Source: a virus (lineage: Duplodnaviria; Caudoviricetes). Taken from it: 64,000 bases of DNA. Under the pieces are notes generated by a model, which made no database searches, was not told the origin of the DNA, and saw only the letters and a list, made by a program, of their open reading frames with translations. Positions 1 through 64,000 of the stretch are shown one piece after another. Both the position numbers and the translations under genes were made by a program. Location: positions 55,896 to 119,895 of IMG/VR virus record IMGVR_UViG_3300028903_000001, one strand, 5' to 3'. Within the stretch, counting starts at the first letter, position 1; each line of letters starts with the position of its first letter.

Positions 1-542
1 CGAGTGCCGATGGTGTAGTGCAGATACTGGTGCGTGGCCCATGGCATGTTGATGCCGTGACGCTCGTCCAAGACCGCAATCGCGTTGTTTGCCGCGTTGA
101 GGTAGACGAGTGCGACGAGCGTCGTCTTGAATCCGTAGGGCAGCGCGGCCCCATTCGAAAGCACGCCACCGTTGTACCAGAACCACCAGAGCCCAGGCGC
201 GGGCACGGCGATTGTGGACGACTGGTCCGTGACGAAGGTGTGTTTCTGCACACTGCCGCCACCCACCTCGAAGACCTCGAAGCTCGTGGCAGGCGCTTTG
301 ATCGCCATGGTCAGCGTCTTGGTTGCGTCGTCCCAGGTCAGGATCGTGTCGTCCCGGTCCACGACTCCCCTGGGATACGCGGCTTCGATAGGCGTACCAA
401 CCTCGACGCCATCGATGGTCTCAAGCGCTCTCTGCACATCGGTGTCGCTGGGGCCGAGGATGGAGACGAACGCCGACGTGTCAACGACCGTGTTGACTGC
501 CTCAACGAAGCCTGAGCAGCAGCGGAGCATGGACGAACGCAT
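1..542 (-). CDS. Partial (runs off window) putative spike/fibre-like virion protein
   Basis: ATG at 540-542 overlaps the stop of the upstream gene. My translation MRSSMLRCCSGFVEAVNTVVDTSAF...DTDVQRALETID...DERHGINMPWATHQYLHYTIG is open to the window edge, with fibre-like motifs. Confidence 0.5.
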   Translation of the reverse strand, partial: MRSSMLRCCSGFVEAVNTVVDTSAFVSILGPSDTDVQRALETIDGVEVGTPIEAAYPRGVVDRDDTILTWDDATKTLTMAIKAPATSFEVFEVGGGSVQKHTFVTDQSSTIAVPAPGLWWFWYNGGVLSNGAALPYGFKTTLVALVYLNAANNAIAVLDERHGINMPWATHQYLHYTIGT

Positions 543-1960
543 CAGATCGCACCCTTCTTGCCCTGCGCGGTCCACGTCGCAGGATTGTCGCTGTCAAATG
601 TGATACAGTAACTGTCGTACAGAAGCGGCGTATCCACGGCAAGAACCATGTCTGCCGCCGAGGTCAGGCTGATGACCCCACCGTAGAGGTCAGCAGTGAT
701 CTCGCTGTAATTACGCAGTGAGAGGTTCGGCTGCGTCGTCTCGTTGCTCGCATAGATCTTTACGCTGATCGTGGCACCAGCCGTCGCTGTGGCGAGGATG
801 ATGGTCCAGTACGGGAACGTGTCGCCACTGAAGTAGTGCGCGACTAGCGCGTCGGTCGCCACGGCTTGCGAGAAGTCGAAGGGCTCCGTGTTGTCGAAGC
901 TCTGCACGACCGGCACGACCTTGTCCGCGTCGGTCACCGAGTCGTAGCTGCGGCTCTGCACGATGAGCATGCGAAGCGCGTTCAGCAGCGCGTATCCCGC
1001 ATCACCATCGGTAAGGGGGACAGCTTCATAATCGTCGATGTACTTGCCACCGATCAGGACTGGGTTTGCCGTCGCCGGATCAGCGTCAGCGTCGATGCCC
1101 TGGATCGATGGCGAAGAGCTTGGGTCGGTGACGATGAGTCGACCTTCAGAATCGAGGCGAAGGTGGCGATAGACGCCAGGGGCGAGCGGTCCCGGATCGG
1201 CAGCCTCCACAATCGCTCGAGGCTCCGTAACCAGCATCCGCAGCAGGTTCAAAAGCGCGGTACCAATATCGCCATCGTCGAGCGGAGACAGCGTTGGGTC
1301 GGCGATGAATCTGCCACCGACCGGGACCGGGTTACGGGTTAGCGCGTCTCCATCTACATCGCTTCCCTGCGCGCTTACAATGACACGGCCCTGGTTGTCG
1401 AGCCTGAGTCTGTAGAGCAGTCCATCGGCGTATGGGCCGGGATCCGCGTCCCTCGTGATTGCGATGTCGAGCGGAAGCGTGAGAGGGGCCGCGCCCTCAA
1501 GCGTGGTCCCCTCGATAGAGACGGGCTCTTCAATCGCACCTCCCCCGCCACCCGCGCCAGCCGTGGCAGACGAGGCGGCAAACTCATAGTCACCAGCCGG
1601 TGGCTGGTCCTCGAGCGAGACCACGATTGCCACGTCCATGCGAGACGAGGCCCTGGAGTCCTTACGGTCTATGATGTTGGGAAGCGGAATGAAATGAACC
1701 TCACCGGCAGGAAGCGTGTGTGCATCGGCGAACAGGTACCACTCCTCGGTCTGCTCGTCCCAGAGATAGAGACTGACAGAGGCATCCGGTGCCAGAGCGG
1801 GACCGTTGTAGGCTAGCGCAATCGACTCGAGCGGCTCGGTGTGCGGGCCATACTGCGGCGCGTGAAACACGTTGTCGAGCAGGAGATAGGCCGCATCGGT
1901 CGGGACCGCGTCTGTGCCGATGGTAGCATCGGTTCGAGTAAAGACGTGTTCGAGTTTCAT
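542..1960 (-). CDS. Putative structural protein with internal repeats
   Basis: 472 aa, acidic and beta-rich. Duplicated unit (ADPGP...LRLDxxGRxIV...NPVxxGG...DGDxGxALLNxLRML) and a Gly linker. Confidence 0.55.
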   Translation of the reverse strand: MKLEHVFTRTDATIGTDAVPTDAAYLLLDNVFHAPQYGPHTEPLESIALAYNGPALAPDASVSLYLWDEQTEEWYLFADAHTLPAGEVHFIPLPNIIDRKDSRASSRMDVAIVVSLEDQPPAGDYEFAASSATAGAGGGGGAIEEPVSIEGTTLEGAAPLTLPLDIAITRDADPGPYADGLLYRLRLDNQGRVIVSAQGSDVDGDALTRNPVPVGGRFIADPTLSPLDDGDIGTALLNLLRMLVTEPRAIVEAADPGPLAPGVYRHLRLDSEGRLIVTDPSSSPSIQGIDADADPATANPVLIGGKYIDDYEAVPLTDGDAGYALLNALRMLIVQSRSYDSVTDADKVVPVVQSFDNTEPFDFSQAVATDALVAHYFSGDTFPYWTIILATATAGATISVKIYASNETTQPNLSLRNYSEITADLYGGVISLTSAADMVLAVDTPLLYDSYCITFDSDNPATWTAQGKKGAI

Positions 1961-1963
1961 CGA

Positions 1964-2389
1964 TTACTTGCTTCCTTTGACGACGAGTCCAACCATCACT
2001 GCGGCCATGGCAGCCATGACGAGTGGAGGTATCCAAGGCATCGAGCCACCGCTCACCTCTACCTCATGCCTCGGAACCGGAGCGGTGCCGGAAATGGGTC
2101 GGATCCAGAACAGTTTCGTTCGATTATCAAGCACCAGCGGCTGACCATCTTTGCCTGTCCATGTCGCTTCGGCCCAGAACTGAGAGACGAAGTCAGCCTT
2201 GGTCTCTTTCCGATCGTCATCGGGCCATTCCTTGGGAAGCGTTTCCCAATCATCCCAGACCCGGACGTCAGCGAACCCAACCGACTCGAGCCCCTTCTTG
2301 ACCTGGGACGAGCCAGCGAATGCCGAGGCTTCACCAGTAACGACAAGTGAGCCGCGATACCTTGTCCCAGTGCTTAGCACAAATGCCAT
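1964..2389 (-). CDS. Small protein with C-terminal transmembrane anchor
   Basis: C-terminus WIPPLVMAAMAAVMVGLVVKGSK; operon spacing. Confidence 0.6.
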   Translation of the reverse strand: MAFVLSTGTRYRGSLVVTGEASAFAGSSQVKKGLESVGFADVRVWDDWETLPKEWPDDDRKETKADFVSQFWAEATWTGKDGQPLVLDNRTKLFWIRPISGTAPVPRHEVEVSGGSMPWIPPLVMAAMAAVMVGLVVKGSK

Positions 2390-2396
2390 ATTTGCC

Positions 2397-3206
2397 TCAG
2401 AGGATGACGCAGCCGCTGCCGCCGACTTCCTTACCGGCCCAACGCGGAATTAGGATGTTATCGATGACTCGCGGCGCAATGACCTTGGACTGATAGATAT
2501 GGTCGGTGCATGTCTTTTCCATATTGCGGTAGCCAAGAAGCCAAAGCCCACCCACCTTGTACTGGAACTTGCCAGGAATCTTGGTGTAGGTATACTTGCC
2601 TATCAGTTTCTTTACACCATTTACCTCCTGATAGCACAGTGTCGGTATGGGCGCATGATCCGCGTCTACCAGCGCACTGATTGTCACTGGATCCATGTAG
2701 ACCGGAGACTGCATGACATGGTCGAGAATCTCGAGTGAGGCTTGTTCCGTGGAGATGGAAGCCTGGGGCGGCTTAGGCGTCTCACTGCTAGTCACGACGA
2801 GGCAATGCTCGGTGGGTGCGATGTTTGGATTGCCAGAGCTACCGAAGGCGGCGAGCCTCGCATACCGCTTCCAGGCAGGCCACATCAGATGGATGCCGTC
2901 GCAGGCCAAGACGAAGTCTGGCGCGCCACCGTCAGGGCTCGAGAGAAGAACCGCAACGCCGATACAAGTCTCGGAAAAGCCGAGAATGGCAACCCTGTTT
3001 CCAGGCTTATCTAAGCCATGATTCTTTAGCGCCTGCTTGATGGGACGCTCGCCATAGGCAGATTTGATAGCATTGCTGTAGGCGTCAAAGTTTCTACCAT
3101 TGCCCTTTGGCATGGTAATCTCTGCCGTGTCGGATCTAAAGCTAGCCCGCCAGTTCTTCCCGAACCAGGAGTGAAGCTCGCCGAAGTGAAGGATGATGTC
3201 TGTCAT
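2397..3206 (-). CDS. Hypothetical protein, possible alpha/beta-hydrolase-like fold
   Basis: AILGFSET nucleophile-elbow-like motif followed by ACDGIH and a late His (TDH). Confidence 0.4.
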   Translation of the reverse strand: MTDIILHFGELHSWFGKNWRASFRSDTAEITMPKGNGRNFDAYSNAIKSAYGERPIKQALKNHGLDKPGNRVAILGFSETCIGVAVLLSSPDGGAPDFVLACDGIHLMWPAWKRYARLAAFGSSGNPNIAPTEHCLVVTSSETPKPPQASISTEQASLEILDHVMQSPVYMDPVTISALVDADHAPIPTLCYQEVNGVKKLIGKYTYTKIPGKFQYKVGGLWLLGYRNMEKTCTDHIYQSKVIAPRVIDNILIPRWAGKEVGGSGCVIL

Positions 3207-4705
3207 TCCTCTACCGTGCGCCTGCGGCTCTTGTTCCAGTCGAGAAGCGCCGCGATGCCGTATACCGCCACGCCTCCCATCGCGATGACCATCAGAGCGG
3301 TCAATGCAGACTCTGCGGTCTTAGCTAGCTTGCTAAACGGGCTCACCTCTTCCTTCTTGACATCGATCTCTGCCTTGTCTCTCGCCTGGCTACTGAGTTC
3401 GCTTTGAATCCTGAGCGCTTCCTTGGTAGCTTCTTCTCGACTCATGCCCCCAGCTACAAGCTTTTCGGTCTGCTCAGTGACAAAGTCCTGAGCCCTCCTC
3501 ATCGACGCCTTGTCGAGGTGCGCCTTCACGACGTCGCAAACCTCTTTGACCGATAGGTACTGAATGACGGAACCGATGATGACTGCGCCGACGACGAGCC
3601 CGACATATGCCGCACCCATCGTTCCTGGAGGCGTTATCGTGGTATCCTCGATGACGAATCGCTTCGTCGCTTCGTCAAAGCCTACCCTGGGCTCACCCGG
3701 CTTGCCTAGAATGAGAGAACTGGACTGATCGACGTCATAGGCCAGCCTGCGCTTGTCGGTCGCGCCGTCGTAGCCGTAGTTGATCATTTTGGGTATCCAC
3801 TTCTCCATATCACCGTAGTAGTCCTCGCTAGCCTGCGGCCAGGACTCGCTGATGATCGAATACCCCATCATCTCACAGGCCAGTTTGTACTGCCTGTGTT
3901 GGAACCTCACGTCGTAAAACGAGTCGGCGAGATCCGAGGTGATGCGTTTGACCTGTTCCCTCATATATTCGTAGAACGACTCTGTGATTCCGGTTAGACC
4001 CGGCTCGGCTTGTCCCGCTAGCATTCCTCCCGGCCTGCCAACTCCAACGAATCTGCCCGTGTTGTCACTAGATCCCAAGCCCGACGGGACCCTAGCGGCA
4101 TCGACGACACCGTTTTTATCCGCCAAGACCTTACCTCCGGGAACCGCGATGAAGGTCTCCCGCGTCGGCTTGGAAGCGGTGCCGAATGGATCGCTTGTCG
4201 AGGGATCGCACCTAACCCATACGCCCCGCTTCTCGTCTCTCACCGCCGCGAGAACATGCGTATGCTGGCGATGCGGCTCGTAGCTATGAGCGACGACGCA
4301 GCCTTCAATCCCCACGCTTTCAATCGCGGAAAGGAAGGCAACAACGAGACCGTCACAGTCTTCGCCCATGAACACGAGACCGTCGCAGCCCTCGAGCGTG
4401 CAAGCGGCGCTGGGGATGAATTCACCATCGATAGGGTCTTCGATGTAGGGACGCTCTTTTCGAAGACGTTCGAGGATAGCCTTTGCCTGAGCCATCTTGT
4501 CGGCCTGGAATCCACCCAGCCCGCCGCGAACAATGGTCTCCCTGGCCCAAGCCACGGTCTTTGGGTCCATGCGTCCCTTCTCGACGCGGTCCACGATTTC
4601 GGACAGGGAGACCCTGATCCCTTTTTCGCCCCTGGGGTGGGGGCGGCTCACGGTCTTGGGACCAGCGGTTCGGTTAGGTTGTTTTCGCGAGGGCTCGTTG
4701 CGCAT
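3203..4705 (-). CDS. Transglutaminase-like (Cys-His-Asp) protein with TM segments
   Basis: EDCDG...HTHVLAAV...WVRCDPS matches transglutaminase/papain-like triad spacing; two hydrophobic segments in the C-terminal half. Confidence 0.75.
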   Translation of the reverse strand: MRNEPSRKQPNRTAGPKTVSRPHPRGEKGIRVSLSEIVDRVEKGRMDPKTVAWARETIVRGGLGGFQADKMAQAKAILERLRKERPYIEDPIDGEFIPSAACTLEGCDGLVFMGEDCDGLVVAFLSAIESVGIEGCVVAHSYEPHRQHTHVLAAVRDEKRGVWVRCDPSTSDPFGTASKPTRETFIAVPGGKVLADKNGVVDAARVPSGLGSSDNTGRFVGVGRPGGMLAGQAEPGLTGITESFYEYMREQVKRITSDLADSFYDVRFQHRQYKLACEMMGYSIISESWPQASEDYYGDMEKWIPKMINYGYDGATDKRRLAYDVDQSSSLILGKPGEPRVGFDEATKRFVIEDTTITPPGTMGAAYVGLVVGAVIIGSVIQYLSVKEVCDVVKAHLDKASMRRAQDFVTEQTEKLVAGGMSREEATKEALRIQSELSSQARDKAEIDVKKEEVSPFSKLAKTAESALTALMVIAMGGVAVYGIAALLDWNKSRRRTVEE

Positions 4706-6908
4706 AGGCTATACCGTCCAGGAGGCTTTTCGATCCCCCCGACGATACGACGGGCTTTGCGCTAGGTCCATGTTGCGTAGGTACTTTTTTCTCCGTCCAC
4801 GCCGGTTTACTGGGAGGCGACGGGCTCGAGACCGTGACGGGAACAGGGGCTGGGGGAGACGTGGCGACGGTGACAGCGTTCCCGCTCTGGAGCGCATCGA
4901 CCGTGGACTGCGACGGCGCGAGCCGCCTCGAGAGCATGTCGATCTGTTGCGCCTGAAGCTGCTGGTTTTCCATGAGTTGCTGCTGCATCTGCTCAAACAT
5001 GCGATAGGTGTCCCGCATCTCTTCCTGTCTACGAGCATCTTTCACATGCTGCCTCAACTCACCAAGCGCCTTGATACCTGGCTCAATCCACGATTTGACA
5101 TTGTCGGCGTTGAGAGCCATCATGGTGAAGAAATCGACAGCTTTACCGTCCTTGTCGGTCACGTACCGAAACGGTCCCATCTCAAATACCTTGAGCGGAG
5201 AGCCGTCTTCCGCCTTGGTCTCGGACTGGACCAAAGCCTGTTGTGGCGGCGGTTGCTGCATCCACTGAGGCATTTGAGGCGGGGGCGGAACGGGTGGGGA
5301 TGATGGTGAGAGCTTTTCGAACATCTCTTTTAGCTCTGCCATCTGCTTCATCGTCTTTCGCATCTCGCTAAGCGAGTCCTTTGGCTCGGGCGGCGGCGGC
5401 TGCTGTTGTTGCTGTTGCGGCATCCCCATCTGAGCCCACTGCGCCATTTGCTGCTGCATCTGAATCTGCTGCTGCTGCGCCTCGGTGGCCTTCAGTCTCT
5501 CATCCACCAATCTGGCGATTTCCTCCATGCTCATCATTTGAGGCTGCTGCATAGGCTGTTGCTGCATCGCGGCTTGAGCCTTAGCCTCCTCGAGTTGCTG
5601 CTTCATGCTATGGAGCGACCCGTTGAGAGTTGACAGCATTTGCCAGACCTGGAACTGCTGCTGATACGAGGCTTGCGTACTTGCGCTTCTCATATCGTGG
5701 TTGTTCCGCTTCTGAAGCTTCTTGATCTGGCGGTTCAATCCCTTGATCGTCCCCTCTAGCTGAAGTATTCGATAGTCGGGTTGTGGCTGCTGCGGCTGGT
5801 ATGGGTTGTGACCCATTCTACTGGGAGGAGGCGGCGGAATATCCTCGATGAATTCCTCCTCTTCCTCCTCGTCATCGTCGTCATCGTCAACTTGATCCTG
5901 CGGAGGCGGCGGCGGCTGCATCCACGGCATTTGCTGCGGCCATCCCGGCATTTGTGGCTGTGGCTGTGGCCATTGCGGCTGCCCCCATTGCTGCTGTGGC
6001 TGCTGCGGAGGCGACTGTTGAAGCTGTGGTTGGGCCCAACCCTGCTGCTGCGGTGAAAGCCATTCCTGCGGTGGATGCTGCCTTTGCGGTTGCGGCTCGC
6101 CCCATTGCTGCTGCGGTTGCTGAACCTGCTGCGGAGGATCCTGCCATTGTTGGGCTCGAGGCTGCTGCTGCTGAGACCGAGACTGCTGCGGGTCCTGCCA
6201 CTGCTGCTGCGGTTGCTGAGCCTGCTGCGGATCGGAGGGCAGGGGAACACCTCTGGCTTGTGCCTCGATTGTTTTCCACTCGATCCTTCGCTTTGGGTTG
6301 TCACCCAGTTTGAGATAGCAAACCGCAGCAATGCTTCTGCCGGTAGAGTACATGATGATCTTGTACTTCTGCGGAGTGCCGTCCCATTGATTGTTGCAGA
6401 TATACTCACTGAGCTTACCCCAGTTTGGAACCTGATGAAGCGGTATCACTCCAACATGGTGGGCCACCGGCTGCTCAAGTGAGATCTCAACCTCGGACGA
6501 CGAGCCGAAAAGAGTCATGCACTTCTCGGAGCCATAGTTGTATTTGATGCCGTCTTGACCATGCCAGGGAACCCTGGCGTGATTCTTTCGCATCTCGATG
6601 ACGCGGTTAGCGGTCTGATTCTGAAGCCTGGCTTCGTCGTCGAGACCGTTTAGAAGCTCTTGTCGCTCCTCGTCCTCAGTCATCGGTCTATCACGCTGGA
6701 CGGGTGCGGATAGCTCCTGTCGCTGCGGCTCTTCGTCGTAGCTATCCAACTCCTCATCTTCATCTTCATCTTCATCCTCATCCTCGTTTTCCTCCACGAG
6801 GATTTCCTCTTCCCTCTTCTTTCTCGCCCTACCCGCTACGGCTGGCTTATTCCTCGGTCGTCCCCTTCGCTTCATACCCGCCAGTGATTGATTCTGCTTT
6901 CGAGCCAT
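4674..6908 (-). CDS. Large Gln/Pro/Met-rich low-complexity protein
   Basis: 744 aa with a basic N-terminus, acidic runs, PQQQW repeats and coiled-coil segments. Confidence 0.75.
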   Translation of the reverse strand: MARKQNQSLAGMKRRGRPRNKPAVAGRARKKREEEILVEENEDEDEDEDEDEELDSYDEEPQRQELSAPVQRDRPMTEDEERQELLNGLDDEARLQNQTANRVIEMRKNHARVPWHGQDGIKYNYGSEKCMTLFGSSSEVEISLEQPVAHHVGVIPLHQVPNWGKLSEYICNNQWDGTPQKYKIIMYSTGRSIAAVCYLKLGDNPKRRIEWKTIEAQARGVPLPSDPQQAQQPQQQWQDPQQSRSQQQQPRAQQWQDPPQQVQQPQQQWGEPQPQRQHPPQEWLSPQQQGWAQPQLQQSPPQQPQQQWGQPQWPQPQPQMPGWPQQMPWMQPPPPPQDQVDDDDDDEEEEEEFIEDIPPPPPSRMGHNPYQPQQPQPDYRILQLEGTIKGLNRQIKKLQKRNNHDMRSASTQASYQQQFQVWQMLSTLNGSLHSMKQQLEEAKAQAAMQQQPMQQPQMMSMEEIARLVDERLKATEAQQQQIQMQQQMAQWAQMGMPQQQQQQPPPPEPKDSLSEMRKTMKQMAELKEMFEKLSPSSPPVPPPPQMPQWMQQPPPQQALVQSETKAEDGSPLKVFEMGPFRYVTDKDGKAVDFFTMMALNADNVKSWIEPGIKALGELRQHVKDARRQEEMRDTYRMFEQMQQQLMENQQLQAQQIDMLSRRLAPSQSTVDALQSGNAVTVATSPPAPVPVTVSSPSPPSKPAWTEKKVPTQHGPSAKPVVSSGGSKSLLDGIAYAQRALAKTT

Positions 6909-6920
6909 ATCGTCTCCTAA

Positions 6921-7253
6921 TTAGGGGATTGGGGGAGCGGGGACAACTACGCCTTCCAAGACGGTCCCAGGTAGACGTGTCGAGAAAGCCGACTTGAAAG
7001 CACCGAGAAGTGACTGGTACTTCAAGTCGTCGGTAGGGTTGGCCGCATCGAATTCTGCCGTGAGCGTGACCCGGATCGTCCTGAGAATCTGCCCTGGTAC
7101 CAACTCGCTCGTCGCGTCGGCAGCCAGGGTGAAGTCCAAAGCTCTCTCACTCAGGATATCCACAATGGGTACAGCCGCGACTTTCGCCAAAGCGGTGGCG
7201 GTTTTCATCGGAGTTCCTGAGAAAGTGAATATGATTCTGTATTCAGCGTCCAT
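6921..7253 (-). CDS. Hypothetical protein
   Basis: 110-aa ORF in operon with an RBS-like AGGGA. Confidence 0.55.
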   Translation of the reverse strand: MDAEYRIIFTFSGTPMKTATALAKVAAVPIVDILSERALDFTLAADATSELVPGQILRTIRVTLTAEFDAANPTDDLKYQSLLGAFKSAFSTRLPGTVLEGVVVPAPPIP

Positions 7254-7255
7254 GT

Positions 7256-7609
7256 CTATTCCCTTTGGTCCTTGTTCAGATGTCCCATAATTGCGTCAAT
7301 GGCACCCTTGCCGAGAGCCGCACCGAGTCTGCCGAAGCCCTTTTCCGCCGCATCGTTTGCGGCAACCGAGCCGATTTCCTGCGCCGCTGCGGTGGCAAAG
7401 CCCGCCGGAAGTCCGCTTGGTGCGATATCCTGCTCGGAAAGCTCTGGGAGCCAGTGCGCAGCCTCCCACTCGATGCTCCAGCCGCCTTCCTGGTCGAGTG
7501 AGCCTCGAGCGACAAAGACGACGTCGGCAAGCGGTGAGCCACGACGCTTCGATTTACGCAAAGCCTTCAAGGCTGCCGTTGGCGATATCTTTGCTTTTTG
7601 ACTCGACAC
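7256..7609 (-). CDS. Hypothetical protein
   Basis: 117-aa ORF in operon. Confidence 0.5.
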   Translation of the reverse strand: MSSQKAKISPTAALKALRKSKRRGSPLADVVFVARGSLDQEGGWSIEWEAAHWLPELSEQDIAPSGLPAGFATAAAQEIGSVAANDAAEKGFGRLGAALGKGAIDAIMGHLNKDQRE

Positions 7610-7824
7610 GCTTCTTGCTCCTTGTATAGCTCTCGCATCTTGGACGAGTCCTCGTCCATGTACCGTCGCCTAATAGCCATCTCGATCACTGCGGATCTCG
7701 TGAGCCCTCCATTGATTGCGCAAAGCATGTCCAGCATTCGCTCAGCCGCTACGCTTATACGAATCTGGATCTTCGACTTTGACTTCCTTGGCTTGGCGAA
7801 TAGCTCATCACTGAGATTCGACAT
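7567..7824 (-). CDS. Ribbon-helix-helix (CopG/Arc-like) DNA-binding protein
   Basis: KIQIRIS beta strand, helix, then GLTRSAVIEMAIRR. Confidence 0.6.
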   Translation of the reverse strand: MSNLSDELFAKPRKSKSKIQIRISVAAERMLDMLCAINGGLTRSAVIEMAIRRRYMDEDSSKMRELYKEQEACRVKKQRYRQRQP

Positions 7825-8293
7825 CTGTCGCCTCTTGTTGGCTATCCGAATCTACGGCTTGCTCCTCGAGTTCATTTTGCATGATGAGGTATTCAAACCG
7901 CATGTCGTCCGTGATGGGGATCTTTGCGAGAAACGCGATCTTGTCGATATGCGCCTGCCATGCCTGTTCGCAGTATTTCTTCTGTGCCATATATCCGACC
8001 ATTTCCTGCTCGTATTGCTGGTAGGCGATGGCGAAGTCTTCCCTGCTACCGAACTGAGTCAGAGTCGGCTCTTCCGGCTCACTGGGAGGCCCCTTCTCGC
8101 CCGAATCCTTGTCGGGTAGGCAGATGAACCTGACGAATTGCGTCACATCCTGCTCCTCGCCCTCTCCGGTAATCTCCTCGACAAGCTCGATGGCTGCGAT
8201 TAGGAATGGCTCGACGGTATATCCGGGTGGGACCGGGAGGTGTTGACCGATCGCGTAGACAGAGTTGGGAGTTACGATTCGAACTAGCTGCAT
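7808..8293 (-). CDS. Hypothetical acidic protein
   Basis: Start MQLVRIV at 8293 preceded by GAAAGGAA. Confidence 0.55.
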   Translation of the reverse strand: MQLVRIVTPNSVYAIGQHLPVPPGYTVEPFLIAAIELVEEITGEGEEQDVTQFVRFICLPDKDSGEKGPPSEPEEPTLTQFGSREDFAIAYQQYEQEMVGYMAQKKYCEQAWQAHIDKIAFLAKIPITDDMRFEYLIMQNELEEQAVDSDSQQEATDVESQ

Positions 8294-8448
8294 GCTACAA
8301 TTCCTTTCCGTTGGGACGCCCGCGAGCATCTCCCGCGAAATGTCCGTCCGCAATGTTGCCGGTGGCACTTTTTGTCCGACCGGCGTACGATTGTTGTCCG
8401 ACCGACCTACCGGCGTCAGATAGTGCCGGGCAGCTACGTCTGGAGAGC

Positions 8449-8721
8449 ATGACCATGCAACAACCCCCCGCCGACCCGAGCCGCAGACCGGCGGCTCTCG
8501 ACATGTTCGCCGTCCTCGACCTTCTCACGGTCGAGGCTTACGTCGCCGGGATGGCGGGCGGGGACAGGGCCGCGCCCGGCGTCGAGGTGTGTCGGGCCGT
8601 CGTCGAGGCGATGTTGACCGGGAACAACGACCCGGTCTGGGTCGCCGATACCGCTGCGGCCCATATCGACCATCCAGCGGCGTATCGCGCCGCTGAAGCT
8701 ATTAGGAGCATCCTGCGATGA
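8449..8721 (+). CDS. Hypothetical protein
   Basis: GGAGAG RBS before ATG 8449; ATGA overlap with the next gene. Confidence 0.5.
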   Translation: MTMQQPPADPSRRPAALDMFAVLDLLTVEAYVAGMAGGDRAAPGVEVCRAVVEAMLTGNNDPVWVADTAAAHIDHPAAYRAAEAIRSILR

Positions 8722-10439
8722 ACACCTTCTCCTCCTCCATTCTTAACGAGTATGGGGTCGAGCCGACCGTTGCCGGGGCTCGGGCCTGGGCCAGGATCGG
8801 CTCAGCCGAGCGCAGGCCGATACGGTCTGCCGGGGCCTACGTCGGCGTTTGCCGAGCCATGTCCCCCAGCGCTCGCCACATCGATGGGCGACTCATAGCG
8901 GCGGGATTCGACCACGTCCCTCCCCTCGAATGGGTCAGGGGCGAGACCGGCATGCCGCCCCGCCGCCTCGAGGATTTTGTCAATTTCTGGGCCCGGACAC
9001 AGACCAGACCCGACACAGTGGGGTCCTCGTATAACGCCACACCCGAGGTGGCGTTTTCGTTGTGGCAGGGCAGGCACTGGACCTTCGCCTTGGCCGTGCC
9101 CTCTGAGCACTGGTCGAGAGCGCTGCGGCCCGACGGCTCGCTGCGACGGCGCTGGAGCCGAAACTGCGTAGAGATTGGCCGAGCGCTCAGGCGATGCTCA
9201 GCCTCGACGTCGACGTGCGGCTTGCCGATTTCGGCTCGAGCCGCTGCGGCACTGGGTCGGCTGTGTCCCGAGATGCAGCACGCCGCGCTCCAGGGCGTGG
9301 TGAACAGGGTTGAGGCTAGGGTCTCTGGTCAGCCCTGCTCGTCCGGCGGCACTGCCTGCGGCCCGCTGCCGCTGCGTGGGCGCTGGATGGGTATGCCCTG
9401 GGAGCCGATGTGTCGCAGCGATACGGGCCAATACCTCAGGCATGTCGGTGAGGAACGGTATGTCGTCTCGCACCCCTGCCTCGACTGGCCCGAGACGTGC
9501 CGGGGGACGGGCGCGGACCGTCTCGAGCCGGTTAGCGGTTTCTGCGGCAGAGTCGTCCGCATTCGCGATCTCGACTGGGCCGCAGCACAGCGAGTCCAGT
9601 CTATCGTCTCTCTCGGAGACAGAGCCAGGCTTCGCATGGTCTATGACCGCCCGAGGCGATTCGAGCGGCTCCTCGACAACCTGGCCCAGGATCGGAGCAA
9701 CAGGGTCGCGTTCCTGGCCCCCGCCTATCCCCGAGTGGATTACGACACGGCTCTGCACCTGTTTTTGGGCATGAGCCCGGTCGAGCTTAGCGGCTGCGTC
9801 CTATCGCGTCGCGAGGCCCATGAGTGGCTGCTCGACGGTGGCAGGGTCAGCCCGATCGCGTGGATCGTGCGAAACCTCCCCGACCTGCCCGCGATCCGTT
9901 CTGCGAATATCGCCAGGTGGCTCGTCGATCTGCATCGCAGAGGCGGCTGGGGCGGGCTCACTCGGACCCGCGTCACCTATGGCCCGGCAGAGGCTAGGCT
10001 CGAGTTTCGCATGATCGACCGGATCGACGAGATCCAGGACGTGGACCTCGTACGCGGAGTCTCTACCTCGGTCGACGATGCGTTTCGGCACGCCTCGGAG
10101 CGACTCGGTGCGGCGTGGCTCGAGACCGCTGCCGGGGACCATCGCGTGCTCGCGTACCCACCCGCACGCTGGAGGCTCTACCCCTGCATGCGTGCGCTGG
10201 TGACGCAAGCCATGCTGGCGAGGGAGGGGCAGGAAATGGGCCACTGCGTGGGTGGCTATAGCTACGCCGTCGAGCGGGGACAGAGCGTGATTCTGGCCCT
10301 CAACGTGGCGGGTCACCGCAGCACTGCCGAGGTGGCACCGGAGGGCAGGGTGATTCAGCACAGGGCCATGCACAACGGCGAGCCTCACACGCTGTGCCAG
10401 ACCGTGCTGAATCGATTCATCGAGAGGAGGATCGCATGA
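8718..10439 (+). CDS. PcfJ-like domain protein
   Basis: C-terminal LAREGQEMGHCVGGY...RSTAEV...QHRAMHN motif characteristic of PcfJ domains. Confidence 0.75.
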   Translation: MNTFSSSILNEYGVEPTVAGARAWARIGSAERRPIRSAGAYVGVCRAMSPSARHIDGRLIAAGFDHVPPLEWVRGETGMPPRRLEDFVNFWARTQTRPDTVGSSYNATPEVAFSLWQGRHWTFALAVPSEHWSRALRPDGSLRRRWSRNCVEIGRALRRCSASTSTCGLPISARAAAALGRLCPEMQHAALQGVVNRVEARVSGQPCSSGGTACGPLPLRGRWMGMPWEPMCRSDTGQYLRHVGEERYVVSHPCLDWPETCRGTGADRLEPVSGFCGRVVRIRDLDWAAAQRVQSIVSLGDRARLRMVYDRPRRFERLLDNLAQDRSNRVAFLAPAYPRVDYDTALHLFLGMSPVELSGCVLSRREAHEWLLDGGRVSPIAWIVRNLPDLPAIRSANIARWLVDLHRRGGWGGLTRTRVTYGPAEARLEFRMIDRIDEIQDVDLVRGVSTSVDDAFRHASERLGAAWLETAAGDHRVLAYPPARWRLYPCMRALVTQAMLAREGQEMGHCVGGYSYAVERGQSVILALNVAGHRSTAEVAPEGRVIQHRAMHNGEPHTLCQTVLNRFIERRIA

Positions 10440-10496
10440 TTCTGATCACATTTATCCTTCTGCACCTTCTACTCCTGTTCTTCGCCCACCCCTACT

Positions 10497-10937
10497 ATGG
10501 AGAGCACGATGATCAATAAGTCGCTTCGAATGCTGGCACGGTGTCCAGGCGTCGTCGCGGAGCGAATTCTTGAGCGTGCGAAGGCGGCAGAATCGCCAGA
10601 CTCATACATTATTGCTTCCGTCACCGAACTCGAGACGTGGGACCGCGAGTGCCGCGCGAAGGCGCTGGAGGTCCTGTCCCGGCACAACTCGGTTCACAGC
10701 ATCACGCTGGCGCTATGGATCGAGGACGGCTCGTCGGGGACCGAATTCGCTCGCAAGGAGCGAATATCTAGGGACTGCCTCTACCAGCGAAAGCTGCGGG
10801 CAAGGCTCGAGATACTCGACCAACTCGACTCGAGGACCGCTGCGTGGCTCTACAGTTACGGGCACCAGCGGTACTCGATCCAGCGAGGTGAGACGATGCG
10901 ACGTAAGACCGCCTGCGCGCCCCGCAGGGCGGCATGA
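10497..10937 (+). CDS. Putative HTH / sigma-region-4-like regulator
   Basis: GTEFARKERISRDCLYQRKLRAR resembles an HTH. Confidence 0.4.
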   Translation: MESTMINKSLRMLARCPGVVAERILERAKAAESPDSYIIASVTELETWDRECRAKALEVLSRHNSVHSITLALWIEDGSSGTEFARKERISRDCLYQRKLRARLEILDQLDSRTAAWLYSYGHQRYSIQRGETMRRKTACAPRRAA

Positions 10938-11142
10938 CTAGTCGTTAGGTGGCTCACACAGCCCGTCTAGGTCTCGCTTCGTTTCTATCGCGACGGAGTT
11001 GGATGAATTCGGTCTCTCTCTCACGTCTTTGGTTAGTGGTTGAACGATTCGTAAGCCCTTGTAACTGATCAGGAGTGGCTTACCCGGATCGTATTTGCCG
11101 ACGTATCCCTTCGACTCCTCAACAGGATCTGTATCGCTGGGC

Positions 11143-11910
11143 TTAATCATCGATCCCCCAAGCCGCAACCTGCTCAAGCGCCATGGAGGCGTCGTCAGGG
11201 TCGAATCCGAATCGAATCGCCGCCTCGTACCACTCGCTCTCGCCCCAGTCGCTGGTCGCCCTCCCGCTCGCCTTCACGCTGAAAATGAACTGATCGAACC
11301 TGGCCTCCTCGTCGAGCCCATCGACGGGATTGGACCTGGGAGTTTTAGAAATGAAACGGTCGGCCAGGGTGAGCAGGGACGAGGACTTCTTGGTGGGGTT
11401 CTTTTTACTTCTACGTACGGGATTGTGCTTCATAGCTCTGTCTTTCCTCTCAAGCCCAACAGTGTCGTCAAGGTTGGCCCAGTCGAGCTTTGCTCCCGAT
11501 AGATCTGCGCCGGTAAGATTTGCTCCTCTAAGATCTGCGGACTCTAGACTAGAGTCAACAAGGATTGCCCCGGACAGGTTAGCTTCTCCAAAATACGCAC
11601 CGTCGAGATTGGCCCCTCTGAAGCTAGCCTTCGATGCATTGGCTCGAAACAGATCTGTTTCGTTAAGGATCGCGTTATCGAACCTAGCCCCGGATAGATT
11701 CGTGTCCTCGAAATCTGCGCCGGATAGATTGGAGCCTTCGAAGTTGGCCCCGGACAGGTTCGACTCGGCAAAGTCGGCATTGGACAGGTTGACACCGGAT
11801 AGATTCGCTTTTGACAAGTTGAGCTTGCCTAGGCTCGCCCTCTCGCCACGCTTTCCTTCAAGCCACAGAGCGTGAAGCCTGAGAATCTCTTTCAACTCGT
11901 TTTTCGTCAT
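11143..11910 (-). CDS. Pentapeptide-repeat protein with basic NP-motif linker
   Basis: ILRLHALWL N-terminal cap, ANLSG/ADF repeats, then KHNPVRRSKKNP. Confidence 0.85.
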   Translation of the reverse strand: MTKNELKEILRLHALWLEGKRGERASLGKLNLSKANLSGVNLSNADFAESNLSGANFEGSNLSGADFEDTNLSGARFDNAILNETDLFRANASKASFRGANLDGAYFGEANLSGAILVDSSLESADLRGANLTGADLSGAKLDWANLDDTVGLERKDRAMKHNPVRRSKKNPTKKSSSLLTLADRFISKTPRSNPVDGLDEEARFDQFIFSVKASGRATSDWGESEWYEAAIRFGFDPDDASMALEQVAAWGIDD

Positions 11911-11911
11911 A

Positions 11912-13528
11912 TCAATGCTTCCCATAGACGACGGGGAGTCGAACCACTCTCTGGTCCCGCTTCCCACCCGTTACGCCCCAGCAGACGCGACATTCAGTCT
12001 TCTTGTTCATGTCAATCGCAATGGCGCAGCAGCCCGCCGCCTCGTAGGCTTGCGTCTTAGCCGTGCCGTAGACCTTGCCTGGGTTCTCTCTCTGAACCTT
12101 GCCCATGTTCGTCTTGGAGGCAGACATGGGCCTGCCATGCGGGTCTAGGACGAACCGCTTCTCTCTCACATCGACGATTGCGTCGTAAAACACTCCATCC
12201 TTGGGAAGCGTCGCGATATCGACGTCGGTGGGATACATGGGATAGGAGAGTGGATAGGTCTGGGCCGGATTGTCCTTGATCTTGACGCCCTCTTCTCTGA
12301 TATCTGGCGTCTCCCTCTTGCCCTGGATCTTGGCCCTAGCCCCACCACCGATCACGGAGGGCAGGTAGGCGGGGCAGGCCCATGTCTCGGGGCCCGTGTC
12401 CGAGATCTGTACCTGAATCTTGCCCTTTTTGATATCGAAACTGATCGTGTTGCTGCTCGTGCCTCCGCTCATGCCAGCGACACTGGGCTCTGGCGCGTCG
12501 AAAAAGATGCCAGAGGGCCGGATCGCGAGGTTCTTGGGGAACTTGCCTTTTCGCACCACTTCCTCGAGCAGTCTCGCTCCGCTGCTCGAGGTCCAGATCC
12601 GGGTCGGGGCCCAGAAGTGGATATCTTTCATCGACCTGACGATTTCCAGCCACATCCCCAGGTATTCGCGTGAGAAGAAGTCGCCGCTGTCGTGGATGCG
12701 GAAGAAATCGGGGTGCGGAATCACAGCGAGCTTGTTCGGGTCGCTCGTCCTCGACCGTGCCCTGCGACTCACGTCTTGCGCCATGCGAATCGCAGCTTTC
12801 ATCACGGGAATAAAGGTGCCAGTCTTTACCGCATAGTCGGTCCACATCTTGCGCCACTGCATGACGAGGATGATACTTGGATTGCCGTAGCTGCCTTTCA
12901 GTGCGTAGCAGCCGTTGCAAATAAACCTCTCCTTGGCTTCTCCTGGAGCCATGGGTAGGGAATCGACGTACTCCTTCGCCGCAGCGACTCTCAGCCTTCG
13001 AATGCCAGACAGTATCTTGAGACTGTCAAGCGCCCCCTTCTCAAGCTCCATTCGCTCCGCGTCGAATCCAATCGCAGAGCCGGGGCAGCATCCGCCGAAC
13101 CTGGGAGGTCCTGCGGGAAGGTTCCAGGAGTAGCAACCCATCTTCGTGGTACGGGTCAGAAGCGCACAATTTCTCACGATGACAGAGGTCGGCTTGTGAA
13201 GCTCACCGGAATCAGCGAGGTACTTTTTGATGAAAGCGTTTTCCGACGCGCCTTTGCGGTCTTTTCTCGCCTCGTAAGCGATATTGTCCATGTCGCGCCA
13301 AAGCACGGGTTGGTCGAATCGGAAACCGAGTAGACCGCCGCCGACTCTATGATATCTCCAGCCCCTGGGAGTCTCTGCGATCCGCTTTATCGCCTTCCAC
13401 TCCGCATCGCTTCCAGGCACCGCCTTAGCGTGTGCCAGGTAGGTATCCGGCAGAATCTCGGCTCTCTCAATGAAAGGTCGCGTCCATAGCACATGCTTCT
13501 GTGCCGTGTTTTCTGCCTCTTTGCTCAT
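11912..13528 (-). CDS. GP88-like protein
   Basis: SWNLPAG...CP...CNGCYA...FRIHDSGDF...WAPTR motifs. Confidence 0.7.
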   Translation of the reverse strand: MSKEAENTAQKHVLWTRPFIERAEILPDTYLAHAKAVPGSDAEWKAIKRIAETPRGWRYHRVGGGLLGFRFDQPVLWRDMDNIAYEARKDRKGASENAFIKKYLADSGELHKPTSVIVRNCALLTRTTKMGCYSWNLPAGPPRFGGCCPGSAIGFDAERMELEKGALDSLKILSGIRRLRVAAAKEYVDSLPMAPGEAKERFICNGCYALKGSYGNPSIILVMQWRKMWTDYAVKTGTFIPVMKAAIRMAQDVSRRARSRTSDPNKLAVIPHPDFFRIHDSGDFFSREYLGMWLEIVRSMKDIHFWAPTRIWTSSSGARLLEEVVRKGKFPKNLAIRPSGIFFDAPEPSVAGMSGGTSSNTISFDIKKGKIQVQISDTGPETWACPAYLPSVIGGGARAKIQGKRETPDIREEGVKIKDNPAQTYPLSYPMYPTDVDIATLPKDGVFYDAIVDVREKRFVLDPHGRPMSASKTNMGKVQRENPGKVYGTAKTQAYEAAGCCAIAIDMNKKTECRVCWGVTGGKRDQRVVRLPVVYGKH

Positions 13529-14928
13529 AGCCTTCTCCACGTCTTAGGGATCACGATCTTGCCTCGCCGCCGGATCGGGTTTGGTGATATCTGCCAGGTC
13601 TTACCGCCGATGTAGGGTATCTTGGTGTCTGCCTTTCGCATGCCCATGCTCTTAGGCAAGTCCTCGTACAGGCTTCGCGGCGAGCCAAATTGTTGCTTCT
13701 GCTCATAGCTCAGCATCTCGACTCGCAGCCCGGCCTTCTCCGCAATGTCGAAGACGAGAGCCAATGCGTCGTAGTAGAACCTCTCGACAAACGGCTGCAT
13801 CACGTCTAGCGCGGCATGAATCTTCTCGTCGGTGAGTCCCTTCGCCTTAAGTCGGCTTTGAAACTGTTCGTCGCTAAGCCCCTTGCGAACGATGGGAAGG
13901 TCGCTCTGCACCTCCTCGACGAGAATCGATTCTTCTGCCAAAATTATGTGTGAGTACCTCACCCAGCCGATAGTGAAGAGACCGAGTTTCAGCACGGGAT
14001 GCGAGGAGCGATACGACACGTCTCGAATCGCTTCAATCGTATTGAGCACTTCCGGCTCGTCACTGACCAATGCCGGGTCGATGTTGAGTTGCAGCACGTT
14101 GTTGGGATAGGTGCTAAGTCGCTGAAGCTCCGAGGTCCACTTCGTCTCGGTAATCTGCCAAGTCATGCCGTAGCTATCGATTAGCTTCTTCGCCGCATCG
14201 GGCGTCAGCGTACCGCCACCTATATCGTGCTTGACCGTCTCGAATGCATCGGGGAAGGTTCGCTTGAAGGCGGCAATCTTCATCGGCTCGGTGACCTTGG
14301 CTAGCGCCTTAGCGCCTGCTCGCTTTCTGCCATAGACTGTCTTGGGCCCGATCTTATTTGGCTCCAGAATGGTTCCGGTGAGGTTCGCGCCCTCAAGGTT
14401 CGCTTCACGGAGGTTCGCGCTAGTAAGGTCCGCGTGATACAAGTCCGCTCTGGTGAGGTTCGCTCTGGTGAGGTTCGCTCTGGTGAGGTCCGCGTCGGTG
14501 AGGTTCGCGCCAGTGAGGTTCGCGTCGGCGAGGTTCGCGCGAAAGAGGTTCGCTCCGGTGAGGTTTAAGTTATGGAGGTCCGCGTCGGTGAGGTTCGCGC
14601 CAGTGAGGTTCGCGTCGGTGAGGTTCGCTCCGGTGAGGTTCGCGCCAGTGAGGTCCGCGTCGGTGAGGTTCGCATCCTCAAGGTACGCTCCGGTGAGGTT
14701 CGCGCCAGTGAGGTCCGCGTCGGTGAGGTCCGCGCCAGTGAGGTTCGCGCCCACAAGAATTGCGTTGGATAGATCTGCCTCGGCAAGGTTGACCCCGCGC
14801 AGGTCAGCCCCGGTGAGGTCTGCCTTAGCCAGATTAGCTTGTTCGCCTCCCTGCTCATAGCCTTCCCTCCAGAGTCTGTGCAGCCTCACTATCTCGCCTA
14901 CCTGCTCCTTGGTAACTTTTCGGCTCAT
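13525..14928 (-). CDS. Pentapeptide-repeat protein fused to a VEEVQSD-motif domain
   Basis: About 30 A(D/N)LT(G/D/R) repeats; C-terminal IGWVR...ILVEEVQSD. Confidence 0.8.
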   Translation of the reverse strand: MSRKVTKEQVGEIVRLHRLWREGYEQGGEQANLAKADLTGADLRGVNLAEADLSNAILVGANLTGADLTDADLTGANLTGAYLEDANLTDADLTGANLTGANLTDANLTGANLTDADLHNLNLTGANLFRANLADANLTGANLTDADLTRANLTRANLTRADLYHADLTSANLREANLEGANLTGTILEPNKIGPKTVYGRKRAGAKALAKVTEPMKIAAFKRTFPDAFETVKHDIGGGTLTPDAAKKLIDSYGMTWQITETKWTSELQRLSTYPNNVLQLNIDPALVSDEPEVLNTIEAIRDVSYRSSHPVLKLGLFTIGWVRYSHIILAEESILVEEVQSDLPIVRKGLSDEQFQSRLKAKGLTDEKIHAALDVMQPFVERFYYDALALVFDIAEKAGLRVEMLSYEQKQQFGSPRSLYEDLPKSMGMRKADTKIPYIGGKTWQISPNPIRRRGKIVIPKTWRRL

Positions 14929-15218
14929 GCCAACCTCTCATCCATCTCGTCGCTGATAACTCGCTCGAAACTCGATCGCATCGGCTTGAGCCCGAACGGC
15001 AACTTGACCCTGACGCAGACATATTCGGGGTCGAGTTCGATCTCCCCCTTGATGCCCTTGGTCAGTCCCCCGGTCGATTCGAACTCGATCGCCTTGTGAT
15101 CTTCGCGCCAGCTAAGCTCGAGGTGAAGCTCTTCCTTCAGCCCCTCGGCCATTGCGATGGTCCTGGTGACGAGGTCCTTGGTGTCGAAACTGTGCGGCCT
15201 TTTGATCTCGATGTCCAT
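14925..15218 (-). CDS. Polyhydroxyalkanoic acid system (PHA_gran_rgn-like) protein
   Basis: IEIKRPHS...W...IEF...GIKGEI...VRVKLPFGLKPMRSSFERVI pattern; 97 aa. Confidence 0.7.
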   Translation of the reverse strand: MDIEIKRPHSFDTKDLVTRTIAMAEGLKEELHLELSWREDHKAIEFESTGGLTKGIKGEIELDPEYVCVRVKLPFGLKPMRSSFERVISDEMDERLA

Positions 15219-15468
15219 TGTAGCGGCATCTTCGCACCTATCTAGGGCTGACGCAACATTGCTGATGCAACAAAGCGGCAGGGGTCAATACGGGGTCAAC
15301 CCGCAATGGTAACCACCTCTGTAACGATGTGGTAAACAGACTAATCGCCAGCCGTATCTGGTTTTTTGCAGCTACTTTAGCACGAAAATGTCCCACGGCT
15401 GTTTTAGCTCGCTCAATGTTGACTAACCCTGTTCACCGTGTTACGACCCGGCTACGAAGGAGATTGAT

Positions 15469-16050
15469 ATGAGTCTACACACATCCGTTATGACAATGCT
15501 GCTAGCGCTTCCGCCCGCTCACGCGGATCTGGACGAGCAAAACAGGTCAGAAAGGGTAGAAGTCATTGCCTCTGCGATAAGCCAGGCGACGCAGCGCGCC
15601 TGCTGCTCCGGTGCCTACGCGAGTGACGATTGTCCCAGGCTCTGGACCGGGTCAGAAAACAGTCTCGCCGCGCTTATCGTCACCAAGGGCTGGTGGGAGT
15701 CCAGGTTTGCGCTCAACGTGCATCGTGGCGAGTGCAAGCCATGGGAATGCGACGCGGTGAAGCTGAGTAATGGTTCAATCCAGCACCTGGCCAGGACGCC
15801 TTGGCAGTTTCAACGCACAGCCTTCTCGGCTCCCTTCTGGTCCGACATGGTTGGGACCGGCATAGAACCTACCAGAAACGCGGCATGGGTCGCGGCCAGG
15901 ATCATCAGTCACGGAATGAAGAGTTGCAAAAGCGTCGAGGGTACCATCGCGTGGTACGCGACGGGTCGTTGCCAATGGAGCAAGGCAAAAGATCGCTACG
16001 TGACGTACAGAAAGTTGACGACCTTGCTTGCGTCGCGCCGCGAGTCGTGA
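15469..16050 (+). CDS. Secreted lysozyme/transglycosylase-like protein
   Basis: Signal-peptide-like N-terminus, WWESRF (Glu-Ser) motif, PWQ, and paired cysteines. Confidence 0.5.
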   Translation: MSLHTSVMTMLLALPPAHADLDEQNRSERVEVIASAISQATQRACCSGAYASDDCPRLWTGSENSLAALIVTKGWWESRFALNVHRGECKPWECDAVKLSNGSIQHLARTPWQFQRTAFSAPFWSDMVGTGIEPTRNAAWVAARIISHGMKSCKSVEGTIAWYATGRCQWSKAKDRYVTYRKLTTLLASRRES

Positions 16051-16071
16051 TAGACACTTAACCTCACCTCA

Positions 16072-16132
16072 AGCACTGCCTGCCGCACGAGCGTTACCCC
16101 CTTTCCGCTGCTGACGGCAGGCAGTGCTCTTT
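16072..16132 (+). terminator. Long hairpin / intrinsic terminator
   Basis: Perfect 14-bp inverted repeat AGCACTGCCTGCCG / CGGCAGGCAGTGCT followed by CTTTT, 20 bp after a stop codon. Confidence 0.55.
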
Positions 16133-16172
16133 TGTTCCCGCAACGTTGCGAGTCGAACAGTGTCGGGCTAGC

Positions 16173-16979
16173 ATGGCTGACATGCCTAGTCCGTGGAAAA
16201 CGCAGTGTGAGGGCTACGTCAGCTATCGCTGGCACGAAAACGGTGCCATCGAGGTGCATGGCAAGGGCTTTCTCAAGCACGACCCGTCGAGCAAAGCAGC
16301 TAAGGGAATCTCGAAATATGTCGAAAAGTACATGCCGCTTTTCGAGAAGAATGCTCAAGCCCTGGGGCTACCGGTAGCGTGGATCGTTGGGATAGTCTTT
16401 GTGGAGAGCGGTGGCAACGAGTGGGGCTGCTCGCCCTGCATCCGCTTCGATAGCAAGGGAAAGCAGACATGCTCTCTCGCCCCCAACTGTGGCGGGGGCG
16501 TGGCGAGAGACGGCAAGACCTACTCGTGCTGCGCCTACGGTCTCATGCAGGTCACTCATCGAAACGCGGTGACATACGGCATGAGTCATGGCGCAGAGCT
16601 TCTCGGTAACCCCGAGGACTCGGTCAGGATCGGCACGAGGATATACGCCGACAACGTCAAGGCAAGCGAGGGCGACCCGCTCGTCGCGGTGCGGCGATAC
16701 AACGGCTGCGCACGGACGACGTGTGTCGGCGGCAGACTCACTACATGCACGCCGGAATGCATCTTCGGAATCGGTGGGCAGGGCGGGTATGCGGAGAAGT
16801 TCACCAGGGCAGTGAACACGTTCCTCGAGCTTCCTCCCGGCCCCGTGGAGCCTCCAGAGCCGCCTCTGGTCGAGCCGGTGGACTACGAAGCCTCCGTGGG
16901 CTCCCCAGGCGTCCTGGGGCTAGCCTTGGCGATTGGCGTAGGCATTGGAGCCTACTGGTACGCATCGAAAAGGTTGTAG
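16173..16979 (+). CDS. SLT lytic transglycosylase with C-terminal TM anchor
   Basis: VESGGN, AYGLMQV and RRYNG motifs; Pro/Glu linker then GVLGLALAIGVGIGAYWY. Confidence 0.85.
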   Translation: MADMPSPWKTQCEGYVSYRWHENGAIEVHGKGFLKHDPSSKAAKGISKYVEKYMPLFEKNAQALGLPVAWIVGIVFVESGGNEWGCSPCIRFDSKGKQTCSLAPNCGGGVARDGKTYSCCAYGLMQVTHRNAVTYGMSHGAELLGNPEDSVRIGTRIYADNVKASEGDPLVAVRRYNGCARTTCVGGRLTTCTPECIFGIGGQGGYAEKFTRAVNTFLELPPGPVEPPEPPLVEPVDYEASVGSPGVLGLALAIGVGIGAYWYASKRL

Positions 16980-17055
16980 GTAACGGTCTACACACCGTGA
17001 ACCAATAATATCACGATTCGGAACTCGATGCAAGAAAGCAAAAGGAACTGGTAAC

Positions 17056-17412
17056 ATGAGCAAGGTAGATCCGGCTGAGTGGGCAAATTACTCCGACGAG
17101 GCTTTGCAGGTAGTTCTCACCCTGCCCCCAGAGCGCATCGCCAGGATCAATGGGGCCTGGGACGAGGCTTGGTGCAATCGTCTTCGAAATAGCGGAGACT
17201 TCAAGGACACCTACACCAAGGAAGAGGTCGATCTCATCGTCTCGACAATGAAGAGATACAATCCGACACTGGACGAGGCGAAGTTTCGAAGCTACGTCGT
17301 CGAATGCTCCGGGGCGACGATTGAAGGCTCCTCCTCCTCGACTTGGCTCTGGGTCGGTGCGCTGGGCCTAGCCGCTGTCGGGCTCGTGGCCTACGTCGCG
17401 ACGAGGAAGTAA
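17056..17412 (+). CDS. Small protein with C-terminal TM anchor
   Basis: WLWVGALGLAAVGLVAYVATRK; AGGAA RBS. Confidence 0.65.
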   Translation: MSKVDPAEWANYSDEALQVVLTLPPERIARINGAWDEAWCNRLRNSGDFKDTYTKEEVDLIVSTMKRYNPTLDEAKFRSYVVECSGATIEGSSSSTWLWVGALGLAAVGLVAYVATRK

Positions 17413-18305
17413 TGGGACTCTGCAACGACAAGTCTGGTTACTACACTGCCCCACCAGATATAACGATCTCGCAGATTCATGCCTGCTGGATGTTCCATGG
17501 CGCAAAGCCTCGGGGCTGGATCGATCTTCGCTTTCAATTGCCTCTGAGCGAGGTTTGGCAGTGGAGACTCTTTCGATTCCGTGGGCAAGACGCGCCGGTT
17601 GAATACTGGGACGAGATCCGCGATAGCATGCTAAGAGATGGTTGGTGGGAATCGGATCCACTCCTTCTCATACTAGGTGCCGACGGATGTATCACCATGG
17701 AGGGCAACCATAGACTCCAAATTGCTAGAGAAATCGGCATAACTACGATACCCGCTCGCATAGCAGACTTCTACCGTAAAGTATGTGGCAGCTACCCACC
17801 TGGAATTCAGCCAAGCACGATGGCTTTCGCCTCACAATACAGGCCAGAGGTTCTTGAATGTGACTACAACGAGTTTAGGCGAGCCATTGACTCGATGAGC
17901 GCAAGTGCGCCCGACTGGGATAGCTTGGTTGACTCTGTTGTCGAGTGGTGCAGAAACGGTAAGGGTCTGGACCCGAGACGAAAGTCTCGGAATATGGCTA
18001 TGATACGTGGCTCCAAGTCTCTGGAAAAACGTGAACGAGCAAAGCTCCGAGAGATGTATTTGGAATGGGTCAGAGAACAAGTCGAAAGCATGATGCTTGT
18101 CGGGGTTACTTGGCCACTTCCCCTAACTTGGCCCAATGTGACGAAGGATCAGTTGCAAATGCATAGTGGATATATGTCGGAAGAGGCTAAGTCGGAATAT
18201 CGCGCGGCCAAAATGATGTTGGGCAAGCGGAATGATAGTAAAAGAGTGAGCGAAAAGAGCGATAGAGCGGTGGACGAGATAATGCGTCTACTGTCGGGGA
18301 GGTGA
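17412..18305 (+). CDS. ParB/Srx-like domain protein
   Basis: SMLRDGW...PLLL...EGNHRLQIAREIG. Confidence 0.65.
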   Translation: MGLCNDKSGYYTAPPDITISQIHACWMFHGAKPRGWIDLRFQLPLSEVWQWRLFRFRGQDAPVEYWDEIRDSMLRDGWWESDPLLLILGADGCITMEGNHRLQIAREIGITTIPARIADFYRKVCGSYPPGIQPSTMAFASQYRPEVLECDYNEFRRAIDSMSASAPDWDSLVDSVVEWCRNGKGLDPRRKSRNMAMIRGSKSLEKRERAKLREMYLEWVREQVESMMLVGVTWPLPLTWPNVTKDQLQMHSGYMSEEAKSEYRAAKMMLGKRNDSKRVSEKSDRAVDEIMRLLSGR

Positions 18306-18306
18306 C

Positions 18307-19341
18307 ATGACCTCGATCTGGCTCGATCGAGCGCTGGAAAAGCTCTGGCCCCCGGTCCAACTCTGGGTCCACTACCCCGACTCTGAGGGCAAGAGGGCCA
18401 AGGCAGAGCTTCTCGACGCCTACGATAGCCTTGGGCCGAGGGAAAAGGCGGCATACGACGCGGACGTCAGGGAAGCGTTCCTCCGCGCCCACGGATCGGA
18501 TCGCGTCATCGCGTATCGACGCAGGAAGGCCAGGTCTGAGCCCATGGCTGGGCTCTCTCTGTCCACACTCGAGCCTGGTGCGAGGTCTGATACATACAGC
18601 GTGTCACTAAACGATGTTCTCGTCCACTGGGCTCAGTCCGAAATGCCGCTATCGAGCCGCGCCTATGGCCATGAGAAGGAGATCATCTTGAGACGCGACG
18701 CTGAGCCGGTCCCAGTAGGTGAGGTGAAAGAAAACCCGACCCTGCTACCCGGCTCCAAAATCGTCGAGATTCTGTCCGTCATCGATACGAGAGAGTACGA
18801 GGAGGTCGCCGACGGCGTGTTCAAGCCGATCGCGGGCAGCGGCAACGAGAATGAATGCGCGAGATGCGGCAGGATGCACGAGGTACACGCCCATGTCAGG
18901 CTCGAGAGCGGGGAGACCGCCGTTGTCGGCACGGGATGCATGCGAGGCGAGAGCGTCGAGACTACCAAAGCCGTCACCAAGGCTGCCAATGCCGCCAAGC
19001 GGCTGGCAGCGCTCAAGGCCGAGTACAAGAAGCTGACCGAGGAGCTTGCGGCCTGGGACGCGGCTTGGGAAGAGGTCCTGAGCCTGACACCACCCGAGCC
19101 GGTCAGGGCGATGCATAGGTGGCAGAAAGGTGAGGAAGTCATCCGAATAGGTGATGCTGTCCTGTTCGTACGGCATATACGAGGTCCTGAGCCGACGAGG
19201 GGCGAGATGGATGGCCTGATCCACGACTGGAGACTGAAACGGATGGAAGCTACCGGTCTCAGGCATCCCGCGCAGGTAGCGTCGTACCTGAAAGAGGTTG
19301 AGAAGCGGATCAGAAAGCTGATTCCTCCCCCGCAGCTATGA
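18307..19341 (+). CDS. Two-domain protein: possible ART-like N-domain plus Zn-finger/coiled-coil domain
   Basis: AYRR...GLSLST...HEKEIIL (R-SxS-ExE-like), then KENP, CARC...H...GTGC. Confidence 0.45.
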   Translation: MTSIWLDRALEKLWPPVQLWVHYPDSEGKRAKAELLDAYDSLGPREKAAYDADVREAFLRAHGSDRVIAYRRRKARSEPMAGLSLSTLEPGARSDTYSVSLNDVLVHWAQSEMPLSSRAYGHEKEIILRRDAEPVPVGEVKENPTLLPGSKIVEILSVIDTREYEEVADGVFKPIAGSGNENECARCGRMHEVHAHVRLESGETAVVGTGCMRGESVETTKAVTKAANAAKRLAALKAEYKKLTEELAAWDAAWEEVLSLTPPEPVRAMHRWQKGEEVIRIGDAVLFVRHIRGPEPTRGEMDGLIHDWRLKRMEATGLRHPAQVASYLKEVEKRIRKLIPPPQL

Positions 19342-19535
19342 CCCGATCCTGCTCAAGCAGCGCGTCCAGTACCTGCCTGGGGCCATGTCTGCGCAGATAC
19401 TCGTAGACGCACTTCTTGGCCCTCTCATCGGCATCCTCGACACCGTCAGCCTCCATAATCGCGATTCGCTCCTCGACGAGATGCTTACCCTCATCGAGCG
19501 GAGTCGTGACGTTGTCGGCCATGAAAAAGTCTATG

Positions 19536-19925
19536 TCAGCCATGTACCATCTCCAGTTCCGGCTCGTCATCGATCCCCGTACCGATCCATATCCAGGTCG
19601 TTGAATCTCCAGGATATGACTCATTCACCTTCACCCAGAGATATCCCAATGCGCGAAGCTTTTCCATCGCGACTACACTGCCTGGTAGCCACTCATCTAG
19701 CCCTATGGCTCCTGGGTCCGACATGTCGAGAAGGAAAGTTGCCTGCCTCGTCGTCATATCTGTCCAGTCCAACACAGATTCTTTACGATAGTCGATCTTG
19801 GCTCGGTACAGCCTGTTACCACCATAGCCACGGTTCGACGCCTTGGCAACGGATCTATCCTCGGCGAAGCAGTATCCGGTGTCCACGTAGTCATCACTAG
19901 CGGCTCGCCACAGCGTTTTCCTCAT
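19536..19925 (-). CDS. Hypothetical protein, weakly ART-like
   Basis: GGAGGA RBS; LWR...CFAEDRSVA...YGG..LY. Confidence 0.45.
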   Translation of the reverse strand: MRKTLWRAASDDYVDTGYCFAEDRSVAKASNRGYGGNRLYRAKIDYRKESVLDWTDMTTRQATFLLDMSDPGAIGLDEWLPGSVVAMEKLRALGYLWVKVNESYPGDSTTWIWIGTGIDDEPELEMVHG

Positions 19926-19975
19926 CTCGTCCTCCTTGACCCCAGGGTCAAGTCGTGCATTTTGATCAAGTACAG

Positions 19976-20048
19976 CGTCCCCGGCAGGACTCGAACCTGC
20001 AAATTGCGGTTTAGGAAACCGCTGCTCTATCCATTGAGCTACGGAGAC
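19976..20048 (-). tRNA. tRNA-Arg(CCT)
   Basis: Reverse complement GTCTCCG-TAGCTCAATGGATAGAGC-A-GCGGT-TTCCTAA-ACCGC...GCAGG-TTCGAGT-CCTGC-CGGGGAC-G forms a full cloverleaf; no encoded CCA. Confidence 0.92.
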
Positions 20049-20767
20049 TTACGTTACGACTTATACGAATTCATCCCCAGTGCTGCTCAGTACAATCGGA
20101 CTCTGGCTCGCCTTTCGGATCTGAGAGATCAATCCTCGCAGTTCTGGTTCGCCTAGCTCTGCTTTTACCACATGCTGAGCCTCCCTGACCCAGCTAAAGG
20201 AGTAGACCGGCCTTGCCACGACTCCCGAGCCTGTCGCCGTCCCATCGTATCGCTTGTCCACGCCTATCGGAGGCAAGCCGTCGTCGAGAATGCATGCTTT
20301 GGGGAACATGCCCATGGGCATCTTGAGCAGATCCGAGAGTTGAGACTCGAGCCCCATGGCGACGCTGGGACGCATCGCCCAGACATAGGGAGTGTTGACC
20401 CAGGATAGAAGCACCATTTGGCCGGAACGCTTCACGCTAATCATTCTGCCCGCCTTAGTTCGGTTTACTGCCAGGGTCTTCGTTGCGGTACGGTACACCG
20501 ATTGCTGGCGTGGCCCGCATATACACAACGAATAGCTTGTTCAGCGAGTCAATCATCACGGCTCGCTGCGTCTCTGTCATGTATCCGACAATCACTCCTA
20601 GTGCTGCTAGGCCCGCCATGTCTATGACGGAACCACGCCTGTCTTCAAACCTCCGTTTCGTTCGCTTGACGCTATAGCCGTGTCTCTTTAGGTACGCGAT
20701 GAGTAGCTTGTCTAACATGAATCCTCCATGTCCGCAAGATTTGGTCGCGGGGGGTAGGGGTCCAGGG

Positions 20768-21079
20768 TCAAATCTCGCGATCCGGCTCGTCACTCTCCTC
20801 GACAGCCTTCTGTACACCATGTATCGCGTGGATGCTAAGGTCGATTGTGGCCTTTTTGTAGCCGATCCGCTGCATCTGGGCCCGAATCTCCTCTATCTGC
20901 GCTGGTCCCAGTCTATGCCAGGGGAAAGAGACGAGATCTTCCGGCGCGCGAAGCAGGCGCGTCACCCGCAGCAGCGCGCTGCGCATGCTCGCCGCTCCGT
21001 TGCGGCTCAGTTTCCCGAGGTAGATTTCGACCTGGGACCGCTGGAGAGGTGACTTGACTCTGCGTCGTTTATCGGACAC
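20768..21079 (-). CDS. Stand-alone tyrosine-recombinase core-binding (SAM-like) domain
   Basis: YLGKLS...MRSAL...FPWHRL...IRAQM...KATIDLSIHAIHGV resembles integrase N-terminal domains; no catalytic domain follows. Confidence 0.55.
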   Translation of the reverse strand: MSDKRRRVKSPLQRSQVEIYLGKLSRNGAASMRSALLRVTRLLRAPEDLVSFPWHRLGPAQIEEIRAQMQRIGYKKATIDLSIHAIHGVQKAVEESDEPDREI

Positions 21080-21129
21080 AATAACGTCTCCTAGCTATCT
21101 GTCCGATAAGGGAGCATTATCGGACACAA
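21069..21129. promoter_or_regulatory. lox-like recombination/operator site
   Basis: TGTCCGATAA (21100-21109), 7-bp GGGAGCA, TTATCGGACA (21117-21126), plus a third arm TTATCGGACACAA at 21069-21081. Confidence 0.7.
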
Positions 21130-21148
21130 CCTCGTTTTGGAGTCTAGT

Positions 21149-22117
21149 ATGTCTAACACCTACATCGTAAAGCCTGACTCGAGCGCCGCGCTCGCGACCG
21201 ACCTCGAGGATCTTGCGGACCAGGCCAAGGACTTCATCAAAGCTTCGAAGTCGAAAGCGACGCGCACAGCTTACAGGTCGGACTTCGATGCCTTCACCTC
21301 GTGGTGCCGGGAACACGTTCTGGTGTCGATCCCGGCGAGACCCGAGACAGTGGCGATGTACGCCGCACACATGGCCCGCGAGGGGCTCGGCGTGTCGAGT
21401 GTCCAGCGAGCCATGGCGGCGATATCGCAGGCGCACAGAATGGCCGGAATCGAGTCGCCAACCCAGGCATCCGTGGTGAGGGAAACCGTCCGTGGCATCC
21501 GGCGCAGCCTCGGCGTGAAGCCGAACAAGAAGGCCCCCGTCACGATCGACGAGCTTCGAAAGATGGTCGCGACTCGCCCACAGACCCTGCTCGGCCTGCG
21601 AGACCGCGCGCTGCTTCTGCTCGGCTTCAGCGGCGCGTTTCGCCGCTCCGAGCTTGCCGCGCTCGACCATGCCGACCTGGATTTTGTCGCCGAGGGCGTC
21701 GTCGTCACGGTGCGTCGCAGCAAAACCGATCAGGAAGGCGAGGGGCTCGAGAAGGCGATTCCCTACGCCATGGACCAGACCATGTGCCCGGTCCTTACGC
21801 TTCAGTCCTGGCTCGACGCGGCTGGAACGAGTGATGGTCCCGTGTTTCCGAGCATCGATCGCGGCGACAACCTGTCTGGACGCATGAGCGACAGGGCCGT
21901 GGCAAGGACCGTGCAGAGAGCCGCGAGGCGCGTCGGTCTGGACCCGTCCAGATTCGCGGGGCACAGCCTCCGAGCCGGGTTTGCCACATCGGCCATTCTC
22001 GCCGGGAAATCGGAGGCAGATACGATGCGGCAGACCGGGCATAGGAGTATTGCCGTTTTCAGGGGTTATGTTCGAGTCGCTAATCTGTGGAAGAGTAATG
22101 CGTCTAAACTGCTTTGA
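21149..22117 (+). CDS. Tyrosine recombinase (Cre/Xer-like)
   Basis: FRRSEL (R), RSKTDQ (K), GHSLRAG (HxxR), TGHRS (H) and RGYVR (Y) are all intact. Confidence 0.95.
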   Translation: MSNTYIVKPDSSAALATDLEDLADQAKDFIKASKSKATRTAYRSDFDAFTSWCREHVLVSIPARPETVAMYAAHMAREGLGVSSVQRAMAAISQAHRMAGIESPTQASVVRETVRGIRRSLGVKPNKKAPVTIDELRKMVATRPQTLLGLRDRALLLLGFSGAFRRSELAALDHADLDFVAEGVVVTVRRSKTDQEGEGLEKAIPYAMDQTMCPVLTLQSWLDAAGTSDGPVFPSIDRGDNLSGRMSDRAVARTVQRAARRVGLDPSRFAGHSLRAGFATSAILAGKSEADTMRQTGHRSIAVFRGYVRVANLWKSNASKLL

Positions 22118-22162
22118 TGGGGCGCAGCTACCATACCACTGCCGCCGCCTGGGGGCTGGCCG

Positions 22163-23094
22163 GTCTCGACAAGCAAGATGTCGAGCTACTACTGCCACAC
22201 GGGATCCGTGTTTCCTAGTTGATCTGTCACTCATGGGTCTCGACAAGCAAGATGTCGAGCTACTACCGCTACACTCGTCAAGCAGTTGGGACCTTGAGTT
22301 GGAGTGGGAGTCTCGACAAGCAAGATGTCGAGCTACTACTGCTACACGCCAGATAGGCCTCAGCGCGATCGTCAAGACCAAGGTCTCGACAAACAAGATG
22401 TCGAGCTACTACCGCTACCGCTGATGCAGACAAGCGTTTGACTGCGGCAAAGGAGTCTCGACAAGCAAGATGTCGAGCTACTACCGCTACCGGCTCGTCG
22501 CTCCCAGGGCGCGGCGCAACCAGGCTTGACAGGTCACGGCTCGACCCTGGTCTCGACAAGCAAGATGTCGAGCTACTACCGCTACCGCGCCTCGGTGAGG
22601 TATTTGCGGGAGACGACGCCGGGTCTCGACAAGCAAGATGTCGAGCTACTACCGCTACGATGACGATGGGGCGCGTCGCCATCCGAGATTGCCGCATGTC
22701 TCGACAAGCAAGATGTCGAGCTACTACCGCTACTTAGAGACGTCTTCGCCTCGGGCGACCCGGAGAACGTCTCGACAAGCAAGATGTCGAGCTACTACCG
22801 CTACGACCGGGTTCGAATTTCGCATCGAGGGCACCTCTCTTGTCTCGACAAGCAAGATGTCGAGCTACTACCGCTACAGGACAAAAAGGGGCAACCGAAG
22901 CCGGCACACCCGCCGTCTCGACAAGCAAGATGTCGAGCTACTACCGCTACGTCGGGCAGGACGATCAAGATCCCATCGACGCGATTGTCTCGACAAGCAA
23001 GATGTCGAGCTACTACCGCTACCATCCCGCTACCCACCTGGAAGGCGCTCGGCGAAATGTCTCGACAAGCAAGATGTCGAGCTACTACCGCTAC
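22163..23094 (-). CRISPR. CRISPR array 1: 13 repeats, 12 spacers
   Basis: 36-bp repeat (+ strand GTCTCGACAAGCAAGATGTCGAGCTACTACCGCTAC) with unique 35-39 bp spacers and one of 59 bp. Variant repeats cluster at the low-coordinate (trailer) end. Confidence 0.97.
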
Positions 23095-23273
23095 GAGTCT
23101 GGCAGGACGCTCGCAATTTCGACGGGTTACAGCACGACTTGCGAGCGGTCCTCCAAGCCTACTGTCTCGGATCAATTTTCAACGACCAGGATCGGCGTAG
23201 TGCCGCAGATTCTACCTCATCTCTGAGGCTTTCGAGCGGTCCCAGCGGTTTCGGGACCACCCAGGCGCTCGCG
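23095..23273 (-). promoter_or_regulatory. CRISPR leader, copy 1
   Basis: 179 bp, 4 mismatches to 24527-24705; abuts the first repeat. Confidence 0.85.
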
Positions 23274-23843
23274 AAGCTTCTCGTTCTCCTTTTCCAAACT
23301 CCTGACCCTTGCCTTCAGTGTCTTGTTCTCAGCCCTAAGCTCCCTATTCTCCCTGGACAGTTTATCGAACAGGTTCTCCTTCTGGGGCTTGACCCTAACC
23401 TCGGGGACGTAGTGCTTTCGGACTATCGACGCTGCGCTCCACGAACTCGGCTCTTTACCATTCCTGACTCGAAACTCAATGAGTTCTGCCATGGCAGATC
23501 TTGTTGCCAGACCGTGTACGGATCTTGACGGAGCATCGGGAGGAATGATGAGCAACTTCTCTGCCGCAGGGATACCTATCTTACGAATGTTGTCAATGCC
23601 GCCACACAACTCGACACAAAGTTTGAATCTCGCAAACCTTGTTGGCTGGGCAAGGTCACTCACATGGAGCACCTCCACAAATGTGGCCCACCCATACCTA
23701 CCACCTACACCACTCTTCCATGCCGATTCGTTCTTTTCGAACCTGACGAGACCAGCCATGAAGTCAACCCCGGCCTCGGAGTATGCGGTCCTTAGCGCCT
23801 CGCACTCCTTTACGAGCGCATCAAATCTCTTCTTGGTCGCCAT
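23217..23843 (-). CDS. Unknown 208-aa protein between the two arrays, with C-terminal coiled coil
   Basis: GAGGTG RBS and ATG; heptad LSRENRELRAENKTLKARVRSLEKENEKL; the last codons run into leader copy 1. Confidence 0.75.
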   Translation of the reverse strand: MATKKRFDALVKECEALRTAYSEAGVDFMAGLVRFEKNESAWKSGVGGRYGWATFVEVLHVSDLAQPTRFARFKLCVELCGGIDNIRKIGIPAAEKLLIIPPDAPSRSVHGLATRSAMAELIEFRVRNGKEPSSWSAASIVRKHYVPEVRVKPQKENLFDKLSRENRELRAENKTLKARVRSLEKENEKLRERLGGPETAGTARKPQR

Positions 23844-23876
23844 GTCTCACCTCACTGTTATCTATCGACTACCTAG

Positions 23877-24526
23877 TGTCGAGCTACTACCGCTACAAAG
23901 TCGAATTGCGCGGAGATATCGTCCGTCGCGTGTCTCGACAAGCAAGATGTCGAGCTACTACCGCTACATCTCGCGTCATCGGCTTGCTGGCTCGGCAGTT
24001 CCACGCGGTGCTCCGTCTCGACAAGCAAGATGTCGAGCTACTACCGCTACGGTCTCCATATAGACCGGCACGAAATACGAATCGATGTCTCGACAAGCAA
24101 GATGTCGAGCTACTACCGCTACCGAATTCGGTCGATATCGGTGCGATTCTTGGCTGGCGTCTCGACAAGCAAGATGTCGAGCTACTACCGCTACCCCCAA
24201 GCTCACACCTGTTGCACAGACCGTGATGTTCGTCTCGACAAGCAAGATGTCGAGCTACTACCGCTACCTGGCGTCTCGACAAGCAAGATGTCGAGCTACT
24301 ACCGCTACAATGGGACAGACGAGGGCGGCAGGACGATGCAGCGGTCTCGACAAGCAAGATGTCGAGCTACTACCGCTACGATCGGATCGCGGAGGCCCGC
24401 GTCGCTGAGTGGTTGGCCGTCTCGACAAGCAAGATGTCGAGCTACTACCGCTACTGCGCTGGCCCGTGCCGTTGCGCAGTTTGACGCGCTGTCTCGACAA
24501 GCAAGATGTCGAGCTACTACCGCTAC
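23877..24526 (-). CRISPR. CRISPR array 2: 9 full repeats plus a degenerate terminal repeat, 9 spacers
   Basis: Same repeat at 23932, 24015, 24087, 24159, 24232, 24273, 24344, 24419 and 24491; half repeat at 23877-23896. Spacers are 35-39 bp plus one of 47 bp and one of 5 bp. Confidence 0.97.
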
Positions 24527-24705
24527 GGGTCTGGCAGGACGCTCGCAATTTCGACGGGTTACAGCACGACTTGCGAGCGGTCCTCCAAGCCCACTGTCTC
24601 GGATCAATTTTCAACGACCAGGATCGGCGTAGTGCCGCAGATTCGACCTCATCTCTGAGGCTTTCGAGCGGTCCCAGCGGTTTCGGAACCACCCAGGCGC
24701 TCGCG
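24527..24705 (-). promoter_or_regulatory. CRISPR leader, copy 2
   Basis: Lies between the cas12-like stop and array 2; duplicate of 23095-23273. Confidence 0.85.
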
Positions 24706-24706
24706 T

Positions 24707-26674
24707 TTACTCAGCCGCGACGGCGAGCATCTTCTCCTGTCTCCTGATGATTTCCAACACTTCGTTTTGCTTCCCGTCATCGTTGAGCATGTTCAACAAT
24801 CTAACGTGGAATGTATCACGAGTCAGTCCGCAATGCGAGCAGGAAAACATATGCGCCTTCACATCTTTATTTCCCTTCTCGAGTCTGCCGCACCTGGGGC
24901 ATCTCACTGAGCTATTCTCGACACTGACCTTCTCATAGAACACTCCCCTACCTCTGGCGGCATTCTTGATGCATTCGCGAAAGATGCCTGGGGCCACGAT
25001 CTGGAGATTGGACCTCGACTTTTGTCTCTGCCTCTTACCAATCTCGCCCTCGCTCTTCTCTTCCTCTTTCTCCTTCTCCACTATCTGCTTGAAGTTGGTG
25101 CCGTCCACAAGTATTCGGGAGTACGTCCTCGCCAATCTGGCCGCGACGTTTCGATACGCATTGTTTCTTCTGCGTTTCGCCGTTTCATGCATACCCCCCT
25201 CAAAACGGTACAGATGCAGGTTCTGCTTCCTCCATGCCATCATTCTCTCGTAAATCTCTGCGTCACCCTCGAATCGATTCTTCTCCCACGTCGTGACTAG
25301 ATTGGCAAGCCGCCTTGGAGCCCTCCACTTTTGCATGCGAGCTATCGCCTGCTTTGATGTCGGTGTTCCATCGACACTCTTATCCTCCTCGTCATCGATG
25401 TCTCTTGCCGTAGCATTTCGCATCCACGCTGGCAGCTTATCGATCATGCTGAGCCAAGAGACTAGCTCCTTCATCGCCTTGTTGAAGTTGTCGTCCCTGG
25501 TGCGTGAGATCTCTTCCTTCCTTCTGAAGCTGGCGAAGATTCCGCTCCTGCCGCCGTCGCTCTCCACGTTGTATGGGCTCTGCACGCATCCCTTCCCACA
25601 CTCGATCTTTTCAACGATCTTGTCTCGAGACAGATCAAACACTCCGGTCTCCCCGTCCTCCGAGAGCCAATGCGCGACCCTGATCTTGTTGCCTTCCACT
25701 GCCCGCCATCCCAGCACTACGGCAACCGTGCCCCCTGCGGGCAGTGGCGGCTTCTCCGATTGCTTGTCAAGCTCTACCGTGATCTCACAGGACCAGCGCA
25801 GGTCTGGACCCCGCCTTCGCCTGGTAACGGTTACCCAGGTGATTCTCGAATTCGGTGGCAGCGGCCTATGAAGTATCATCGGCCACTTGGCTACGATGTA
25901 TTCGCTCTTTCCCCTGGCGGTCCCGGCGACTGCCATGGTCAGAGTAGTCCTTGCCGCACGCCTCCTGTCGCACCGTCTTTCCGAGGTGAGCGCAACCGTG
26001 TCAACCGGATCGATGATAGCTCTATGGTCGTTGCTAAAAATGTCAAGAGGGATTTTGCCCTTGCCGCCCTGTATCTGCACCGACAAAGACCCCTCACCTT
26101 TCCACCGTTTGAATTCAGGGTTGTTGTCCTCCCTCCCTTCGTACATGGGGACCTTGGAACTCTCAAAGAATGCCTTGTCCACAAGTAACTTCGTGCCCCA
26201 GAAAGCCGGGGAGTCGTGACTGGCCTGTCTCCTCATCCTCGCCGCGATACCGTTGTTCGGTGTCTTGTCCGAAAAAGCTTCGGCTCTTGTCTTTTTCTTG
26301 CCAGTGCTTTCCTTGCCATTGATCTCGAGCATGCGGGCCTTTAGCGCTGGCGTGGCCCTCAACTCCTTGATCCTAGCAATGAGTTTGGCGATCTTTTCAT
26401 CAATCGCCTCAACCTTTTCCGCGAACTCTTTGCTGGACCTGTCCTTGTCCGACTTGCCCTTGTAGAGCTTAGCCTTTTCCACGCCCAGGTCTTTGATTTG
26501 ACCCAATAGCTCTCGGATGCCGTACTCGTCTTCCGCTGCCCGCTTCAGATCCCTGACCTTGCACTCCACGCTCACTAGCTCATTTCTGTACCTATGCGCG
26601 TGCCACAACTGCTCTTCCACCACATCCGCGTTAAAAACCGGAGGCAAGAGCCCATATTTCATCACCAATGGCAT
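24707..26674 (-). CDS. Type V CRISPR effector, Cas12m (V-U1)-like, predicted nuclease-dead (~655 aa)
   Basis: N-terminal KYGLLPP...EQLWHAHRYRNELV, LHRPLP, RuvC-I VAVVLGWR, RuvC-II ILVDGTN, CPRC/CSHC Zn finger, RuvC-III RDTF; directly upstream of leader and array. Confidence 0.85.
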   Translation of the reverse strand: MPLVMKYGLLPPVFNADVVEEQLWHAHRYRNELVSVECKVRDLKRAAEDEYGIRELLGQIKDLGVEKAKLYKGKSDKDRSSKEFAEKVEAIDEKIAKLIARIKELRATPALKARMLEINGKESTGKKKTRAEAFSDKTPNNGIAARMRRQASHDSPAFWGTKLLVDKAFFESSKVPMYEGREDNNPEFKRWKGEGSLSVQIQGGKGKIPLDIFSNDHRAIIDPVDTVALTSERRCDRRRAARTTLTMAVAGTARGKSEYIVAKWPMILHRPLPPNSRITWVTVTRRRRGPDLRWSCEITVELDKQSEKPPLPAGGTVAVVLGWRAVEGNKIRVAHWLSEDGETGVFDLSRDKIVEKIECGKGCVQSPYNVESDGGRSGIFASFRRKEEISRTRDDNFNKAMKELVSWLSMIDKLPAWMRNATARDIDDEEDKSVDGTPTSKQAIARMQKWRAPRRLANLVTTWEKNRFEGDAEIYERMMAWRKQNLHLYRFEGGMHETAKRRRNNAYRNVAARLARTYSRILVDGTNFKQIVEKEKEEEKSEGEIGKRQRQKSRSNLQIVAPGIFRECIKNAARGRGVFYEKVSVENSSVRCPRCGRLEKGNKDVKAHMFSCSHCGLTRDTFHVRLLNMLNDDGKQNEVLEIIRRQEKMLAVAAE

Positions 26675-26701
26675 CGTGTTCCCCTTTCTTCTCTGCGTCA
26701 T

Positions 26702-27055
26702 CTACTGTCGAGCTACTACTGCTACCTCGAACAACTCTCCGACCGTCACTCCGGTCGTATAGCTCTCATACCTCTCACCAACCTCTGTGAGACTAGCAAG
26801 TCTGATTCCTTTTGGCCACTCAATTGTTTCGAGCCGAAACGATTTCTCTACCCTCGCCCACTTGTACAGCGAGCCGTCGGGCCAGCTATACTGATGCCTG
26901 TACTCGATACCGTTTTGCTCCAGAGTGGACTCGACGAGACGCTCGGCTAGTGACAAAACGAAGTCAGCCCTCGCCTCTCTGCCCATTTCTTCGCGCCCAG
27001 CTATGTTGAACAGGCCACTGTAGCTAAAGCTCATCGAGTAGTATCTGTAACTCAT
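26702..27055 (-). CDS. Hypothetical protein whose last codons (VAVVARQ) are encoded by the half repeat
   Basis: ATGA overlap with the exonuclease stop; 117 aa. Confidence 0.55.
   Translation of the reverse strand: MSYRYYSMSFSYSGLFNIAGREEMGREARADFVLSLAERLVESTLEQNGIEYRHQYSWPDGSLYKWARVEKSFRLETIEWPKGIRLASLTEVGERYESYTTGVTVGELFEVAVVARQ
26706..26725 (-). repeat. Orphan half CRISPR repeat upstream of the effector gene
   Basis: TGTCGAGCTACTACTGCTAC, identical to the corresponding part of the repeat variant at 22310. Confidence 0.8.
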
Positions 27056-27735
27056 GCCAGCCTCACGACACGGAACGGCAGCTTCGCCGCATCGTCAATC
27101 GCCATCTTCCTGACCCAGCGCTTCTTGTCTCTCTCCCACCGGAAGCCCGCGTCCTTGGCAATGTCTCTGTCCTCGTAGGGAATCTTCGCTTCGAAAACAG
27201 CCTTGGGACGAAGACCTCGAGCGAGCAGTTCCGAGACGTCGTGGCCGAGTTCCGCGACCCTGGTCATGAGTCGCGCCAGCATGAAGCAGTCGCCCAGCGC
27301 ACGGTGCGGATCGACGACTCCGATCCCGTGGTCGAGACAGAGCGAGACGAGGCTCGAGCCGGGCCTTTGCTCGAGTGGCCACGTCACGTCGCCACACGTA
27401 TCGATCCACGGCACCTTCGCCGGAAACGTGTCGGGCACCCATTGCCGATCGAAGTCGGCGTTGTGGGCCAGCACGGCTTCACAGCCACCCGCTCTGACGC
27501 CGACCTCGCCCCAGACATACTCCGCGTCCATTCCACTGCTCTGCCTGAGCAGACCCACCGGAATATGGTTGACGCGCTCCGCGTCATTGCCGTCGCTGTG
27601 GATGAGGCTCGAGAAAGCCTCGACCATCGCGCGGTGCCTAATCGAGTAGACGATGCAGCCAACCTCGATGCATTTTGCGCCCTGCGCCGGATCGAGGCCC
27701 GTCGTCTCCGTGTCGAGTATGCATACTAGGTCCAT
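27052..27735 (-). CDS. DEDDh 3'-5' exonuclease (DnaQ-like)
   Basis: ILDTETTG, AHNADFD, HRALGD. Confidence 0.9.
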   Translation of the reverse strand: MDLVCILDTETTGLDPAQGAKCIEVGCIVYSIRHRAMVEAFSSLIHSDGNDAERVNHIPVGLLRQSSGMDAEYVWGEVGVRAGGCEAVLAHNADFDRQWVPDTFPAKVPWIDTCGDVTWPLEQRPGSSLVSLCLDHGIGVVDPHRALGDCFMLARLMTRVAELGHDVSELLARGLRPKAVFEAKIPYEDRDIAKDAGFRWERDKKRWVRKMAIDDAAKLPFRVVRLA

Positions 27736-27745
27736 GTCACTCCGA

Positions 27746-29470
27746 TCACTTTTCGCTACCAGACGTTGCCAATGCAACGCCCAGTGCCGATGCATCCAAC
27801 AGGTTTCCCCGAAGGATGGGTTGATCTCCCAAAGCTCGCAGGAATATCCCGCGAGCGCCGTTGTAATCTCGATCCATTGACACGCCGGTCGATGCCGATC
27901 GGACAGTCTTTGCGCCACCAAGCTTGGCGTTGATCTCGCCGGTCCACGACACGGTCTTGCTCGTCCAAGCCTCGTTCTGGTCGAGCACGAGCTTGCCGTA
28001 CTCGAACGCCTTGTGCTTCAGGAAAGTCTTGAACCGATAGTGCGAGAACGTCAGCATGGATCGCACCGACTTCGCGCGAAGCCTGCGCGCCCCGCGCCGA
28101 ACCATCTCCGAGGTCTCGAACGTCGGCAGCACGATCACGTCGAAGCTCTTGACCAGAAACGCTGCCACCTTGTGGTGCAGATCGTCTACAAGGTTTCGAA
28201 TCCTGACCTGCATGCTCACGATAGCACGCCGAAGATTTCGCTTCCGAAGACGATGCGTCTCCAACCTGCGCCTCGAAATGAGGTCATCCATGTGCGAGCA
28301 CAACCGCTGAATCTTCCCGAAGTCGCCAGCACCAAGCTTGCCGCAACTGGACTCCGTGTAGAACGTTTGGAAGGATCGTATCCCTGGATCGAGAGCAACG
28401 ACGCGCCCTTGGTTTTCGGCTACGCACCGCTTTTGCTGCACGGGAACGATCAGAAACCACCGCCCTCTTTCGCAGACTAGCCTAAGATCGCAATGTTCCT
28501 TTGGTACCTCCTCGACCATTCGAAGCGCCCCTCGGGATAGAGTCGGGTAGACCCCACCGTTTCGAAGTGCGCTTTTGGGGATGTAGCAGGACTGCACCGG
28601 GTTCTTTCTCGACCTGAACCCGACGTCCTGAAAGCCTCCCCCCTCCTTGAATCTGCGCTTTGCCGCCGACACGGCTTTACAGGCATCGCGCACCGCCACT
28701 GACCTGATCTGGTAGGGCGTCTCCTCGGACCAAGCAGGGAGACCTCGCAGCAGCCCCGTCTTGATCGACTTCCAGTTCGCCTTCGTCCCCGGGGTCTTCA
28801 GAAAGCTCACGGCAGCGTTGAAGGCGACGCGCGCAGTCCCAAACCACTGTCTGAAGATGCTCTCCTGCTGCCTAGTGGGGTAGAGTCGGATCTTCTTTGA
28901 TTTGAGAAGCGTATCGTCGCAGCCCGTGCATTCGGCAAGAGAAGACGTGAATGATGGCGAGAAGATCGTCGGATAGCTCTCGCTCGGGGCTGTGTTCAAC
29001 TCGATCGAGAACCAAGAGTTCGCCACCGTTTTGCTCGAGCATGTGGGCGATGAGTTCGACACCAAAGCGGGCAAGGCGGTCCTTGTGGGCAACCACAACC
29101 GTGAGCTTTGCTCCTCATGCCAATCGGTCCAGTAGGGAGAGCAGTCCTTTACGCTTGAAGTTGAGACCACTTCCGATGTCCTTGACGATTTCGGCATCAG
29201 GGAAGCGCTGTCGCATGTAGACAACCTGTCTTGCGAGGTCGTCCTTTTGCTTCGGGGAGGAGACCCTGAAGTAGCAGATGGTGGCGGGGGGCAAGGCGTC
29301 TTTGACGAAGGACTCGACATCGAAGAGCCGCTGACCCGCAGGGTTTCTAACGTGTTTGATGAGTCCAGCATCAGCGTATTTCCGCACCGTATTGGGGGCA
29401 CATGCCGAGCGACTGGCATGCCATCCGTAGAGGGACGAGCTTTATGTCGTATGGTAGAGGACGGTGGCAT
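27746..29470 (-). CDS. tnpB: IS607 TnpB RNA-guided nuclease (true start uncertain)
   Basis: KIRLYPT HTH, ALDPG (D), PTFET (E), DRDYNGARGI (D); Zn-finger cysteines absent. Confidence 0.9.
   Translation of the reverse strand: MPPSSTIRHKARPSTDGMPVARHVPPIRCGNTLMLDSSNTLETLRVSGSSMSSPSSKTPCPPPPSATSGSPPRSKRTTSQDRLSTCDSASLMPKSSRTSEVVSTSSVKDCSPYWTDWHEEQSSRLWLPTRTALPALVSNSSPTCSSKTVANSWFSIELNTAPSESYPTIFSPSFTSSLAECTGCDDTLLKSKKIRLYPTRQQESIFRQWFGTARVAFNAAVSFLKTPGTKANWKSIKTGLLRGLPAWSEETPYQIRSVAVRDACKAVSAAKRRFKEGGGFQDVGFRSRKNPVQSCYIPKSALRNGGVYPTLSRGALRMVEEVPKEHCDLRLVCERGRWFLIVPVQQKRCVAENQGRVVALDPGIRSFQTFYTESSCGKLGAGDFGKIQRLCSHMDDLISRRRLETHRLRKRNLRRAIVSMQVRIRNLVDDLHHKVAAFLVKSFDVIVLPTFETSEMVRRGARRLRAKSVRSMLTFSHYRFKTFLKHKAFEYGKLVLDQNEAWTSKTVSWTGEINAKLGGAKTVRSASTGVSMDRDYNGARGIFLRALGDQPILRGNLLDASALGVALATSGSEK
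28872..29445 (-). pseudogene. tnpA: IS607 TnpA serine recombinase with an in-frame TGA
   Basis: PNTVRKYAD HTH, YFRVSS...DIGSGLNFKRKG, TGA at 29115-29117, then the same frame continues GAKLTVVVAHKDRLARFG. Confidence 0.85.
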
Positions 29471-29717
29471 CCGACTACCTATTCGTCAACCTTATTTCTA
29501 ACCCGCATCACGATGTCATCGGGCAGTCCTATGTCCCTGGCGATTTCCCTTGACTTGCTCAATCTCCCCGCGAAAAACGCATCCTGCAGCGAGTTGACGA
29601 TCGTTGCAGGATCGATTTTCTTCGCGCAGTCCCGGTCGATGACGAGGTTGACGCCAGGGCCATGGATCCAGACGTAGTCAGACTTGTCCTCATCCTCGAA
29701 CTCATCGACCCTGTAGA

Positions 29718-30593
29718 TCATTTCCATGCCAGCCTCCGGTGTGGGAGCAGGTTCTTCGGCCACTCTATTAGATCATTGCCTTTCCCGCTCACCTTGAGAC
29801 GATAGATGTCACCGTCTCTCTCCCAGGTCCGCTTCTTGCCACCTATCGCTGCTAGGTCGGCAAACGCTTCAGGGTTGGACGTCACGGGTCGGCTGCCGAC
29901 TTGCTTTATGAAGCAGGGCACATCGCTTCTCTCGCACTGCTGGGCAATAGAGAGCACATGGTCCAGGTTGCAGTCCCTTGCCTCCTTGCCCATCTCGCCG
30001 CCGATGACGACTTGACCGACTCCGGTCATGTCGATGTCGAGACTCGACAGTAGCGGCTCGAGCGAGAGCCACGACTTGACGAAGCCTGAAGACGAGTGCG
30101 CAGACATCCTCTTGCCCGCCACGGCTTGACTCTCGACGCTCGTGCCTTCCCAGACATTGTCGAGCGGCAGCGATGGAGGGAAAAGTGTCAGATTGGCTCG
30201 AATCCGATACTTGAGCGCATGCTCGATAAAGAGCCTCGAGTTCTTGACCCTGGCGAGGAGCTTCTTTCGCCGCGCCGGGTACTTGGTCAGGGTGAGGAAG
30301 GTGTGCTTGGGGTGGAGTGCCATGACGCCATAGACGGCATAGATGAACGCGTCGGGCACCTTGGACTGGAAAAGGTCTCCCAGGTTGGAGACGATGCAGA
30401 TCTTGTGCTTGGCCCAAGCCGCTGGATCGCTCAGCTTCATATCGAGCAGCTTCACCTCGCTGAACTCGGAGGTGAACCTGCGCTTATGCAGAGCCTCGGC
30501 CCAGCAATGGTCGCAGCCCTCGCTTTTCTTCTCGCAGCCATGGACCACGTTGAGTTGCCGGTCCCAGTACGTATCGCTGCCGATAGTCACCAC
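29718..30593 (-). CDS. DUF5131 / Gp37Gp68 family protein
   Basis: GCEKKSEGCDHCWAE, GDLF, LTK, GTSVE, SLEPLL, IGGE, FIKQ. Confidence 0.85.
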   Translation of the reverse strand: MVTIGSDTYWDRQLNVVHGCEKKSEGCDHCWAEALHKRRFTSEFSEVKLLDMKLSDPAAWAKHKICIVSNLGDLFQSKVPDAFIYAVYGVMALHPKHTFLTLTKYPARRKKLLARVKNSRLFIEHALKYRIRANLTLFPPSLPLDNVWEGTSVESQAVAGKRMSAHSSSGFVKSWLSLEPLLSSLDIDMTGVGQVVIGGEMGKEARDCNLDHVLSIAQQCERSDVPCFIKQVGSRPVTSNPEAFADLAAIGGKKRTWERDGDIYRLKVSGKGNDLIEWPKNLLPHRRLAWK

Positions 30594-32464
30594 GGATGCC
30601 TCCTATGGTCCCAGGAGGCGGGAGGCGCGTTGCCCGCCTTCATCCAGTCGTTTAATGCCACGACAAGCTCGGCGAGTCTCACCGTCTCAGTATCATACCT
30701 GTCGTAGGGATCAAAGACGATTCGGGTCGCGATCTCGATCTGCTCCCTCAGATTCGCGTTAGGATCCATCACACTTTACCCCTTTCTTTCTTCGCATCGC
30801 CTATGCTCGTTCCACCACTTCCAAGGTGTGTAGACTCGCTTCTTTCTTACGCCGTCCCTTTCCACGATGCCTCCGACCCTTATACCACTTCCACACGTCT
30901 TGCACATCAAAAATCCGTCACCAGCTATGATATTTTCGCACGGGTCAACCCAGGCGAGTTGCTCTTCGGTATAGACCGGAGACGGCTTATCCGCTTTCTT
31001 CGCCTGCCTAACCATGACTACTTTTCCTGGTCAAGCAGATCTAGCAAACGTTTGCAGACGCGCCAGCCAAAAATGACTCTGTGAGCGGGCACGTCACCCA
31101 TGTCGCAAATCTCGAAATCAATCTCATTGATCAATTTCTGCACCTCGAACATGGCGTCGCTTCGACGTATTGCCTCAACGACGTCATTCCAAGGATTTGG
31201 CTCAGACTCGACCTGTTTCATGTAGTGCAGGGCAGAGTCGAGCGCGACGGCGCTTACCCACTGCGTCGCAACGTAGTGTCCCATGCCGATCTTGGCCTTT
31301 TGCCAGACATAGTCTAGTTCTGAGCAGGCTATCCACTCTAGGATCTCTTTATGCGGCGAATGGTACGGGCAGAACTGGTATACGACCGGGTCAAAATCGC
31401 CAACCACGGACAGGTACCTCAAGCGTCGAGACACGATGACTTGGGACAGCATCTCTGATCTGCCGCGTATCCCCACGGTCCACCCAGCCGTCATGTCCGA
31501 CTCGTTGCAGTTTTCGTTGGTTCCGAACCTGTCCAAGATCTCGTGTCTCGCCAATGCCTTATCGAAGGAGCCGATGATCTCTTTGCAGTACTGGTCTCTG
31601 GTGACTGGAGTCATGGCTTCACCCCAAGCGCTTCCTCGCACAACCTGACCATCTCATCCGCCTCTTCATTCACGATCGAGTAGGTACCGAGACCATACCC
31701 GTTTCTCGTCAAGATCATCCCGTTTTCTATCCTACAGCAACTCGGCTTAGGCTCCGGCATGGCACCCATAGCCTCAAGCCTGTTCCAAGTCTCACAATCC
31801 TCCCGCCACGCTTCCCGCTCCGCTTCCGTCGAACCGTCTGGGTCTGGAGCGAATCGCCTCGGGTCGCCACCTGGGAAGAATCCGTACACCTCTTCACTCG
31901 CATAGTTTTGAAACAGGTAGAGACACGTCTCGAGAGCCGACGACAGTTTCAACTCTGCCTCGTCCAGTCTCAGGCACTCACGTTTCCACCACTTCGCAGC
32001 GATTACCGCTGCTTGGAACCTGAGCAGGTTCCGGTACCCCACTATCATATTGTGACCCGTGATGACACGAAATCCGCCGTCGGGAGCCGTCAGGTACGCC
32101 AGGCTTCCGTCGGGAAGCTCCTTGACCAGTCTGGCAAGGCTGAGCCCAAACGTTTTGGACTCAATCGTTAGATTCAGCCTGGACGTGGTGTAGGGGATTG
32201 CCCCCTCAAGCAGATCTATTTTGTCACTGCCGTCGGGGGCCCCATATCGGGACAGCCTGCTGAGCCTCTCTGACCCAGCTAAAGTCTTGTTGACTCTGAG
32301 TAATAAAAGCACCATGGGCCTGCACCACGAGTCCTGCGGGTCCGGCGCGTCGCGATGCGAGCAATACTCGCTCCGCTTTCCACCGTCGCACTCGATCACG
32401 TACCACGGGCAGCCCTCGCTACACAGCGGCGCGCCACCATCGTCATAGATCGGCTTTACAGGCT

Positions 32465-32650
32465 TCACTTTGAATACCCATCCTTTGCCCAGCCCTTGCC
32501 CTTCAGAACAAAGCTGGTACGGGAGATGAGGCGAATCACATGCTCACTCGAATCGCAGATGGCGCACTTCACCTCTGGGTCCTCTTTGATGCCGTGCTCG
32601 ATCTCAAAGCTCACCTCGCACTTGAAGCAGTGGTATTTGTACGTCGGCAT
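32465..32650 (-). CDS. FmdB-family zinc ribbon protein
   Basis: MPTYKYHCFKC...CAIC...RLIS...FVLKGKGW..DGY. Confidence 0.85.
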   Translation of the reverse strand: MPTYKYHCFKCEVSFEIEHGIKEDPEVKCAICDSSEHVIRLISRTSFVLKGKGWAKDGYSK

Positions 32651-32667
32651 TAGTTCTCTCCCGGATC

Positions 32668-34155
32668 CTATCGCTTCTTCCTTGATCCCCTGGGGATATC
32701 ATTCCACTTGTCGAGCGATTCGAAGTAGTCGCCACCCTCGCCATCCTCCTGGTCCGTTTCCAGATCGTCGAAGCGGGTACAGAAGGCTCGAAACGCGGCA
32801 AGGGCTGAGCCGGTGGGGCCGTTGCGCTGCTTAGACACGATGATCTCGCACATGCCCTTCACATCGTCCTCGTCGGGCCAGTAGTACTCTTTGCGTAGCA
32901 GGAACAAGACCTCGTCGGCATCCTGTTCGATAGAGCCCGACTCGCGCAGATTGTGAAGCTGCGGGCGCTTGTCCCTCGCCTGTTCACAGTCGCGATTGAG
33001 TTGGGCTAGAAGGACGATGCAGACATTCTCTGCCTGCGCCATGAGCTTGAGTCCCCTCGAGATCTCCTGGACTACGTTCTCCCTCGTCTGCGACTTACCC
33101 TGCTTCGCCGCTATAAGCTGCAAATAGTCGATCACAACGACGGAGAGTTCCATCCCGTCCCTGTCATATCTCAGCTTGGCACGCCTGATGGTCGATCTGA
33201 TGTCCTGCATCGATGCGACACGGTCGATGATCTGAATCGGCAGCTTCGACAGATCGTTCAGGGCGACGAAGAACCGGCCCACTTCCTGCTGGTCGAAATT
33301 GGTCTTGCGGTACTTGGAAATGCTCACTCTGGCGCTTTCGCAGGCCAGGCGCATGACCAACTCTTTTCGCGGCATCTCGAGCGAGACGAAGGCTGACGCC
33401 ATGACCTTGCCTTCGTAGCTCAGTTTCCCCGCCACCGACTGCGCCAGCTTCATGCCGAATGCGCTCTTGCCCATGCCGGGGCGTCCCGCAACGACCGTGA
33501 CATTGCCTCGATGAAGCCCACCCAGAATATCGTCCAGCCGCTTGATGCCAGTTGGCATTTCAGTCGTTGACTTGCCCTCGGTCTCAAGTCTCTTGTTTAG
33601 CTCAAGCTGCTTCTGGTACTCCTTGGCATAGTCGAGAATCGCGTCCCTGAGATCAACGGCTTCGCCGCCTCCCACGTCCTTGGTCCAGTCCGACATATCC
33701 TTTTCGAACTGCGTGACCAGTCCGGGGATGTCCTCCATCGGCGTGATGTAGCTTTGAGACAGGAACTTCTTGGCCGCATACTGCATCTGCCTGAGCCGGT
33801 ATAGCTCGACGACGCGCTCCACCTCCCGGTACGGGTCCAAGACCGCAGGGGTGGAGATGAAAAGCTCATATTCCAGGTACTTGTCGCCGCCCGCCTTCTC
33901 GAGCCGCCCCGTGTCGAAAAGGATGTCCCGGATCGCGGGTAGAGTGATTCGCTCAGCCTTGGCCGCGATCTCCGACATCGCGGCGTAGATGATAGCGTTC
34001 TGCGGCGAGTAGAAGTGCTCCTCCCGCAGATCGGTGCTGACCTCGACGAAGATCGCGTCGTCCTCGAGGATCGAGGCGAGAATGCAGCACTCTGCCTTGA
34101 CGTCGCAGGGCTGCTGCCTATCGCTCGGCGCTTCGCCTAGTGAGACAGGGGCCAC
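32668..34155 (-). CDS. dnaB: Replicative DNA helicase
   Basis: GRPGMGKS, SLEM, IDYLQL, AQLNR, LRESGSIEQDAD, KQRNGP. Confidence 0.95.
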   Translation of the reverse strand: MAPVSLGEAPSDRQQPCDVKAECCILASILEDDAIFVEVSTDLREEHFYSPQNAIIYAAMSEIAAKAERITLPAIRDILFDTGRLEKAGGDKYLEYELFISTPAVLDPYREVERVVELYRLRQMQYAAKKFLSQSYITPMEDIPGLVTQFEKDMSDWTKDVGGGEAVDLRDAILDYAKEYQKQLELNKRLETEGKSTTEMPTGIKRLDDILGGLHRGNVTVVAGRPGMGKSAFGMKLAQSVAGKLSYEGKVMASAFVSLEMPRKELVMRLACESARVSISKYRKTNFDQQEVGRFFVALNDLSKLPIQIIDRVASMQDIRSTIRRAKLRYDRDGMELSVVVIDYLQLIAAKQGKSQTRENVVQEISRGLKLMAQAENVCIVLLAQLNRDCEQARDKRPQLHNLRESGSIEQDADEVLFLLRKEYYWPDEDDVKGMCEIIVSKQRNGPTGSALAAFRAFCTRFDDLETDQEDGEGGDYFESLDKWNDIPRGSRKKR

Positions 34156-37100
34156 CCGGTCACCCCCTTATCGTTGCCGCAATCACGATGAGGGACAGGA
34201 CCAGGAAGAGACCGACGACTTCGATGGTTGGGCTCATTTCTCACAACCCTCCTGAGCCAAATGCTCCCAACCCGGAATTGGAACCCAGTGCCAGAGCGGG
34301 TTCCACTCTTCGATGCTAAATGCTGTCGGAGACTTGATATCCCTCGGATCGCTTCGACTCCACATTGTCAACCCCTTTCTACCCGCAGACGCTAGATCGG
34401 ATCCCCACCTGGAGTCAAGTCAAAACGGGATGTTGCTGTTGTCATCCAGGTCGATCACCTCCACATCCTTTTTGACCATGAGCTTGACCGCTTTCAGCAC
34501 GTAGAACTCGACGCCAGAGTTGCACCTGGCAAGCCTCTCGGCTTCCGCCTCGGCGGCTTTGAGCGAAAGGTGCCTTACGGTTGGCGTGCCACTTGTTGGG
34601 CTCCAGACGCAATAGAAGCTTCGAACGCTCATGTCTCTTAATCCTTTCTGCTATACACGATACCGATCTGTCCCGGCTCGTCTCCATACTGTACGTTGAG
34701 ACTGGTCCCACATACCGGACATTCTCCCTCCCAGATCTCTTGACCCGGCTCGGGACCATCGCATAGTCCCTCTGCGACCCTTCTGATCGCATCACGTATA
34801 TTTGCCACTTCACCATCGTTGGCCCAAGGGGACATTATCGCGTCCCCGATACAGACTCGATGCCTACCATCTTCAAATGGTATGCTCCTGATCGATTTGC
34901 ATATTCGTTCCACAACGGCTTCACACCGATCATTTTTCATTTCGACTCCTATTCGGGTCTACCGGCGTGCCGTAACAGGCCGGGCATCCATCATGCCACA
35001 TGTGTTCGTTGGCATCGAAGGGGCACAAGATGATGCCGCAGATCGGGCACTCGACTTCCACGCAGTCGTAGGGCTGATGCACGTCCTGAAGCGCTGTCTT
35101 CATGTCGTGCCGTGCCTTGGCTAGTTCCGCCACCTCCCGCTTCGCCTCATCAAGTCGTTTCGAGAGTGAAGCGACTTCTCTACGCAAGGCACGATTCTCG
35201 TCGGCCAAGTCGTAGATCCTACGTTCCTCGTCTTGACGTGCCATTTCATCATTTAGACTCGTCATCGCCTCTGTCTCCTGCCGCCTTCTCTGGTGGCGAG
35301 TAGATGTACCCGGACTCACTCGTAAACCTGTCGATCGTAAGGTCTGCGCACCTATCGGCAAAGGACACGCAGAACTCAGGGTCGAATGCTTTTGAATCCG
35401 ACACGCCTCTAAGTGCGGCGAAGTATGCGTTCCACCAGATCTCTTGTCGTGTCATGACGTTCCTCCCTGGCTCTTTCTCTCGCGTAGCTGCACCCTGCGC
35501 ATTCGCAGTTAGTTGGCGGGCATTCGCAAGCCATCATCGCGTCGTCGCGCATCTGCGCAAGCTCGGCACGAAGCTTGTCACACTCGCTCGCCTCAACACT
35601 TCCCTGCACTACCTCTTCCGGCTCGGGTACCGGGACTTCGGCCTCGACCCAGGACAGTCGCACGTCCTATGACGCCATACAGTCAAGCGCTGCCTCGGTT
35701 CGATATCACTCCTTAGTCGCGCTTCATGCGTCTCCCTTATAACTTCATTTCTTGCGTTCGCCTTCAGTGTACGTTTATCGGAATCGTATTCGTCTTGCGC
35801 CTCCAACTCAGCCCGCTTGTTGCGCTTGCTGTATATCCTCAAAACAAGTACGGTCATCAAGACTGAGACTATGGCAACAATTACCCCGCTCACAATGTGG
35901 CTCCCGTTGATAAACTTCCAAGTAGCATCACAGTCCATCGCTTTCTCCTTGCTAGTTGAGCGGATGTCCCGCCCGACGCAAGGCGCACACTATCTTCGGC
36001 TGGGGATACACCAATAGCTATTAGGTGTTGCGCGTATTCCTTGTACCGATCCGACATGGTCATTTTGCTTCCTTCTCCTTAGCGGTCTAAAAGTCCCCAC
36101 CCTCAAACCGCCCTGAAAAGTCATCGATGCTAGCGTCTTCGTCGAGCGCATCCCCGGAGTTATAGCGCCTACCGTGTTCGTCGAGCACTAGGATAGTATT
36201 ACCTCCCCCGACAAATACCATAAGACATTCTGGCATTCTGTCGCACACGTCCTTGAATTCCTTGATCCACTTTTTGACGGACGGATCCTGTCTCAGTTGC
36301 CGAACTCGTTTTCTCGCCTCGGCACTCATCTGCACTTCACCCCTTTCATGGCTTCCACCCCTTCGGCGGCTTCCATCCAGCCGCTGTAGCCTTGACTGCC
36401 CAGTCGGGCATCGGAGCGCCGCTGTTGAGTAGGGATGTGTTGGCGGCGAGCATGGCAAGTCTAGCCTGTTTCTCGCTGTCGAACCTGTATCCGTACATGT
36501 CCTTTCTGCCATCGGCAAAGGGTTTGGCTGCGGCGTCTGCCGTCATGATCTCCCAACGGGCCTTCTTTTTCTCGTCGCTACCACCAGTGTACTCGCTCAC
36601 GTCTCGGTCACCAACGTATGCGCCGAAGTCCTCGTCCTCGGGCAGATACCATGCGACTCGCCACGCACCGTCCTGCTCGTCAATGCCGAGGTAGCTACCA
36701 TCGTCCGACTTGTACCTTTTGCCTGCCATCACTCCTCCTCCGGGACCTCTCGGCAGTCACCGCTCACCGGAAGCATCGATTATCTTTGGATCCACGCCAA
36801 GCGCTTCTATGCACCATTTGATACCATATCCCTTTTTGACCTGTATCGTAGCAAACCCAACATACCCCATTTCAGGGAATGGACTAGGCGTGTCGAGAGC
36901 GATGTGTACCTCGTCTGTCCCACGAAGGCCAATTACAACTTTTACCTCTTTGATGGGTATAGATAGAATCATTTGTCATCCTCCGGGACCTCACGGTAGT
37001 CGAAGTCGAGGCACTCATCTATCTGCGTGGCAAGTTCACCGTAGATCCAGCCGTTGGGACAGTACCGCTCTCGGATCGCGACGCAGATCGCGCAGGTATC

Positions 37101-37522
37101 GTACCGGTCCCAGTATCCGTCCCACAGCCCACTGACATGCTCGTAGCGCTGCCCCTTGGTAATGGTGTCACCGCACTCGCAGCACTTGTGCGGCTTACGG
37201 GCCTTGCGCCACTCGACGCGGCAGATGGAGGGACGATCGCCGTCGTGTGTCGAGCAATCGCAGCTAATCACGCCTCACCTCCACGGCTTCTGACGATTTT
37301 CTGAAACGATGCGAAAGCCTTGGCTACCGCCACTGCGTTGGCCTTGGCCTCCTCGATCCCATCGGCTGTCCCCTTGTACATAGGAGCAAGCATTGGCCGG
37401 GAAACAGATACGCTTGTGTCAATGGTCGAGTAGACGCACCAGCCCGTGTCCCAAGCCGCAATCCCGAACCCGGACTGGACACTGTGGTACTCTCCCTTTG
37501 CCCTCTTCTCCCAAGCCATTTG

Positions 37523-37822
37523 TCACCTCAAGCTTTTCTCACCTGTCGCATCTACCAGTTTCGGCACCATGTCTCTTAGCTTACGCATCTGCTTCTCGAG
37601 CGTCTGTATCTTGCCTGCTTTCCGATTCACCACATCGATCTGGGCGTCCTTGAGCGTTTCGAAGCACATGCTGGGGTAAACTATGACCCTACCCTTGGAC
37701 CACGGAACCCTGACGAGGTAGTAGCGACTACACATGCCGTTCATGTCGCTCTTCACGACCTCCTCTGCCTCGACCCTGACGATGCCCTCGGTCTCCCACC
37801 ACTTGGTGACGTAGCGCTCCAT
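37523..37822 (-). CDS. Hypothetical phage protein, apparent paralog of 40864-41115
   Basis: YVTKWW.TEGI...KIQTLEKQMRKL. Confidence 0.55.
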   Translation of the reverse strand: MERYVTKWWETEGIVRVEAEEVVKSDMNGMCSRYYLVRVPWSKGRVIVYPSMCFETLKDAQIDVVNRKAGKIQTLEKQMRKLRDMVPKLVDATGEKSLR

Positions 37823-38692
37823 GACTACCCTCCACTTTCCGGGTCCAGAGCCTCGTATACCTCCACTGCCCTGTCTCGGAGACCGTGTTCGGCGATGATG
37901 GTGTCTATGCGGCGAAACGCAAATACCATCTTCTTCTCCTCCCGCTTCGCCAGTCGATCAGCTTTCACTCGAGCCGAGTTCCAATTCGGTTGAGCAAGCA
38001 CCTCTGGGGAAATCTCCTTTCCAAACCTATCGTATCGAAACATGCGAGTGATTTCCACCGAGAGAGTCCCAGCGTCAATTCTATCTCGTGTCGTTTTGAA
38101 GCAGGTATGCAGCCCCTCCTTTCTGCACGCCTTGACGCATGCCTTGAAGCGCTTTTCCGACTCCTTTCTACCCTGTTCATTGATGGTGTCGATCTGCTGC
38201 TTCAACTCATCGATCTTGGCGATAAGCTCTTCCCGCTTCGTCATGTCCCGGTCTCCAGTTCTCGCTCGTAGTACCCATCCTCGGTCTCGATCATTTCGCT
38301 GACCGGCTCGCCGTCGATGGTAAGGATGACCCGACCTCCTTCCCGCAGAACCTGCTCGGATTGGTCGTGCTTGACGTTGTCACCCACAAGCACGCTATCG
38401 CCCCTGCGGTCCAGGAGTACACCATCGACCCAAGCCATATAGCTAGCCCTGTCAAGGTATAGCGTCTTTATCATATCCAGGTCTCCTCGATGCACTCGTC
38501 GTCTGTATCGCTTCTCACGATCCTACTGCGCCCCGGTGGCAGTGAGACTCGAGCATAATCAAGTGAGTCGTGCAGCGTACAGTCAGCCTCGGCCCTGACG
38601 CCACCGGAGATGGATACCTGCCAGCGTCGAACCACCCATTTGCCGGGATGGTCCTTGGTTGTGGGTCTGTAAATCACGTATAGGTAGATCAT

Positions 38693-39259
38693 CTATTCAC
38701 CTCTTGCGCTATACTCCCGGCACTCGCGGCACATGTAGTGACCATCACCATCGCACGTCCCAGGTCCTTTACCGGAAACGAAATGTTCACATCCCTCGCG
38801 AGCCGTCACATTCCGATCCAGTGGCATGGCTCGTCTCTTCCACATCTTCGCCGCCTTCACCGCGTTGACGAGCCGAACCCTGCACTGCTCAAGGTCAGAC
38901 ATAGTTGTGAGTCTTATCCCGATCTCGATTGACACGGCATATCGAGACGAGCGCTGCTGGTCATAATACCACTGGATACGCTTGTCCTTGTCCGCTACCC
39001 CGAACCACTCCGCAACGGCATCGGCAATGTGCTTCGCCGCAACTGTGAGGTTGTCGTGCCCGTCGATTTCGCTTGGGCCATGGTGGGTGATGGTGACGGC
39101 AACTGGTAGCTTTGGGCGCTTCTGGGTCTGAAGCACGAGAAGGACGTCGTCGCGCTGCTTTCTCGCCTGCCTGGCCGTTCGCATACGGCTCAACATGGAA
39201 GCGTTCCGAAACGTTACGTTCGGCGAGACGAGTCTTATGCCTGGGATGTAGATCTCCAT
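38693..39259 (-). CDS. RusA-like Holliday junction resolvase
   Basis: SPN...DGHDNL..AAKHIADAVAEWFGVAD. Confidence 0.6.
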   Translation of the reverse strand: MEIYIPGIRLVSPNVTFRNASMLSRMRTARQARKQRDDVLLVLQTQKRPKLPVAVTITHHGPSEIDGHDNLTVAAKHIADAVAEWFGVADKDKRIQWYYDQQRSSRYAVSIEIGIRLTTMSDLEQCRVRLVNAVKAAKMWKRRAMPLDRNVTAREGCEHFVSGKGPGTCDGDGHYMCRECREYSARGE

Positions 39260-40373
39260 TCTCTAAAACAGGCTCAATTGCCCGTCCCCTTTCTTCTCTA
39301 TGACGCATTGACCATCGGGCAGGTACAGTTCGAACGGCGACAGGTACAGCAGTCCTGGGACGTAGTCGGCATACTGCACGCGCTTTCGCTGCTTGTAGAC
39401 CTTGACCCCATCGATTTGGCCCTCTTCGTAGTAGTAATGCGGCGTATCGACAGGCGAGACAGCCGCCACCAAGTCGTCGGGCCGAAACTCGACATAGGGA
39501 CCTCTGCCACCGATCACGACGCGACGGTAGCTGCGGGCCACGAGGATCCTATTCTTGCCAGTGTACATGTCAACTCTGACACCAAAGACCGGGACCCTGA
39601 GTCGAGACTCGTAGTACGATGCCATAGCTAGTACATGTTGCTCATGACTTTCAGGATCGCCTCGGAGACCAGTTTTGCCTGCTCAGGCTGCATGGTAATT
39701 GTCGCCATGAGCTTCCCATCACTACAGTAGCTACGGATCTCCACAAGATCGATCCCGTCCCTATCGGGCCCAACCTCAATTCTATCTCCGTATTTGTCGT
39801 CCCAGATCTGGCACATAGGCTCTAACTTGAATGGCATATCATCTCCCTTGAATGGCATATCATCTCCCTATCTTGCGACTTTGCACGCATCCAGGCATTT
39901 GTCATAGCCGCTGTAGCATGCAGCTTTATGTGTCTCGCTCTTCTCAGCCGTTCCAAGCGGCTCGTGGAGGCAAGAGCTTCGATGGTTGCCGCACTCATTC
40001 ACGCACGCCGACACCGGGTCCATCGAGCATCCGATCAGGGTGGCGAGCCAGATCAGGTTGCGCATCATGCCTCCGGTCTCGTTAGCTCATCGAGAACAGC
40101 GAGTTCCCCAGCCCCGGCTCCGTTGTCTCGGTCGTAAAACTGGAAGTCGATCTCAACGCCGTCCCAAAGCGTCACCTTGATCAATCTTCCACGAATGTAG
40201 TCAAAAAAAGGACGACCCCTGTCAGCACCTCGGATATAGGTAATCGCTTCGTCTAGCGTCATGTTCGACGGTGAGTATTCGCCAGTGAATCTCGCCATGG
40301 GTGCAACGATTTTGGTGTTGTTGTATAGCCCCATGAGAGCCTTCGCTCGCTCGATGTCATTTCGAAGCTTCAT

Positions 40374-40871
40374 TTACACTCCTAACCTCTCGCCGCTGGA
40401 AGCGCTCTTCCAGTGCCAGTAGTAGTTGCAGTTATCGACCTGTAAGCCGTCTGAGTACTCGCACAAAACGAGTCCCTTGGTGAATCCGCTGTCGTGCCCG
40501 ACGAACTTGAGCCGAGGAACAAGAATGTGAACCTTGGCGTGAGTGTAGACCCAGGCCCTGAACCATTTCGTCTCTATCCCGGCAGGAACGAGTACGAGGA
40601 CTGTCTTGGATGGTCCACTCTCAAATCTAGCCTTCTTGACCCATGGAGTTATGTTTCCGTAGGGCGGGTTGCAGAAAAGGAGTCCTGCTGGCCATGGCCC
40701 ACTGAGAGCATCTATCTCTGGGGTGAGGTAGTTGTCGCAGACATGGAACTTGTCGCTCGCCGCCAGGTCTAGAGTGATCTTGCCCCAGCGCCGCTCGATC
40801 GCTGCGATGAATTCGGGAGGAGTCCCAACCTCCTGCTCCGACTCGTACCGCTTATGTCTCGGCTCACTCAT
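40374..40871 (-). CDS. Phage DNA N6-adenine methyltransferase
   Basis: TPPEF, LDLAAS, FCNPPYG, LVPA. Confidence 0.85.
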   Translation of the reverse strand: MSEPRHKRYESEQEVGTPPEFIAAIERRWGKITLDLAASDKFHVCDNYLTPEIDALSGPWPAGLLFCNPPYGNITPWVKKARFESGPSKTVLVLVPAGIETKWFRAWVYTHAKVHILVPRLKFVGHDSGFTKGLVLCEYSDGLQVDNCNYYWHWKSASSGERLGV

Positions 40872-41115
40872 CAGTACTGCTCCACTGTTGCACGAGCTTT
40901 TCGAGCTTGGCGATTTGTCTTTTCAGTGAGGCGATTTTCTTCCGTGCAAGCTGCTGTGCGTGTGCTTCCGCTTCGCCACGGTCTTGGAAGAAGGTCTCGC
41001 CGACTCGAAGCTGCATGGGGTATCGGTCGGTCGTGTAGACGTACTTGCCGTCATCGTGAACTTCGACTTCGCGAATTCCAGAGGTTAGCGCGTACTTGAT
41101 GTTGTAGCCTCTCAT
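40864..41115 (-). CDS. Hypothetical phage protein
   Basis: KYALTSGI...KKIASLKRQIAKL. Confidence 0.6.
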   Translation of the reverse strand: MRGYNIKYALTSGIREVEVHDDGKYVYTTDRYPMQLRVGETFFQDRGEAEAHAQQLARKKIASLKRQIAKLEKLVQQWSSTDE

Positions 41116-41137
41116 CGCTGCCTCTCCTAAGACTATC

Positions 41138-41551
41138 CTATAGCCCAAACGGCATTGTAAATCCGTCAGGCATGACCCATAGATGGTAGATGTTGGCGTC
41201 GTCCACGAGATCCGACTCGGGAGGGAAGATCTGAATGGCAAGCCGTTCCTGTCCCATGATCTCGTTCTTGACCCGCTGCATGTCGGCCCATGGTACATTG
41301 GTCCCGCCATCGTTTCGCCTGACCATGATCCGCGACACGATGCCCCATTCCGTAATCTCGTCCCGGCACCGGAAGACCATGTACAGGTTGTTGATCCAGG
41401 TCTCGTAGGCATCGCCCACCTTGCCAACCGGGCTAGGTCCAGGCTCAAACCTCGACCAGCCCTGACGCATGAGCCTGCGCCCATTCGCTTGACTGGCTCG
41501 CATCATCTTTCGGTTCATGGCTTTCTCACTTGTCCTCCTCCTCCTCGTCAC
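41138..41551 (-). CDS. Conserved phage hypothetical protein
   Basis: WADMQRVKNE..G...AIQIFP....VD.AN.YHLW motif. Confidence 0.6.
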   Translation of the reverse strand: MTRRRRTSEKAMNRKMMRASQANGRRLMRQGWSRFEPGPSPVGKVGDAYETWINNLYMVFRCRDEITEWGIVSRIMVRRNDGGTNVPWADMQRVKNEIMGQERLAIQIFPPESDLVDDANIYHLWVMPDGFTMPFGL

Positions 41552-42227
41552 TGCCCGCGTCGGGAGGTACCTACTTTTCTTCCCTCGGCTTGGTGAACAT
41601 CAAGCCCATGGACATGCCTTCGGGTTTTTCGAAACGCTTGCGAAGGATCTCGTTTTCTTTCTCGTTCAATCCCGCAACAGCCGCGTTGGCTGCGACCAGC
41701 GTGGCTGCGACCGGGTTGACCTCTACGATTGACGCGGAAGGAACCCTTGGCCCAAGCGTTGTATCTGCGACCTTTCTGATCGAATTCGCTAGGTGATTGA
41801 CAGCGTCATACCTAGTTGGCGCATCGATATGAAAACTCATGCGATAAGGAACCTTCTCCTCAACACCCTCTTCGTGCGCCACGACTGTCATAGCCACTGT
41901 GAACCTAGGCATCATTCATCTCCTTTCCGTTGGGTCGTGGCACTGTTTGTACTTCATAGCTTCGCCGCCTATGCTCCTCAAGGGCCTCTGCTGCTATGCC
42001 TCGTAGCTCTTCGCGGCTGAGATCGTAGTAGGCTATCGCTCGCAACGTTTGCTCCCACGCTGCGAGGCGGGCGGCGAGGTCGGGCCGTGGGCGGGGCACG
42101 ACGCGGACGACACGCTCACCTGGGCGTGGATTGGGCCGAACAAAAAAGCGGTAGGCTTGCACCTGTTCCTTCAAAAAGGATTGCCCGCTTACGAGGTACT
42201 CATCGCCTCGCTTGATTACCCAGTAGC

Positions 42228-42911
42228 TCATGAGTACGTCTTAGCCTCCTCGTACGTGGCAAACACATGGATTCCATGCGTACATTCCTCGCGGATGTCA
42301 TCGTTGTAATCGTCGGGCTCGATCCACTCGCCGAGGACGTAGCGGGTCATGACTGCATCACCGTGCGCGAGGTTTGCCCACTCCGTGCCCGGTGCGTCAG
42401 ACGCGATGACCTTGGCCCGCGCTACCCGGCACTTCCTCGACTGTAGACATGACGTGCGAGGCGCATCATGCGGCACGAACAGTGTCAGGACTGCACCTCG
42501 AACCTTTTTGTAGACCACGACGTGCCCGGTGTCGGGTAGTGCGTGATAATCTGGCAGCAGCGCCCCGCTCAGGTTGGCCCAGTACAGGTAGGCCCAGTAC
42601 AGGTTGGCCTCGTACAGGTTGGCCCCGCGCAGGTCGGCCCCGCGCAGGTCGGCCCCGCGCAGGTAGGCCCCGCTCAGGTTGGCCCCGCTCAGATTGGCCC
42701 CGCCCAGATCGGCCCCGCTCAGGTTGGCCCCGATCAGATTGGCCCCGATCAGATTGGCCTCGTACAGGTTGGCCCCGATCAGATTGGCCCCGATCAGGTT
42801 GGCCCCGATCAGATTGGCCCCGATCAGATTGGCCTCGTACAGGTTGGCCCCGATCAGATTGGCCTCGTACAGGTTGGCCGATGGCTCGATTTTGTACCCG
42901 TTGACGATCAT
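42228..42911 (-). CDS. Pentapeptide-repeat protein with DUF5758-like C-terminus
   Basis: [10 protein letters not shown] 15-bp repeats; RKCR...ECTHGIHVF. Confidence 0.85.
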
Positions 42912-44518
42912 CTCTTCGCCGCCTTTCGGATCGCCTTGAGCTTCGCCTCAAGCTCCTTCACCCTGGCGCATGCCTCGTCTCTCTCGCAGATGAGCTTTCG
43001 GATCTGGCGCTTGAGTTCGTCCTCGTGCATACGCTCAAGTTCGCCCAGTTTCGGAATCCAAATTGCCATCACCACCTCACCATCGCGCACTCAAGCGCGC
43101 TTTGCCCAAGGCTCTCGCCATCCACCACGACATCCACAAGAGGGCTAGTCGCTGGGTCTCCGTCTAGTTCGCCAGATGTGACCCATTCGACCTCGTCGTT
43201 CTTGTTAGAGCAATGGTGACATAGGCTCATCACTGCTCGGCGTTTGGCTATCTCGATGGCCTCGCTAAGCGATGTGGCATCGACGGCAGTGTGGAGCGAA
43301 ATGCTCGTGTTGACTACTAGGACATAGTGACTCATCCCTTCGCCGCCTTTCTGATCTCGTCGCGGATGCGGCTGGCAAAGCATTCGCCGTCACCGAAAGA
43401 ACCTATTGGGACTCTGCCAATCCATACTCTGTCCGTTGCGTACGATCCTGTGAGAGGTGTCACTGCCACCGCCGCGCACACCCGTTCGATTGCGGCATCG
43501 CGCCCCTGCTCTGCCGCTGCCTCCACCGCGTCACGATGCATGCGCACCGCCCGCGCCGCTGCCTCGTCTACGTTCATAGGGCCCCGGTCCTCGATTACGC
43601 GGAGCCGGTTGATCTCCTCGACGATTGCTGACACGTCCCAAGGTACGTCGCTGTAGCCGATGGCATGCGCAATGGTGAATAGGTCGGCTTGCAGTTCGGC
43701 CTCCCTTTGAGGCACAAGGTCTCCAACTCGGCGAGTTGTGACGTGTATAACCTTAACTCGTAGATGGCCCCATTTCTTGGCAATCTTCACCTTGAGACGA
43801 GCCTGTTTTTTATTCGAGAATCGATGCGCGCGAATTCTATCTCCCCAATCTCCAATTGCTGTGAGGTAATATAGCTTCCCCGAACTATCGGTCCATCGGA
43901 CCAGCCAGTACTCATTTACCATCGCTTCCCTCGACACTCGCAGCGAAAAGACCAACCTTCTCCCTAATCTCCCCGAGCGTAGAGACACTCGACTCGTGCA
44001 GTAGCATATCAAGCATGCGACCGAGCGCAATAGAAATCTGATGGTACCAGCCTTGATAAATCCAAACCTCTTTTCCGTCTCTTGTCACGTTGCGTCGCTC
44101 GACGACGTAAAGCGTCGAGTCGGCCTTCCTCGCACGAAAACCTTCGTATTCAAACGACTCGAACGTGACAGAATCGAACCCGGCCTTGGCCGATTTGATT
44201 CTGGCGCATATCGCATTCAAAGCGTCTCGATTCGACTCCTTTTTGCAATGTGTCGCAAGCTCTGCGATAGCCTGCTCCGGTTTGAGAAAAAAGCCCTCAC
44301 TGACCCAGTCCTCGTTGCCAGATTTTGAGACGTTTCGCCTCTCAACGACGAATCCCGGCCCAGTAGAAGCTACCGCGCGGAAGTTCTTTAACACGATCAT
44401 TTTGACTGTTCCCCTTTCCTGCTCGAATTTGACTATACAAGCGATCTTCACCAGTCTAAGCTAGGGTGACCTACCATGCAACCCGAAAGTTCCGTAATCG
44501 GCAGCGTCGAGGCAGCAA

Positions 44519-45994
44519 TCAGCATTCCTGCGGCGACCCGGAACCCTCCCGTAGCGCCTCGGCCCAACAGTCTGCGAAACTCTCGGCCATTGCAGCGATC
44601 TGGTTCCAATCGGCGAGGTCGAGGGCTCCACGGCTTGCCCAGTCCACCATGCGTCGGCCCAGGTCTACGGCAGTACCGCTGACTAGCCTACGGTCAGGCT
44701 TGATGCCTGCGGCGTGGAGCCTAGCCTCGAGCAGCGGCACGAGCGATGCGCCACGGACCCTGGTTCCACCCCCAACGATCCACTCGACACTCGGCGGCTT
44801 GAAATCTGGATCTGGTTCCTTCACGAGCAATTGATTTTTTGTGAAAAAAATCTCCAGCGTCACAGATCCTGAGTGAGGAGAGGAACCTGAAGGAGAAAAG
44901 AAGATTCTCTTCTTTTCTTTTGGGGTCGAAACCGACCCCACAGTGTCGGTTCCGACATTCTCGGTGTCGGTTCCGACATTCTCGGTGTCGGTTCCGACAT
45001 TCTCGGTGTCGATTTTTTTGGTAGCAAACGTTGTGTCTACACGCTGATTCGAGCGAAATTTAGCCGACACTGCGGGTGTCGGTTCCGACATTCTCGGTGT
45101 CGGTTCCGACATTCTCGGTGTCGGTTTCGACACTGCCGATGTCGGTTTCGACACTGCGGGTGTCGCTACTTTTGCTGGCAATTTGGAACCGTTTTCTCGA
45201 CACGTTGTTGGTGTCGGTTCCGACACTGCCGATGTCGGTTTCGACACTTTCGGTGTCGCGAAACAGCGAGCAAGTTCGGGGTTCAGATTCGGAATTTCGC
45301 TTAGAATCTCACCGATTACCTCACCTACAGAGAGGTTGTTCGAAGTGGCGTAACTAAGTAACGATTCGTTATCTTTAGATGCCTGAAGTGAGTCATCGAT
45401 GACACAGTTGTTGGAACTAGTTGTATTCCTGATGTTTTTAGGTAGCGCAACACTGCGGGTGTCGGTTCCGACACTGCTGATGTCGGTTTCGACACTGCGG
45501 GTGTCGGTTTCGACACTGCGGGTGTCGGTTTCGACACTGCGGGTGTCGGTTTCGACACTCTTGGTGTCTCGTTTCTTCACCCTCTTTTTCATCCCAGGCT
45601 TCGGAGGTGGATCTTTTGGAGAGTCGTCTCGTCTAACTTCCCTTGACGAGGCTAGCTTCTTTCGCTGCCTGTATGTCTTACACTTGATGGTGTTGTCATA
45701 CACCGCTGACTGTGCCGATTCGAAATTGGGGATCTCGAGTGTATCGTTGCTGACGCAGATGCTTCCCCGATCAATTAGCATCTTGACATAGGGTCGAATA
45801 CTGTTGGGCTCAGCCTGTATCGCCTGCGCTATACCGGCAATGGCGTCTTCTCCAAGCTCAAGCCTACCGCCCGCGTCAACCTCTTGCAGAATGAGGGACA
45901 TGAGACCCCTGGCATTCCATTCGAGAGTGCGCCACTTCGGGCGACGATCTTTGTAGAGTCGAACCCATAGCGTCTTGGAATAGTCAAGCGGCAT
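44519..45994 (-). CDS. Putative replication initiator with internal iteron-like repeats
   Basis: N-terminal WVRLY...ARGL...wHTH-like region...IPNFESAQ; sits in the DnaB replication block. Confidence 0.6.
   Translation of the reverse strand: MPLDYSKTLWVRLYKDRRPKWRTLEWNARGLMSLILQEVDAGGRLELGEDAIAGIAQAIQAEPNSIRPYVKMLIDRGSICVSNDTLEIPNFESAQSAVYDNTIKCKTYRQRKKLASSREVRRDDSPKDPPPKPGMKKRVKKRDTKSVETDTRSVETDTRSVETDTRSVETDISSVGTDTRSVALPKNIRNTTSSNNCVIDDSLQASKDNESLLSYATSNNLSVGEVIGEILSEIPNLNPELARCFATPKVSKPTSAVSEPTPTTCRENGSKLPAKVATPAVSKPTSAVSKPTPRMSEPTPRMSEPTPAVSAKFRSNQRVDTTFATKKIDTENVGTDTENVGTDTENVGTDTVGSVSTPKEKKRIFFSPSGSSPHSGSVTLEIFFTKNQLLVKEPDPDFKPPSVEWIVGGGTRVRGASLVPLLEARLHAAGIKPDRRLVSGTAVDLGRRMVDWASRGALDLADWNQIAAMAESFADCWAEALREGSGSPQEC
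44943..45566. repeat. About 14 copies of a 21-bp unit (GTGTCGGTTYCGACAY...) in four blocks; candidate origin iterons
   Basis: Blocks near 44943, 45076, 45211 and 45459; palindromic core TGTCG-GTTY-CGACA. Confidence 0.85.
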
Positions 45995-46734
45995 GACGGC
46001 TACCTCGCCTGGGAAGTATGGTACGCTTTATGGTTTGCTTCGGCATCGTAGCCTTCCAGTCGTAAAGCTCACGAAGGTGTGTTTCCGCCCATGCGCCTTG
46101 CCTGGCAAGCTCGAGCCCGTCCAGTTTGGGAAAGAAGATCTGAAGCCAATCCGTAAACTGCCCCTGTATCGGCGGCTCGTCGCAGCACTGGGCCCAGAGA
46201 GAGAGAAGCAGTGAGCATGCCGCGCCTGGCGTCTGCGATAGCGCCACGACATCCTCTGTCGCGTAGAGCCGACCCAGCAGGTTTCTGGCCGCAACGGCTA
46301 CCTCGGCTAGCTCCTCCGTCACCTCAAGGCTGGGGAAGCCGCCTCGAGCCAGCCTGAGAAGCTCGATGGCGCTGGGAGGAACCTGCTTTATTCTCACCCA
46401 GCACATGCAGACGCAGAGAAGTGCTAATCGCTGTTTCCCTGCAATCATCTCACCCTCCTCGTGTGCTCGAGGTCCGAGTCAATCTCGCCCTCGATCCTGT
46501 TGAGTTCTTCCCGCAACGAATCGAGTTCGAGAAGTTCAGCAATAATTAAGGCTTCTCTCGGATCTGGTGGCACGTAGAGTCTGCAAGCTTCGTGGCAGAC
46601 TCTGGGGTTGTTACGAGTCGAGGCGTGGTCGAGGCACTCCTCGTACTGGTCACAGTCGTGATGGTCTCGGATCCGCTCGAATATATCGAACGCGATCCGT
46701 GTTCTTCGTCGCCTACCCTTTCGTCTCGCCATGG

Positions 46735-47103
46735 CTACTGCCCGACACTCGTCTCGGAGTAGATCCATTGCGCGAAATCGAGCATAGAGAGTTGATCTTG
46801 GGAGTGAAAGACCGGCTTTCCAAGCGCAAACATCTCGTTTACCTCGTCTTTCGCACCGCTGCTATCTGTCCAGCCCGGCACGGTAACCAAGGCGTCGCAG
46901 CGGCGACAAAGCTCGAGCGTGCCGTCGAGCCAAAACTGATCATCGGCAACGCCGTCCATGTGAGCCGTGTTGGAGTGGGGGATAAGCAGCATGGCTCCCA
47001 GCCTCGCCACCATCACTCCCACCTCCCTCGCCTTGAATATGTTCTGCTCGATCTGCCACTGCGTAGGCGCTCGGTAGGGACCCGCAATGTACACAACCTT
47101 CAT
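46735..47103 (-). CDS. Nucleoside 2-deoxyribosyltransferase-like (DUF4406/DUF1937-type) protein
   Basis: VYIAGPY, PH, CDAL...GW..SSGA..E. Confidence 0.75.
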   Translation of the reverse strand: MKVVYIAGPYRAPTQWQIEQNIFKAREVGVMVARLGAMLLIPHSNTAHMDGVADDQFWLDGTLELCRRCDALVTVPGWTDSSGAKDEVNEMFALGKPVFHSQDQLSMLDFAQWIYSETSVGQ

Positions 47104-47480
47104 GGCCCTTGCTCCCTTTTGTAGATTGGAGATTCAATCGTGTCGTCCCACTCCGTTATCTCGCCACAGTTTCTCGCGCCTAGCTTAACGAAGATATCCG
47201 CTAGAAGCGATCTGTGGCATCTAAATGGGTCGGCACAGTAGCAACAGAGTACCACTCTCGGCGAAGCCAAGACAAGGTCCCAAATCGGCCTGTTGCTTTT
47301 GTAGGACAGGCGCATGTGCTGCAAATAAGCCTTGACATACCCGTCCCAATCGAGTAGGCCAGCCCGAGCCTCTCTCGCCATGTCACGACTGGGAGCAAAT
47401 GCTCTATTCCCGGTCTTAAGGCTTACGTCGAGCCGGTCACCTCCCGGATACCCCACGATGGCTGTGTAGACCTGTAACAT
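47100..47480 (-). CDS. DUF488-like protein
   Basis: FAPS...Y...LCCYC.....CHRSLLA. Confidence 0.65.
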   Translation of the reverse strand: MLQVYTAIVGYPGGDRLDVSLKTGNRAFAPSRDMAREARAGLLDWDGYVKAYLQHMRLSYKSNRPIWDLVLASPRVVLCCYCADPFRCHRSLLADIFVKLGARNCGEITEWDDTIESPIYKREQGP

Positions 47481-47797
47481 GTCAGGCTACCCATTAGGAT
47501 TTCGTGTGATGAAGTAAATCGAGTCCAGTCGAGACTCGGCAGACTTGGCCCTGACGCGAAGCGATTTAGCGGCTCGATGCATCCTGGCGAGAGCCAGGGC
47601 ACGCTGGCGAGAAGCCTTTGTCACTCTCTCGAGTCTCTGCTTGAGACGACTGTTTTCCGCCGCAAGGTCTAAAGCCTGTTTAGCGATGATCTCGAATACT
47701 TCATGCCGAGTCGCGACGCGGGGGCATTCACCTTCAATATGCCAGTACAGCGTCGCCTTTCTCTCAATGGAGATGGTTTTCGTCACTGGATCGTTCA

Positions 47798-48469
47798 TCA
47801 TACCTTCTCCTCCCTCGGCCATAGGGTCCAGTACCTGTCCCCTCGCCTAAGCTCGATTCCCGGCACGAGACCATCTTCGATCCGCTTTACAAAAGAGGAT
47901 CTCGCCGTTGCAGCGGTATGGTAGTGGTGACTGATGTTGTCGAATAGCTCACGAAGCGTACAGCCTGGGTACCTTTTGACATATCCAGCCGCGTCGCTGC
48001 ATGTCTGCCGAAACGGAGTCCATTGCCCGCCCGGCTTGGAACCTGCGGCGAGAGCCGTTTTGTGCATCTCGCATAGCGACTTGGTCCAGGTCGTGACCGC
48101 TTTTCTATGCAGCTTGGGTCGAACCACTTGCTTCACCCTTGGGTTGTCGTAGACATACTTTGGCGGCTCCCCGACCTCGAACATGCCGACACCATCCATG
48201 GCAAGCACTTTGCGATGAAAATCGCTACGCCTCGTTTTTGGCCTGGGGACCGCCACCGAGACGAGATGCGCGTAGCCGACTCTCGCGCATGCCTGCTCTA
48301 TCACCTCGAGGCCGAGCGAGGTCTTGGTCTCGACGATCCACACGACCGGAGCCTGTATCGCAACGATGTCGGCCCTGCCCTCGTTGGGGAGCGTGACCTC
48401 CTGCCACGTCTCCCAGCCCTCATCGGCGAGGAACTGTAGCACGGTGGCCGCAAGCTCTGTCTCCCTCAC
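47798..48469 (-). CDS. PD-(D/E)xK nuclease-fold protein
   Basis: QEV...RADIVA...IVETK. Confidence 0.65.
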   Translation of the reverse strand: MRETELAATVLQFLADEGWETWQEVTLPNEGRADIVAIQAPVVWIVETKTSLGLEVIEQACARVGYAHLVSVAVPRPKTRRSDFHRKVLAMDGVGMFEVGEPPKYVYDNPRVKQVVRPKLHRKAVTTWTKSLCEMHKTALAAGSKPGGQWTPFRQTCSDAAGYVKRYPGCTLRELFDNISHHYHTAATARSSFVKRIEDGLVPGIELRRGDRYWTLWPREEKV

Positions 48470-50958
48470 GCCTCGCCACCCTTGCTCATGGAGACGTACC
48501 TATCCCTGCCAGCGCAGACCGTGAGGCTGAAGTTGTCGTCTTCCCTCGCGTCAACCACGTAGATGCACGCTACGCCGATCGGGCATTGCGTGAGGTACGC
48601 CATCCACAAATCGAGCCTGAACCTGCTGTCCGCTATCAGCAACAACCACTCTTTCAACTCATCTTTGGTAACCCACCCGATCCTGGCCGGTTCCTCGTGA
48701 GATATGAGTATCACGATTCCGGCAAGACCTGGGCCGTGGGGAAGGGACATGAGGTGCGGAATTACCTCTCGCACGGCTGGGACCTTCATCTCGCTCCATG
48801 GTTGCAATTGTTCCATGTCTATGCTACCCTTTCCGAGTCGCCTCTTCGCTGTCAGGTGAAGGGCCACTTCCACTGTGTTGGCCGGTCCAGAAATGGGTCG
48901 GCCAACACTCTTTTGTCACTCTCCCCTGATCTGCTTTGTATACTTCTCCCAGTTCTTTTCAAAGACCGGACCACTGTTATGTGTCCTGTCCCACTCTTTT
49001 GCCTCTTCCTCAGTTGCTTGACGGACGCTGCTTCTTTTGACAATGATGTAGTCTGTAGCAAATGGTGTACTAGGGTACACTATGATTCCATCGACATCAT
49101 CATCGTCATAGAACCCAAGCTTGCCACGGTGCTTACCTTTTTCGATATACACAACTCCGTAATCACCCTCTTCAACCTTACTCATGGAACTGTCCTTTCT
49201 CGATGATTGAATCAACCGGCTACGTTTGAGTCGCACCTATGGGCAGATCGGACACTTGCGTTGCTTGCCCACCTCTGGCTTGGTGTACTTGGTTTCGTTT
49301 CGAAACGAGACGCAGACCTCATGTCCGCACTCGAGCGTGAGTCGATACGTGGTCGAGGGGACAATTCGGTCTCGAGCCATCATCGAGCTACTCGCCGAGG
49401 TCACCTTCACTATCTTGCACAGCATCACTTTCCCCTTCCACAGCGACCCACAAGCGAAAGCTCACGGAGTATAGGGCCTCCGCATCGGCTGAACGTTTGC
49501 CGAAAGCTCGTAGTTGACATGGTATAGGACCTCCTCGCCATTGTCGATTATGACGCTGACATCGGCACCATTGGCAATGATGTCGTCCCTTGCTCCCTCA
49601 TTCTGCTCAGAGTCTAGCCAGGCCAGTACGGCAGCTTCGATACTGAATGCTTTTACCTCAATAGGCTCCGTGCTCTCATCCCAGATCTTGAAGATCATCG
49701 TTATTTACTCCCATTTGTAGGCTTGATACTAAAGACGGTTTTGCCACATCTGGAGCAGATTAGGTATGCATTACCACTTCCGTCAACGGCATCGAGTAAT
49801 GGGTCATTAGGGTGTTCCAGACACGATGGCTCGGATGTGATAATCTCGTTTCTACCCGAAAGGGCACAGGCCCAACACACACCTCTCCGTTCGCAGTCTT
49901 TGTAATGCTGGTCAAACGCTGCCCCAACTACTCCGGTGCCAGGGCACCCATTCTCCTCAATTACAAATCCTGCATCAGAACCATCCGGCACTTCGACGTC
50001 GATTTCGAAGCTGCATTTAACACGCATTTTCATGCCTCACCTCCCATCGACATACTGGGCTGGTCCCTGGTCGCGCAGATCGTGACAAAGTTTACCCTTT
50101 TCGATATACACAACTCCGTAGTCACCCGCTTCGACGCTCATTGTTCTATCCCTTTCTAGCCGCTTAGACGGTTATCCAACTCCGAATCGACAGGTTCAAC
50201 AGGTCTCTGAGACCAAGGGTTCAGAGATGATTGTGGTACAAAGTACGCATTTCTACCATCACCACTATCCCAAAACTCTTTTTTCTTAGCGTCAATGGCC
50301 CTAATCCATCCAGCAATTCTATAACTCGGCGCTGTACCCACTACTAGAACAAAGACTGTGGCGTCATTGTCCTCGTCATGCACTATAAGTCTACCATTTT
50401 CTCTCCATGTACTCCTCACCTGCCACTGCCCAACATCCCCCGGCAATTTTCTTGGCGACCTACTATAACCTTGCCAGAACACGTCAAGCGCCTTTGCTAC
50501 CACCAACTCTGCGCAGCATCCTTCTATGTCTATGTTCCACGCATTCTGAGGAGAACCGTACCTATCTGTCCAACCAGACTTCAAAGCGTTCACTCTTCGC
50601 ATAATGCCAACGAATGCTGCTTGCATCACCTCTGGCATGGTGAGGTCTATCCTCATTGTCCATCTCCATGGCAGGTCTCATCGATCATTGCGCACCTCGC
50701 ACAGATCGACCCATCCAGCTTCGAGCCAGCTATTCAGCCAGGAGATACGTAGAAGAACTTCCACCCGGGGGCAACGTGGTCTCCATCCTCGCTCCACCAC
50801 TTATGCTTCAGTCTAAGCATTCTCTGAAGCAAGAGTTGATTCTCGTCCGGTCTCGGTACCATCTGTCCCGTAACTAGGCTTCGTACCAGCGTTAGCTCTC
50901 GTATCACTTCGCACCCCTCTCCTTCCCGAACTTCGCCAAGAACCTATCTTGCAAAGCA

Positions 50959-51735
50959 TCATCTACTCCGTTTTCTGAAGTAAGGGAATGGAATCCTTTC
51001 CCCGTAATATGCTGCAATTCGGTTTGCGTCACCCATATATGGCTCATAGAATGGGACTCTTGCTAAATCCCACTCCAAATCCCTTAGCGATTTCGGTTCT
51101 GGAATGCTGAGTCGGCGAAGTCGTGCTTCATTTGCCGCATATATCCTATCCTCTTCCCTACGCTCTCTCTCCTCTTCCAGCCGCTTCCTAGCCTTGACTG
51201 GGTTTATACAGTGAGGGGCCTTTAGTGGACTATAGCCGATTCTGGACGGAGTCCGAGAGCTAGATCGAGAGTGAACGTCACGACTTGCTGCGTCGTTACA
51301 TTTATCGCAGAAACATAGACGGCACGCTACCTCAACAGCAAACAACTTGTACGACGCGAACTTTCCAAGCAGATATGTTCGCTCATTGTTTATGTATTCT
51401 GGGTCGGAATACAAGTAGGCATTCGCATACCCACTAGCCAAGTACCACCCGCCGTCACCATATCTTGATATGACCTTGTCTTCCACAGTCTCACCACGCT
51501 TAGTCGTTATGCCTCTGGCGAGCCCGATCCAGTACCTTAGAAGTCTTGTTTGGGGCATGTTCGCTACTGTGTACTTTTCGGTTGGTAGATGGATGAGAGT
51601 GATCGGGTCTCTATTCTCTACCTTACCGCACAACTTGCAGGGAACAGGTATGATTTTACCTTCGTGCAACCAAGCATTGATGTCTCGTTCACCGTTGTCG
51701 TTGCAATAGGAGCATTCTTTGTCAGGATCTCTCAT
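50959..51735 (-). CDS. Hypothetical protein flanked by a direct repeat of the helicase 3' end
   Basis: ATGA overlap with the helicase stop; CxxC pairs; lower GC. Confidence 0.5.
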   Translation of the reverse strand: MRDPDKECSYCNDNGERDINAWLHEGKIIPVPCKLCGKVENRDPITLIHLPTEKYTVANMPQTRLLRYWIGLARGITTKRGETVEDKVISRYGDGGWYLASGYANAYLYSDPEYINNERTYLLGKFASYKLFAVEVACRLCFCDKCNDAASRDVHSRSSSRTPSRIGYSPLKAPHCINPVKARKRLEEERERREEDRIYAANEARLRRLSIPEPKSLRDLEWDLARVPFYEPYMGDANRIAAYYGERIPFPYFRKRSR

Positions 51736-53060
51736 CCTCTCTCCTTCCCAAACTTCGCCAAGAACCTGTCCTCGACCCACTGCCGTGTCTTGCCGTGCTT
51801 CGTGGCGTAATCGACGAGCCGGTCCCATGCCGCGTTTTCGATCTGAAGCTGCTTCTCGGAGGGAAGCGGTCGAAGCGACCGGCCATGGACCTTGGGTCCC
51901 TTTGCCCTCGCGCCGCATCTCGGGCACACCGAGGTTCGGGTCCGAAACTTGCCATGCTCGATGGGGGCGAGAAGCACTTTGCATGCCGGGCATCTCCGCT
52001 CCTTGTCGCGACGCTTTTTGCCCTCTTTGCTCTCGCTGAGCCGGATCGGTTTTCCTTTGAGCGAGAAGGTCCTGTCCGCGTCGGGGCTGCCGTACAGGAT
52101 CGCGTTTCCCGCCAGGTCGAGGCAGAGGCTGCGTCGCTTGCCAGGAAACGGTCTCGAGCCTCTTCCCACCATTTGCAGGTATAGGCTGACGCTACCGATG
52201 CTGCGGGCCAGAATCGTCGTCTCGATGGGCGGAAGATCGAATCCCTCGGTGAGGATCTGACAGTTGGTGAGGATATCGATTTTGCCCTCAATGAACCTGT
52301 CGATGGTGCGCGACCGCTGCCTACTCGTCATCTCACCCTCGACATGCGCGGCCCTGTACCCCTTCTGCCGAAACTCCTCGGCGACCTGGATCGCGTGATC
52401 GACCGAGGCGCAAAACACGATGGTCTTGGTGCGTCTCGCATGCTTTTCCCACAGCTTGACTGGCACGTCGGCCACACCGTCTCGAATCGCAAGCTCGGGA
52501 ACGAAGACGTCGGTTGGCACCAGGAAGCCCTTGGAGATGAGTTCTCTCTGCCTCGCCGCCACGACGAGGTTGGAGAAGGTGGGGTGAAGCCCTCTGCCGT
52601 CGGCGCGTTCCGGCGTAGCGGTTAGCCCGAGAAGAAAGGCTCCTAGCTTTTTGCACTCCTTGGCCAAAGCGTTCCAATCGTCGCCCAGAGCGTGGTGACA
52701 CTCGTCCCAGACCACGACGGTTACCCCCTCGGGTATCACCTTCATGTTTCGGACAATGGTCTGCACCGAACCGACTTGTACCGGCTTGTCTCGTTCCGCC
52801 TTGGCCCAGGGCGCGATGATGCCGGGACGAAACTGGAGCGCGAAGGACAAGGTCTTTGCGGCCTGCTTGATTAGCTCCTTGCGGTGTGCGACCCAAAGCA
52901 CCTTGCCCTTGCGAATCCTAGCGATGTCGAGGGCGGTCTCCGAGCCCATGACGGTCTTTCCGCCGCCCGGTGGCATGACGAGGCATGCGCTGTTCTTGCG
53001 ATGCGACAGCGCCACGACTACGTCTTTCGCTCTCTGCTGGTAGGGTCTAAGTTCGATCAT
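51732..53060 (-). CDS. SF2 DEAD/DEAH-box helicase with Zn ribbon
   Basis: LRPYQ, GGGKT, DECHH, TATP, LTEGFD, QMVGRGSR. Confidence 0.92.
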   Translation of the reverse strand: MIELRPYQQRAKDVVVALSHRKNSACLVMPPGGGKTVMGSETALDIARIRKGKVLWVAHRKELIKQAAKTLSFALQFRPGIIAPWAKAERDKPVQVGSVQTIVRNMKVIPEGVTVVVWDECHHALGDDWNALAKECKKLGAFLLGLTATPERADGRGLHPTFSNLVVAARQRELISKGFLVPTDVFVPELAIRDGVADVPVKLWEKHARRTKTIVFCASVDHAIQVAEEFRQKGYRAAHVEGEMTSRQRSRTIDRFIEGKIDILTNCQILTEGFDLPPIETTILARSIGSVSLYLQMVGRGSRPFPGKRRSLCLDLAGNAILYGSPDADRTFSLKGKPIRLSESKEGKKRRDKERRCPACKVLLAPIEHGKFRTRTSVCPRCGARAKGPKVHGRSLRPLPSEKQLQIENAAWDRLVDYATKHGKTRQWVEDRFLAKFGKERG

Positions 53061-53216
53061 TGCCCCTCTGCCTCAATAGCTAACCTGGCATAGTCGTTTC
53101 CAGACCTGTATTCGGGATCCGACGCGGCACGCTCCGCGTCCCTGTCTCCCCTGAGCCCAGCCTCGAACCCATCGGCCCAGGTCGCGGGCTTGCTATCGAC
53201 GAGTTCCGGGAACAGT

Positions 53217-54398
53217 TCAATGTATCGATTCCACTCGAGCATGACTTTGTCTCGCCTCCTCGTAGATCTTGGCTAGAGTCACCGGAACCTCGTAACCTAT
53301 CGACCCGCCACGGGCAAGCCTGGCGTAGACACTCATAGCCTGTTGCGGCGGAAGCATGGGTACGTCAATGTCCTCGAGCAGCCTGCCGGGTCGCATCATG
53401 GCACTGTCCAGCTTGAGCCGAGCCGCGTTTGTGGTGCATAGGATGCGGACGTCTGCGATGGTACCAAACATGCCGTCGGCCAAATTGAGCATGGTGGAGA
53501 TACTGAGCATGTTGTCGCCCATCCGCTCGACCAGCAGCATGTCGGCGTCCTCGATGACGAGGCACGTAGGCTTTCGCTGCCGCAGCAGAAGCTCGGCCAG
53601 CCCCGGAGCGGTAAGGGACGGCACCATTTGTGACGGGACCAGGACGAAGCGGATGTTGCGGCACGCCTCGATCAGTCCCCGAACCATGTAGGTCTTTCCT
53701 GTGCCAGCCGGGCCATGGATGACGACGAGCCTTCCCGACGGCTCCTTTTTCGAGAACTGGTCCACGACATTGTCGAACTGGGCCACTGCCCTGGGCGTGT
53801 AGTTGTCTCGAATAAGCACATCGTCGAACGCGGCAATGCTCTTGAGCCTCATGCCGTAGCGGGTGTGGTTGAGGATGTGAAGCTTGCGCTGCTCAGCCTT
53901 GTCTCTACTCAGCTTCTGAATCCGATAGGTGTCGGCGATCTTCTTTGCCTCCGCGTCGATCCTGTTTACCCATGGGGTAAGGCCGAATAAGGCGATCGTG
54001 ACGGCTCCGCTTCTGCGGCTCGTCACTCTCTGGCGCATCACCCTTCTGCCCTTTACGCGACGAATCACGCTCGAGTCGTTGTGCCAGGTGACGTGGGCGA
54101 TGCCACTGGGGGAGTACACCATCACGTTGCGGTCATCGACGTCGTGGATTAGCGCGTGGCTTGAGCGCTGAGACGTGAGCCTTTTGACGATCCGATCCGA
54201 CACCTCTCTCGTATCGACATCACCGTATCGCGTCGAATGAGTCTTGATCTGGAGACCGTCGAGCCCCTTGATCAATTTTGCACATGCGGTGCGGTAGACG
54301 AGGTCCTCGTAGTTGCCTTGGTAGAGCTTATCCGCCAGATCCGTGGCAGTCATGCGTGTGAATAGCTTCATCGCGTCCTTTCCTTTCGTTGCACTCAC
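53217..54398 (-). CDS. AAA+ ATPase
   Basis: GPAGTGKT, VIEDAD, CTTN, MRPGRL. Confidence 0.85.
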   Translation of the reverse strand: MSATKGKDAMKLFTRMTATDLADKLYQGNYEDLVYRTACAKLIKGLDGLQIKTHSTRYGDVDTREVSDRIVKRLTSQRSSHALIHDVDDRNVMVYSPSGIAHVTWHNDSSVIRRVKGRRVMRQRVTSRRSGAVTIALFGLTPWVNRIDAEAKKIADTYRIQKLSRDKAEQRKLHILNHTRYGMRLKSIAAFDDVLIRDNYTPRAVAQFDNVVDQFSKKEPSGRLVVIHGPAGTGKTYMVRGLIEACRNIRFVLVPSQMVPSLTAPGLAELLLRQRKPTCLVIEDADMLLVERMGDNMLSISTMLNLADGMFGTIADVRILCTTNAARLKLDSAMMRPGRLLEDIDVPMLPPQQAMSVYARLARGGSIGYEVPVTLAKIYEEARQSHARVESIH

Positions 54399-55133
54399 GT
54401 TCTATCTAGAATGCTTACCAGGTGCGCAATACACACTATTCGATCCCCATTCACTTTCAGAATTGCACCACACTCGTGCCGCCAGGACCCGCCATCTATC
54501 CTAGGAACAGGTGTATAGTTCAGACAGCTAGGGCATAGACTACTAGCCAATGGCGACACTGGCATAGTGTCGTCCCATGCCCGACCACAGTCCGAGCAGC
54601 GCATGAGCCCGGAGGATAGCGACTGGAGATTTAGATGCTCACATGTCATGCCACAGCCCTTGCATCCTGTCTCACCATCTCGACCTGCCTTCTCGTTGCG
54701 TGGTAGAACGCATCGACGAGAACAGACACCTCGACGGGGGACAGAGATTTTCGAAGCCCCTTGGGGACCATGTACCAGGCCCGCAAAAAGGCCGAGTCGG
54801 ATCGAATCGAAACGCGACACTGGTTACGGACGATGCTTCTCTTGCTCATTGTATTTCCCCTTTTAGCACTAGCGCTGATCAATATCTTCTCTTTCCCATG
54901 TCCAGAACAGTCGATAACTACAGGCATCGCGAGAGCACGCTGCCATTGACACTAATTTCCAATCCCCACCGTGTGGTTTTACAACTTCCGGGATACGTTC
55001 ATCAACTATACCGCCATTGTCGCAGTGAGCGGAGATATATACAGAAGTTGTGACACATCGCTCTACCTTGCTCATAACTACACCTTGGAGTGCTCGGACA
55101 AATTTTTCGTTGCCGCCATCCATCTACTCTCCG

Positions 55134-55562
55134 TTAGCGGGGACGCGACAATGGGAGCGGTTGTCCGCTCTTGACGATTCCGACCGCGTGCATGAATCGC
55201 CTATGGTAGGTGTCCTCTGTCAGTTTCGTGACGAGACTCATGGAAGCCTTGCGCTTCGTCACGACCGTGACTTCGGTATTGTTTGCGTCGATGGGATGAA
55301 TCCATGCGCCCATGTACGTTCCCCACGAGATCAGATTCCACCCGCTGCTGGTCAGCATGTAGCCTTGGTCCCTATGCTCTTCTACCTCGTCCGCGCCCTC
55401 CCAGTGGAAGACCATTTTGGAAATGTCCCAAGCCTGTTCCGGGGTCACGGGATACACCCTCGTGACGCCCTCGGATCCGCTTTCCTTGGCCCTCACCACG
55501 TCGCTCATGGACGCGCACCCAGTCAGGACAAAAATCGACAGTAGGATAATCGTATGCTTCAT
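55134..55562 (-). CDS. Lipoprotein
   Basis: Signal peptide with LTGC lipobox. Confidence 0.75.
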   Translation of the reverse strand: MKHTIILLSIFVLTGCASMSDVVRAKESGSEGVTRVYPVTPEQAWDISKMVFHWEGADEVEEHRDQGYMLTSSGWNLISWGTYMGAWIHPIDANNTEVTVVTKRKASMSLVTKLTEDTYHRRFMHAVGIVKSGQPLPLSRPR

Positions 55563-55908
55563 TTAGTCCCCCTTTCGGTTTCTACTTCTCCTAGGCATGT
55601 CCACGACGTTAGTCACCGGCTCGTTTCGTTTCTCCGATAGAGCCTGCACCATAGTCTCCGCTCTCTCGAGGAGCTTGGCCAAGTATTCGGCTACCTTTCT
55701 CTGCTCGAGCCGGTTTCCCCTCGGCCTCGTCACCGTGACGAAGGGGATAAACTTCTCCACATTCTCGTAGCGGTTGAACTTCCGGCTACCAACGCTGATG
55801 CTAAACACGTCCCCCTTTCTCGCGACTTGCACGCAGATGTCTCGCATCGACTCTTCCGCATCCTTGTCTCGGATAACAGCGACAAGCTCCCATTGTTGCT
55901 GGACTTGA

Positions 55909-57162
55909 TCACTCATCTGCATCATCTCCTTCACGATAAAAACACCACTCTTCTCTCGGTTTTGATACAAGACCGCCCTCCTTGCCTACTCGAATCAAGA
56001 TGTCGCGCATCGCTGCTGCCCTCGCACCCTTTTTGAGTCCGCTCGCCTCTTGGTACGCATCTATCGCCTTGCTCAGACCAGACTTGCTAATCGTGATTGC
56101 AGCGTTCATGTAGCTACCCAGCGCCTTCTGAAGGATGGGAATAGCGACGCTAGGTAGCATGGTCTCGGTCCGCTTCTGCCTCGGGCCCCAGTACCTGCCG
56201 TTGCCGACTGGGATCGGGCCATGCTCCTTGACCCAAGCCTTGAGGGCCAACTCCGACTTGCCGACCATCGAGCGGATAATGGGCAGCGTATTTGCCATTT
56301 GGACCGCCATTTCCGTGCTGATACCCGGCTCGATTTGGTCCACGCTCATCCCAAGCAGAGTTTGCACCGAGTGTACCTTCACGGGGCAGGAGGTGAGGGC
56401 GGGGCACCACTGGCAGTGGTAACCCTCGACCAGTTTGACATTTTCCGGCGTGGCCGCGCAGATCCTGGCGTGAAGCTCGAATACCTGCTCACGAACCTCA
56501 CCGAGCCTTTGCTCGTCCCAGGGCGTCTCGACGACGTCCCAGATCCCCTCGCCCCTGCCGACGTAGATGATCGCTGGCACAACCGTCTTGGCCCCGGTCC
56601 ACTGAGCCGCCTTGACCGCTGCGCTCTTTAGCTGCCAGTTGCGCTCGACCGGATCGACCCAGGTCTCCGAGCCGGTCTTGTAGTCACAGACCCAAAGCAC
56701 GCTGTTGCTGGGGCATGCCGGTCTATCACCTCGCCAGAAAATGGGCTCGGGCTCGGCGAAGAGAAGGTCGATGGTGCCTGGCGCGCCGACGCGCCACCTC
56801 GTCTCATACCTTCCCTGCCCACCGCTCACGCAGACCACGTCGGGCTCGCCATCGATCGACGTGTTCCAGGCTAGAGCGATCTCGGCTATGGAACCTTCCG
56901 GTGGCTGGAAGCTGAAGTGCCGACATCTCGCCATGGCGATGTCGCGCTCCACCTCGTTTAGATCGTAGTCAGCAACGGTCTGCTCCAGCATCTGCATCGC
57001 TTTTTCGTAGCCATGCAGCGCTCGATGCTCGAGGTGCTTGTGAATCGCAGACCCGGAGTCTGCCGGGGCCGACAAGTGCTCTACGGTTCGAAACACTGCC
57101 GGACCAAGGCACTTGGCGAGGACCGGCAGACCCGAGTCGCTGCGATTCGATAGGCGCATCAC
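55909..57162 (-). CDS. RecB/Cas4-like PD-(D/E)xK exonuclease
   Basis: GSAIH, GTIDL, DYKTG, WQL, HCQWCP....CP. Confidence 0.8.
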   Translation of the reverse strand: MMRLSNRSDSGLPVLAKCLGPAVFRTVEHLSAPADSGSAIHKHLEHRALHGYEKAMQMLEQTVADYDLNEVERDIAMARCRHFSFQPPEGSIAEIALAWNTSIDGEPDVVCVSGGQGRYETRWRVGAPGTIDLLFAEPEPIFWRGDRPACPSNSVLWVCDYKTGSETWVDPVERNWQLKSAAVKAAQWTGAKTVVPAIIYVGRGEGIWDVVETPWDEQRLGEVREQVFELHARICAATPENVKLVEGYHCQWCPALTSCPVKVHSVQTLLGMSVDQIEPGISTEMAVQMANTLPIIRSMVGKSELALKAWVKEHGPIPVGNGRYWGPRQKRTETMLPSVAIPILQKALGSYMNAAITISKSGLSKAIDAYQEASGLKKGARAAAMRDILIRVGKEGGLVSKPREEWCFYREGDDADE

Positions 57163-57691
57163 TCACCCCTCTAGCAGAGTCTTACCACGCATATCCGTTA
57201 CGCGGTATACGCTACTACCCATCGCTGTTGCGTCACTTGCTAGGTCGAGTTTCCCCTCAACGACGATTCTGGTTCCGGTCTTGATAGGGCCACCCGGCAT
57301 GAATTCACCATTGATGAGTACGCGCCGACTTCTCAAGTGGACCCCGGAATCAAATACGTCGTTGAGATACTCACGGAATCTCCAGTCGGACCAGCGAAGA
57401 TGTGAGCCCTTGTAGCGCTGGAGCAGTTTGCGATTAGCCGCCCAGACGCGGGCTCGATACTTCCCCAGCCGCCTTCTGTCTCGGAGTCGCATCACTCACC
57501 TTTAGCTGGTAGAAATTCCCACTTGCCTACCACGTCGCCGTCGCGATTCGAAATTACCTTGTCCAGCGACACCTCGACGTCTCCGAACTGAGCCAGAAGC
57601 TTCATTTCGGCCATGACTGCGGCAGCTATGTCTTCGGGCGTTCGCAGCTTATCGTCGATACTGAGCCGAAACATGTTTACCCCTCTACAGT

Positions 57692-58486
57692 CTAGTCACA
57701 TCTGTGACGCATGTTTGGTAGGTAGGTCTCGCGTGTTACCAGATTCGACGATATGGGCGGCAACGCCTCCATGGTTTCGAATTCTTTTTGGACCTTACGC
57801 AAGGCATATTGCTCGATCTGACGAACCCTCTCTCGGCTGATTGGCTCGCGAGTTTCCGCGATGTATGACCAACGTTCATCTCTGGGTCGCTTTCCCAGTG
57901 CCACGCCGATATCGCGAAGGGTCATGTTCTCCGGGTGTTTATGTAGTTCATTTCGCACGCAATCGATACATACAGCCTCCAAGCACTCCACACACCCGAA
58001 CAGTAAGTTAAAGGACCTCTTGCAGTGACAGCACTGGAGAACCCGACCCTGTGGAAGCTTGATCGGGTAGAGATCTGCCATGCGCTGCTGCGTCACGCTC
58101 TCCCTGTACTCTTCTGGATCCATTGAGAGCAATATTTGCTCCGCTAAGCGGCTGGGAGCAGGCTCGTCTTCTACATGCTCTACATAGAGAGTTCCATTCT
58201 CCTTCCACCACTGTAAGAAGAGTTCTTTCCTAGCATCTCTCCGAGCCTGTCCCCAACCGCGCAATGTTTCCTTCCGGCACGCATAGCATGCCATGTTCTG
58301 CTCATACCTGTAAGCGCGAACGATATTCGAGCGAGTGCGCTTCTGGAGCGCACCGCAGGAGCATCGGCACAGCCACTGCTCCACCGATCTTCCATCTGGT
58401 AACTCACGATCCTCGCAGCGAGCAAGAATACGCATGTCGCCCACGTAGACCCCTGCTAATCGCTCTTTCTCGCTGCGGGTAACCAT
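57692..58486 (-). CDS. Zn-finger protein with sigma70 region-4-like HTH
   Basis: MTLRDIG...ISRERVRQIEQYALRK; multiple CxxC. Confidence 0.7.
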   Translation of the reverse strand: MVTRSEKERLAGVYVGDMRILARCEDRELPDGRSVEQWLCRCSCGALQKRTRSNIVRAYRYEQNMACYACRKETLRGWGQARRDARKELFLQWWKENGTLYVEHVEDEPAPSRLAEQILLSMDPEEYRESVTQQRMADLYPIKLPQGRVLQCCHCKRSFNLLFGCVECLEAVCIDCVRNELHKHPENMTLRDIGVALGKRPRDERWSYIAETREPISRERVRQIEQYALRKVQKEFETMEALPPISSNLVTRETYLPNMRHRCD

Positions 58487-59526
58487 CAGTCCTCGTCCTC
58501 GAGTTCGCCCTCGTCGTCGATGACCTCGCCGTCCTCGGTGATGTTGAGCGGCTTCTGAGCCGGTTTCGGCTCAGGGGCGGGCTCTTCGCGGCGGGTCCTG
58601 GGCCGAGTCTTTCGCGTCGGTTGCGGCGGCTCGGGTTCAGGGGCGGGCTCGGACTTGGCGGCGGGCTCCGCTTCCGGCTCGACCGGCTTGGCAGCAGCGA
58701 CGGGTTCAGGCTTGGCTTCGGGCTTCTCTGTGGTGGCAGTCGGGCCTGTGGATCCGGGGACCGGGAATAGCTCGTCGATGTTCGATCCCTCCTTGATCGC
58801 TGTGCCCATGCCGATCAGCTTTTCCAGATCGGATGCCGTGATCTGGTCCACGGAGGCTCGTCCGAGGGCAGACAAAACCCTTGCCTCGTCAATGCCGAGG
58901 TGCAGCAGGCGAGCGAGGATCTTCTTGCGACGCTGCGAGATGACCTCCTGGTCGCCAACCGCGCAGTTTCGAGCCGCCTGGTAGATCTTCTTGACGCAGG
59001 CACCGGGCACGATGCGAAAAATCGCGTTTCGAAGCGCGATTGACGCTGCCGCGTTGCCCGTCATCATGATCATGTCTTCGTTGTAGCGTCTACCATCCTT
59101 GGTCGTGATGCGACGGCGCGTCTCCGTGCTGATTCGCACGTTGGCCTCGAGGTCCCAGACCACGCCTTGCGCCACGACGTAGGTATCGGCGACCTCGATG
59201 ATGCGTGCGCCAAGCTGCAAATTGCCGTACTGGCTCGCCACGATCTCAGCGAGGCGAATCGAAGGCCCCGTGATCACCTCGCCGCCCCTCGGTGTCGAGT
59301 AGATGCAGGCTTCCGCGATGGTCTGGTCCATGGTGGCAAGCTGCGTGGCATTCGACATGAACCTCGCGAGTTGCCTCGGTCGCTTCGCTGCCGCGTCGAG
59401 TTGCACCTCGATCTCGTCTCGGTTCATGCTGCTCGAGCCGGTCAGGGCGAGAATACCATCGTCTTCTCGCTGCGCCAGAGCCGTCGTGGTCCCGCCAACC
59501 CTTGGTTTCCCGCTGTATTGTGTCAT
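58486..59526 (-). CDS. Putative single-strand annealing / recombination protein
   Basis: YSTPRGG..ITGPSIRLAE...WDLEAN...SIALRNAI; acidic tail; near the exonuclease. Confidence 0.55.
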   Translation of the reverse strand: MTQYSGKPRVGGTTTALAQREDDGILALTGSSSMNRDEIEVQLDAAAKRPRQLARFMSNATQLATMDQTIAEACIYSTPRGGEVITGPSIRLAEIVASQYGNLQLGARIIEVADTYVVAQGVVWDLEANVRISTETRRRITTKDGRRYNEDMIMMTGNAAASIALRNAIFRIVPGACVKKIYQAARNCAVGDQEVISQRRKKILARLLHLGIDEARVLSALGRASVDQITASDLEKLIGMGTAIKEGSNIDELFPVPGSTGPTATTEKPEAKPEPVAAAKPVEPEAEPAAKSEPAPEPEPPQPTRKTRPRTRREEPAPEPKPAQKPLNITEDGEVIDDEGELEDED

Positions 59527-60017
59527 CGCTGTTCTCCCTGCTCCACGTTGAAAAAGTGGATGTATGGCATGCCGCCAGGCATTGCCACCCACAACTCTCT
59601 CGGAACGCTATATGTTGCCAGCCCGAGACCGGCGGCGAGGCAGAAAAAAGCCTCTGCCGTGGCTTGATCCGCCCAGTTCTGCCCCGTCCTGTCCACGGTG
59701 AGGTAGATGGCAGTATTCCCACCTCCACCACCGAGTAGGAACGTGTCATCCACGACATCTCGGATCAAGATCTTTATCGCGGATCGGTTCGCCTCAAGCC
59801 TATCTCGGTGGAATGCGAAGGTCTGAACGAATCCATCCACAATCACCCTGTCACGCTCCTCCTCTCCCTGCGAGAAGAGCGAGTGTTTCACCATCGCATC
59901 GACATGTGCTGCGTAATTCATCGTCTCACCTCCATGCCCCTGGCGGGATCCACGATGCGGACCGGGGGGATTTGCCACATCGTGTACCCGGCCAGGGGCA
60001 CAAAGCCCCCTTTCGAC

Positions 60018-60839
60018 CTACTCGTCGCTCTTCAATTCGATACCAGCCTTGGCGTCGTCGATGTCGCCGCAGACCCACATGAGAGCCTTCAGGAACTCGG
60101 GATGGAGCCCCTTGCACTCGACCATGACCCGCTTGATCCTGGGCTTTCTGGGGCCGGGAGGCGCGCCGACCGGAGCCTTGCCACGCTCGGCCCTCGGCTT
60201 CTTGGCGATCTCGACTTGCTGCTTGCGAGGCAGTTCCGCGTTCTGGATCGCTTCGCCAATCGACATCTCTCCGGTTGCCACTGCCTTCTGCACCGGCTCG
60301 GGCGTCGCGCCCAGCTTGAGCCAGGTATTGATGGTCTGGACCGTGACACCGAACTCAACGGCGATGTCGAGCATCGACATGCCGAGCGCCTCGAGACGCC
60401 TGGCCTTGGCGACCTTGACCTCGATACTGTCGCTCTGCTTGATCTCGTTTGCCGCCACCATCATCCCGGCGAGACTCTGCTCGTTTTCGCGGGTCGATAC
60501 GAGGCATCGGATCGTGATGGTCGAGAGACCGTGCTCGGAGCGGCGACGGTTGATCTCTCGCGCCGCCTTGACGCGTTGCCTGCCGTCCCACACGATGGGA
60601 CGGTTTCCGTCCTTGTAGACCTTCACCGGCTCGATTACGCCGTGTTTCGAAATCGAAGCGACGAGCCGCTCGTCGATGGGAAGCTCGATGCGCTCATCCC
60701 ACTGCGGATGCTCTGCGCCATCCGGTGTGTCGAGCCCGACGATGATGAGTTCGTCGGGATCCATATAGAACGTCGAGGATCCACGCTTCGCGTCGAGAGC
60801 CGACTTCACGCGTGTTATTGTTGCTTTCCCCTTTTTCAT
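60018..60839 (-). CDS. ParB-like protein
   Basis: SISKHGVIEPV...DGRQRVKAA...AN, followed by an HTH. Confidence 0.8.
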   Translation of the reverse strand: MKKGKATITRVKSALDAKRGSSTFYMDPDELIIVGLDTPDGAEHPQWDERIELPIDERLVASISKHGVIEPVKVYKDGNRPIVWDGRQRVKAAREINRRRSEHGLSTITIRCLVSTRENEQSLAGMMVAANEIKQSDSIEVKVAKARRLEALGMSMLDIAVEFGVTVQTINTWLKLGATPEPVQKAVATGEMSIGEAIQNAELPRKQQVEIAKKPRAERGKAPVGAPPGPRKPRIKRVMVECKGLHPEFLKALMWVCGDIDDAKAGIELKSDE

Positions 60840-60997
60840 CCCGGTACCCCTTTTGTGTATGTCGGGCTTGGCCCGATGTGTGACTCGTCACGCTAGCACA
60901 TCCGATCTCAGAATCAAACCAATTTTCATCGCGATGTTCATTTTCTGATCCCATTACGTTGCGTAAGCAAAGAGCGTCGAATATGATAGGCGTCATC

Positions 60998-62164
60998 ATG
61001 GCGACAGAGGATCAAGACAGCTACGAAAGCGTCAAACGTTGCATAGATTCCGGTGAGTGCGAGGAGGCGAAGCGGCTCGCTTCTAAATACCTCGGGATCG
61101 ACCCAGACATGTCGCAGGCGATACTCGACTGTGCAGAGTCAAGGGACTCGGAGGCATGCGCCAAGGCATCGGCGCAGCTTGCCGCGACAGCCGCATGCAC
61201 ATATATGACCGGAGGCGGCGGGGCATACCTTTGCAACAAATACGCGCCACAAGTCGTGGATGCTATCTGGCCTGTTTTAGGCCCGCCACTCGTCGGCATG
61301 TTCGATATCGGCTTCGGGTTCATGGGTGCGACATACGAGTTTCTGAAAGGTGTCGTCGAGTCTTTCGGAAAAATGATCGGCATAGGCTCGTCACCCGGCG
61401 TAAACTGGGACGATGTGGTTTGGAAACTGAAGGCTGCGGGCAGAAAGACCGTGGCGACCGGTAGCGAAAAGGCGATTGAAGCCATTGCCTCGGCTGACGC
61501 CGCGACCCGAGTCGAACTCGGTATGAGTGACGGAAGCCTTGGCACGCCGCTGCATGACGCTATCAAGAACAACTCTGCCATGAAGTCTGTTGTCGATAGA
61601 TACCTATTGACTTCGCAGCGCTCCCTTGTCTCTGCGTTGAAGGGCAAGCCAGCGTTCGCAGGGGAGATTAGGGTGGCATGGTCGAAGCAGAAGCTCGATC
61701 CATCGCTACAATCTCTGTCACAATGGGTGAAGGGGGCAAAGCCAAGGCTTGTGTCAAGTTCGTACTGGCCGACCAAGGACGAGTTGATGCTCCAACTCTG
61801 GGGAGTGGACACTTCGAAGTGGAATCCTGAAACCGTTGCAGCTATGGCCAGCAGCGGCACCAGAGCCAATGCGGCTGACATGGACTTCGCCGACTTCAAG
61901 GTGGTTGACTCGAGCGGTAACTGGCCTAGCAGCGGCAAGAGCGTATTGGATCTGCAAGCCGCGTTTGGTCTCGCGATGTCCGAGCGAGTCAAGGCTTTGC
62001 AAGCCGCGTGCTCCGAGTCGGTGGGTGAGACGGTTGGTGCCGTGATTGCGGAGAAGCAGGGTATCGATCGCGAAGCGAATAGCGGTAGTGGTCTTCTATG
62101 GCTGCTGGGACTTGCCGGGGCTGGAGCGCTACTGTATGTGTATCGAGACAAGGTGTTCAAGTGA
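60998..62164 (+). CDS. Membrane-anchored protein, putative virion protein
   Basis: C-terminal GLLWLLGLAGAGALLYVYR; Cys-rich N-terminus. Confidence 0.65.
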   Translation: MATEDQDSYESVKRCIDSGECEEAKRLASKYLGIDPDMSQAILDCAESRDSEACAKASAQLAATAACTYMTGGGGAYLCNKYAPQVVDAIWPVLGPPLVGMFDIGFGFMGATYEFLKGVVESFGKMIGIGSSPGVNWDDVVWKLKAAGRKTVATGSEKAIEAIASADAATRVELGMSDGSLGTPLHDAIKNNSAMKSVVDRYLLTSQRSLVSALKGKPAFAGEIRVAWSKQKLDPSLQSLSQWVKGAKPRLVSSSYWPTKDELMLQLWGVDTSKWNPETVAAMASSGTRANAADMDFADFKVVDSSGNWPSSGKSVLDLQAAFGLAMSERVKALQAACSESVGETVGAVIAEKQGIDREANSGSGLLWLLGLAGAGALLYVYRDKVFK

Positions 62165-62844
62165 GCTATAGCGATCTTAGCAAGTTCTCGATGCTGCTGG
62201 GAGTTATCCTGGGCGTATCGGCGCTTGCCGTTGCGGTCATGGAGCCGCCAAAGCGACCCGGTGTCGAGCCTCCCACAGAGCCGCCTATCGAGCCCAAGAA
62301 GCTCCCTTTGCTCCGGGACGGGGATAGGGTCGTGCTTGCCGGTGACAGCCTCGCCGTCGGCCTGACAGGTCCGCTCGGATACCTGCTCAGGGAGGATGGC
62401 TACGAGTTCCGCAGCGTCGCGGTGGGCGGCACCAACATCACGCAATGGTCTAGACCGAAAACAACCGCTTTCAAGAAAATCGTAGGCACCGACATCATCC
62501 TCGAGTCCCGGCCTACGCTGGTCCTTCTCAGTCTGGGGACCAACGACGGTGCGATGACGACGAAGATGCTTGAGGCAGAGGAGGCCGCGCTTCGCGAGTT
62601 GATCCAGGTCATCCTGGACAGCGGCGCGAGACTGGTATGGATCCTTCCGCTCGCCTCGATTCAGGTGCCGAACCTGGACAGGGCCAGGTACATGATCGTT
62701 GAGAACATGGGAGGGAGACGAGATGGATACGTCTATGCGTGTCAAGTCGATGTTCCCCTTTCACCCGACAAGATCCACCCAACCGGCTCTGGCTACAAGA
62801 TCTGGTCCGCAGACCTCTATCGCTATATGATTACCCCAAGGTAG
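62161..62844 (+). CDS. SGNH/GDSL hydrolase with N-terminal TM segment
   Basis: GDSL, LGTND, DKIHP. Confidence 0.88.
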   Translation: MSYSDLSKFSMLLGVILGVSALAVAVMEPPKRPGVEPPTEPPIEPKKLPLLRDGDRVVLAGDSLAVGLTGPLGYLLREDGYEFRSVAVGGTNITQWSRPKTTAFKKIVGTDIILESRPTLVLLSLGTNDGAMTTKMLEAEEAALRELIQVILDSGARLVWILPLASIQVPNLDRARYMIVENMGGRRDGYVYACQVDVPLSPDKIHPTGSGYKIWSADLYRYMITPR

Positions 62845-64000
62845 TACGGAATCCTTTGGCTCTTCAAGACACGTATAGCCTTGCTAATACGCTTCCAGCG
62901 ACGTGTTCTTTCCTTCCCAAGCCTCCTTCGCTGCCGCAAAGGAAGTGGACTCGGTAGGGGACGTTCGTAGATAAGATCACTTCGCTTCACGTCTCAATCC
63001 TCGATTACCCCGGCTCCCATGCGACTTGGGACACGCAGTCGATACTGACGTGGCCGGTCGCGCCACACTCGATACAGACAAGCTCAATGGTCAGTGGTGC
63101 CGGTGCGATGTTGGCGTGAACCGTATATCTCACATCGTGCCAGCCGCTGGAAGAGACTCTGCATCTCGAGTTGGCGTAGGTCGATTCGAAATCTGACGAG
63201 CTTAGCGTTCCGGTCCAGCCACATCTATCGCATACCACGCTTGGACAAGGCGAGCGACGCCAGACGAGGTCCACCTTGCCTGCCTGCTCACGAAAGCAGG
63301 TTCCGTTGCCGCAGTTGCACCGGATCCCGCCGCCTCTCGGACGCTTCGGCATGGGCGCATTCGCGCCGCACCGGGGGCATACCAGATCATCGACGAGCGG
63401 GTCTCCGGTACGCTTCCAGTACTTTACGCGACGCCTAGACATGCTAGCTCCCTGTCCACCATGATGCGCGATAGCTCTTTTCGGATCGCCACCTTGGCTC
63501 GATACGCAGGCATCTTACCATTGAGTTTTCCGCTTGGGTAAAGCACGTCGAGAAGCGATACGCGATATACCACGCAGACGCAGGCGCAAGCCTCGATGGC
63601 TCCAGGCACCCTTCGGAGCAACTGAGCCTTTTTGTCCTCAAGGTATCTGGAACAGTGGCAGTCGCGACACGTGATGGACCAGCCTCGCCCCTGCCGCTGC
63701 GTGACCACGGGCTCTATCGTAGAGCCGCAGTGGCGGCACTGAAACCCTCCCGGCCACACAGCGGCAACGATGCTCACGCCACGTCTCCCGCAAGCTTCTT
63801 TTCCGCCTCGTCGAAGATTTCGGCCAGGGTCGGCTCTGGCACCTCGTAGCGTAGCCTTTGAGCGCTCTTGACCCTGCTTGTGAGTCGAGAGGTTGACAGC
63901 GAACCAGCCGCCGAGGGGGCAGAGCGACATGATCCGCACATTGACCAGTTTGTTTGATACCTGGGCCTTGTAGATGGCCCCGATTCTGACCTCTTTCTTC

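Follow-up and report, generated by a model that had tools for sequence, protein, structure and literature searches.

The 64,000-nt stretch of DNA analyzed here (the window; positions 55,896 to 119,895 of IMG/VR record IMGVR_UViG_3300028903_000001) carries a CRISPR locus that is, in our judgment, probably a phage-borne type V-M Cas12m interference cassette without adaptation genes: a DNA-binding weapon with a dedicated accessory protein, next to a recombinase to which it is unrelated. The source record was found to be a complete tailed-phage genome of 119,895 bp (~120 kb) from activated sludge, with direct terminal repeats and a CheckV completeness of 100%. The phage itself is virulent-looking or phage-plasmid-like. 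A preliminary description of this DNA had proposed a viral origin, the minus-strand order half-repeat, cas12, leader, array 2, 208-aa ORF, leader copy and array 1, a nuclease-dead Cas12m-like effector, twin arrays with a duplicated leader, and the absence of cas1 and cas2 from the window. All of these elements were recovered in our analysis, and the absence of cas1 and cas2 extends from the window to the whole 119,895-bp genome.

The cas12m gene, encoding the type V-M effector (24707..26701, minus strand), was identified by phmmer comparison with the PDB, Pfam matches and motif alignments. Its longest ORF encodes 664 residues; translation probably begins at the conserved ATG at 26674, yielding 655 residues, because this start is used by the database protein P0006 (655 aa) and is supported by the alignment with the sister phage L002. 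The phmmer search revealed matches to the solved Cas12m structures (23vw, E 1.7e-37; 8pm4, E 4e-29; Cas12m2 8hhl, E 3e-17) that spanned the full length of the protein, and Pfam revealed a Cas12f1-like_TNB match (E 1e-7). In particular, the motif alignment placed V329, D533 and F631 at the RuvC positions, so that only one of the three acidic residues remains and the Cas12m family member lacks a functional triad; across the subclade, the corresponding residues are V/S - D - F/S/A/P. The WED residues H278 and R279, which correspond to the crRNA scaffold-contacting residues H269 and R270 of MmCas12m2, were retained together with the zinc-ribbon cysteines C601, C604, C621 and C624, and all of these residues were invariant in the alignment. 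All Cas12m proteins for which published tests exist (DED, HDD or NDD triads) bind DNA without cutting it and process their own pre-crRNA in a RuvC-independent manner (PMC11013384, PMC10442227). The HDD triad of Cas12m2 helps to hold the non-target strand via a Mg ion; such a hold is impossible with the V-D-F triad of the window protein, which we count against our explanation.

Both arrays are composed of a 36-nt repeat, which reads GTAGCGGTAGTAGCTCGACATCTTGCTTGTCGAGAC on the minus strand and contains a 7-bp hairpin at its 3' end. Array 1 (22163..23094, minus strand) contains 13 repeats, 12 spacers and what may be one more spacer at its terminus; toward the low-coordinate (trailer) end, three or four of the repeats are degenerate, in keeping with transcription of the minus strand starting at the leader. 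Array 2 (23877..24526, minus strand) contains nine full 36-nt repeats (24526-23932) and a terminal 20-nt 5' half-repeat at 23896-23877, with eight normal spacers and one 5-nt pseudo-spacer. Across both arrays, conservation was perfect or nearly so in 22 repeats. The leader of array 1 (23095..23273, minus strand, 179 nt) shares 57 nt with the 3' end of the accessory gene and contains a predicted hairpin (RNA fold -39.4 kcal/mol, z -2.56). The leader of array 2 (24527..24706, minus strand, ~179 nt) is a copy of this accessory 3' end and the array 1 leader: positions 23058-23273 and 24490-24705 share 98% identity over 216 nt, and the duplicated segment begins 2 nt past the cas12m stop and includes the final 57 nt of the 208-aa ORF. 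A conserved motif, GGACCGCTCGCAAG, is located 54 nt upstream of repeat 1 in both leaders, and the accessory 3' end bears a second copy of it. The twin arrays would have arisen by a duplication that put copies of the accessory 3' end and its leader immediately after cas12m.

The 21 spacers of the two arrays are all unique, and none is common to array 1 and array 2. That so many are carried without cas1 and cas2 is a further point against our explanation. No spacer matched elsewhere in the phage's own genome, and the spacer sets of the window phage and L002 were entirely different. No protospacers were found when whole arrays were compared with 50,697 phage records, when the two leader-proximal spacers were compared with IMG/VR (one of them also with JGI metagenomes), or in the phage's own genome and the fetched relatives. 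Additionally, no anti-repeat was found elsewhere in the genome.

Superposition of the window on L002 revealed where the cassette begins and ends. The flanks of the two phages share 84-90% DNA identity, which falls to ~66% from approximately nt 245 of cas12m through the array end; the high-identity block resumes at 22110, in the 3' end of the recombinase gene (90.5%). At the protein level, the backbone products were highly conserved (recombinase, 95.7%; 103-aa ORF, 90%; 117-aa ORF, 90%), in contrast to Cas12m (56%) and the 208-aa accessory (55.5%). This difference, with the cas12m, accessory, leader and array cassette only ~56-66% identical while the recombinase and flanks are 90-96% identical, indicates that the CRISPR cassette is an exchangeable module within the phage backbone. 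A solitary 20-nt 5' half-repeat, GTAGCAGTAGTAGCTCGACA (26706..26725, minus strand), was found by repeat comparison 32 nt upstream of the cas12m ATG, within the 3' end of the 117-aa ORF (26702-27055). It shares a G6A variant with the repeats at the trailer end of array 1. At the equivalent position, the sequence of L002 is unrelated, although the flanks are conserved, and the half-repeat is thus a local recombination scar or insertion.

The 208-aa Cas12m-associated accessory (23217..23843, minus strand) was analyzed by profile search, neighborhood comparison and structure modeling. The profile search revealed a family of 414 representative clusters, all of ~180-250 residues, with no Pfam domains apart from coiled-coil matches; many members also matched a leucine-zipper profile. 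Eight family members had readable contexts (the window, L002, L012, L015, L016, L029, L009 and P0185, the last a frameshift fusion), and their genomic backgrounds were unrelated except for the window and L002 pair. The accessory adjoined cas12m in all eight, with cas12m directly upstream in seven; two of the eight cas12m genes were frameshifted. The gene therefore stays beside the effector in every readable context, which was a check proposed in the preliminary description. In five unrelated backgrounds, the accessory immediately followed cas12m, the two genes often overlapping at their stop and start codons, and it always sat between the effector and the leader. The paired identities of Cas12m and the accessory to the window proteins (56/56, 39/37, 39/42, 35/36 and 27/22%) indicate that the two proteins diverge in step. 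The effectors that have an accessory fell mainly into one Cas12m clade (SH-aLRT 100). However, most related Cas12m loci do not contain the gene, so that basic Cas12m function does not depend on it. At the genomic level, these results strongly support the accessory as a conserved, undescribed and dedicated partner of one Cas12m lineage, for which we infer a role below.

The structure model of the accessory (pLDDT 78) comprises a helical N-domain (residues 1-147) followed by a single long helix at the C-terminus, with a coiled coil or leucine zipper at residues 158-193. Structural overlays of the N-domain were obtained with the ParB DNA-binding domain (6s6h, VIA Z 7.3), Spo0J (1vz0, VIA Z 6.8, rmsd 4.0 over 108 residues), KorB (1r71, VIA Z 4.9) and Noc (6y93, TM 0.62 by target), although these scores are middling and within the range of unrelated helical proteins. 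Foldseek returned no matches for the model at E <= 0.001, and no match to ParB, Spo0J, Noc, KorB or DUF3102 was found at the sequence level. Atlas features and BFVD both pointed weakly to the phage and plasmid family DUF3102. The model weakly suggests a ParB/KorB-like fold, and the protein probably dimerizes and binds DNA, combining a helix-turn-helix-like helical domain with a leucine zipper.

The Cre-like tyrosine recombinase (21137..22117, plus strand) matched Phage_integrase (E 3.7e-17), and its best solved relatives were P1 Cre structures (E 2e-14). It is the only Phage_integrase protein in the whole phage genome. As the preliminary description had stated, the enzyme is catalytically intact (R169, K196, H276, R279, H302 and Y311 are all present), its stop codon (22117) lies 45 nt from the end of the convergent array 1, and an inverted-repeat site adjoins it. 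This site, TGTCCGATAA-7 nt-TTATCGGACA at 21100-21126, has 10-bp arms and a 7-bp spacer; a third 10-bp copy at 21069-21078 lies 21 nt from the inverted pair. The three exact TTATCGGACA copies (21069..21126, no strand assigned), located between the recombinase and the 103-aa ORF, are identical in L002 and form a candidate recombination site, which could also be an operator because it overlaps the divergent promoter region. No further exact copies were found in the window, including near the arrays. The divergent gene itself (103-aa ORF; 20768..21079, minus strand) is present and conserved in L002 as described, but its proposed core-binding domain was not confirmed, as the ORF had no family match. 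The comparison with L002 places the recombinase in the phage backbone, outside the CRISPR system; together with its three-copy site, it would serve as the phage's own circularization, resolution or integration enzyme.

We propose that both arrays are transcribed on the minus strand from the duplicated leaders, and that Cas12m would recognize the 3' hairpin of each repeat and mature the crRNAs itself. The Cas12m-crRNA complex would then bind PAM-flanked matching DNA without cutting it and block transcription or replication of the target, most likely in competing phages or plasmids within the same host. The accessory may either regulate the locus or cooperate with Cas12m at its targets. This agrees with the first of two readings in the preliminary description, a virus-borne CRISPRi-type weapon, which is the best-supported function by homology to characterized Cas12m proteins, with no target found. 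The second reading, in which a dead Cas12 is coupled to the recombinase and/or the 208-aa protein, was upheld strongly for the 208-aa protein at the genomic level but found no support for the recombinase. That the effector directs the adjacent recombinase to spacer-matched DNA, with or without the 208-aa protein, is largely refuted and, in our view, highly improbable. The short gap between the two genetic elements, the preservation of their arrangement in L002 and, in L010, an integrase-like pseudogene fragment that follows a distant Cas12m gene after ~0.5 kb are consistent with such coupling. However, no tyrosine recombinase was found beside the effector and accessory in the readable flanks of L012, L015, L016, L029 and L009, or, apart from copies of the sister phage, in ~14 other loci with Cas12m and an array, and this is the very observation that the preliminary description had named as speaking against coupling. 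In addition, the recombinase belongs to the 95.7% backbone while the adjoining cassette is a swapped block at 56%, the 10-bp site lacks an exact copy near the arrays, and a 120-kb phage with terminal repeats and a sole tyrosine recombinase needs this enzyme for its own life cycle.

It is unlikely, though the most plausible of the alternatives, that the cassette controls host or own-phage promoters and so reprograms expression during infection or lysogeny. DNA binding alone would suit regulation, as would the missing adaptation genes and a dedicated DNA-binding-like accessory, and there is a precedent in TldR, nuclease-dead TnpB-derived RNA-guided repressors of prophages (PMC10705468). Against gene control, none of the spacers matches the phage's own genome, the 21 diverse spacers, none as in L002, resemble conflict turnover rather than a fixed guide set, and published plasmid V-M systems are read as agents of inter-element competition (PMC11656645). 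We consider it improbable that the 208-aa protein merely hitch-hikes beside cas12m, for example in an insertion hotspot, as some ordinary DNA-binding or regulatory protein of the phage with no functional link to the effector. Its absence from most related loci and its nearest weak look-alikes, phage and plasmid DUF3102 and ParB-like proteins, would fit this view, but its position directly 3' of cas12m and before the leader in five unrelated backgrounds, the tracking of effector divergence and the leader motif in its 3' end argue for a dedicated partner. The adjacency to cas12m extends to remote family members (E 3e-20 and 6e-10).

The interference cassette was compared with known systems. In type V-K CAST, a nuclease-dead type V effector, Cas12k, is likewise found on a mobile element with an adjoining DNA recombination enzyme, the Tn7-like transposase. 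The effector and transposase genes co-occur across all CAST members, whereas the window recombinase lies outside the cassette boundary and is absent from all other loci, the sister phage excepted; the window system also contains no Tn7-like genes. The recombinase resembles P1 Cre/loxP in its closest solved relatives, its six catalytic residues, the inverted arms adjoining its gene and its status as sole recombinase in a large, terminally repeated phage genome, although loxP has 13-bp arms and an 8-bp spacer and the window site has 10-bp arms, a 7-bp spacer and a third copy 21 nt away. The helical N-domain of the accessory model superposes, with middling scores, on the DNA-binding domains of ParB, Spo0J, KorB and Noc; unlike ParB, the accessory has no N-terminal CTPase domain, and a C-terminal leucine zipper replaces the ParB dimerization domain.

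Known type V-M Cas12m proteins (MmCas12m2, GoCas12m, MsCas12m and PmCas12m) are RNA-guided DNA binders that silence transcription. The window system shares with them full-length homology (E 1.7e-37 to 3e-17 against solved structures), a size of ~600-660 residues, a TNB zinc ribbon, the His-Arg pair in WED, repeats of 36 nt whose 3' hairpin precedes the spacer, carriage on a mobile element, and the lack of a tracrRNA-like anti-repeat and of adaptation genes. The differences are the V-D-F triad, as published clades have HEK/HQK, HDD, DED/NED, DND or NDD; the ~200-aa accessory between effector and leader, unlike the characterized MsCas12m locus; the duplicated leader and array; and the location on a complete 120-kb phage rather than a plasmid. 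MvCas12m of myxophage MV-1 was reported as the first phage-encoded Cas12m (bioRxiv 10.64898/2026.09.14.751636). Like the window effector, this V-M protein is encoded by a phage next to an array, cas1, cas2 and cas4 are missing, and its spacers yielded no targets; with 610 aa and eight spacers, it resembles locus L012, whose effector is 39% identical to the window protein. Neither an accessory gene nor twin arrays are mentioned in that report, which assigns MvCas12m an intact D-E-D triad, whereas the aligned RuvC-I and RuvC-III positions in the window subclade are not acidic.

The window covers the latter half of an IMG/VR phage record of 119,895 bp that carries direct terminal repeats and has a CheckV completeness of 100%; activated-sludge metagenomes from two studies contain DNA near-identical to it. 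Phage-like genes encoding a DnaB helicase, further helicases, exonucleases, a DUF5131 protein and tail-fibre-like repeat proteins surround what we found to be a phage-borne, nuclease-dead V-M CRISPR-Cas12m cassette. The minus-strand order given in the preliminary description was found as stated: a 20-nt 5' half-repeat (26725-26706), cas12m (26701-24707, its true start probably at 26674), a 179-nt leader between cas12m and array 2, array 2 itself (24526-23877; nine repeats of 36 nt, with a half-repeat at the end), the 208-aa accessory ORF (23843-23217), a second leader copy between this ORF and array 1, and array 1 (23094-22163; 13 repeats). The reported absence of cas1 and cas2 from the window also held and extends to the complete 119,895-bp genome, in which neither gene was found. 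A duplicated segment of 216 nt (98% identical) starts two bases past the cas12m stop codon and includes the last 57 nt of the accessory ORF; because the duplication holds the 3' end of this ORF and the leader directly behind cas12m, array 2 arose by copying that unit there. Frames running across the arrays, such as a 433-aa ORF (21095-22396, minus) and a 296-aa ORF (22638-23528, plus), were rejected as repeat artefacts. About 1 kb upstream of cas12m lies an IS607-like element (27746-29470, minus). Its two parts are a resolvase-like ORF of ~90 aa and a TnpB of 474 aa that has an HTH_OrfB_IS605 and a TNB domain. The sister phage L002 does not have this element, which makes the insertion a recent one, and the TnpB of the element near cas12m thus places two TnpB-derived genes close together in the phage.

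A phmmer comparison of the 664-aa effector translation with the PDB revealed matches to 23vw (E 1.7e-37), to GoCas12m (8pm4; E 4.2e-29, residues 26-632) and to MmCas12m2 (8hhl; E 3e-17, residues 26-630), and the TNB zinc ribbon was matched in Pfam with an E-value of 1e-7. Judged from these alignments, the effector is homologous to Cas12m over its full length, with WED, REC, RuvC and TNB domains. The whole-length match to solved Cas12m structures, together with a RuvC triad of V-D-F (V329, D533 and F631 by alignment), bears out the earlier reading of a nuclease-dead Cas12m-like effector. In an alignment of 20 homologues, the four zinc-ribbon cysteines were invariant, as was the WED pair H278/R279 (269/270 in the 655-aa numbering; 20/20), which corresponds to H269/R270 of MmCas12m2, residues that contact the crRNA scaffold (PMC10442227). 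The triads of close relatives had V or S at the first position, D at the second and S, A, P or F at the third, whereas those in published Cas12m clades are HEK/HQK, HDD, DED/NED, and DND or NDD; V-D-F is not among them, and V-D-x thus takes the decay of the active site a step further and leaves it more completely lost. All Cas12m members tested bind PAM-flanked DNA without cutting it and process pre-crRNA independently of RuvC (PMC11013384, PMC10442227), and by analogy the window effector would be expected to act by binding only.

Two arrays accompany the effector, and their repeat forms a 7-bp hairpin at its 3' end. Antisense copies of the repeat, whole or by halves, were absent from the 119.9-kb genome with up to 2-6 mismatches allowed, so no such copy is available to encode a tracrRNA. 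All 21 spacers differ from one another and showed neither self matches in the phage's own genome nor cross matches in the loci fetched for comparison. The whole arrays found no target among INPHARED phages, two leader-proximal spacers had no exact 28-mer match in IMG/VR, and one leader-proximal spacer had no 26-mer match in JGI metagenomes. A look-up of RNA runs found none that contains the locus, which counts neither for nor against crRNA production. The arrays are irregular in places: only 5 nt separate two repeats (24232-24308), and two spacers are over-long at 47 nt (23968-24014) and 59 nt (22491-22549). Additionally, cas12m and the accessory each have a 5' half-repeat (26706-26725 and 23877-23896, respectively) 32-33 nt ahead of the start codon; the one before cas12m is a trailer-type G6A variant, and unrelated sequence occupies the same spot in the sister phage. 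The half-repeats hint that array ends once recombined with the starts of genes. L037, a metagenomic V-M locus with the same repeat family (1749-5950), carries adaptation genes, a Cas4/Cas1-like 553-aa ORF and a Cas2-like 96-aa ORF, between cas12m and its array; loci of this kind could be a source of spacers in trans.

Each array is preceded by a common leader motif. We found CCGCTCGCAA 53-55 nt upstream of the first repeat in both window leaders (motif starts at 23148 and 24580, minus), in the sister phage and in the loci L012, L015, L029 and L009, and with one or two mismatches at the same distance in four loci that lack the accessory (L024, L036, L039 and L065). Across very divergent V-M loci the motif is better conserved than the repeats themselves. 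Its presence in accessory-less loci therefore makes it a general leader element of the array family; a private operator of the accessory was rejected, as the motif also stands at -54 in loci without that gene. A second copy of CCGCTCGCAA encodes the conserved C-terminal GTARK peptide of the accessory. Candidate roles for the motif are those of a promoter element, a signal for integration or a site bound by a protein; a sigma-70 scan of the leaders returned no promoter-like site. Single-sequence folds placed it inside a 10-17 bp hairpin in four loci, and RNAalifold over seven leaders gave no consensus structure; we therefore do not claim the leader hairpins as conserved.

The recombinase that converges with array 1 (21137-22117, plus) is the only tyrosine recombinase in the phage genome. 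It matched Phage_integrase (E 3.7e-17), a SAM-like N-domain (E 7.7e-5) and Cre (E 2e-14 over residues 50-314), and all six catalytic residues (R169, K196, H276, R279, H302 and Y311) are present, in agreement with its description as catalytically intact. The two-domain architecture and the R-K-H-R-H/W-Y residues mark it as a Cre-like enzyme. Between this gene and the divergent 103-aa ORF are three exact copies of TTATCGGACA (site 21069-21126), all conserved in the sister phage. Two of them make up an inverted repeat with perfect arms of 10 bp and a 7-bp spacer, and the window contains no further exact copy. The site is a candidate recombination site or operator. A tRNA-Arg(CCT) gene (19975-20048, minus) lies ~0.7 kb from this module. 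Elsewhere, on a ParA/ParB plasmid-like contig (L010), a distant Cas12m gene is closely followed downstream by an integrase-like pseudogene fragment (9354-9899, minus) with 25% identity to the recombinase of the window (E 3e-7).

Upon comparison with the sister phage, a 69-kb contig (L002, the same sequence as L014, L021 and L058), we found the gene orders to be the same and the level of identity to be sharply partitioned. The flanks share 84-90% DNA identity, whereas identity was ~66% from roughly nt 245 of cas12m through the array end and was back to 90.5% exactly at the 3' end of the recombinase. At the protein level, Cas12m (56%) and the 208-aa protein (55.5%) were far less similar than the recombinase (95.7%), the 103-aa ORF (90%) and the upstream 117-aa ORF (90%), and the repeats differ. 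The low-identity cassette between high-identity flanks is therefore an exchanged module in a conserved backbone, and the recombinase, at the identity level of the backbone, belongs to the latter. That a V-M cassette is exchangeable between closely related phages is evidence for its use in mobile-element conflicts, and the most likely use is RNA-guided silencing of competing elements. The sister sequence is filed as a scaffold of a 'Parcubacteria group bacterium' MAG (L021, JBAZMT010000008.1); its gene content and synteny with the complete phage suggest a mis-binned phage.

The preliminary description had also proposed that the dead Cas12 might be coupled to the recombinase, the 208-aa protein or both. 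The readable contexts of accessory family members separate the two partners: the 208-aa gene lies beside cas12m in each of them, whereas the recombinase does not. No tyrosine recombinase was found in the readable flanks of five loci with effector and accessory (L012, L015, L016, L029 and L009) or, sister-phage copies apart, in ~14 further metagenomic Cas12m-array loci. Co-occurrence across independent genomes, as looked for in CAST-like systems, was thus seen in the sister phage only, where the recombinase shares the identity level of the backbone. The preliminary description had named a lack of the recombinase near homologous effectors as speaking against a Cas12-recombinase system, and this lack is what was seen. 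The tempting idea of RNA-guided Cre-like recombination was therefore rejected and removed as unsupported.

The accessory showed only coiled-coil matches, at its C-terminus, in Pfam, NCBIfam, PHROGs and the PDB, and none for its N-domain. A profile of six members, searched against 1.84 billion representative proteins, matched 414 clusters, of which 117 had E <= 1e-10, nearly all of those listed being 150-270 aa. The accessory adjoined cas12m in all eight readable contexts, with cas12m directly upstream in seven, and a leader and array then followed except in L009; a further family member on an 881-bp contig (L017) was too short to judge and was left out of this count. Besides the sister phage, where the two genes are adjacent, these contexts include L012 (effector 39% and accessory 37% identical to the window proteins), in which the genes overlap stop to start and precede 8 repeats in an entirely different neighbourhood, L015 (39% and 42%) and L016 (35% and 36%). 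In L029, a family member (E 3e-20) is followed by 13 repeats and accompanied by a cas12m split into two frames (4050-5982), which reflects either a frameshift in a pseudogene or a fault of the assembly. One database protein (P0185) is a 508-aa call that fuses a C-terminal Cas12m fragment to the accessory. In L009, where the effector is 27% identical, the accessory stands after the arrays and matched a profile built without it at E 1e-29. Across the paired loci, accessory divergence parallels effector divergence. A quick maximum-likelihood tree united the accessory-bearing effectors and the database proteins P0008-P0012, whose contexts were unread, in one clade (SH-aLRT 100), with L009 and P0013 as a second group of unsettled placement; accessory-bearing effectors may have a single origin. 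The accessory occurs with V-D-x, H-D-D (L016 and L029) and D-E-D (L009) effectors and is therefore not tied to one triad. It is missing from the GenBank phage Rctr197k, a Gemmatimonadales MAG contig and most metagenomic matches, and in L037 its position is taken by the Cas4/Cas1-like and Cas2-like genes. A search of IMG/VR with the window effector alone found no relatives.

The AlphaFold model of the accessory (pLDDT 78) is all-helical, with a compact domain (residues 1-147) and a long helix (158-193). The best structural matches of the N-domain were the DNA-binding domains of ParB (VIA Z 7.3), Spo0J (VIA Z 6.8, rmsd 4.0 over 108 residues), KorB (VIA Z 4.9) and Noc; Foldseek gave no match at E <= 0.001, and an ESM Atlas feature search and a BFVD search both pointed weakly toward the phage family DUF3102. 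These fold scores are within the range for unrelated helical proteins, so the likeness to ParB or DUF3102 is a lead, not a finding. The C-terminal helix has leucine-zipper profile matches in many family members, which suggests that the accessory may form a dimer. Our best inference, ranked first though tentative, is that the accessory regulates the locus as a DNA-binding dimer. A role as co-repressor that works together with Cas12m at targets ranked second and seems unlikely; the predicted complex of the two proteins scored 0.23 (mark 0.32), which counts neither for nor against a partnership. A further reading, likewise unlikely, takes the accessory for a genuinely new Cas12m component that works as a dimeric ParB/KorB-like binder recruited or loaded by Cas12m-crRNA at targets. 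Such a protein would bridge or spread along DNA, turning a single-site roadblock into robust silencing, and would make up for the lost RuvC pocket, which normally holds the non-target strand; if true, this would define a two-component subtype of V-M.

Cas12m is being developed into a small programmable DNA-binding tool, with base editing, epigenome editing and genetic circuits as its uses, and it has so far been treated as a single-protein system. The accessory, whose family has 414 clusters and lacks a Pfam domain, is a conserved partner gene and the hallmark of an entire Cas12m lineage; should it improve or regulate silencing, both V-M biology and tool engineering would change. Subtype V-M has been described as enriched on plasmids and as occurring in some prophages (PMC11656645), and a September 2026 preprint described a myxophage Cas12m with an array and without adaptation genes (bioRxiv 10.64898/2026.09.14.751636). 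The GenBank phage 'Virus Rctr197k' (KX853510.1, 110803-114219) also contains a Cas12m homologue that is not annotated as such but as 'similar to transposase', with an annotated CRISPR region directly after it. Given these earlier examples, a Cas12m on a phage is no novelty in itself. In the accessible parts of the Cas12m literature we found no description of the accessory; the legend of Fig. 2A in PMC11656645 names a 'tr. regulator' among the genes of type IV and V-M plasmid loci, which may be an earlier notice. Unlike the window cassette, the characterised plasmid locus of MsCas12m is without the accessory. This cassette differs from known V-M systems in its conserved accessory gene, its V-D-x triad and the duplication of its leader and array.

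Follow-up and report, generated by a model that had tools for sequence, protein, structure and literature searches.

A phage-borne Cas12m with a degenerate RuvC triad, two CRISPR arrays and a co-inherited neighbouring gene

A temperate phage carries a gene for a Cas12m-like protein in which valine, aspartate and phenylalanine occupy the three positions of the RuvC catalytic triad. The locus raises the question of what such a protein can do: bind DNA under the direction of a guide, cut with a rearranged active site, regulate genes, or nothing at all. The original prediction had proposed a fully dead, compact, programmable DNA binder kept under selection. The stretch analysed here (the window) is 64,000 nucleotides long and belongs to a virus record of 119,895 bp, complete with direct terminal repeats; these repeats, together with an integrase, mark the element as a complete temperate phage. 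The gene and its diagnostic parts are:

24707..26674, minus strand: cas12m, 655 aa, a full-length Cas12m (type V-M)
25865..25870, minus strand: WED dyad His278-Arg279, which aligns to His269/Arg270 of MmCas12m2
25715..25717, minus strand: RuvC-I position, Val329 (GTG) in AVVLGWR; V/S/A in the clade described below, D/N/H in the remaining family
25103..25105, minus strand: RuvC-II position, Asp533 (GAC) in ILVDGT; D in 13 of 13 clade representatives, equivalent to MmCas12m2 Asp485
24830..24901, minus strand: TNB zinc finger CxxC...CxxC (C601, C604, C621, C624), Pfam PF07282 at 1.1e-07
24809..24811, minus strand: RuvC-III position, Phe631 (TTC) in RDTFHV; F/A/S/P/M/G in the clade, once D

By its sequence and its predicted fold, the protein is assigned to type V-M Cas12m. 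In a phmmer search of the PDB the best matches are all Cas12m (23vw, 1.7e-37; 8pm4, 4.2e-29; 8hhl, 3e-17), while the families that follow score 8e-06 or worse. An AlphaFold (AF2) model (pLDDT 91.3, pTM 0.86) gives 8hhl_A (Cas12m2) and 8pm4_A (GoCas12m) as its top Foldseek matches, with E of about 1e-26 and TM of 0.64-0.71; four Cas12m entries lie between 1e-22 and 1e-26, against 4e-09 for the next entry, a Cas12f.

With the in-frame ATG further upstream, at 26701, the reading frame would run over 24707..26701 (664 aa), and residue numbers follow that longer frame. The true start is likely to be at 26674 (Met10, giving 655 aa), because homologues open with MPLVMKY, a Shine-Dalgarno-like AAAGGGG stands 5' of this start and, in one relative (L005), the upstream sequence is interrupted by an in-frame TGA. 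The Cas12m architecture is wholly kept, from the WED domain, coiled-coil REC and RuvC fold to the TNB zinc finger and the His-Arg dyad. The open reading frame and zinc finger had been called intact, and they are: the frame is full-length, and direct codon reading shows all four Cys codons at 24899-24901, 24890-24892, 24839-24841 and 24830-24832. Four cysteines form the finger in 159 of 177 family members, and the His-Arg dyad, which in MmCas12m2 recognises the crRNA (PMC10442227), is kept in 170 of the 177. Two insertions are specific to the lineage, one in REC (about residues 118-150) and one in RuvC (about residues 352-396).

The triad was read from alignments to solved Cas12m, from alignments of 23 and 177 sequences and from the codons themselves, and the V/D/F reading of the original prediction is confirmed by both the codons and the residue-level alignments. 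In the phmmer alignments Val329 faces the Asp of 23vw (AAIDLGWR) and the His of 8pm4 and 8hhl (AVHLGWR and ALHLGWR), Asp533 faces Glu in 23vw and Asp in 8pm4 and 8hhl, and Phe631 faces the second Asp of WDQD and YDTD. This second Asp is Asp579 of MmCas12m2, once two additional N-terminal residues in the 8hhl chain are allowed for. In the model Val329 lies mid-strand in beta1, Asp533 at the end of a beta-strand and Phe631 where the final RuvC helix begins; as modelled, these are the canonical places of RuvC I, II and III. Sequencing error had been thought unlikely on the ground that the Val and Phe codons each lie two bases from Asp. GTG and TTC do each differ from GAY twice, and a clade of 13 representatives from independent assemblies shares the pattern V/S/A-D-x.

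The triad of the Cas12m proteins with solved structures is H/D/D or D/E/D. Ordinary Cas12m in the sample mostly have Asp at RuvC-III, the combinations DED, NDD, HDD and NED together accounting for 135 of 177 triads. V-D-F (in the clade V/S/A-D-x) matches none of the published patterns (HEK/HQK, HDD, DED/NED, DND and NDD), but this concerns the variant and not its membership of the family, as those patterns are a description and already vary among themselves. The claim that the triad goes beyond typical Cas12m thus holds for the unusual Val and Phe, but not for the RuvC-II Asp, which is normal in H-D-D and N-D-D Cas12m.

The degenerate-triad clade comprises 13 cluster representatives at 32–57% identity, with Val, Ser or Ala at RuvC-I, an invariant Asp at RuvC-II and F/A/S/P/M/G (once D) at RuvC-III. 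The distinct subclade that had been suggested, with a phylogeny as its check, is recovered in a FastTree phylogeny with support of 0.995. Selection on the compact protein, of the purifying kind, is likewise upheld: among seven members at 44–57% identity about 120 columns are invariant. The reading frame is full-length in every member, and the order of the operon is kept across divergent phages whose GC content ranges from 46 to 66%. The lineage is small and phage-borne. Its RuvC insertion includes a clade-specific loop, (D/E)xDGG(R/K)GG, between beta3 and alpha1; the loop contains an invariant Asp, and the model residues at this place (354-375) have pLDDT under 50.

The consequences of the altered triad can be judged against what is known of other Cas12m. 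Proteins with D-E-D, H-D-D and N-D-D triads bind DNA and do not cut it (PMC11013384), and the type V-M site has been said to show “gradual inactivation” (PMC10691335). In MmCas12m2, His317 and Asp579 hold a single Mg2+ which contacts the non-target strand; the H-D-D site aids DNA binding, and D485A weakens both binding and silencing (PMC10442227). Conversion of H-D-D to D-E-D does not regain cleavage (PMC10442227, PMC11013384). The description ‘fully dead’ is therefore apt insofar as RuvC-I and RuvC-III have neither an acidic residue nor His, but since D-E-D, H-D-D and N-D-D Cas12m are already non-cutting, it marks the extreme of a known trend and no new class of activity. Because the H-D-D site aids binding in MmCas12m2, a lineage that lacks the His and the third Asp may, by analogy, bind DNA more loosely or in an altered manner.

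Downstream of cas12m, and on the same strand, lie two CRISPR arrays with 22 repeats and 19 differing spacers, each preceded by a copy of a leader:

24527..24706, minus strand: leader copy 2, which begins directly after the cas12m stop codon
23877..24526, minus strand: CRISPR array 2, nine identical 36-nt repeats (23932-24526) and a truncated 5' half-repeat (23877-23896)
23095..23273, minus strand: leader copy 1, which overlaps the accessory gene over its final 57 nt
22163..23094, minus strand: CRISPR array 1, 13 repeats, three of them degenerate (1-2 mismatches)

The leader duplication spans 216 nt (24490-24705 corresponding to 23058-23273) at 98% identity, and 19 of the 22 repeats are identical. 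All three degenerate repeats of array 1 are found among the four repeats at its trailer end, at low coordinates, which indicates that the arrays are transcribed on the minus strand, as is cas12m. Over six loci the repeat stem is 97% paired with five of six pairs compensatory, and a pseudoknot is 87.5% paired with four of four pairs compensatory—a degree of covariation reached by none of 500 shuffles—while the window phage's own repeat forms just two of the four pseudoknot pairs. As judged from the aligned repeats, the covarying stem and pseudoknot resemble those of the Cas12m crRNA. Cas12m processes its pre-crRNA independently of RuvC (PMC10442227, PMC11013384), and loss of the triad therefore does not predict loss of processing.

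Searches for the targets and partners of these RNAs gave no match within their scope. The phage genome holds no anti-repeat (a reverse-complement copy of the repeat, with up to six mismatches allowed), the repeat sequence has no other occurrence in IMG/VR, and no spacer targets the phage's own 120-kb genome, the best matches being 15-19 nt. Four PAM-proximal 22-nt seeds are absent from IMG/VR, no cross-targeting was found among the retrieved relatives, and megablast of the array region against GenBank phages and PLSDB plasmids returned no match. A lone 20-nt match among the relatives was rejected as a protospacer, as it is a conserved flank. A half-repeat upstream of cas12m was rejected as an autoregulatory element, being absent at the equivalent place in five of five relatives, and is treated as a recombination scar.

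A second gene accompanies the effector:

23217..23843, minus strand: accessory gene, 208 aa, with a helical N-terminal domain and a C-terminal leucine zipper

A gene for a protein of about 210 residues lies directly downstream of cas12m in all nine degenerate-triad loci for which DNA is available (the window, L005, L008, L010, L011, L012, L013, L014 and L020); 20 ordinary Cas12m loci, each with 700 nt or more of downstream sequence, all lack it, and matches to a profile HMM of the accessory protein occur solely beside degenerate-triad Cas12m. The window protein is 56% identical to that of L005 (9988-10614) and 50% to that of L008 (2793-3422). Pfam and PHROGs returned coiled-coil noise only, a PDB profile search returned leucine zippers only, and Foldseek with the accessory model gave no match. 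Hints of DUF3102 from Atlas (score 0.89-0.90) were set aside, as no HMM match supports them. Structural comparison with VIA-align (wide setting) gave values such as helical models commonly reach: Z 7.3 with the ParB DNA-binding domain 6s6h_B (rmsd 9.1 over 129), Z 7.3 with Spo0J 1vz0_A (rmsd 3.6 over 107) and Z 4.8 with KorB 1r71. Prediction of a complex of Cas12m with the accessory protein scored 0.28 against a mark of 0.32, which speaks neither for nor against their association. The accessory protein is probably a partner or a regulator of the effector. A more specific and rather doubtful proposal is that the degenerate-triad Cas12m and its zipper partner, which would be a dimeric and possibly ParB/KorB-like DNA-binding protein, silence targets together as one RNA-guided module. 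The R-loop would recruit the partner or be stabilised by it, and the partner would either replace the lost Mg2+-mediated clamp on the non-target strand or extend repression beyond the bound site.

The locus is bordered on the far side of array 1 by a gene for an integrase:

21137..22117, plus strand: tyrosine integrase (Pfam Phage_integrase 3.7e-17, Phage_int_SAM_1 7.7e-05), convergent on array 1

An integrase also follows the array in L005 and in L013, where it is on the cas12m strand, and is absent beside the locus in L010, L011 and L012. The surroundings, to about 10 kb, consist of replication genes, a TnpB, the integrase and ORFs of unknown function, with no sign of Tn7 gene families. The phage also encodes DnaB, a polymerase exonuclease subunit and DUF5131. 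A Cas-associated role in trimming or processing was considered for the upstream exonuclease and rejected; the exonuclease belongs to phrog_192 and stands in the replication module of L005 too. No match to cas1, cas2 or cas4 was found in the complete 119,895-bp genome, although control genomes did give matches. In a scan of genome collections the sole match was a relative already known, which sits in a ‘Parcubacteria’ MAG and may be a mis-binned phage contig.

Taken together, it is likely that the gene encodes the effector of a phage-borne type V-M system, a crRNA-guided DNA binder or silencer that does not cut. In this lineage the pair of residues that holds Mg2+ in MmCas12m2 would have become Val and Phe, with the RuvC-II Asp alone kept; as both Mg2+-ligand positions are lost, no metal-dependent RuvC chemistry is predicted. 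The two minus-strand arrays would be transcribed from the duplicated leaders and their transcripts matured without RuvC, as in Cas12m, into crRNAs with a pseudoknot-plus-stem handle. The ribonucleoprotein would then bind complementary DNA flanked by a PAM, form a stable R-loop and block transcription or replication of its target with no cut being made, the target probably being a rival phage or plasmid within the lysogen. Since the phage is without cas1, cas2 and cas4, spacers would be acquired in trans.

A quite different outcome would be that the RuvC site is rearranged and not dead, its carboxylates having moved so that DNA or RNA is still cut. Relocation of the catalytic site with activity kept is documented in several branches of TnpB and Cas12 (PMC10691335), and candidate carboxylates are at hand: the invariant Asp533, the invariant Asp382 in the clade-specific Gly-rich loop and Asp629, which is nearly invariant and precedes Phe631 by two residues. 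However, Asp629 is conserved family-wide, even beside the catalytic Asp, and hence is no replacement for it. Two of the three positions have been lost together, and RuvC-III drifts freely, in the manner of relaxed constraint and not of compensation. As even D-E-D Cas12m does not cut, and restoring D-E-D brings no cleavage back, a rearranged nuclease is considered quite improbable. Loss of two catalytic residues and a variable RuvC-III would also fit a decaying, functionless remnant of a formerly active Cas12m. The full-length frames and invariant columns of the clade, the intact zinc finger and crRNA-binding dyad, the perfectly maintained repeats with their covarying stem and pseudoknot and the operon order conserved over divergent phages all argue against decay, which is very hard to credit.

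It is also conceivable, if unlikely, that the protein serves neither defence nor competition. It might instead be a programmable regulator that serves the phage itself, a TldR-like repressor of host or phage genes, or might recruit the zipper protein or the integrase to sites specified by the guide. The strict co-inheritance of the partner gene is compatible with such a role, as is the integrase which adjoins the locus here and in L005 and L013; for TnpB, inactivated forms with a link to tyrosine recombinases are on record (PMC10691335). Against this, the integrase is missing from three other loci, no spacer matches the phage's own genome, and 19 differing spacers in a variable array point to adaptive turnover, which is atypical of a fixed regulator.

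The predicted non-cutting effector can be placed among known systems. With H-D-D Cas12m (MmCas12m2, 8hhl/8hio; GoCas12m, 8pm4) it has in common the fold and domain order, a length of about 600-650 aa, the RuvC-II Asp, the His-Arg crRNA dyad, a 36-nt repeat with pseudoknot and stem, a single crRNA, the lack of adaptation genes and a location on mobile elements. The zinc finger lies at the same position, as CCCC here and HCCC in MmCas12m2. Identity, however, is only 20–23%, the Mg2+-binding His and Asp are replaced by Val and Phe, the two insertions and the conserved partner gene are particular to the lineage, and H-D-D Cas12m are plasmid-borne or chromosomal where this one is carried by a phage. 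The D-E-D and N-D-D proteins (23vw ‘Cas12m’, which is the best PDB match, 23vu UnCas12m4a, MsCas12m and PmCas12m) belong to the same family and are non-cutting binders (PMC11013384; PmCas12m preprint). Unlike V-D-F they have an acidic or amide residue at all three positions, and the partner gene is found at none of the 20 loci of this type. Cas12m ‘clade 1’ of Wu et al. 2022, as described in a later paper (PMC10442227), has HEK/HQK triads with a non-acidic RuvC-III. Loss of the RuvC-III acid is hence tolerated in the family, although, by description only, clade 1 has His at RuvC-I and Lys at RuvC-III whereas the clade here is small or hydrophobic at both.

Other naturally nuclease-dead derivatives of TnpB and Cas12, namely TldR and Cas12k, work by RNA-guided binding. 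TldR proteins, of about 350-450 aa, lack a CRISPR array, use a single fixed guide and are linked with particular host genes; the present protein is longer, at 655 aa with insertions in REC, and has two arrays and 19 differing spacers with no self-match. Cas12k (type V-K) works with Tn7-like transposition genes, and the tnsB, tnsC and tniQ context is absent within about 10 kb of this locus.

Beyond what the original prediction held, the main context added is the complete temperate phage, the two arrays, the lack of adaptation genes and the conserved partner; a complete temperate-phage example with long arrays and a duplicated leader, and no adaptation genes, is new. The partner gene would be the first dedicated type V-M accessory factor found reported in the literature. 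Cas12m, which is small and nuclease-dead by nature, is under development as a platform for CRISPRi, base editing and epigenome editing. A conserved lineage lacking both metal ligands implies that the Mg2+ clamp is either dispensable or replaced, the candidate replacements being the loop particular to the lineage and the protein of the co-inherited gene. The degenerate-triad lineage extends the known trend of inactivation in type V-M, and the locus bears on the use of non-cutting CRISPR by phages against their rivals.

The window's effector belongs to the Cas12m (type V-M) family, which is already known. Its sole Pfam match is the Cas12f1-like TNB domain (1.1e-07), and NCBIfam returns weak matches to C2c8 and TnpB. 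Among the sequences of solved structures, the top matches are all Cas12m (23vw, 1.7e-37; GoCas12m 8pm4, 4.2e-29; MmCas12m2 8hhl/8hio, 3e-17), with other Cas12 and TnpB families at 8e-06 or worse. An AlphaFold2 model that draws on 87 homologues has high confidence (mean pLDDT 91.3, pTM 0.86); its top structural matches are MmCas12m2 (8hhl_A, E 3.6e-26, TM 0.64/0.70) and GoCas12m (8pm4_A, E 5.8e-26, TM 0.66/0.71), and the next family is Cas12f (4e-09).

The minus-strand ORF, as listed, spans 24707..26701 (664 aa), and residues are numbered in this frame. The start at 26674 (Met10, 655 aa), already chosen in the original prediction, is preferred over 26701 because close homologues all open with MPLVMKY, AAAGGGG precedes the ATG, and an in-frame stop lies upstream in the nearest relative, L005, a 69-kb contig with a related locus. 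The following codons were read from the sequence:

25715-25717, minus strand: RuvC-I position, Val329, GTG
25103-25105, minus strand: RuvC-II position, Asp533, GAC
24809-24811, minus strand: RuvC-III position, Phe631, TTC
between 24830 and 24901, minus strand: zinc finger, four Cys codons

These codons, residue-level alignments to solved Cas12m proteins and the model bear out the V / D / F triad originally proposed for RuvC-I/II/III, as well as the claim that GTG and TTC are each two changes from GAY. Val329 aligns with the Asp of 23vw and the His of 8pm4 and 8hhl; Asp533 aligns with the Glu of 23vw and the Asp of both H-D-D proteins, 8pm4 and 8hhl; Phe631 aligns with the second Asp of WDQD/YDTD, which is Asp579 of MmCas12m2 after correction for two extra N-terminal residues in chain 8hhl. 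The model places all three in the canonical RuvC positions: Val329 in the middle of the first strand, Asp533 at a strand end and Phe631 within the opening turn of the final RuvC helix. Metal ligands are absent at the RuvC-I and RuvC-III positions. ‘D for E’ at RuvC-II, once counted as beyond typical Cas12m, is no such departure, Asp being normal in H-D-D and N-D-D Cas12m.

An exhaustive search returned 3,062 cluster representatives at E <= 1e-3, 799 of them at E <= 1e-30. In an alignment of 177 sequences, comprising the query and proteins returned by homologue searches, the triads are D-E-D (103), N-D-D (14), H-D-D (11), N-E-D (7) and a tail of degenerate combinations. The suggestion of a possibly distinct subclade is upheld by a midpoint-rooted FastTree phylogeny (172 sequences, 600 columns), which groups the window protein with 12 other representatives in a clade of 13 (support 0.995).

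Triads in the clade of the window protein (number of representatives)
V-D-A: 3
V-D-F: 2
V-D-S: 2
S-D-A: 2
V-D-P: 1
V-D-M: 1
A-D-G: 1
V-D-D: 1

Within this clade the RuvC-II Asp is invariant and the RuvC-I residue is small or hydrophobic, while the RuvC-III residue drifts freely, which looks like lost constraint. Two insertions are clade-specific; one contains an invariant (D/E)xDGG(R/K)GG loop, set between RuvC beta3 and alpha1 where the model is poor. The clade sits inside a 31-tip group (support 0.997) that also holds the decayed triads H-D-D, E-S-D, D-S-D, R-V-A, S-A-S, D-G-D and V-S-K. With midpoint rooting, change may have run from H-D-D to V-D-x. Scored against the query, both characterised H-D-D proteins (Mm, Go) fall below all 150 listed representatives, so their H-D-D is not demonstrably the same event.

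The guide-binding apparatus is intact, and the arrays lie on the same strand as the effector. Repeats from six lineage loci give a gap-free alignment. It supports a stem of 6 bp close to the 3' end (paired in 97% of cells, compensatory changes in five of six pairs) and a pseudoknot of 4 bp joining the 5' part to the loop (paired in 87.5%, compensatory changes in all four pairs); none of 500 shuffles and no slid control came near these values. Of the four pseudoknot pairs, only two form in the repeat of the window itself. The structures of MmCas12m2 and PmCas12m likewise show a pseudoknot together with a stem. In MmCas12m2 the crRNA handle is read by a His-Arg dyad (PMC10442227), conserved here as His278/Arg279 and as HR in 170 of the 177 family sequences. 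The contig of a V-D-D relative carries two consecutive arrays with differing repeats (L012:6765-7524 and L012:7561-7741), the second nearer to the CTCGAC...GTCGAGAC type seen at other loci, and that of an H-D-D relative has six heterogeneous repeats of 76-100% identity (L013:6083-6488).

The parent IMG/VR record (119,895 bp) has 127-bp direct terminal repeats and is rated complete. Genes around cas12m encode DnaB, a DUF5131 protein, a polymerase exonuclease subunit, helicases and an exonuclease. The complete record, phage replication genes and a tyrosine integrase near cas12m mark the element as a temperate phage. The locus is laid out as follows:

21137-22117, plus strand: tyrosine integrase
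22163-23094, minus strand: array 1, thirteen repeats, three degenerate copies all among the four far-end repeats
23095-23273, minus strand: second leader copy, overlapping the end of the 208-aa ORF
23217-23843, minus strand: partner ORF, 208 aa, between array 2 and the second leader copy
23932-24526, minus strand: array 2, nine identical 36-nt repeats, then a truncated half-repeat
right after the cas12m stop codon, minus strand: leader, 180 nt

A 216-nt duplication, 98% identical, takes in the final 57 nt of the 208-aa gene, and in relatives cas12m and the partner gene abut; array 2 is thus a secondary duplication inserted between them. Between them the arrays hold 19 different spacers, 35-59 nt long. 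No protospacers were found in the phage's own genome, GenBank phages, PLSDB plasmids, relatives or, for four 22-nt seeds, IMG/VR. The complete phage genome encodes no Cas1, Cas2 or Cas4, and no anti-repeat was found in the phage.

Array irregularities (24232-24308, 22491-22549 and 23968-24014) include two repeats only 5 nt apart (a 41-nt tandem duplication) and two over-long spacers of 59 and 47 nt, the others being 35-39 nt. Truncated copies of the repeat's 5' 20 nt with the same breakpoint (...CTCGACA) lie on the minus strand at 26714-26733 and 23877-23896. The former (19/20 nt) falls in the final codons of a 117-aa ORF that immediately precedes cas12m, and five relatives lack it; the latter is the end of array 2. 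Both are probably scars of repeat-mediated recombination. Some 1 kb away from the integrase lies a tRNA-Arg(CCT) gene (19975-20048, minus strand), which could belong to the attachment region or be a tRNA of the phage.

The partner gene is co-inherited with the effector. L005 shares the order DnaB, DUF5131, exonuclease, 122-aa gene, cas12m, partner, array, integrase, and its partner protein is 56% identical to the window's; the L008 counterpart is 50% identical. Homologues also directly follow cas12m in L010 (V-D-P), L011 (A-D-G), L012 (V-D-D), L013 (H-D-D), L014 (H-D-D, partial) and L020 (S-T-S); P0042 and P0043, seen as gene calls alone, have a size-matched call after cas12m. The partner-family HMM matched none of 20 loci of D-E-D, N-D-D, N-H-D or D-K-D Cas12m, each with at least 700 nt downstream. 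The family is uncommon, with 8 clusters among 5.8 billion proteins. Its protein combines a helical domain at the N terminus with a leucine zipper at the C terminus; a predicted likeness of the former to DNA-binding domains is only a lead, the scores (ParB/Spo0J, Z 7.3; KorB, Z 4.8) lying within the chance range for helical models. L010 also encodes, about 3 kb upstream of cas12m and on the opposite strand, a protein that faintly matches Csf3 (type IV CRISPR; L010:271-1005).

Two genes upstream of cas12m lies a TnpB gene (27746-29470, minus strand; HTH_OrfB_IS605, OrfB_IS605, TNB; phrog_506, 3e-38), an insertion judging by its absence at the syntenic place in L005. It keeps the D-E-D triad (ALDPG, LPTFETS, MDRDYNGA) but has other residues in place of all four zinc-finger cysteines (TSKTVSWTG...RSASTGV). 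The ORF opens with a Ser/Pro-rich stretch of ~185 residues that is probably non-coding. Elsewhere, long runs of 15-nt tandem repeats (~21-23 copies, pentapeptide-type) occur within ORFs at 14410-14750 and 42562-42879, the former inside a 467-aa protein matching phage repeat and tail-fibre PHROGs (phrog_7713, 1.3e-50). Four 21-nt tandem repeat blocks at 44943-45559, rich in the GTGTCGG/CCGACAC palindrome and within a 491-aa ORF (44519-45994), represent repeats that code for heptads or, alternatively, iteron-like sites.

V-M systems have been noted on plasmids and ‘some prophages’ (PMC11656645), and a D-E-D Cas12m from a phage is described in a 2026 preprint. In the literature, no description was found of a V/S/A-D-x clade without both metal ligands, of its restriction to phage-like contigs, or of a dedicated Cas12m partner gene, though the ‘transcription regulator’ that a figure legend marks in plasmid type IV and V-M loci (PMC11656645) may overlap with the latter. 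Among 50,697 GenBank phage records, the sole Cas12m-like match is KX853510.1:112537-114162 (Virus Rctr197k, DAMO/anammox enrichment; 25.8% identity, annotated ‘similar to transposase’).

Cas12m proteins whose site reads D-E-D, H-D-D or N-D-D bind PAM-flanked dsDNA, leave it uncut and block transcription or replication, and pre-crRNA processing in the family does not need the RuvC site (PMC11013384, PMC10442227). In MmCas12m2, a single Mg2+ held by His317 and Asp579 touches the displaced strand, and binding is weaker in the D485A mutant (PMC10442227). The window effector would likewise be a crRNA-guided binder that silences its targets without cutting, probably expressed from the prophage and aimed at rival phages or plasmids, with spacers acquired in trans. 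Its lineage would have dispensed with the Mg2+-mediated strand clamp, or replaced it.
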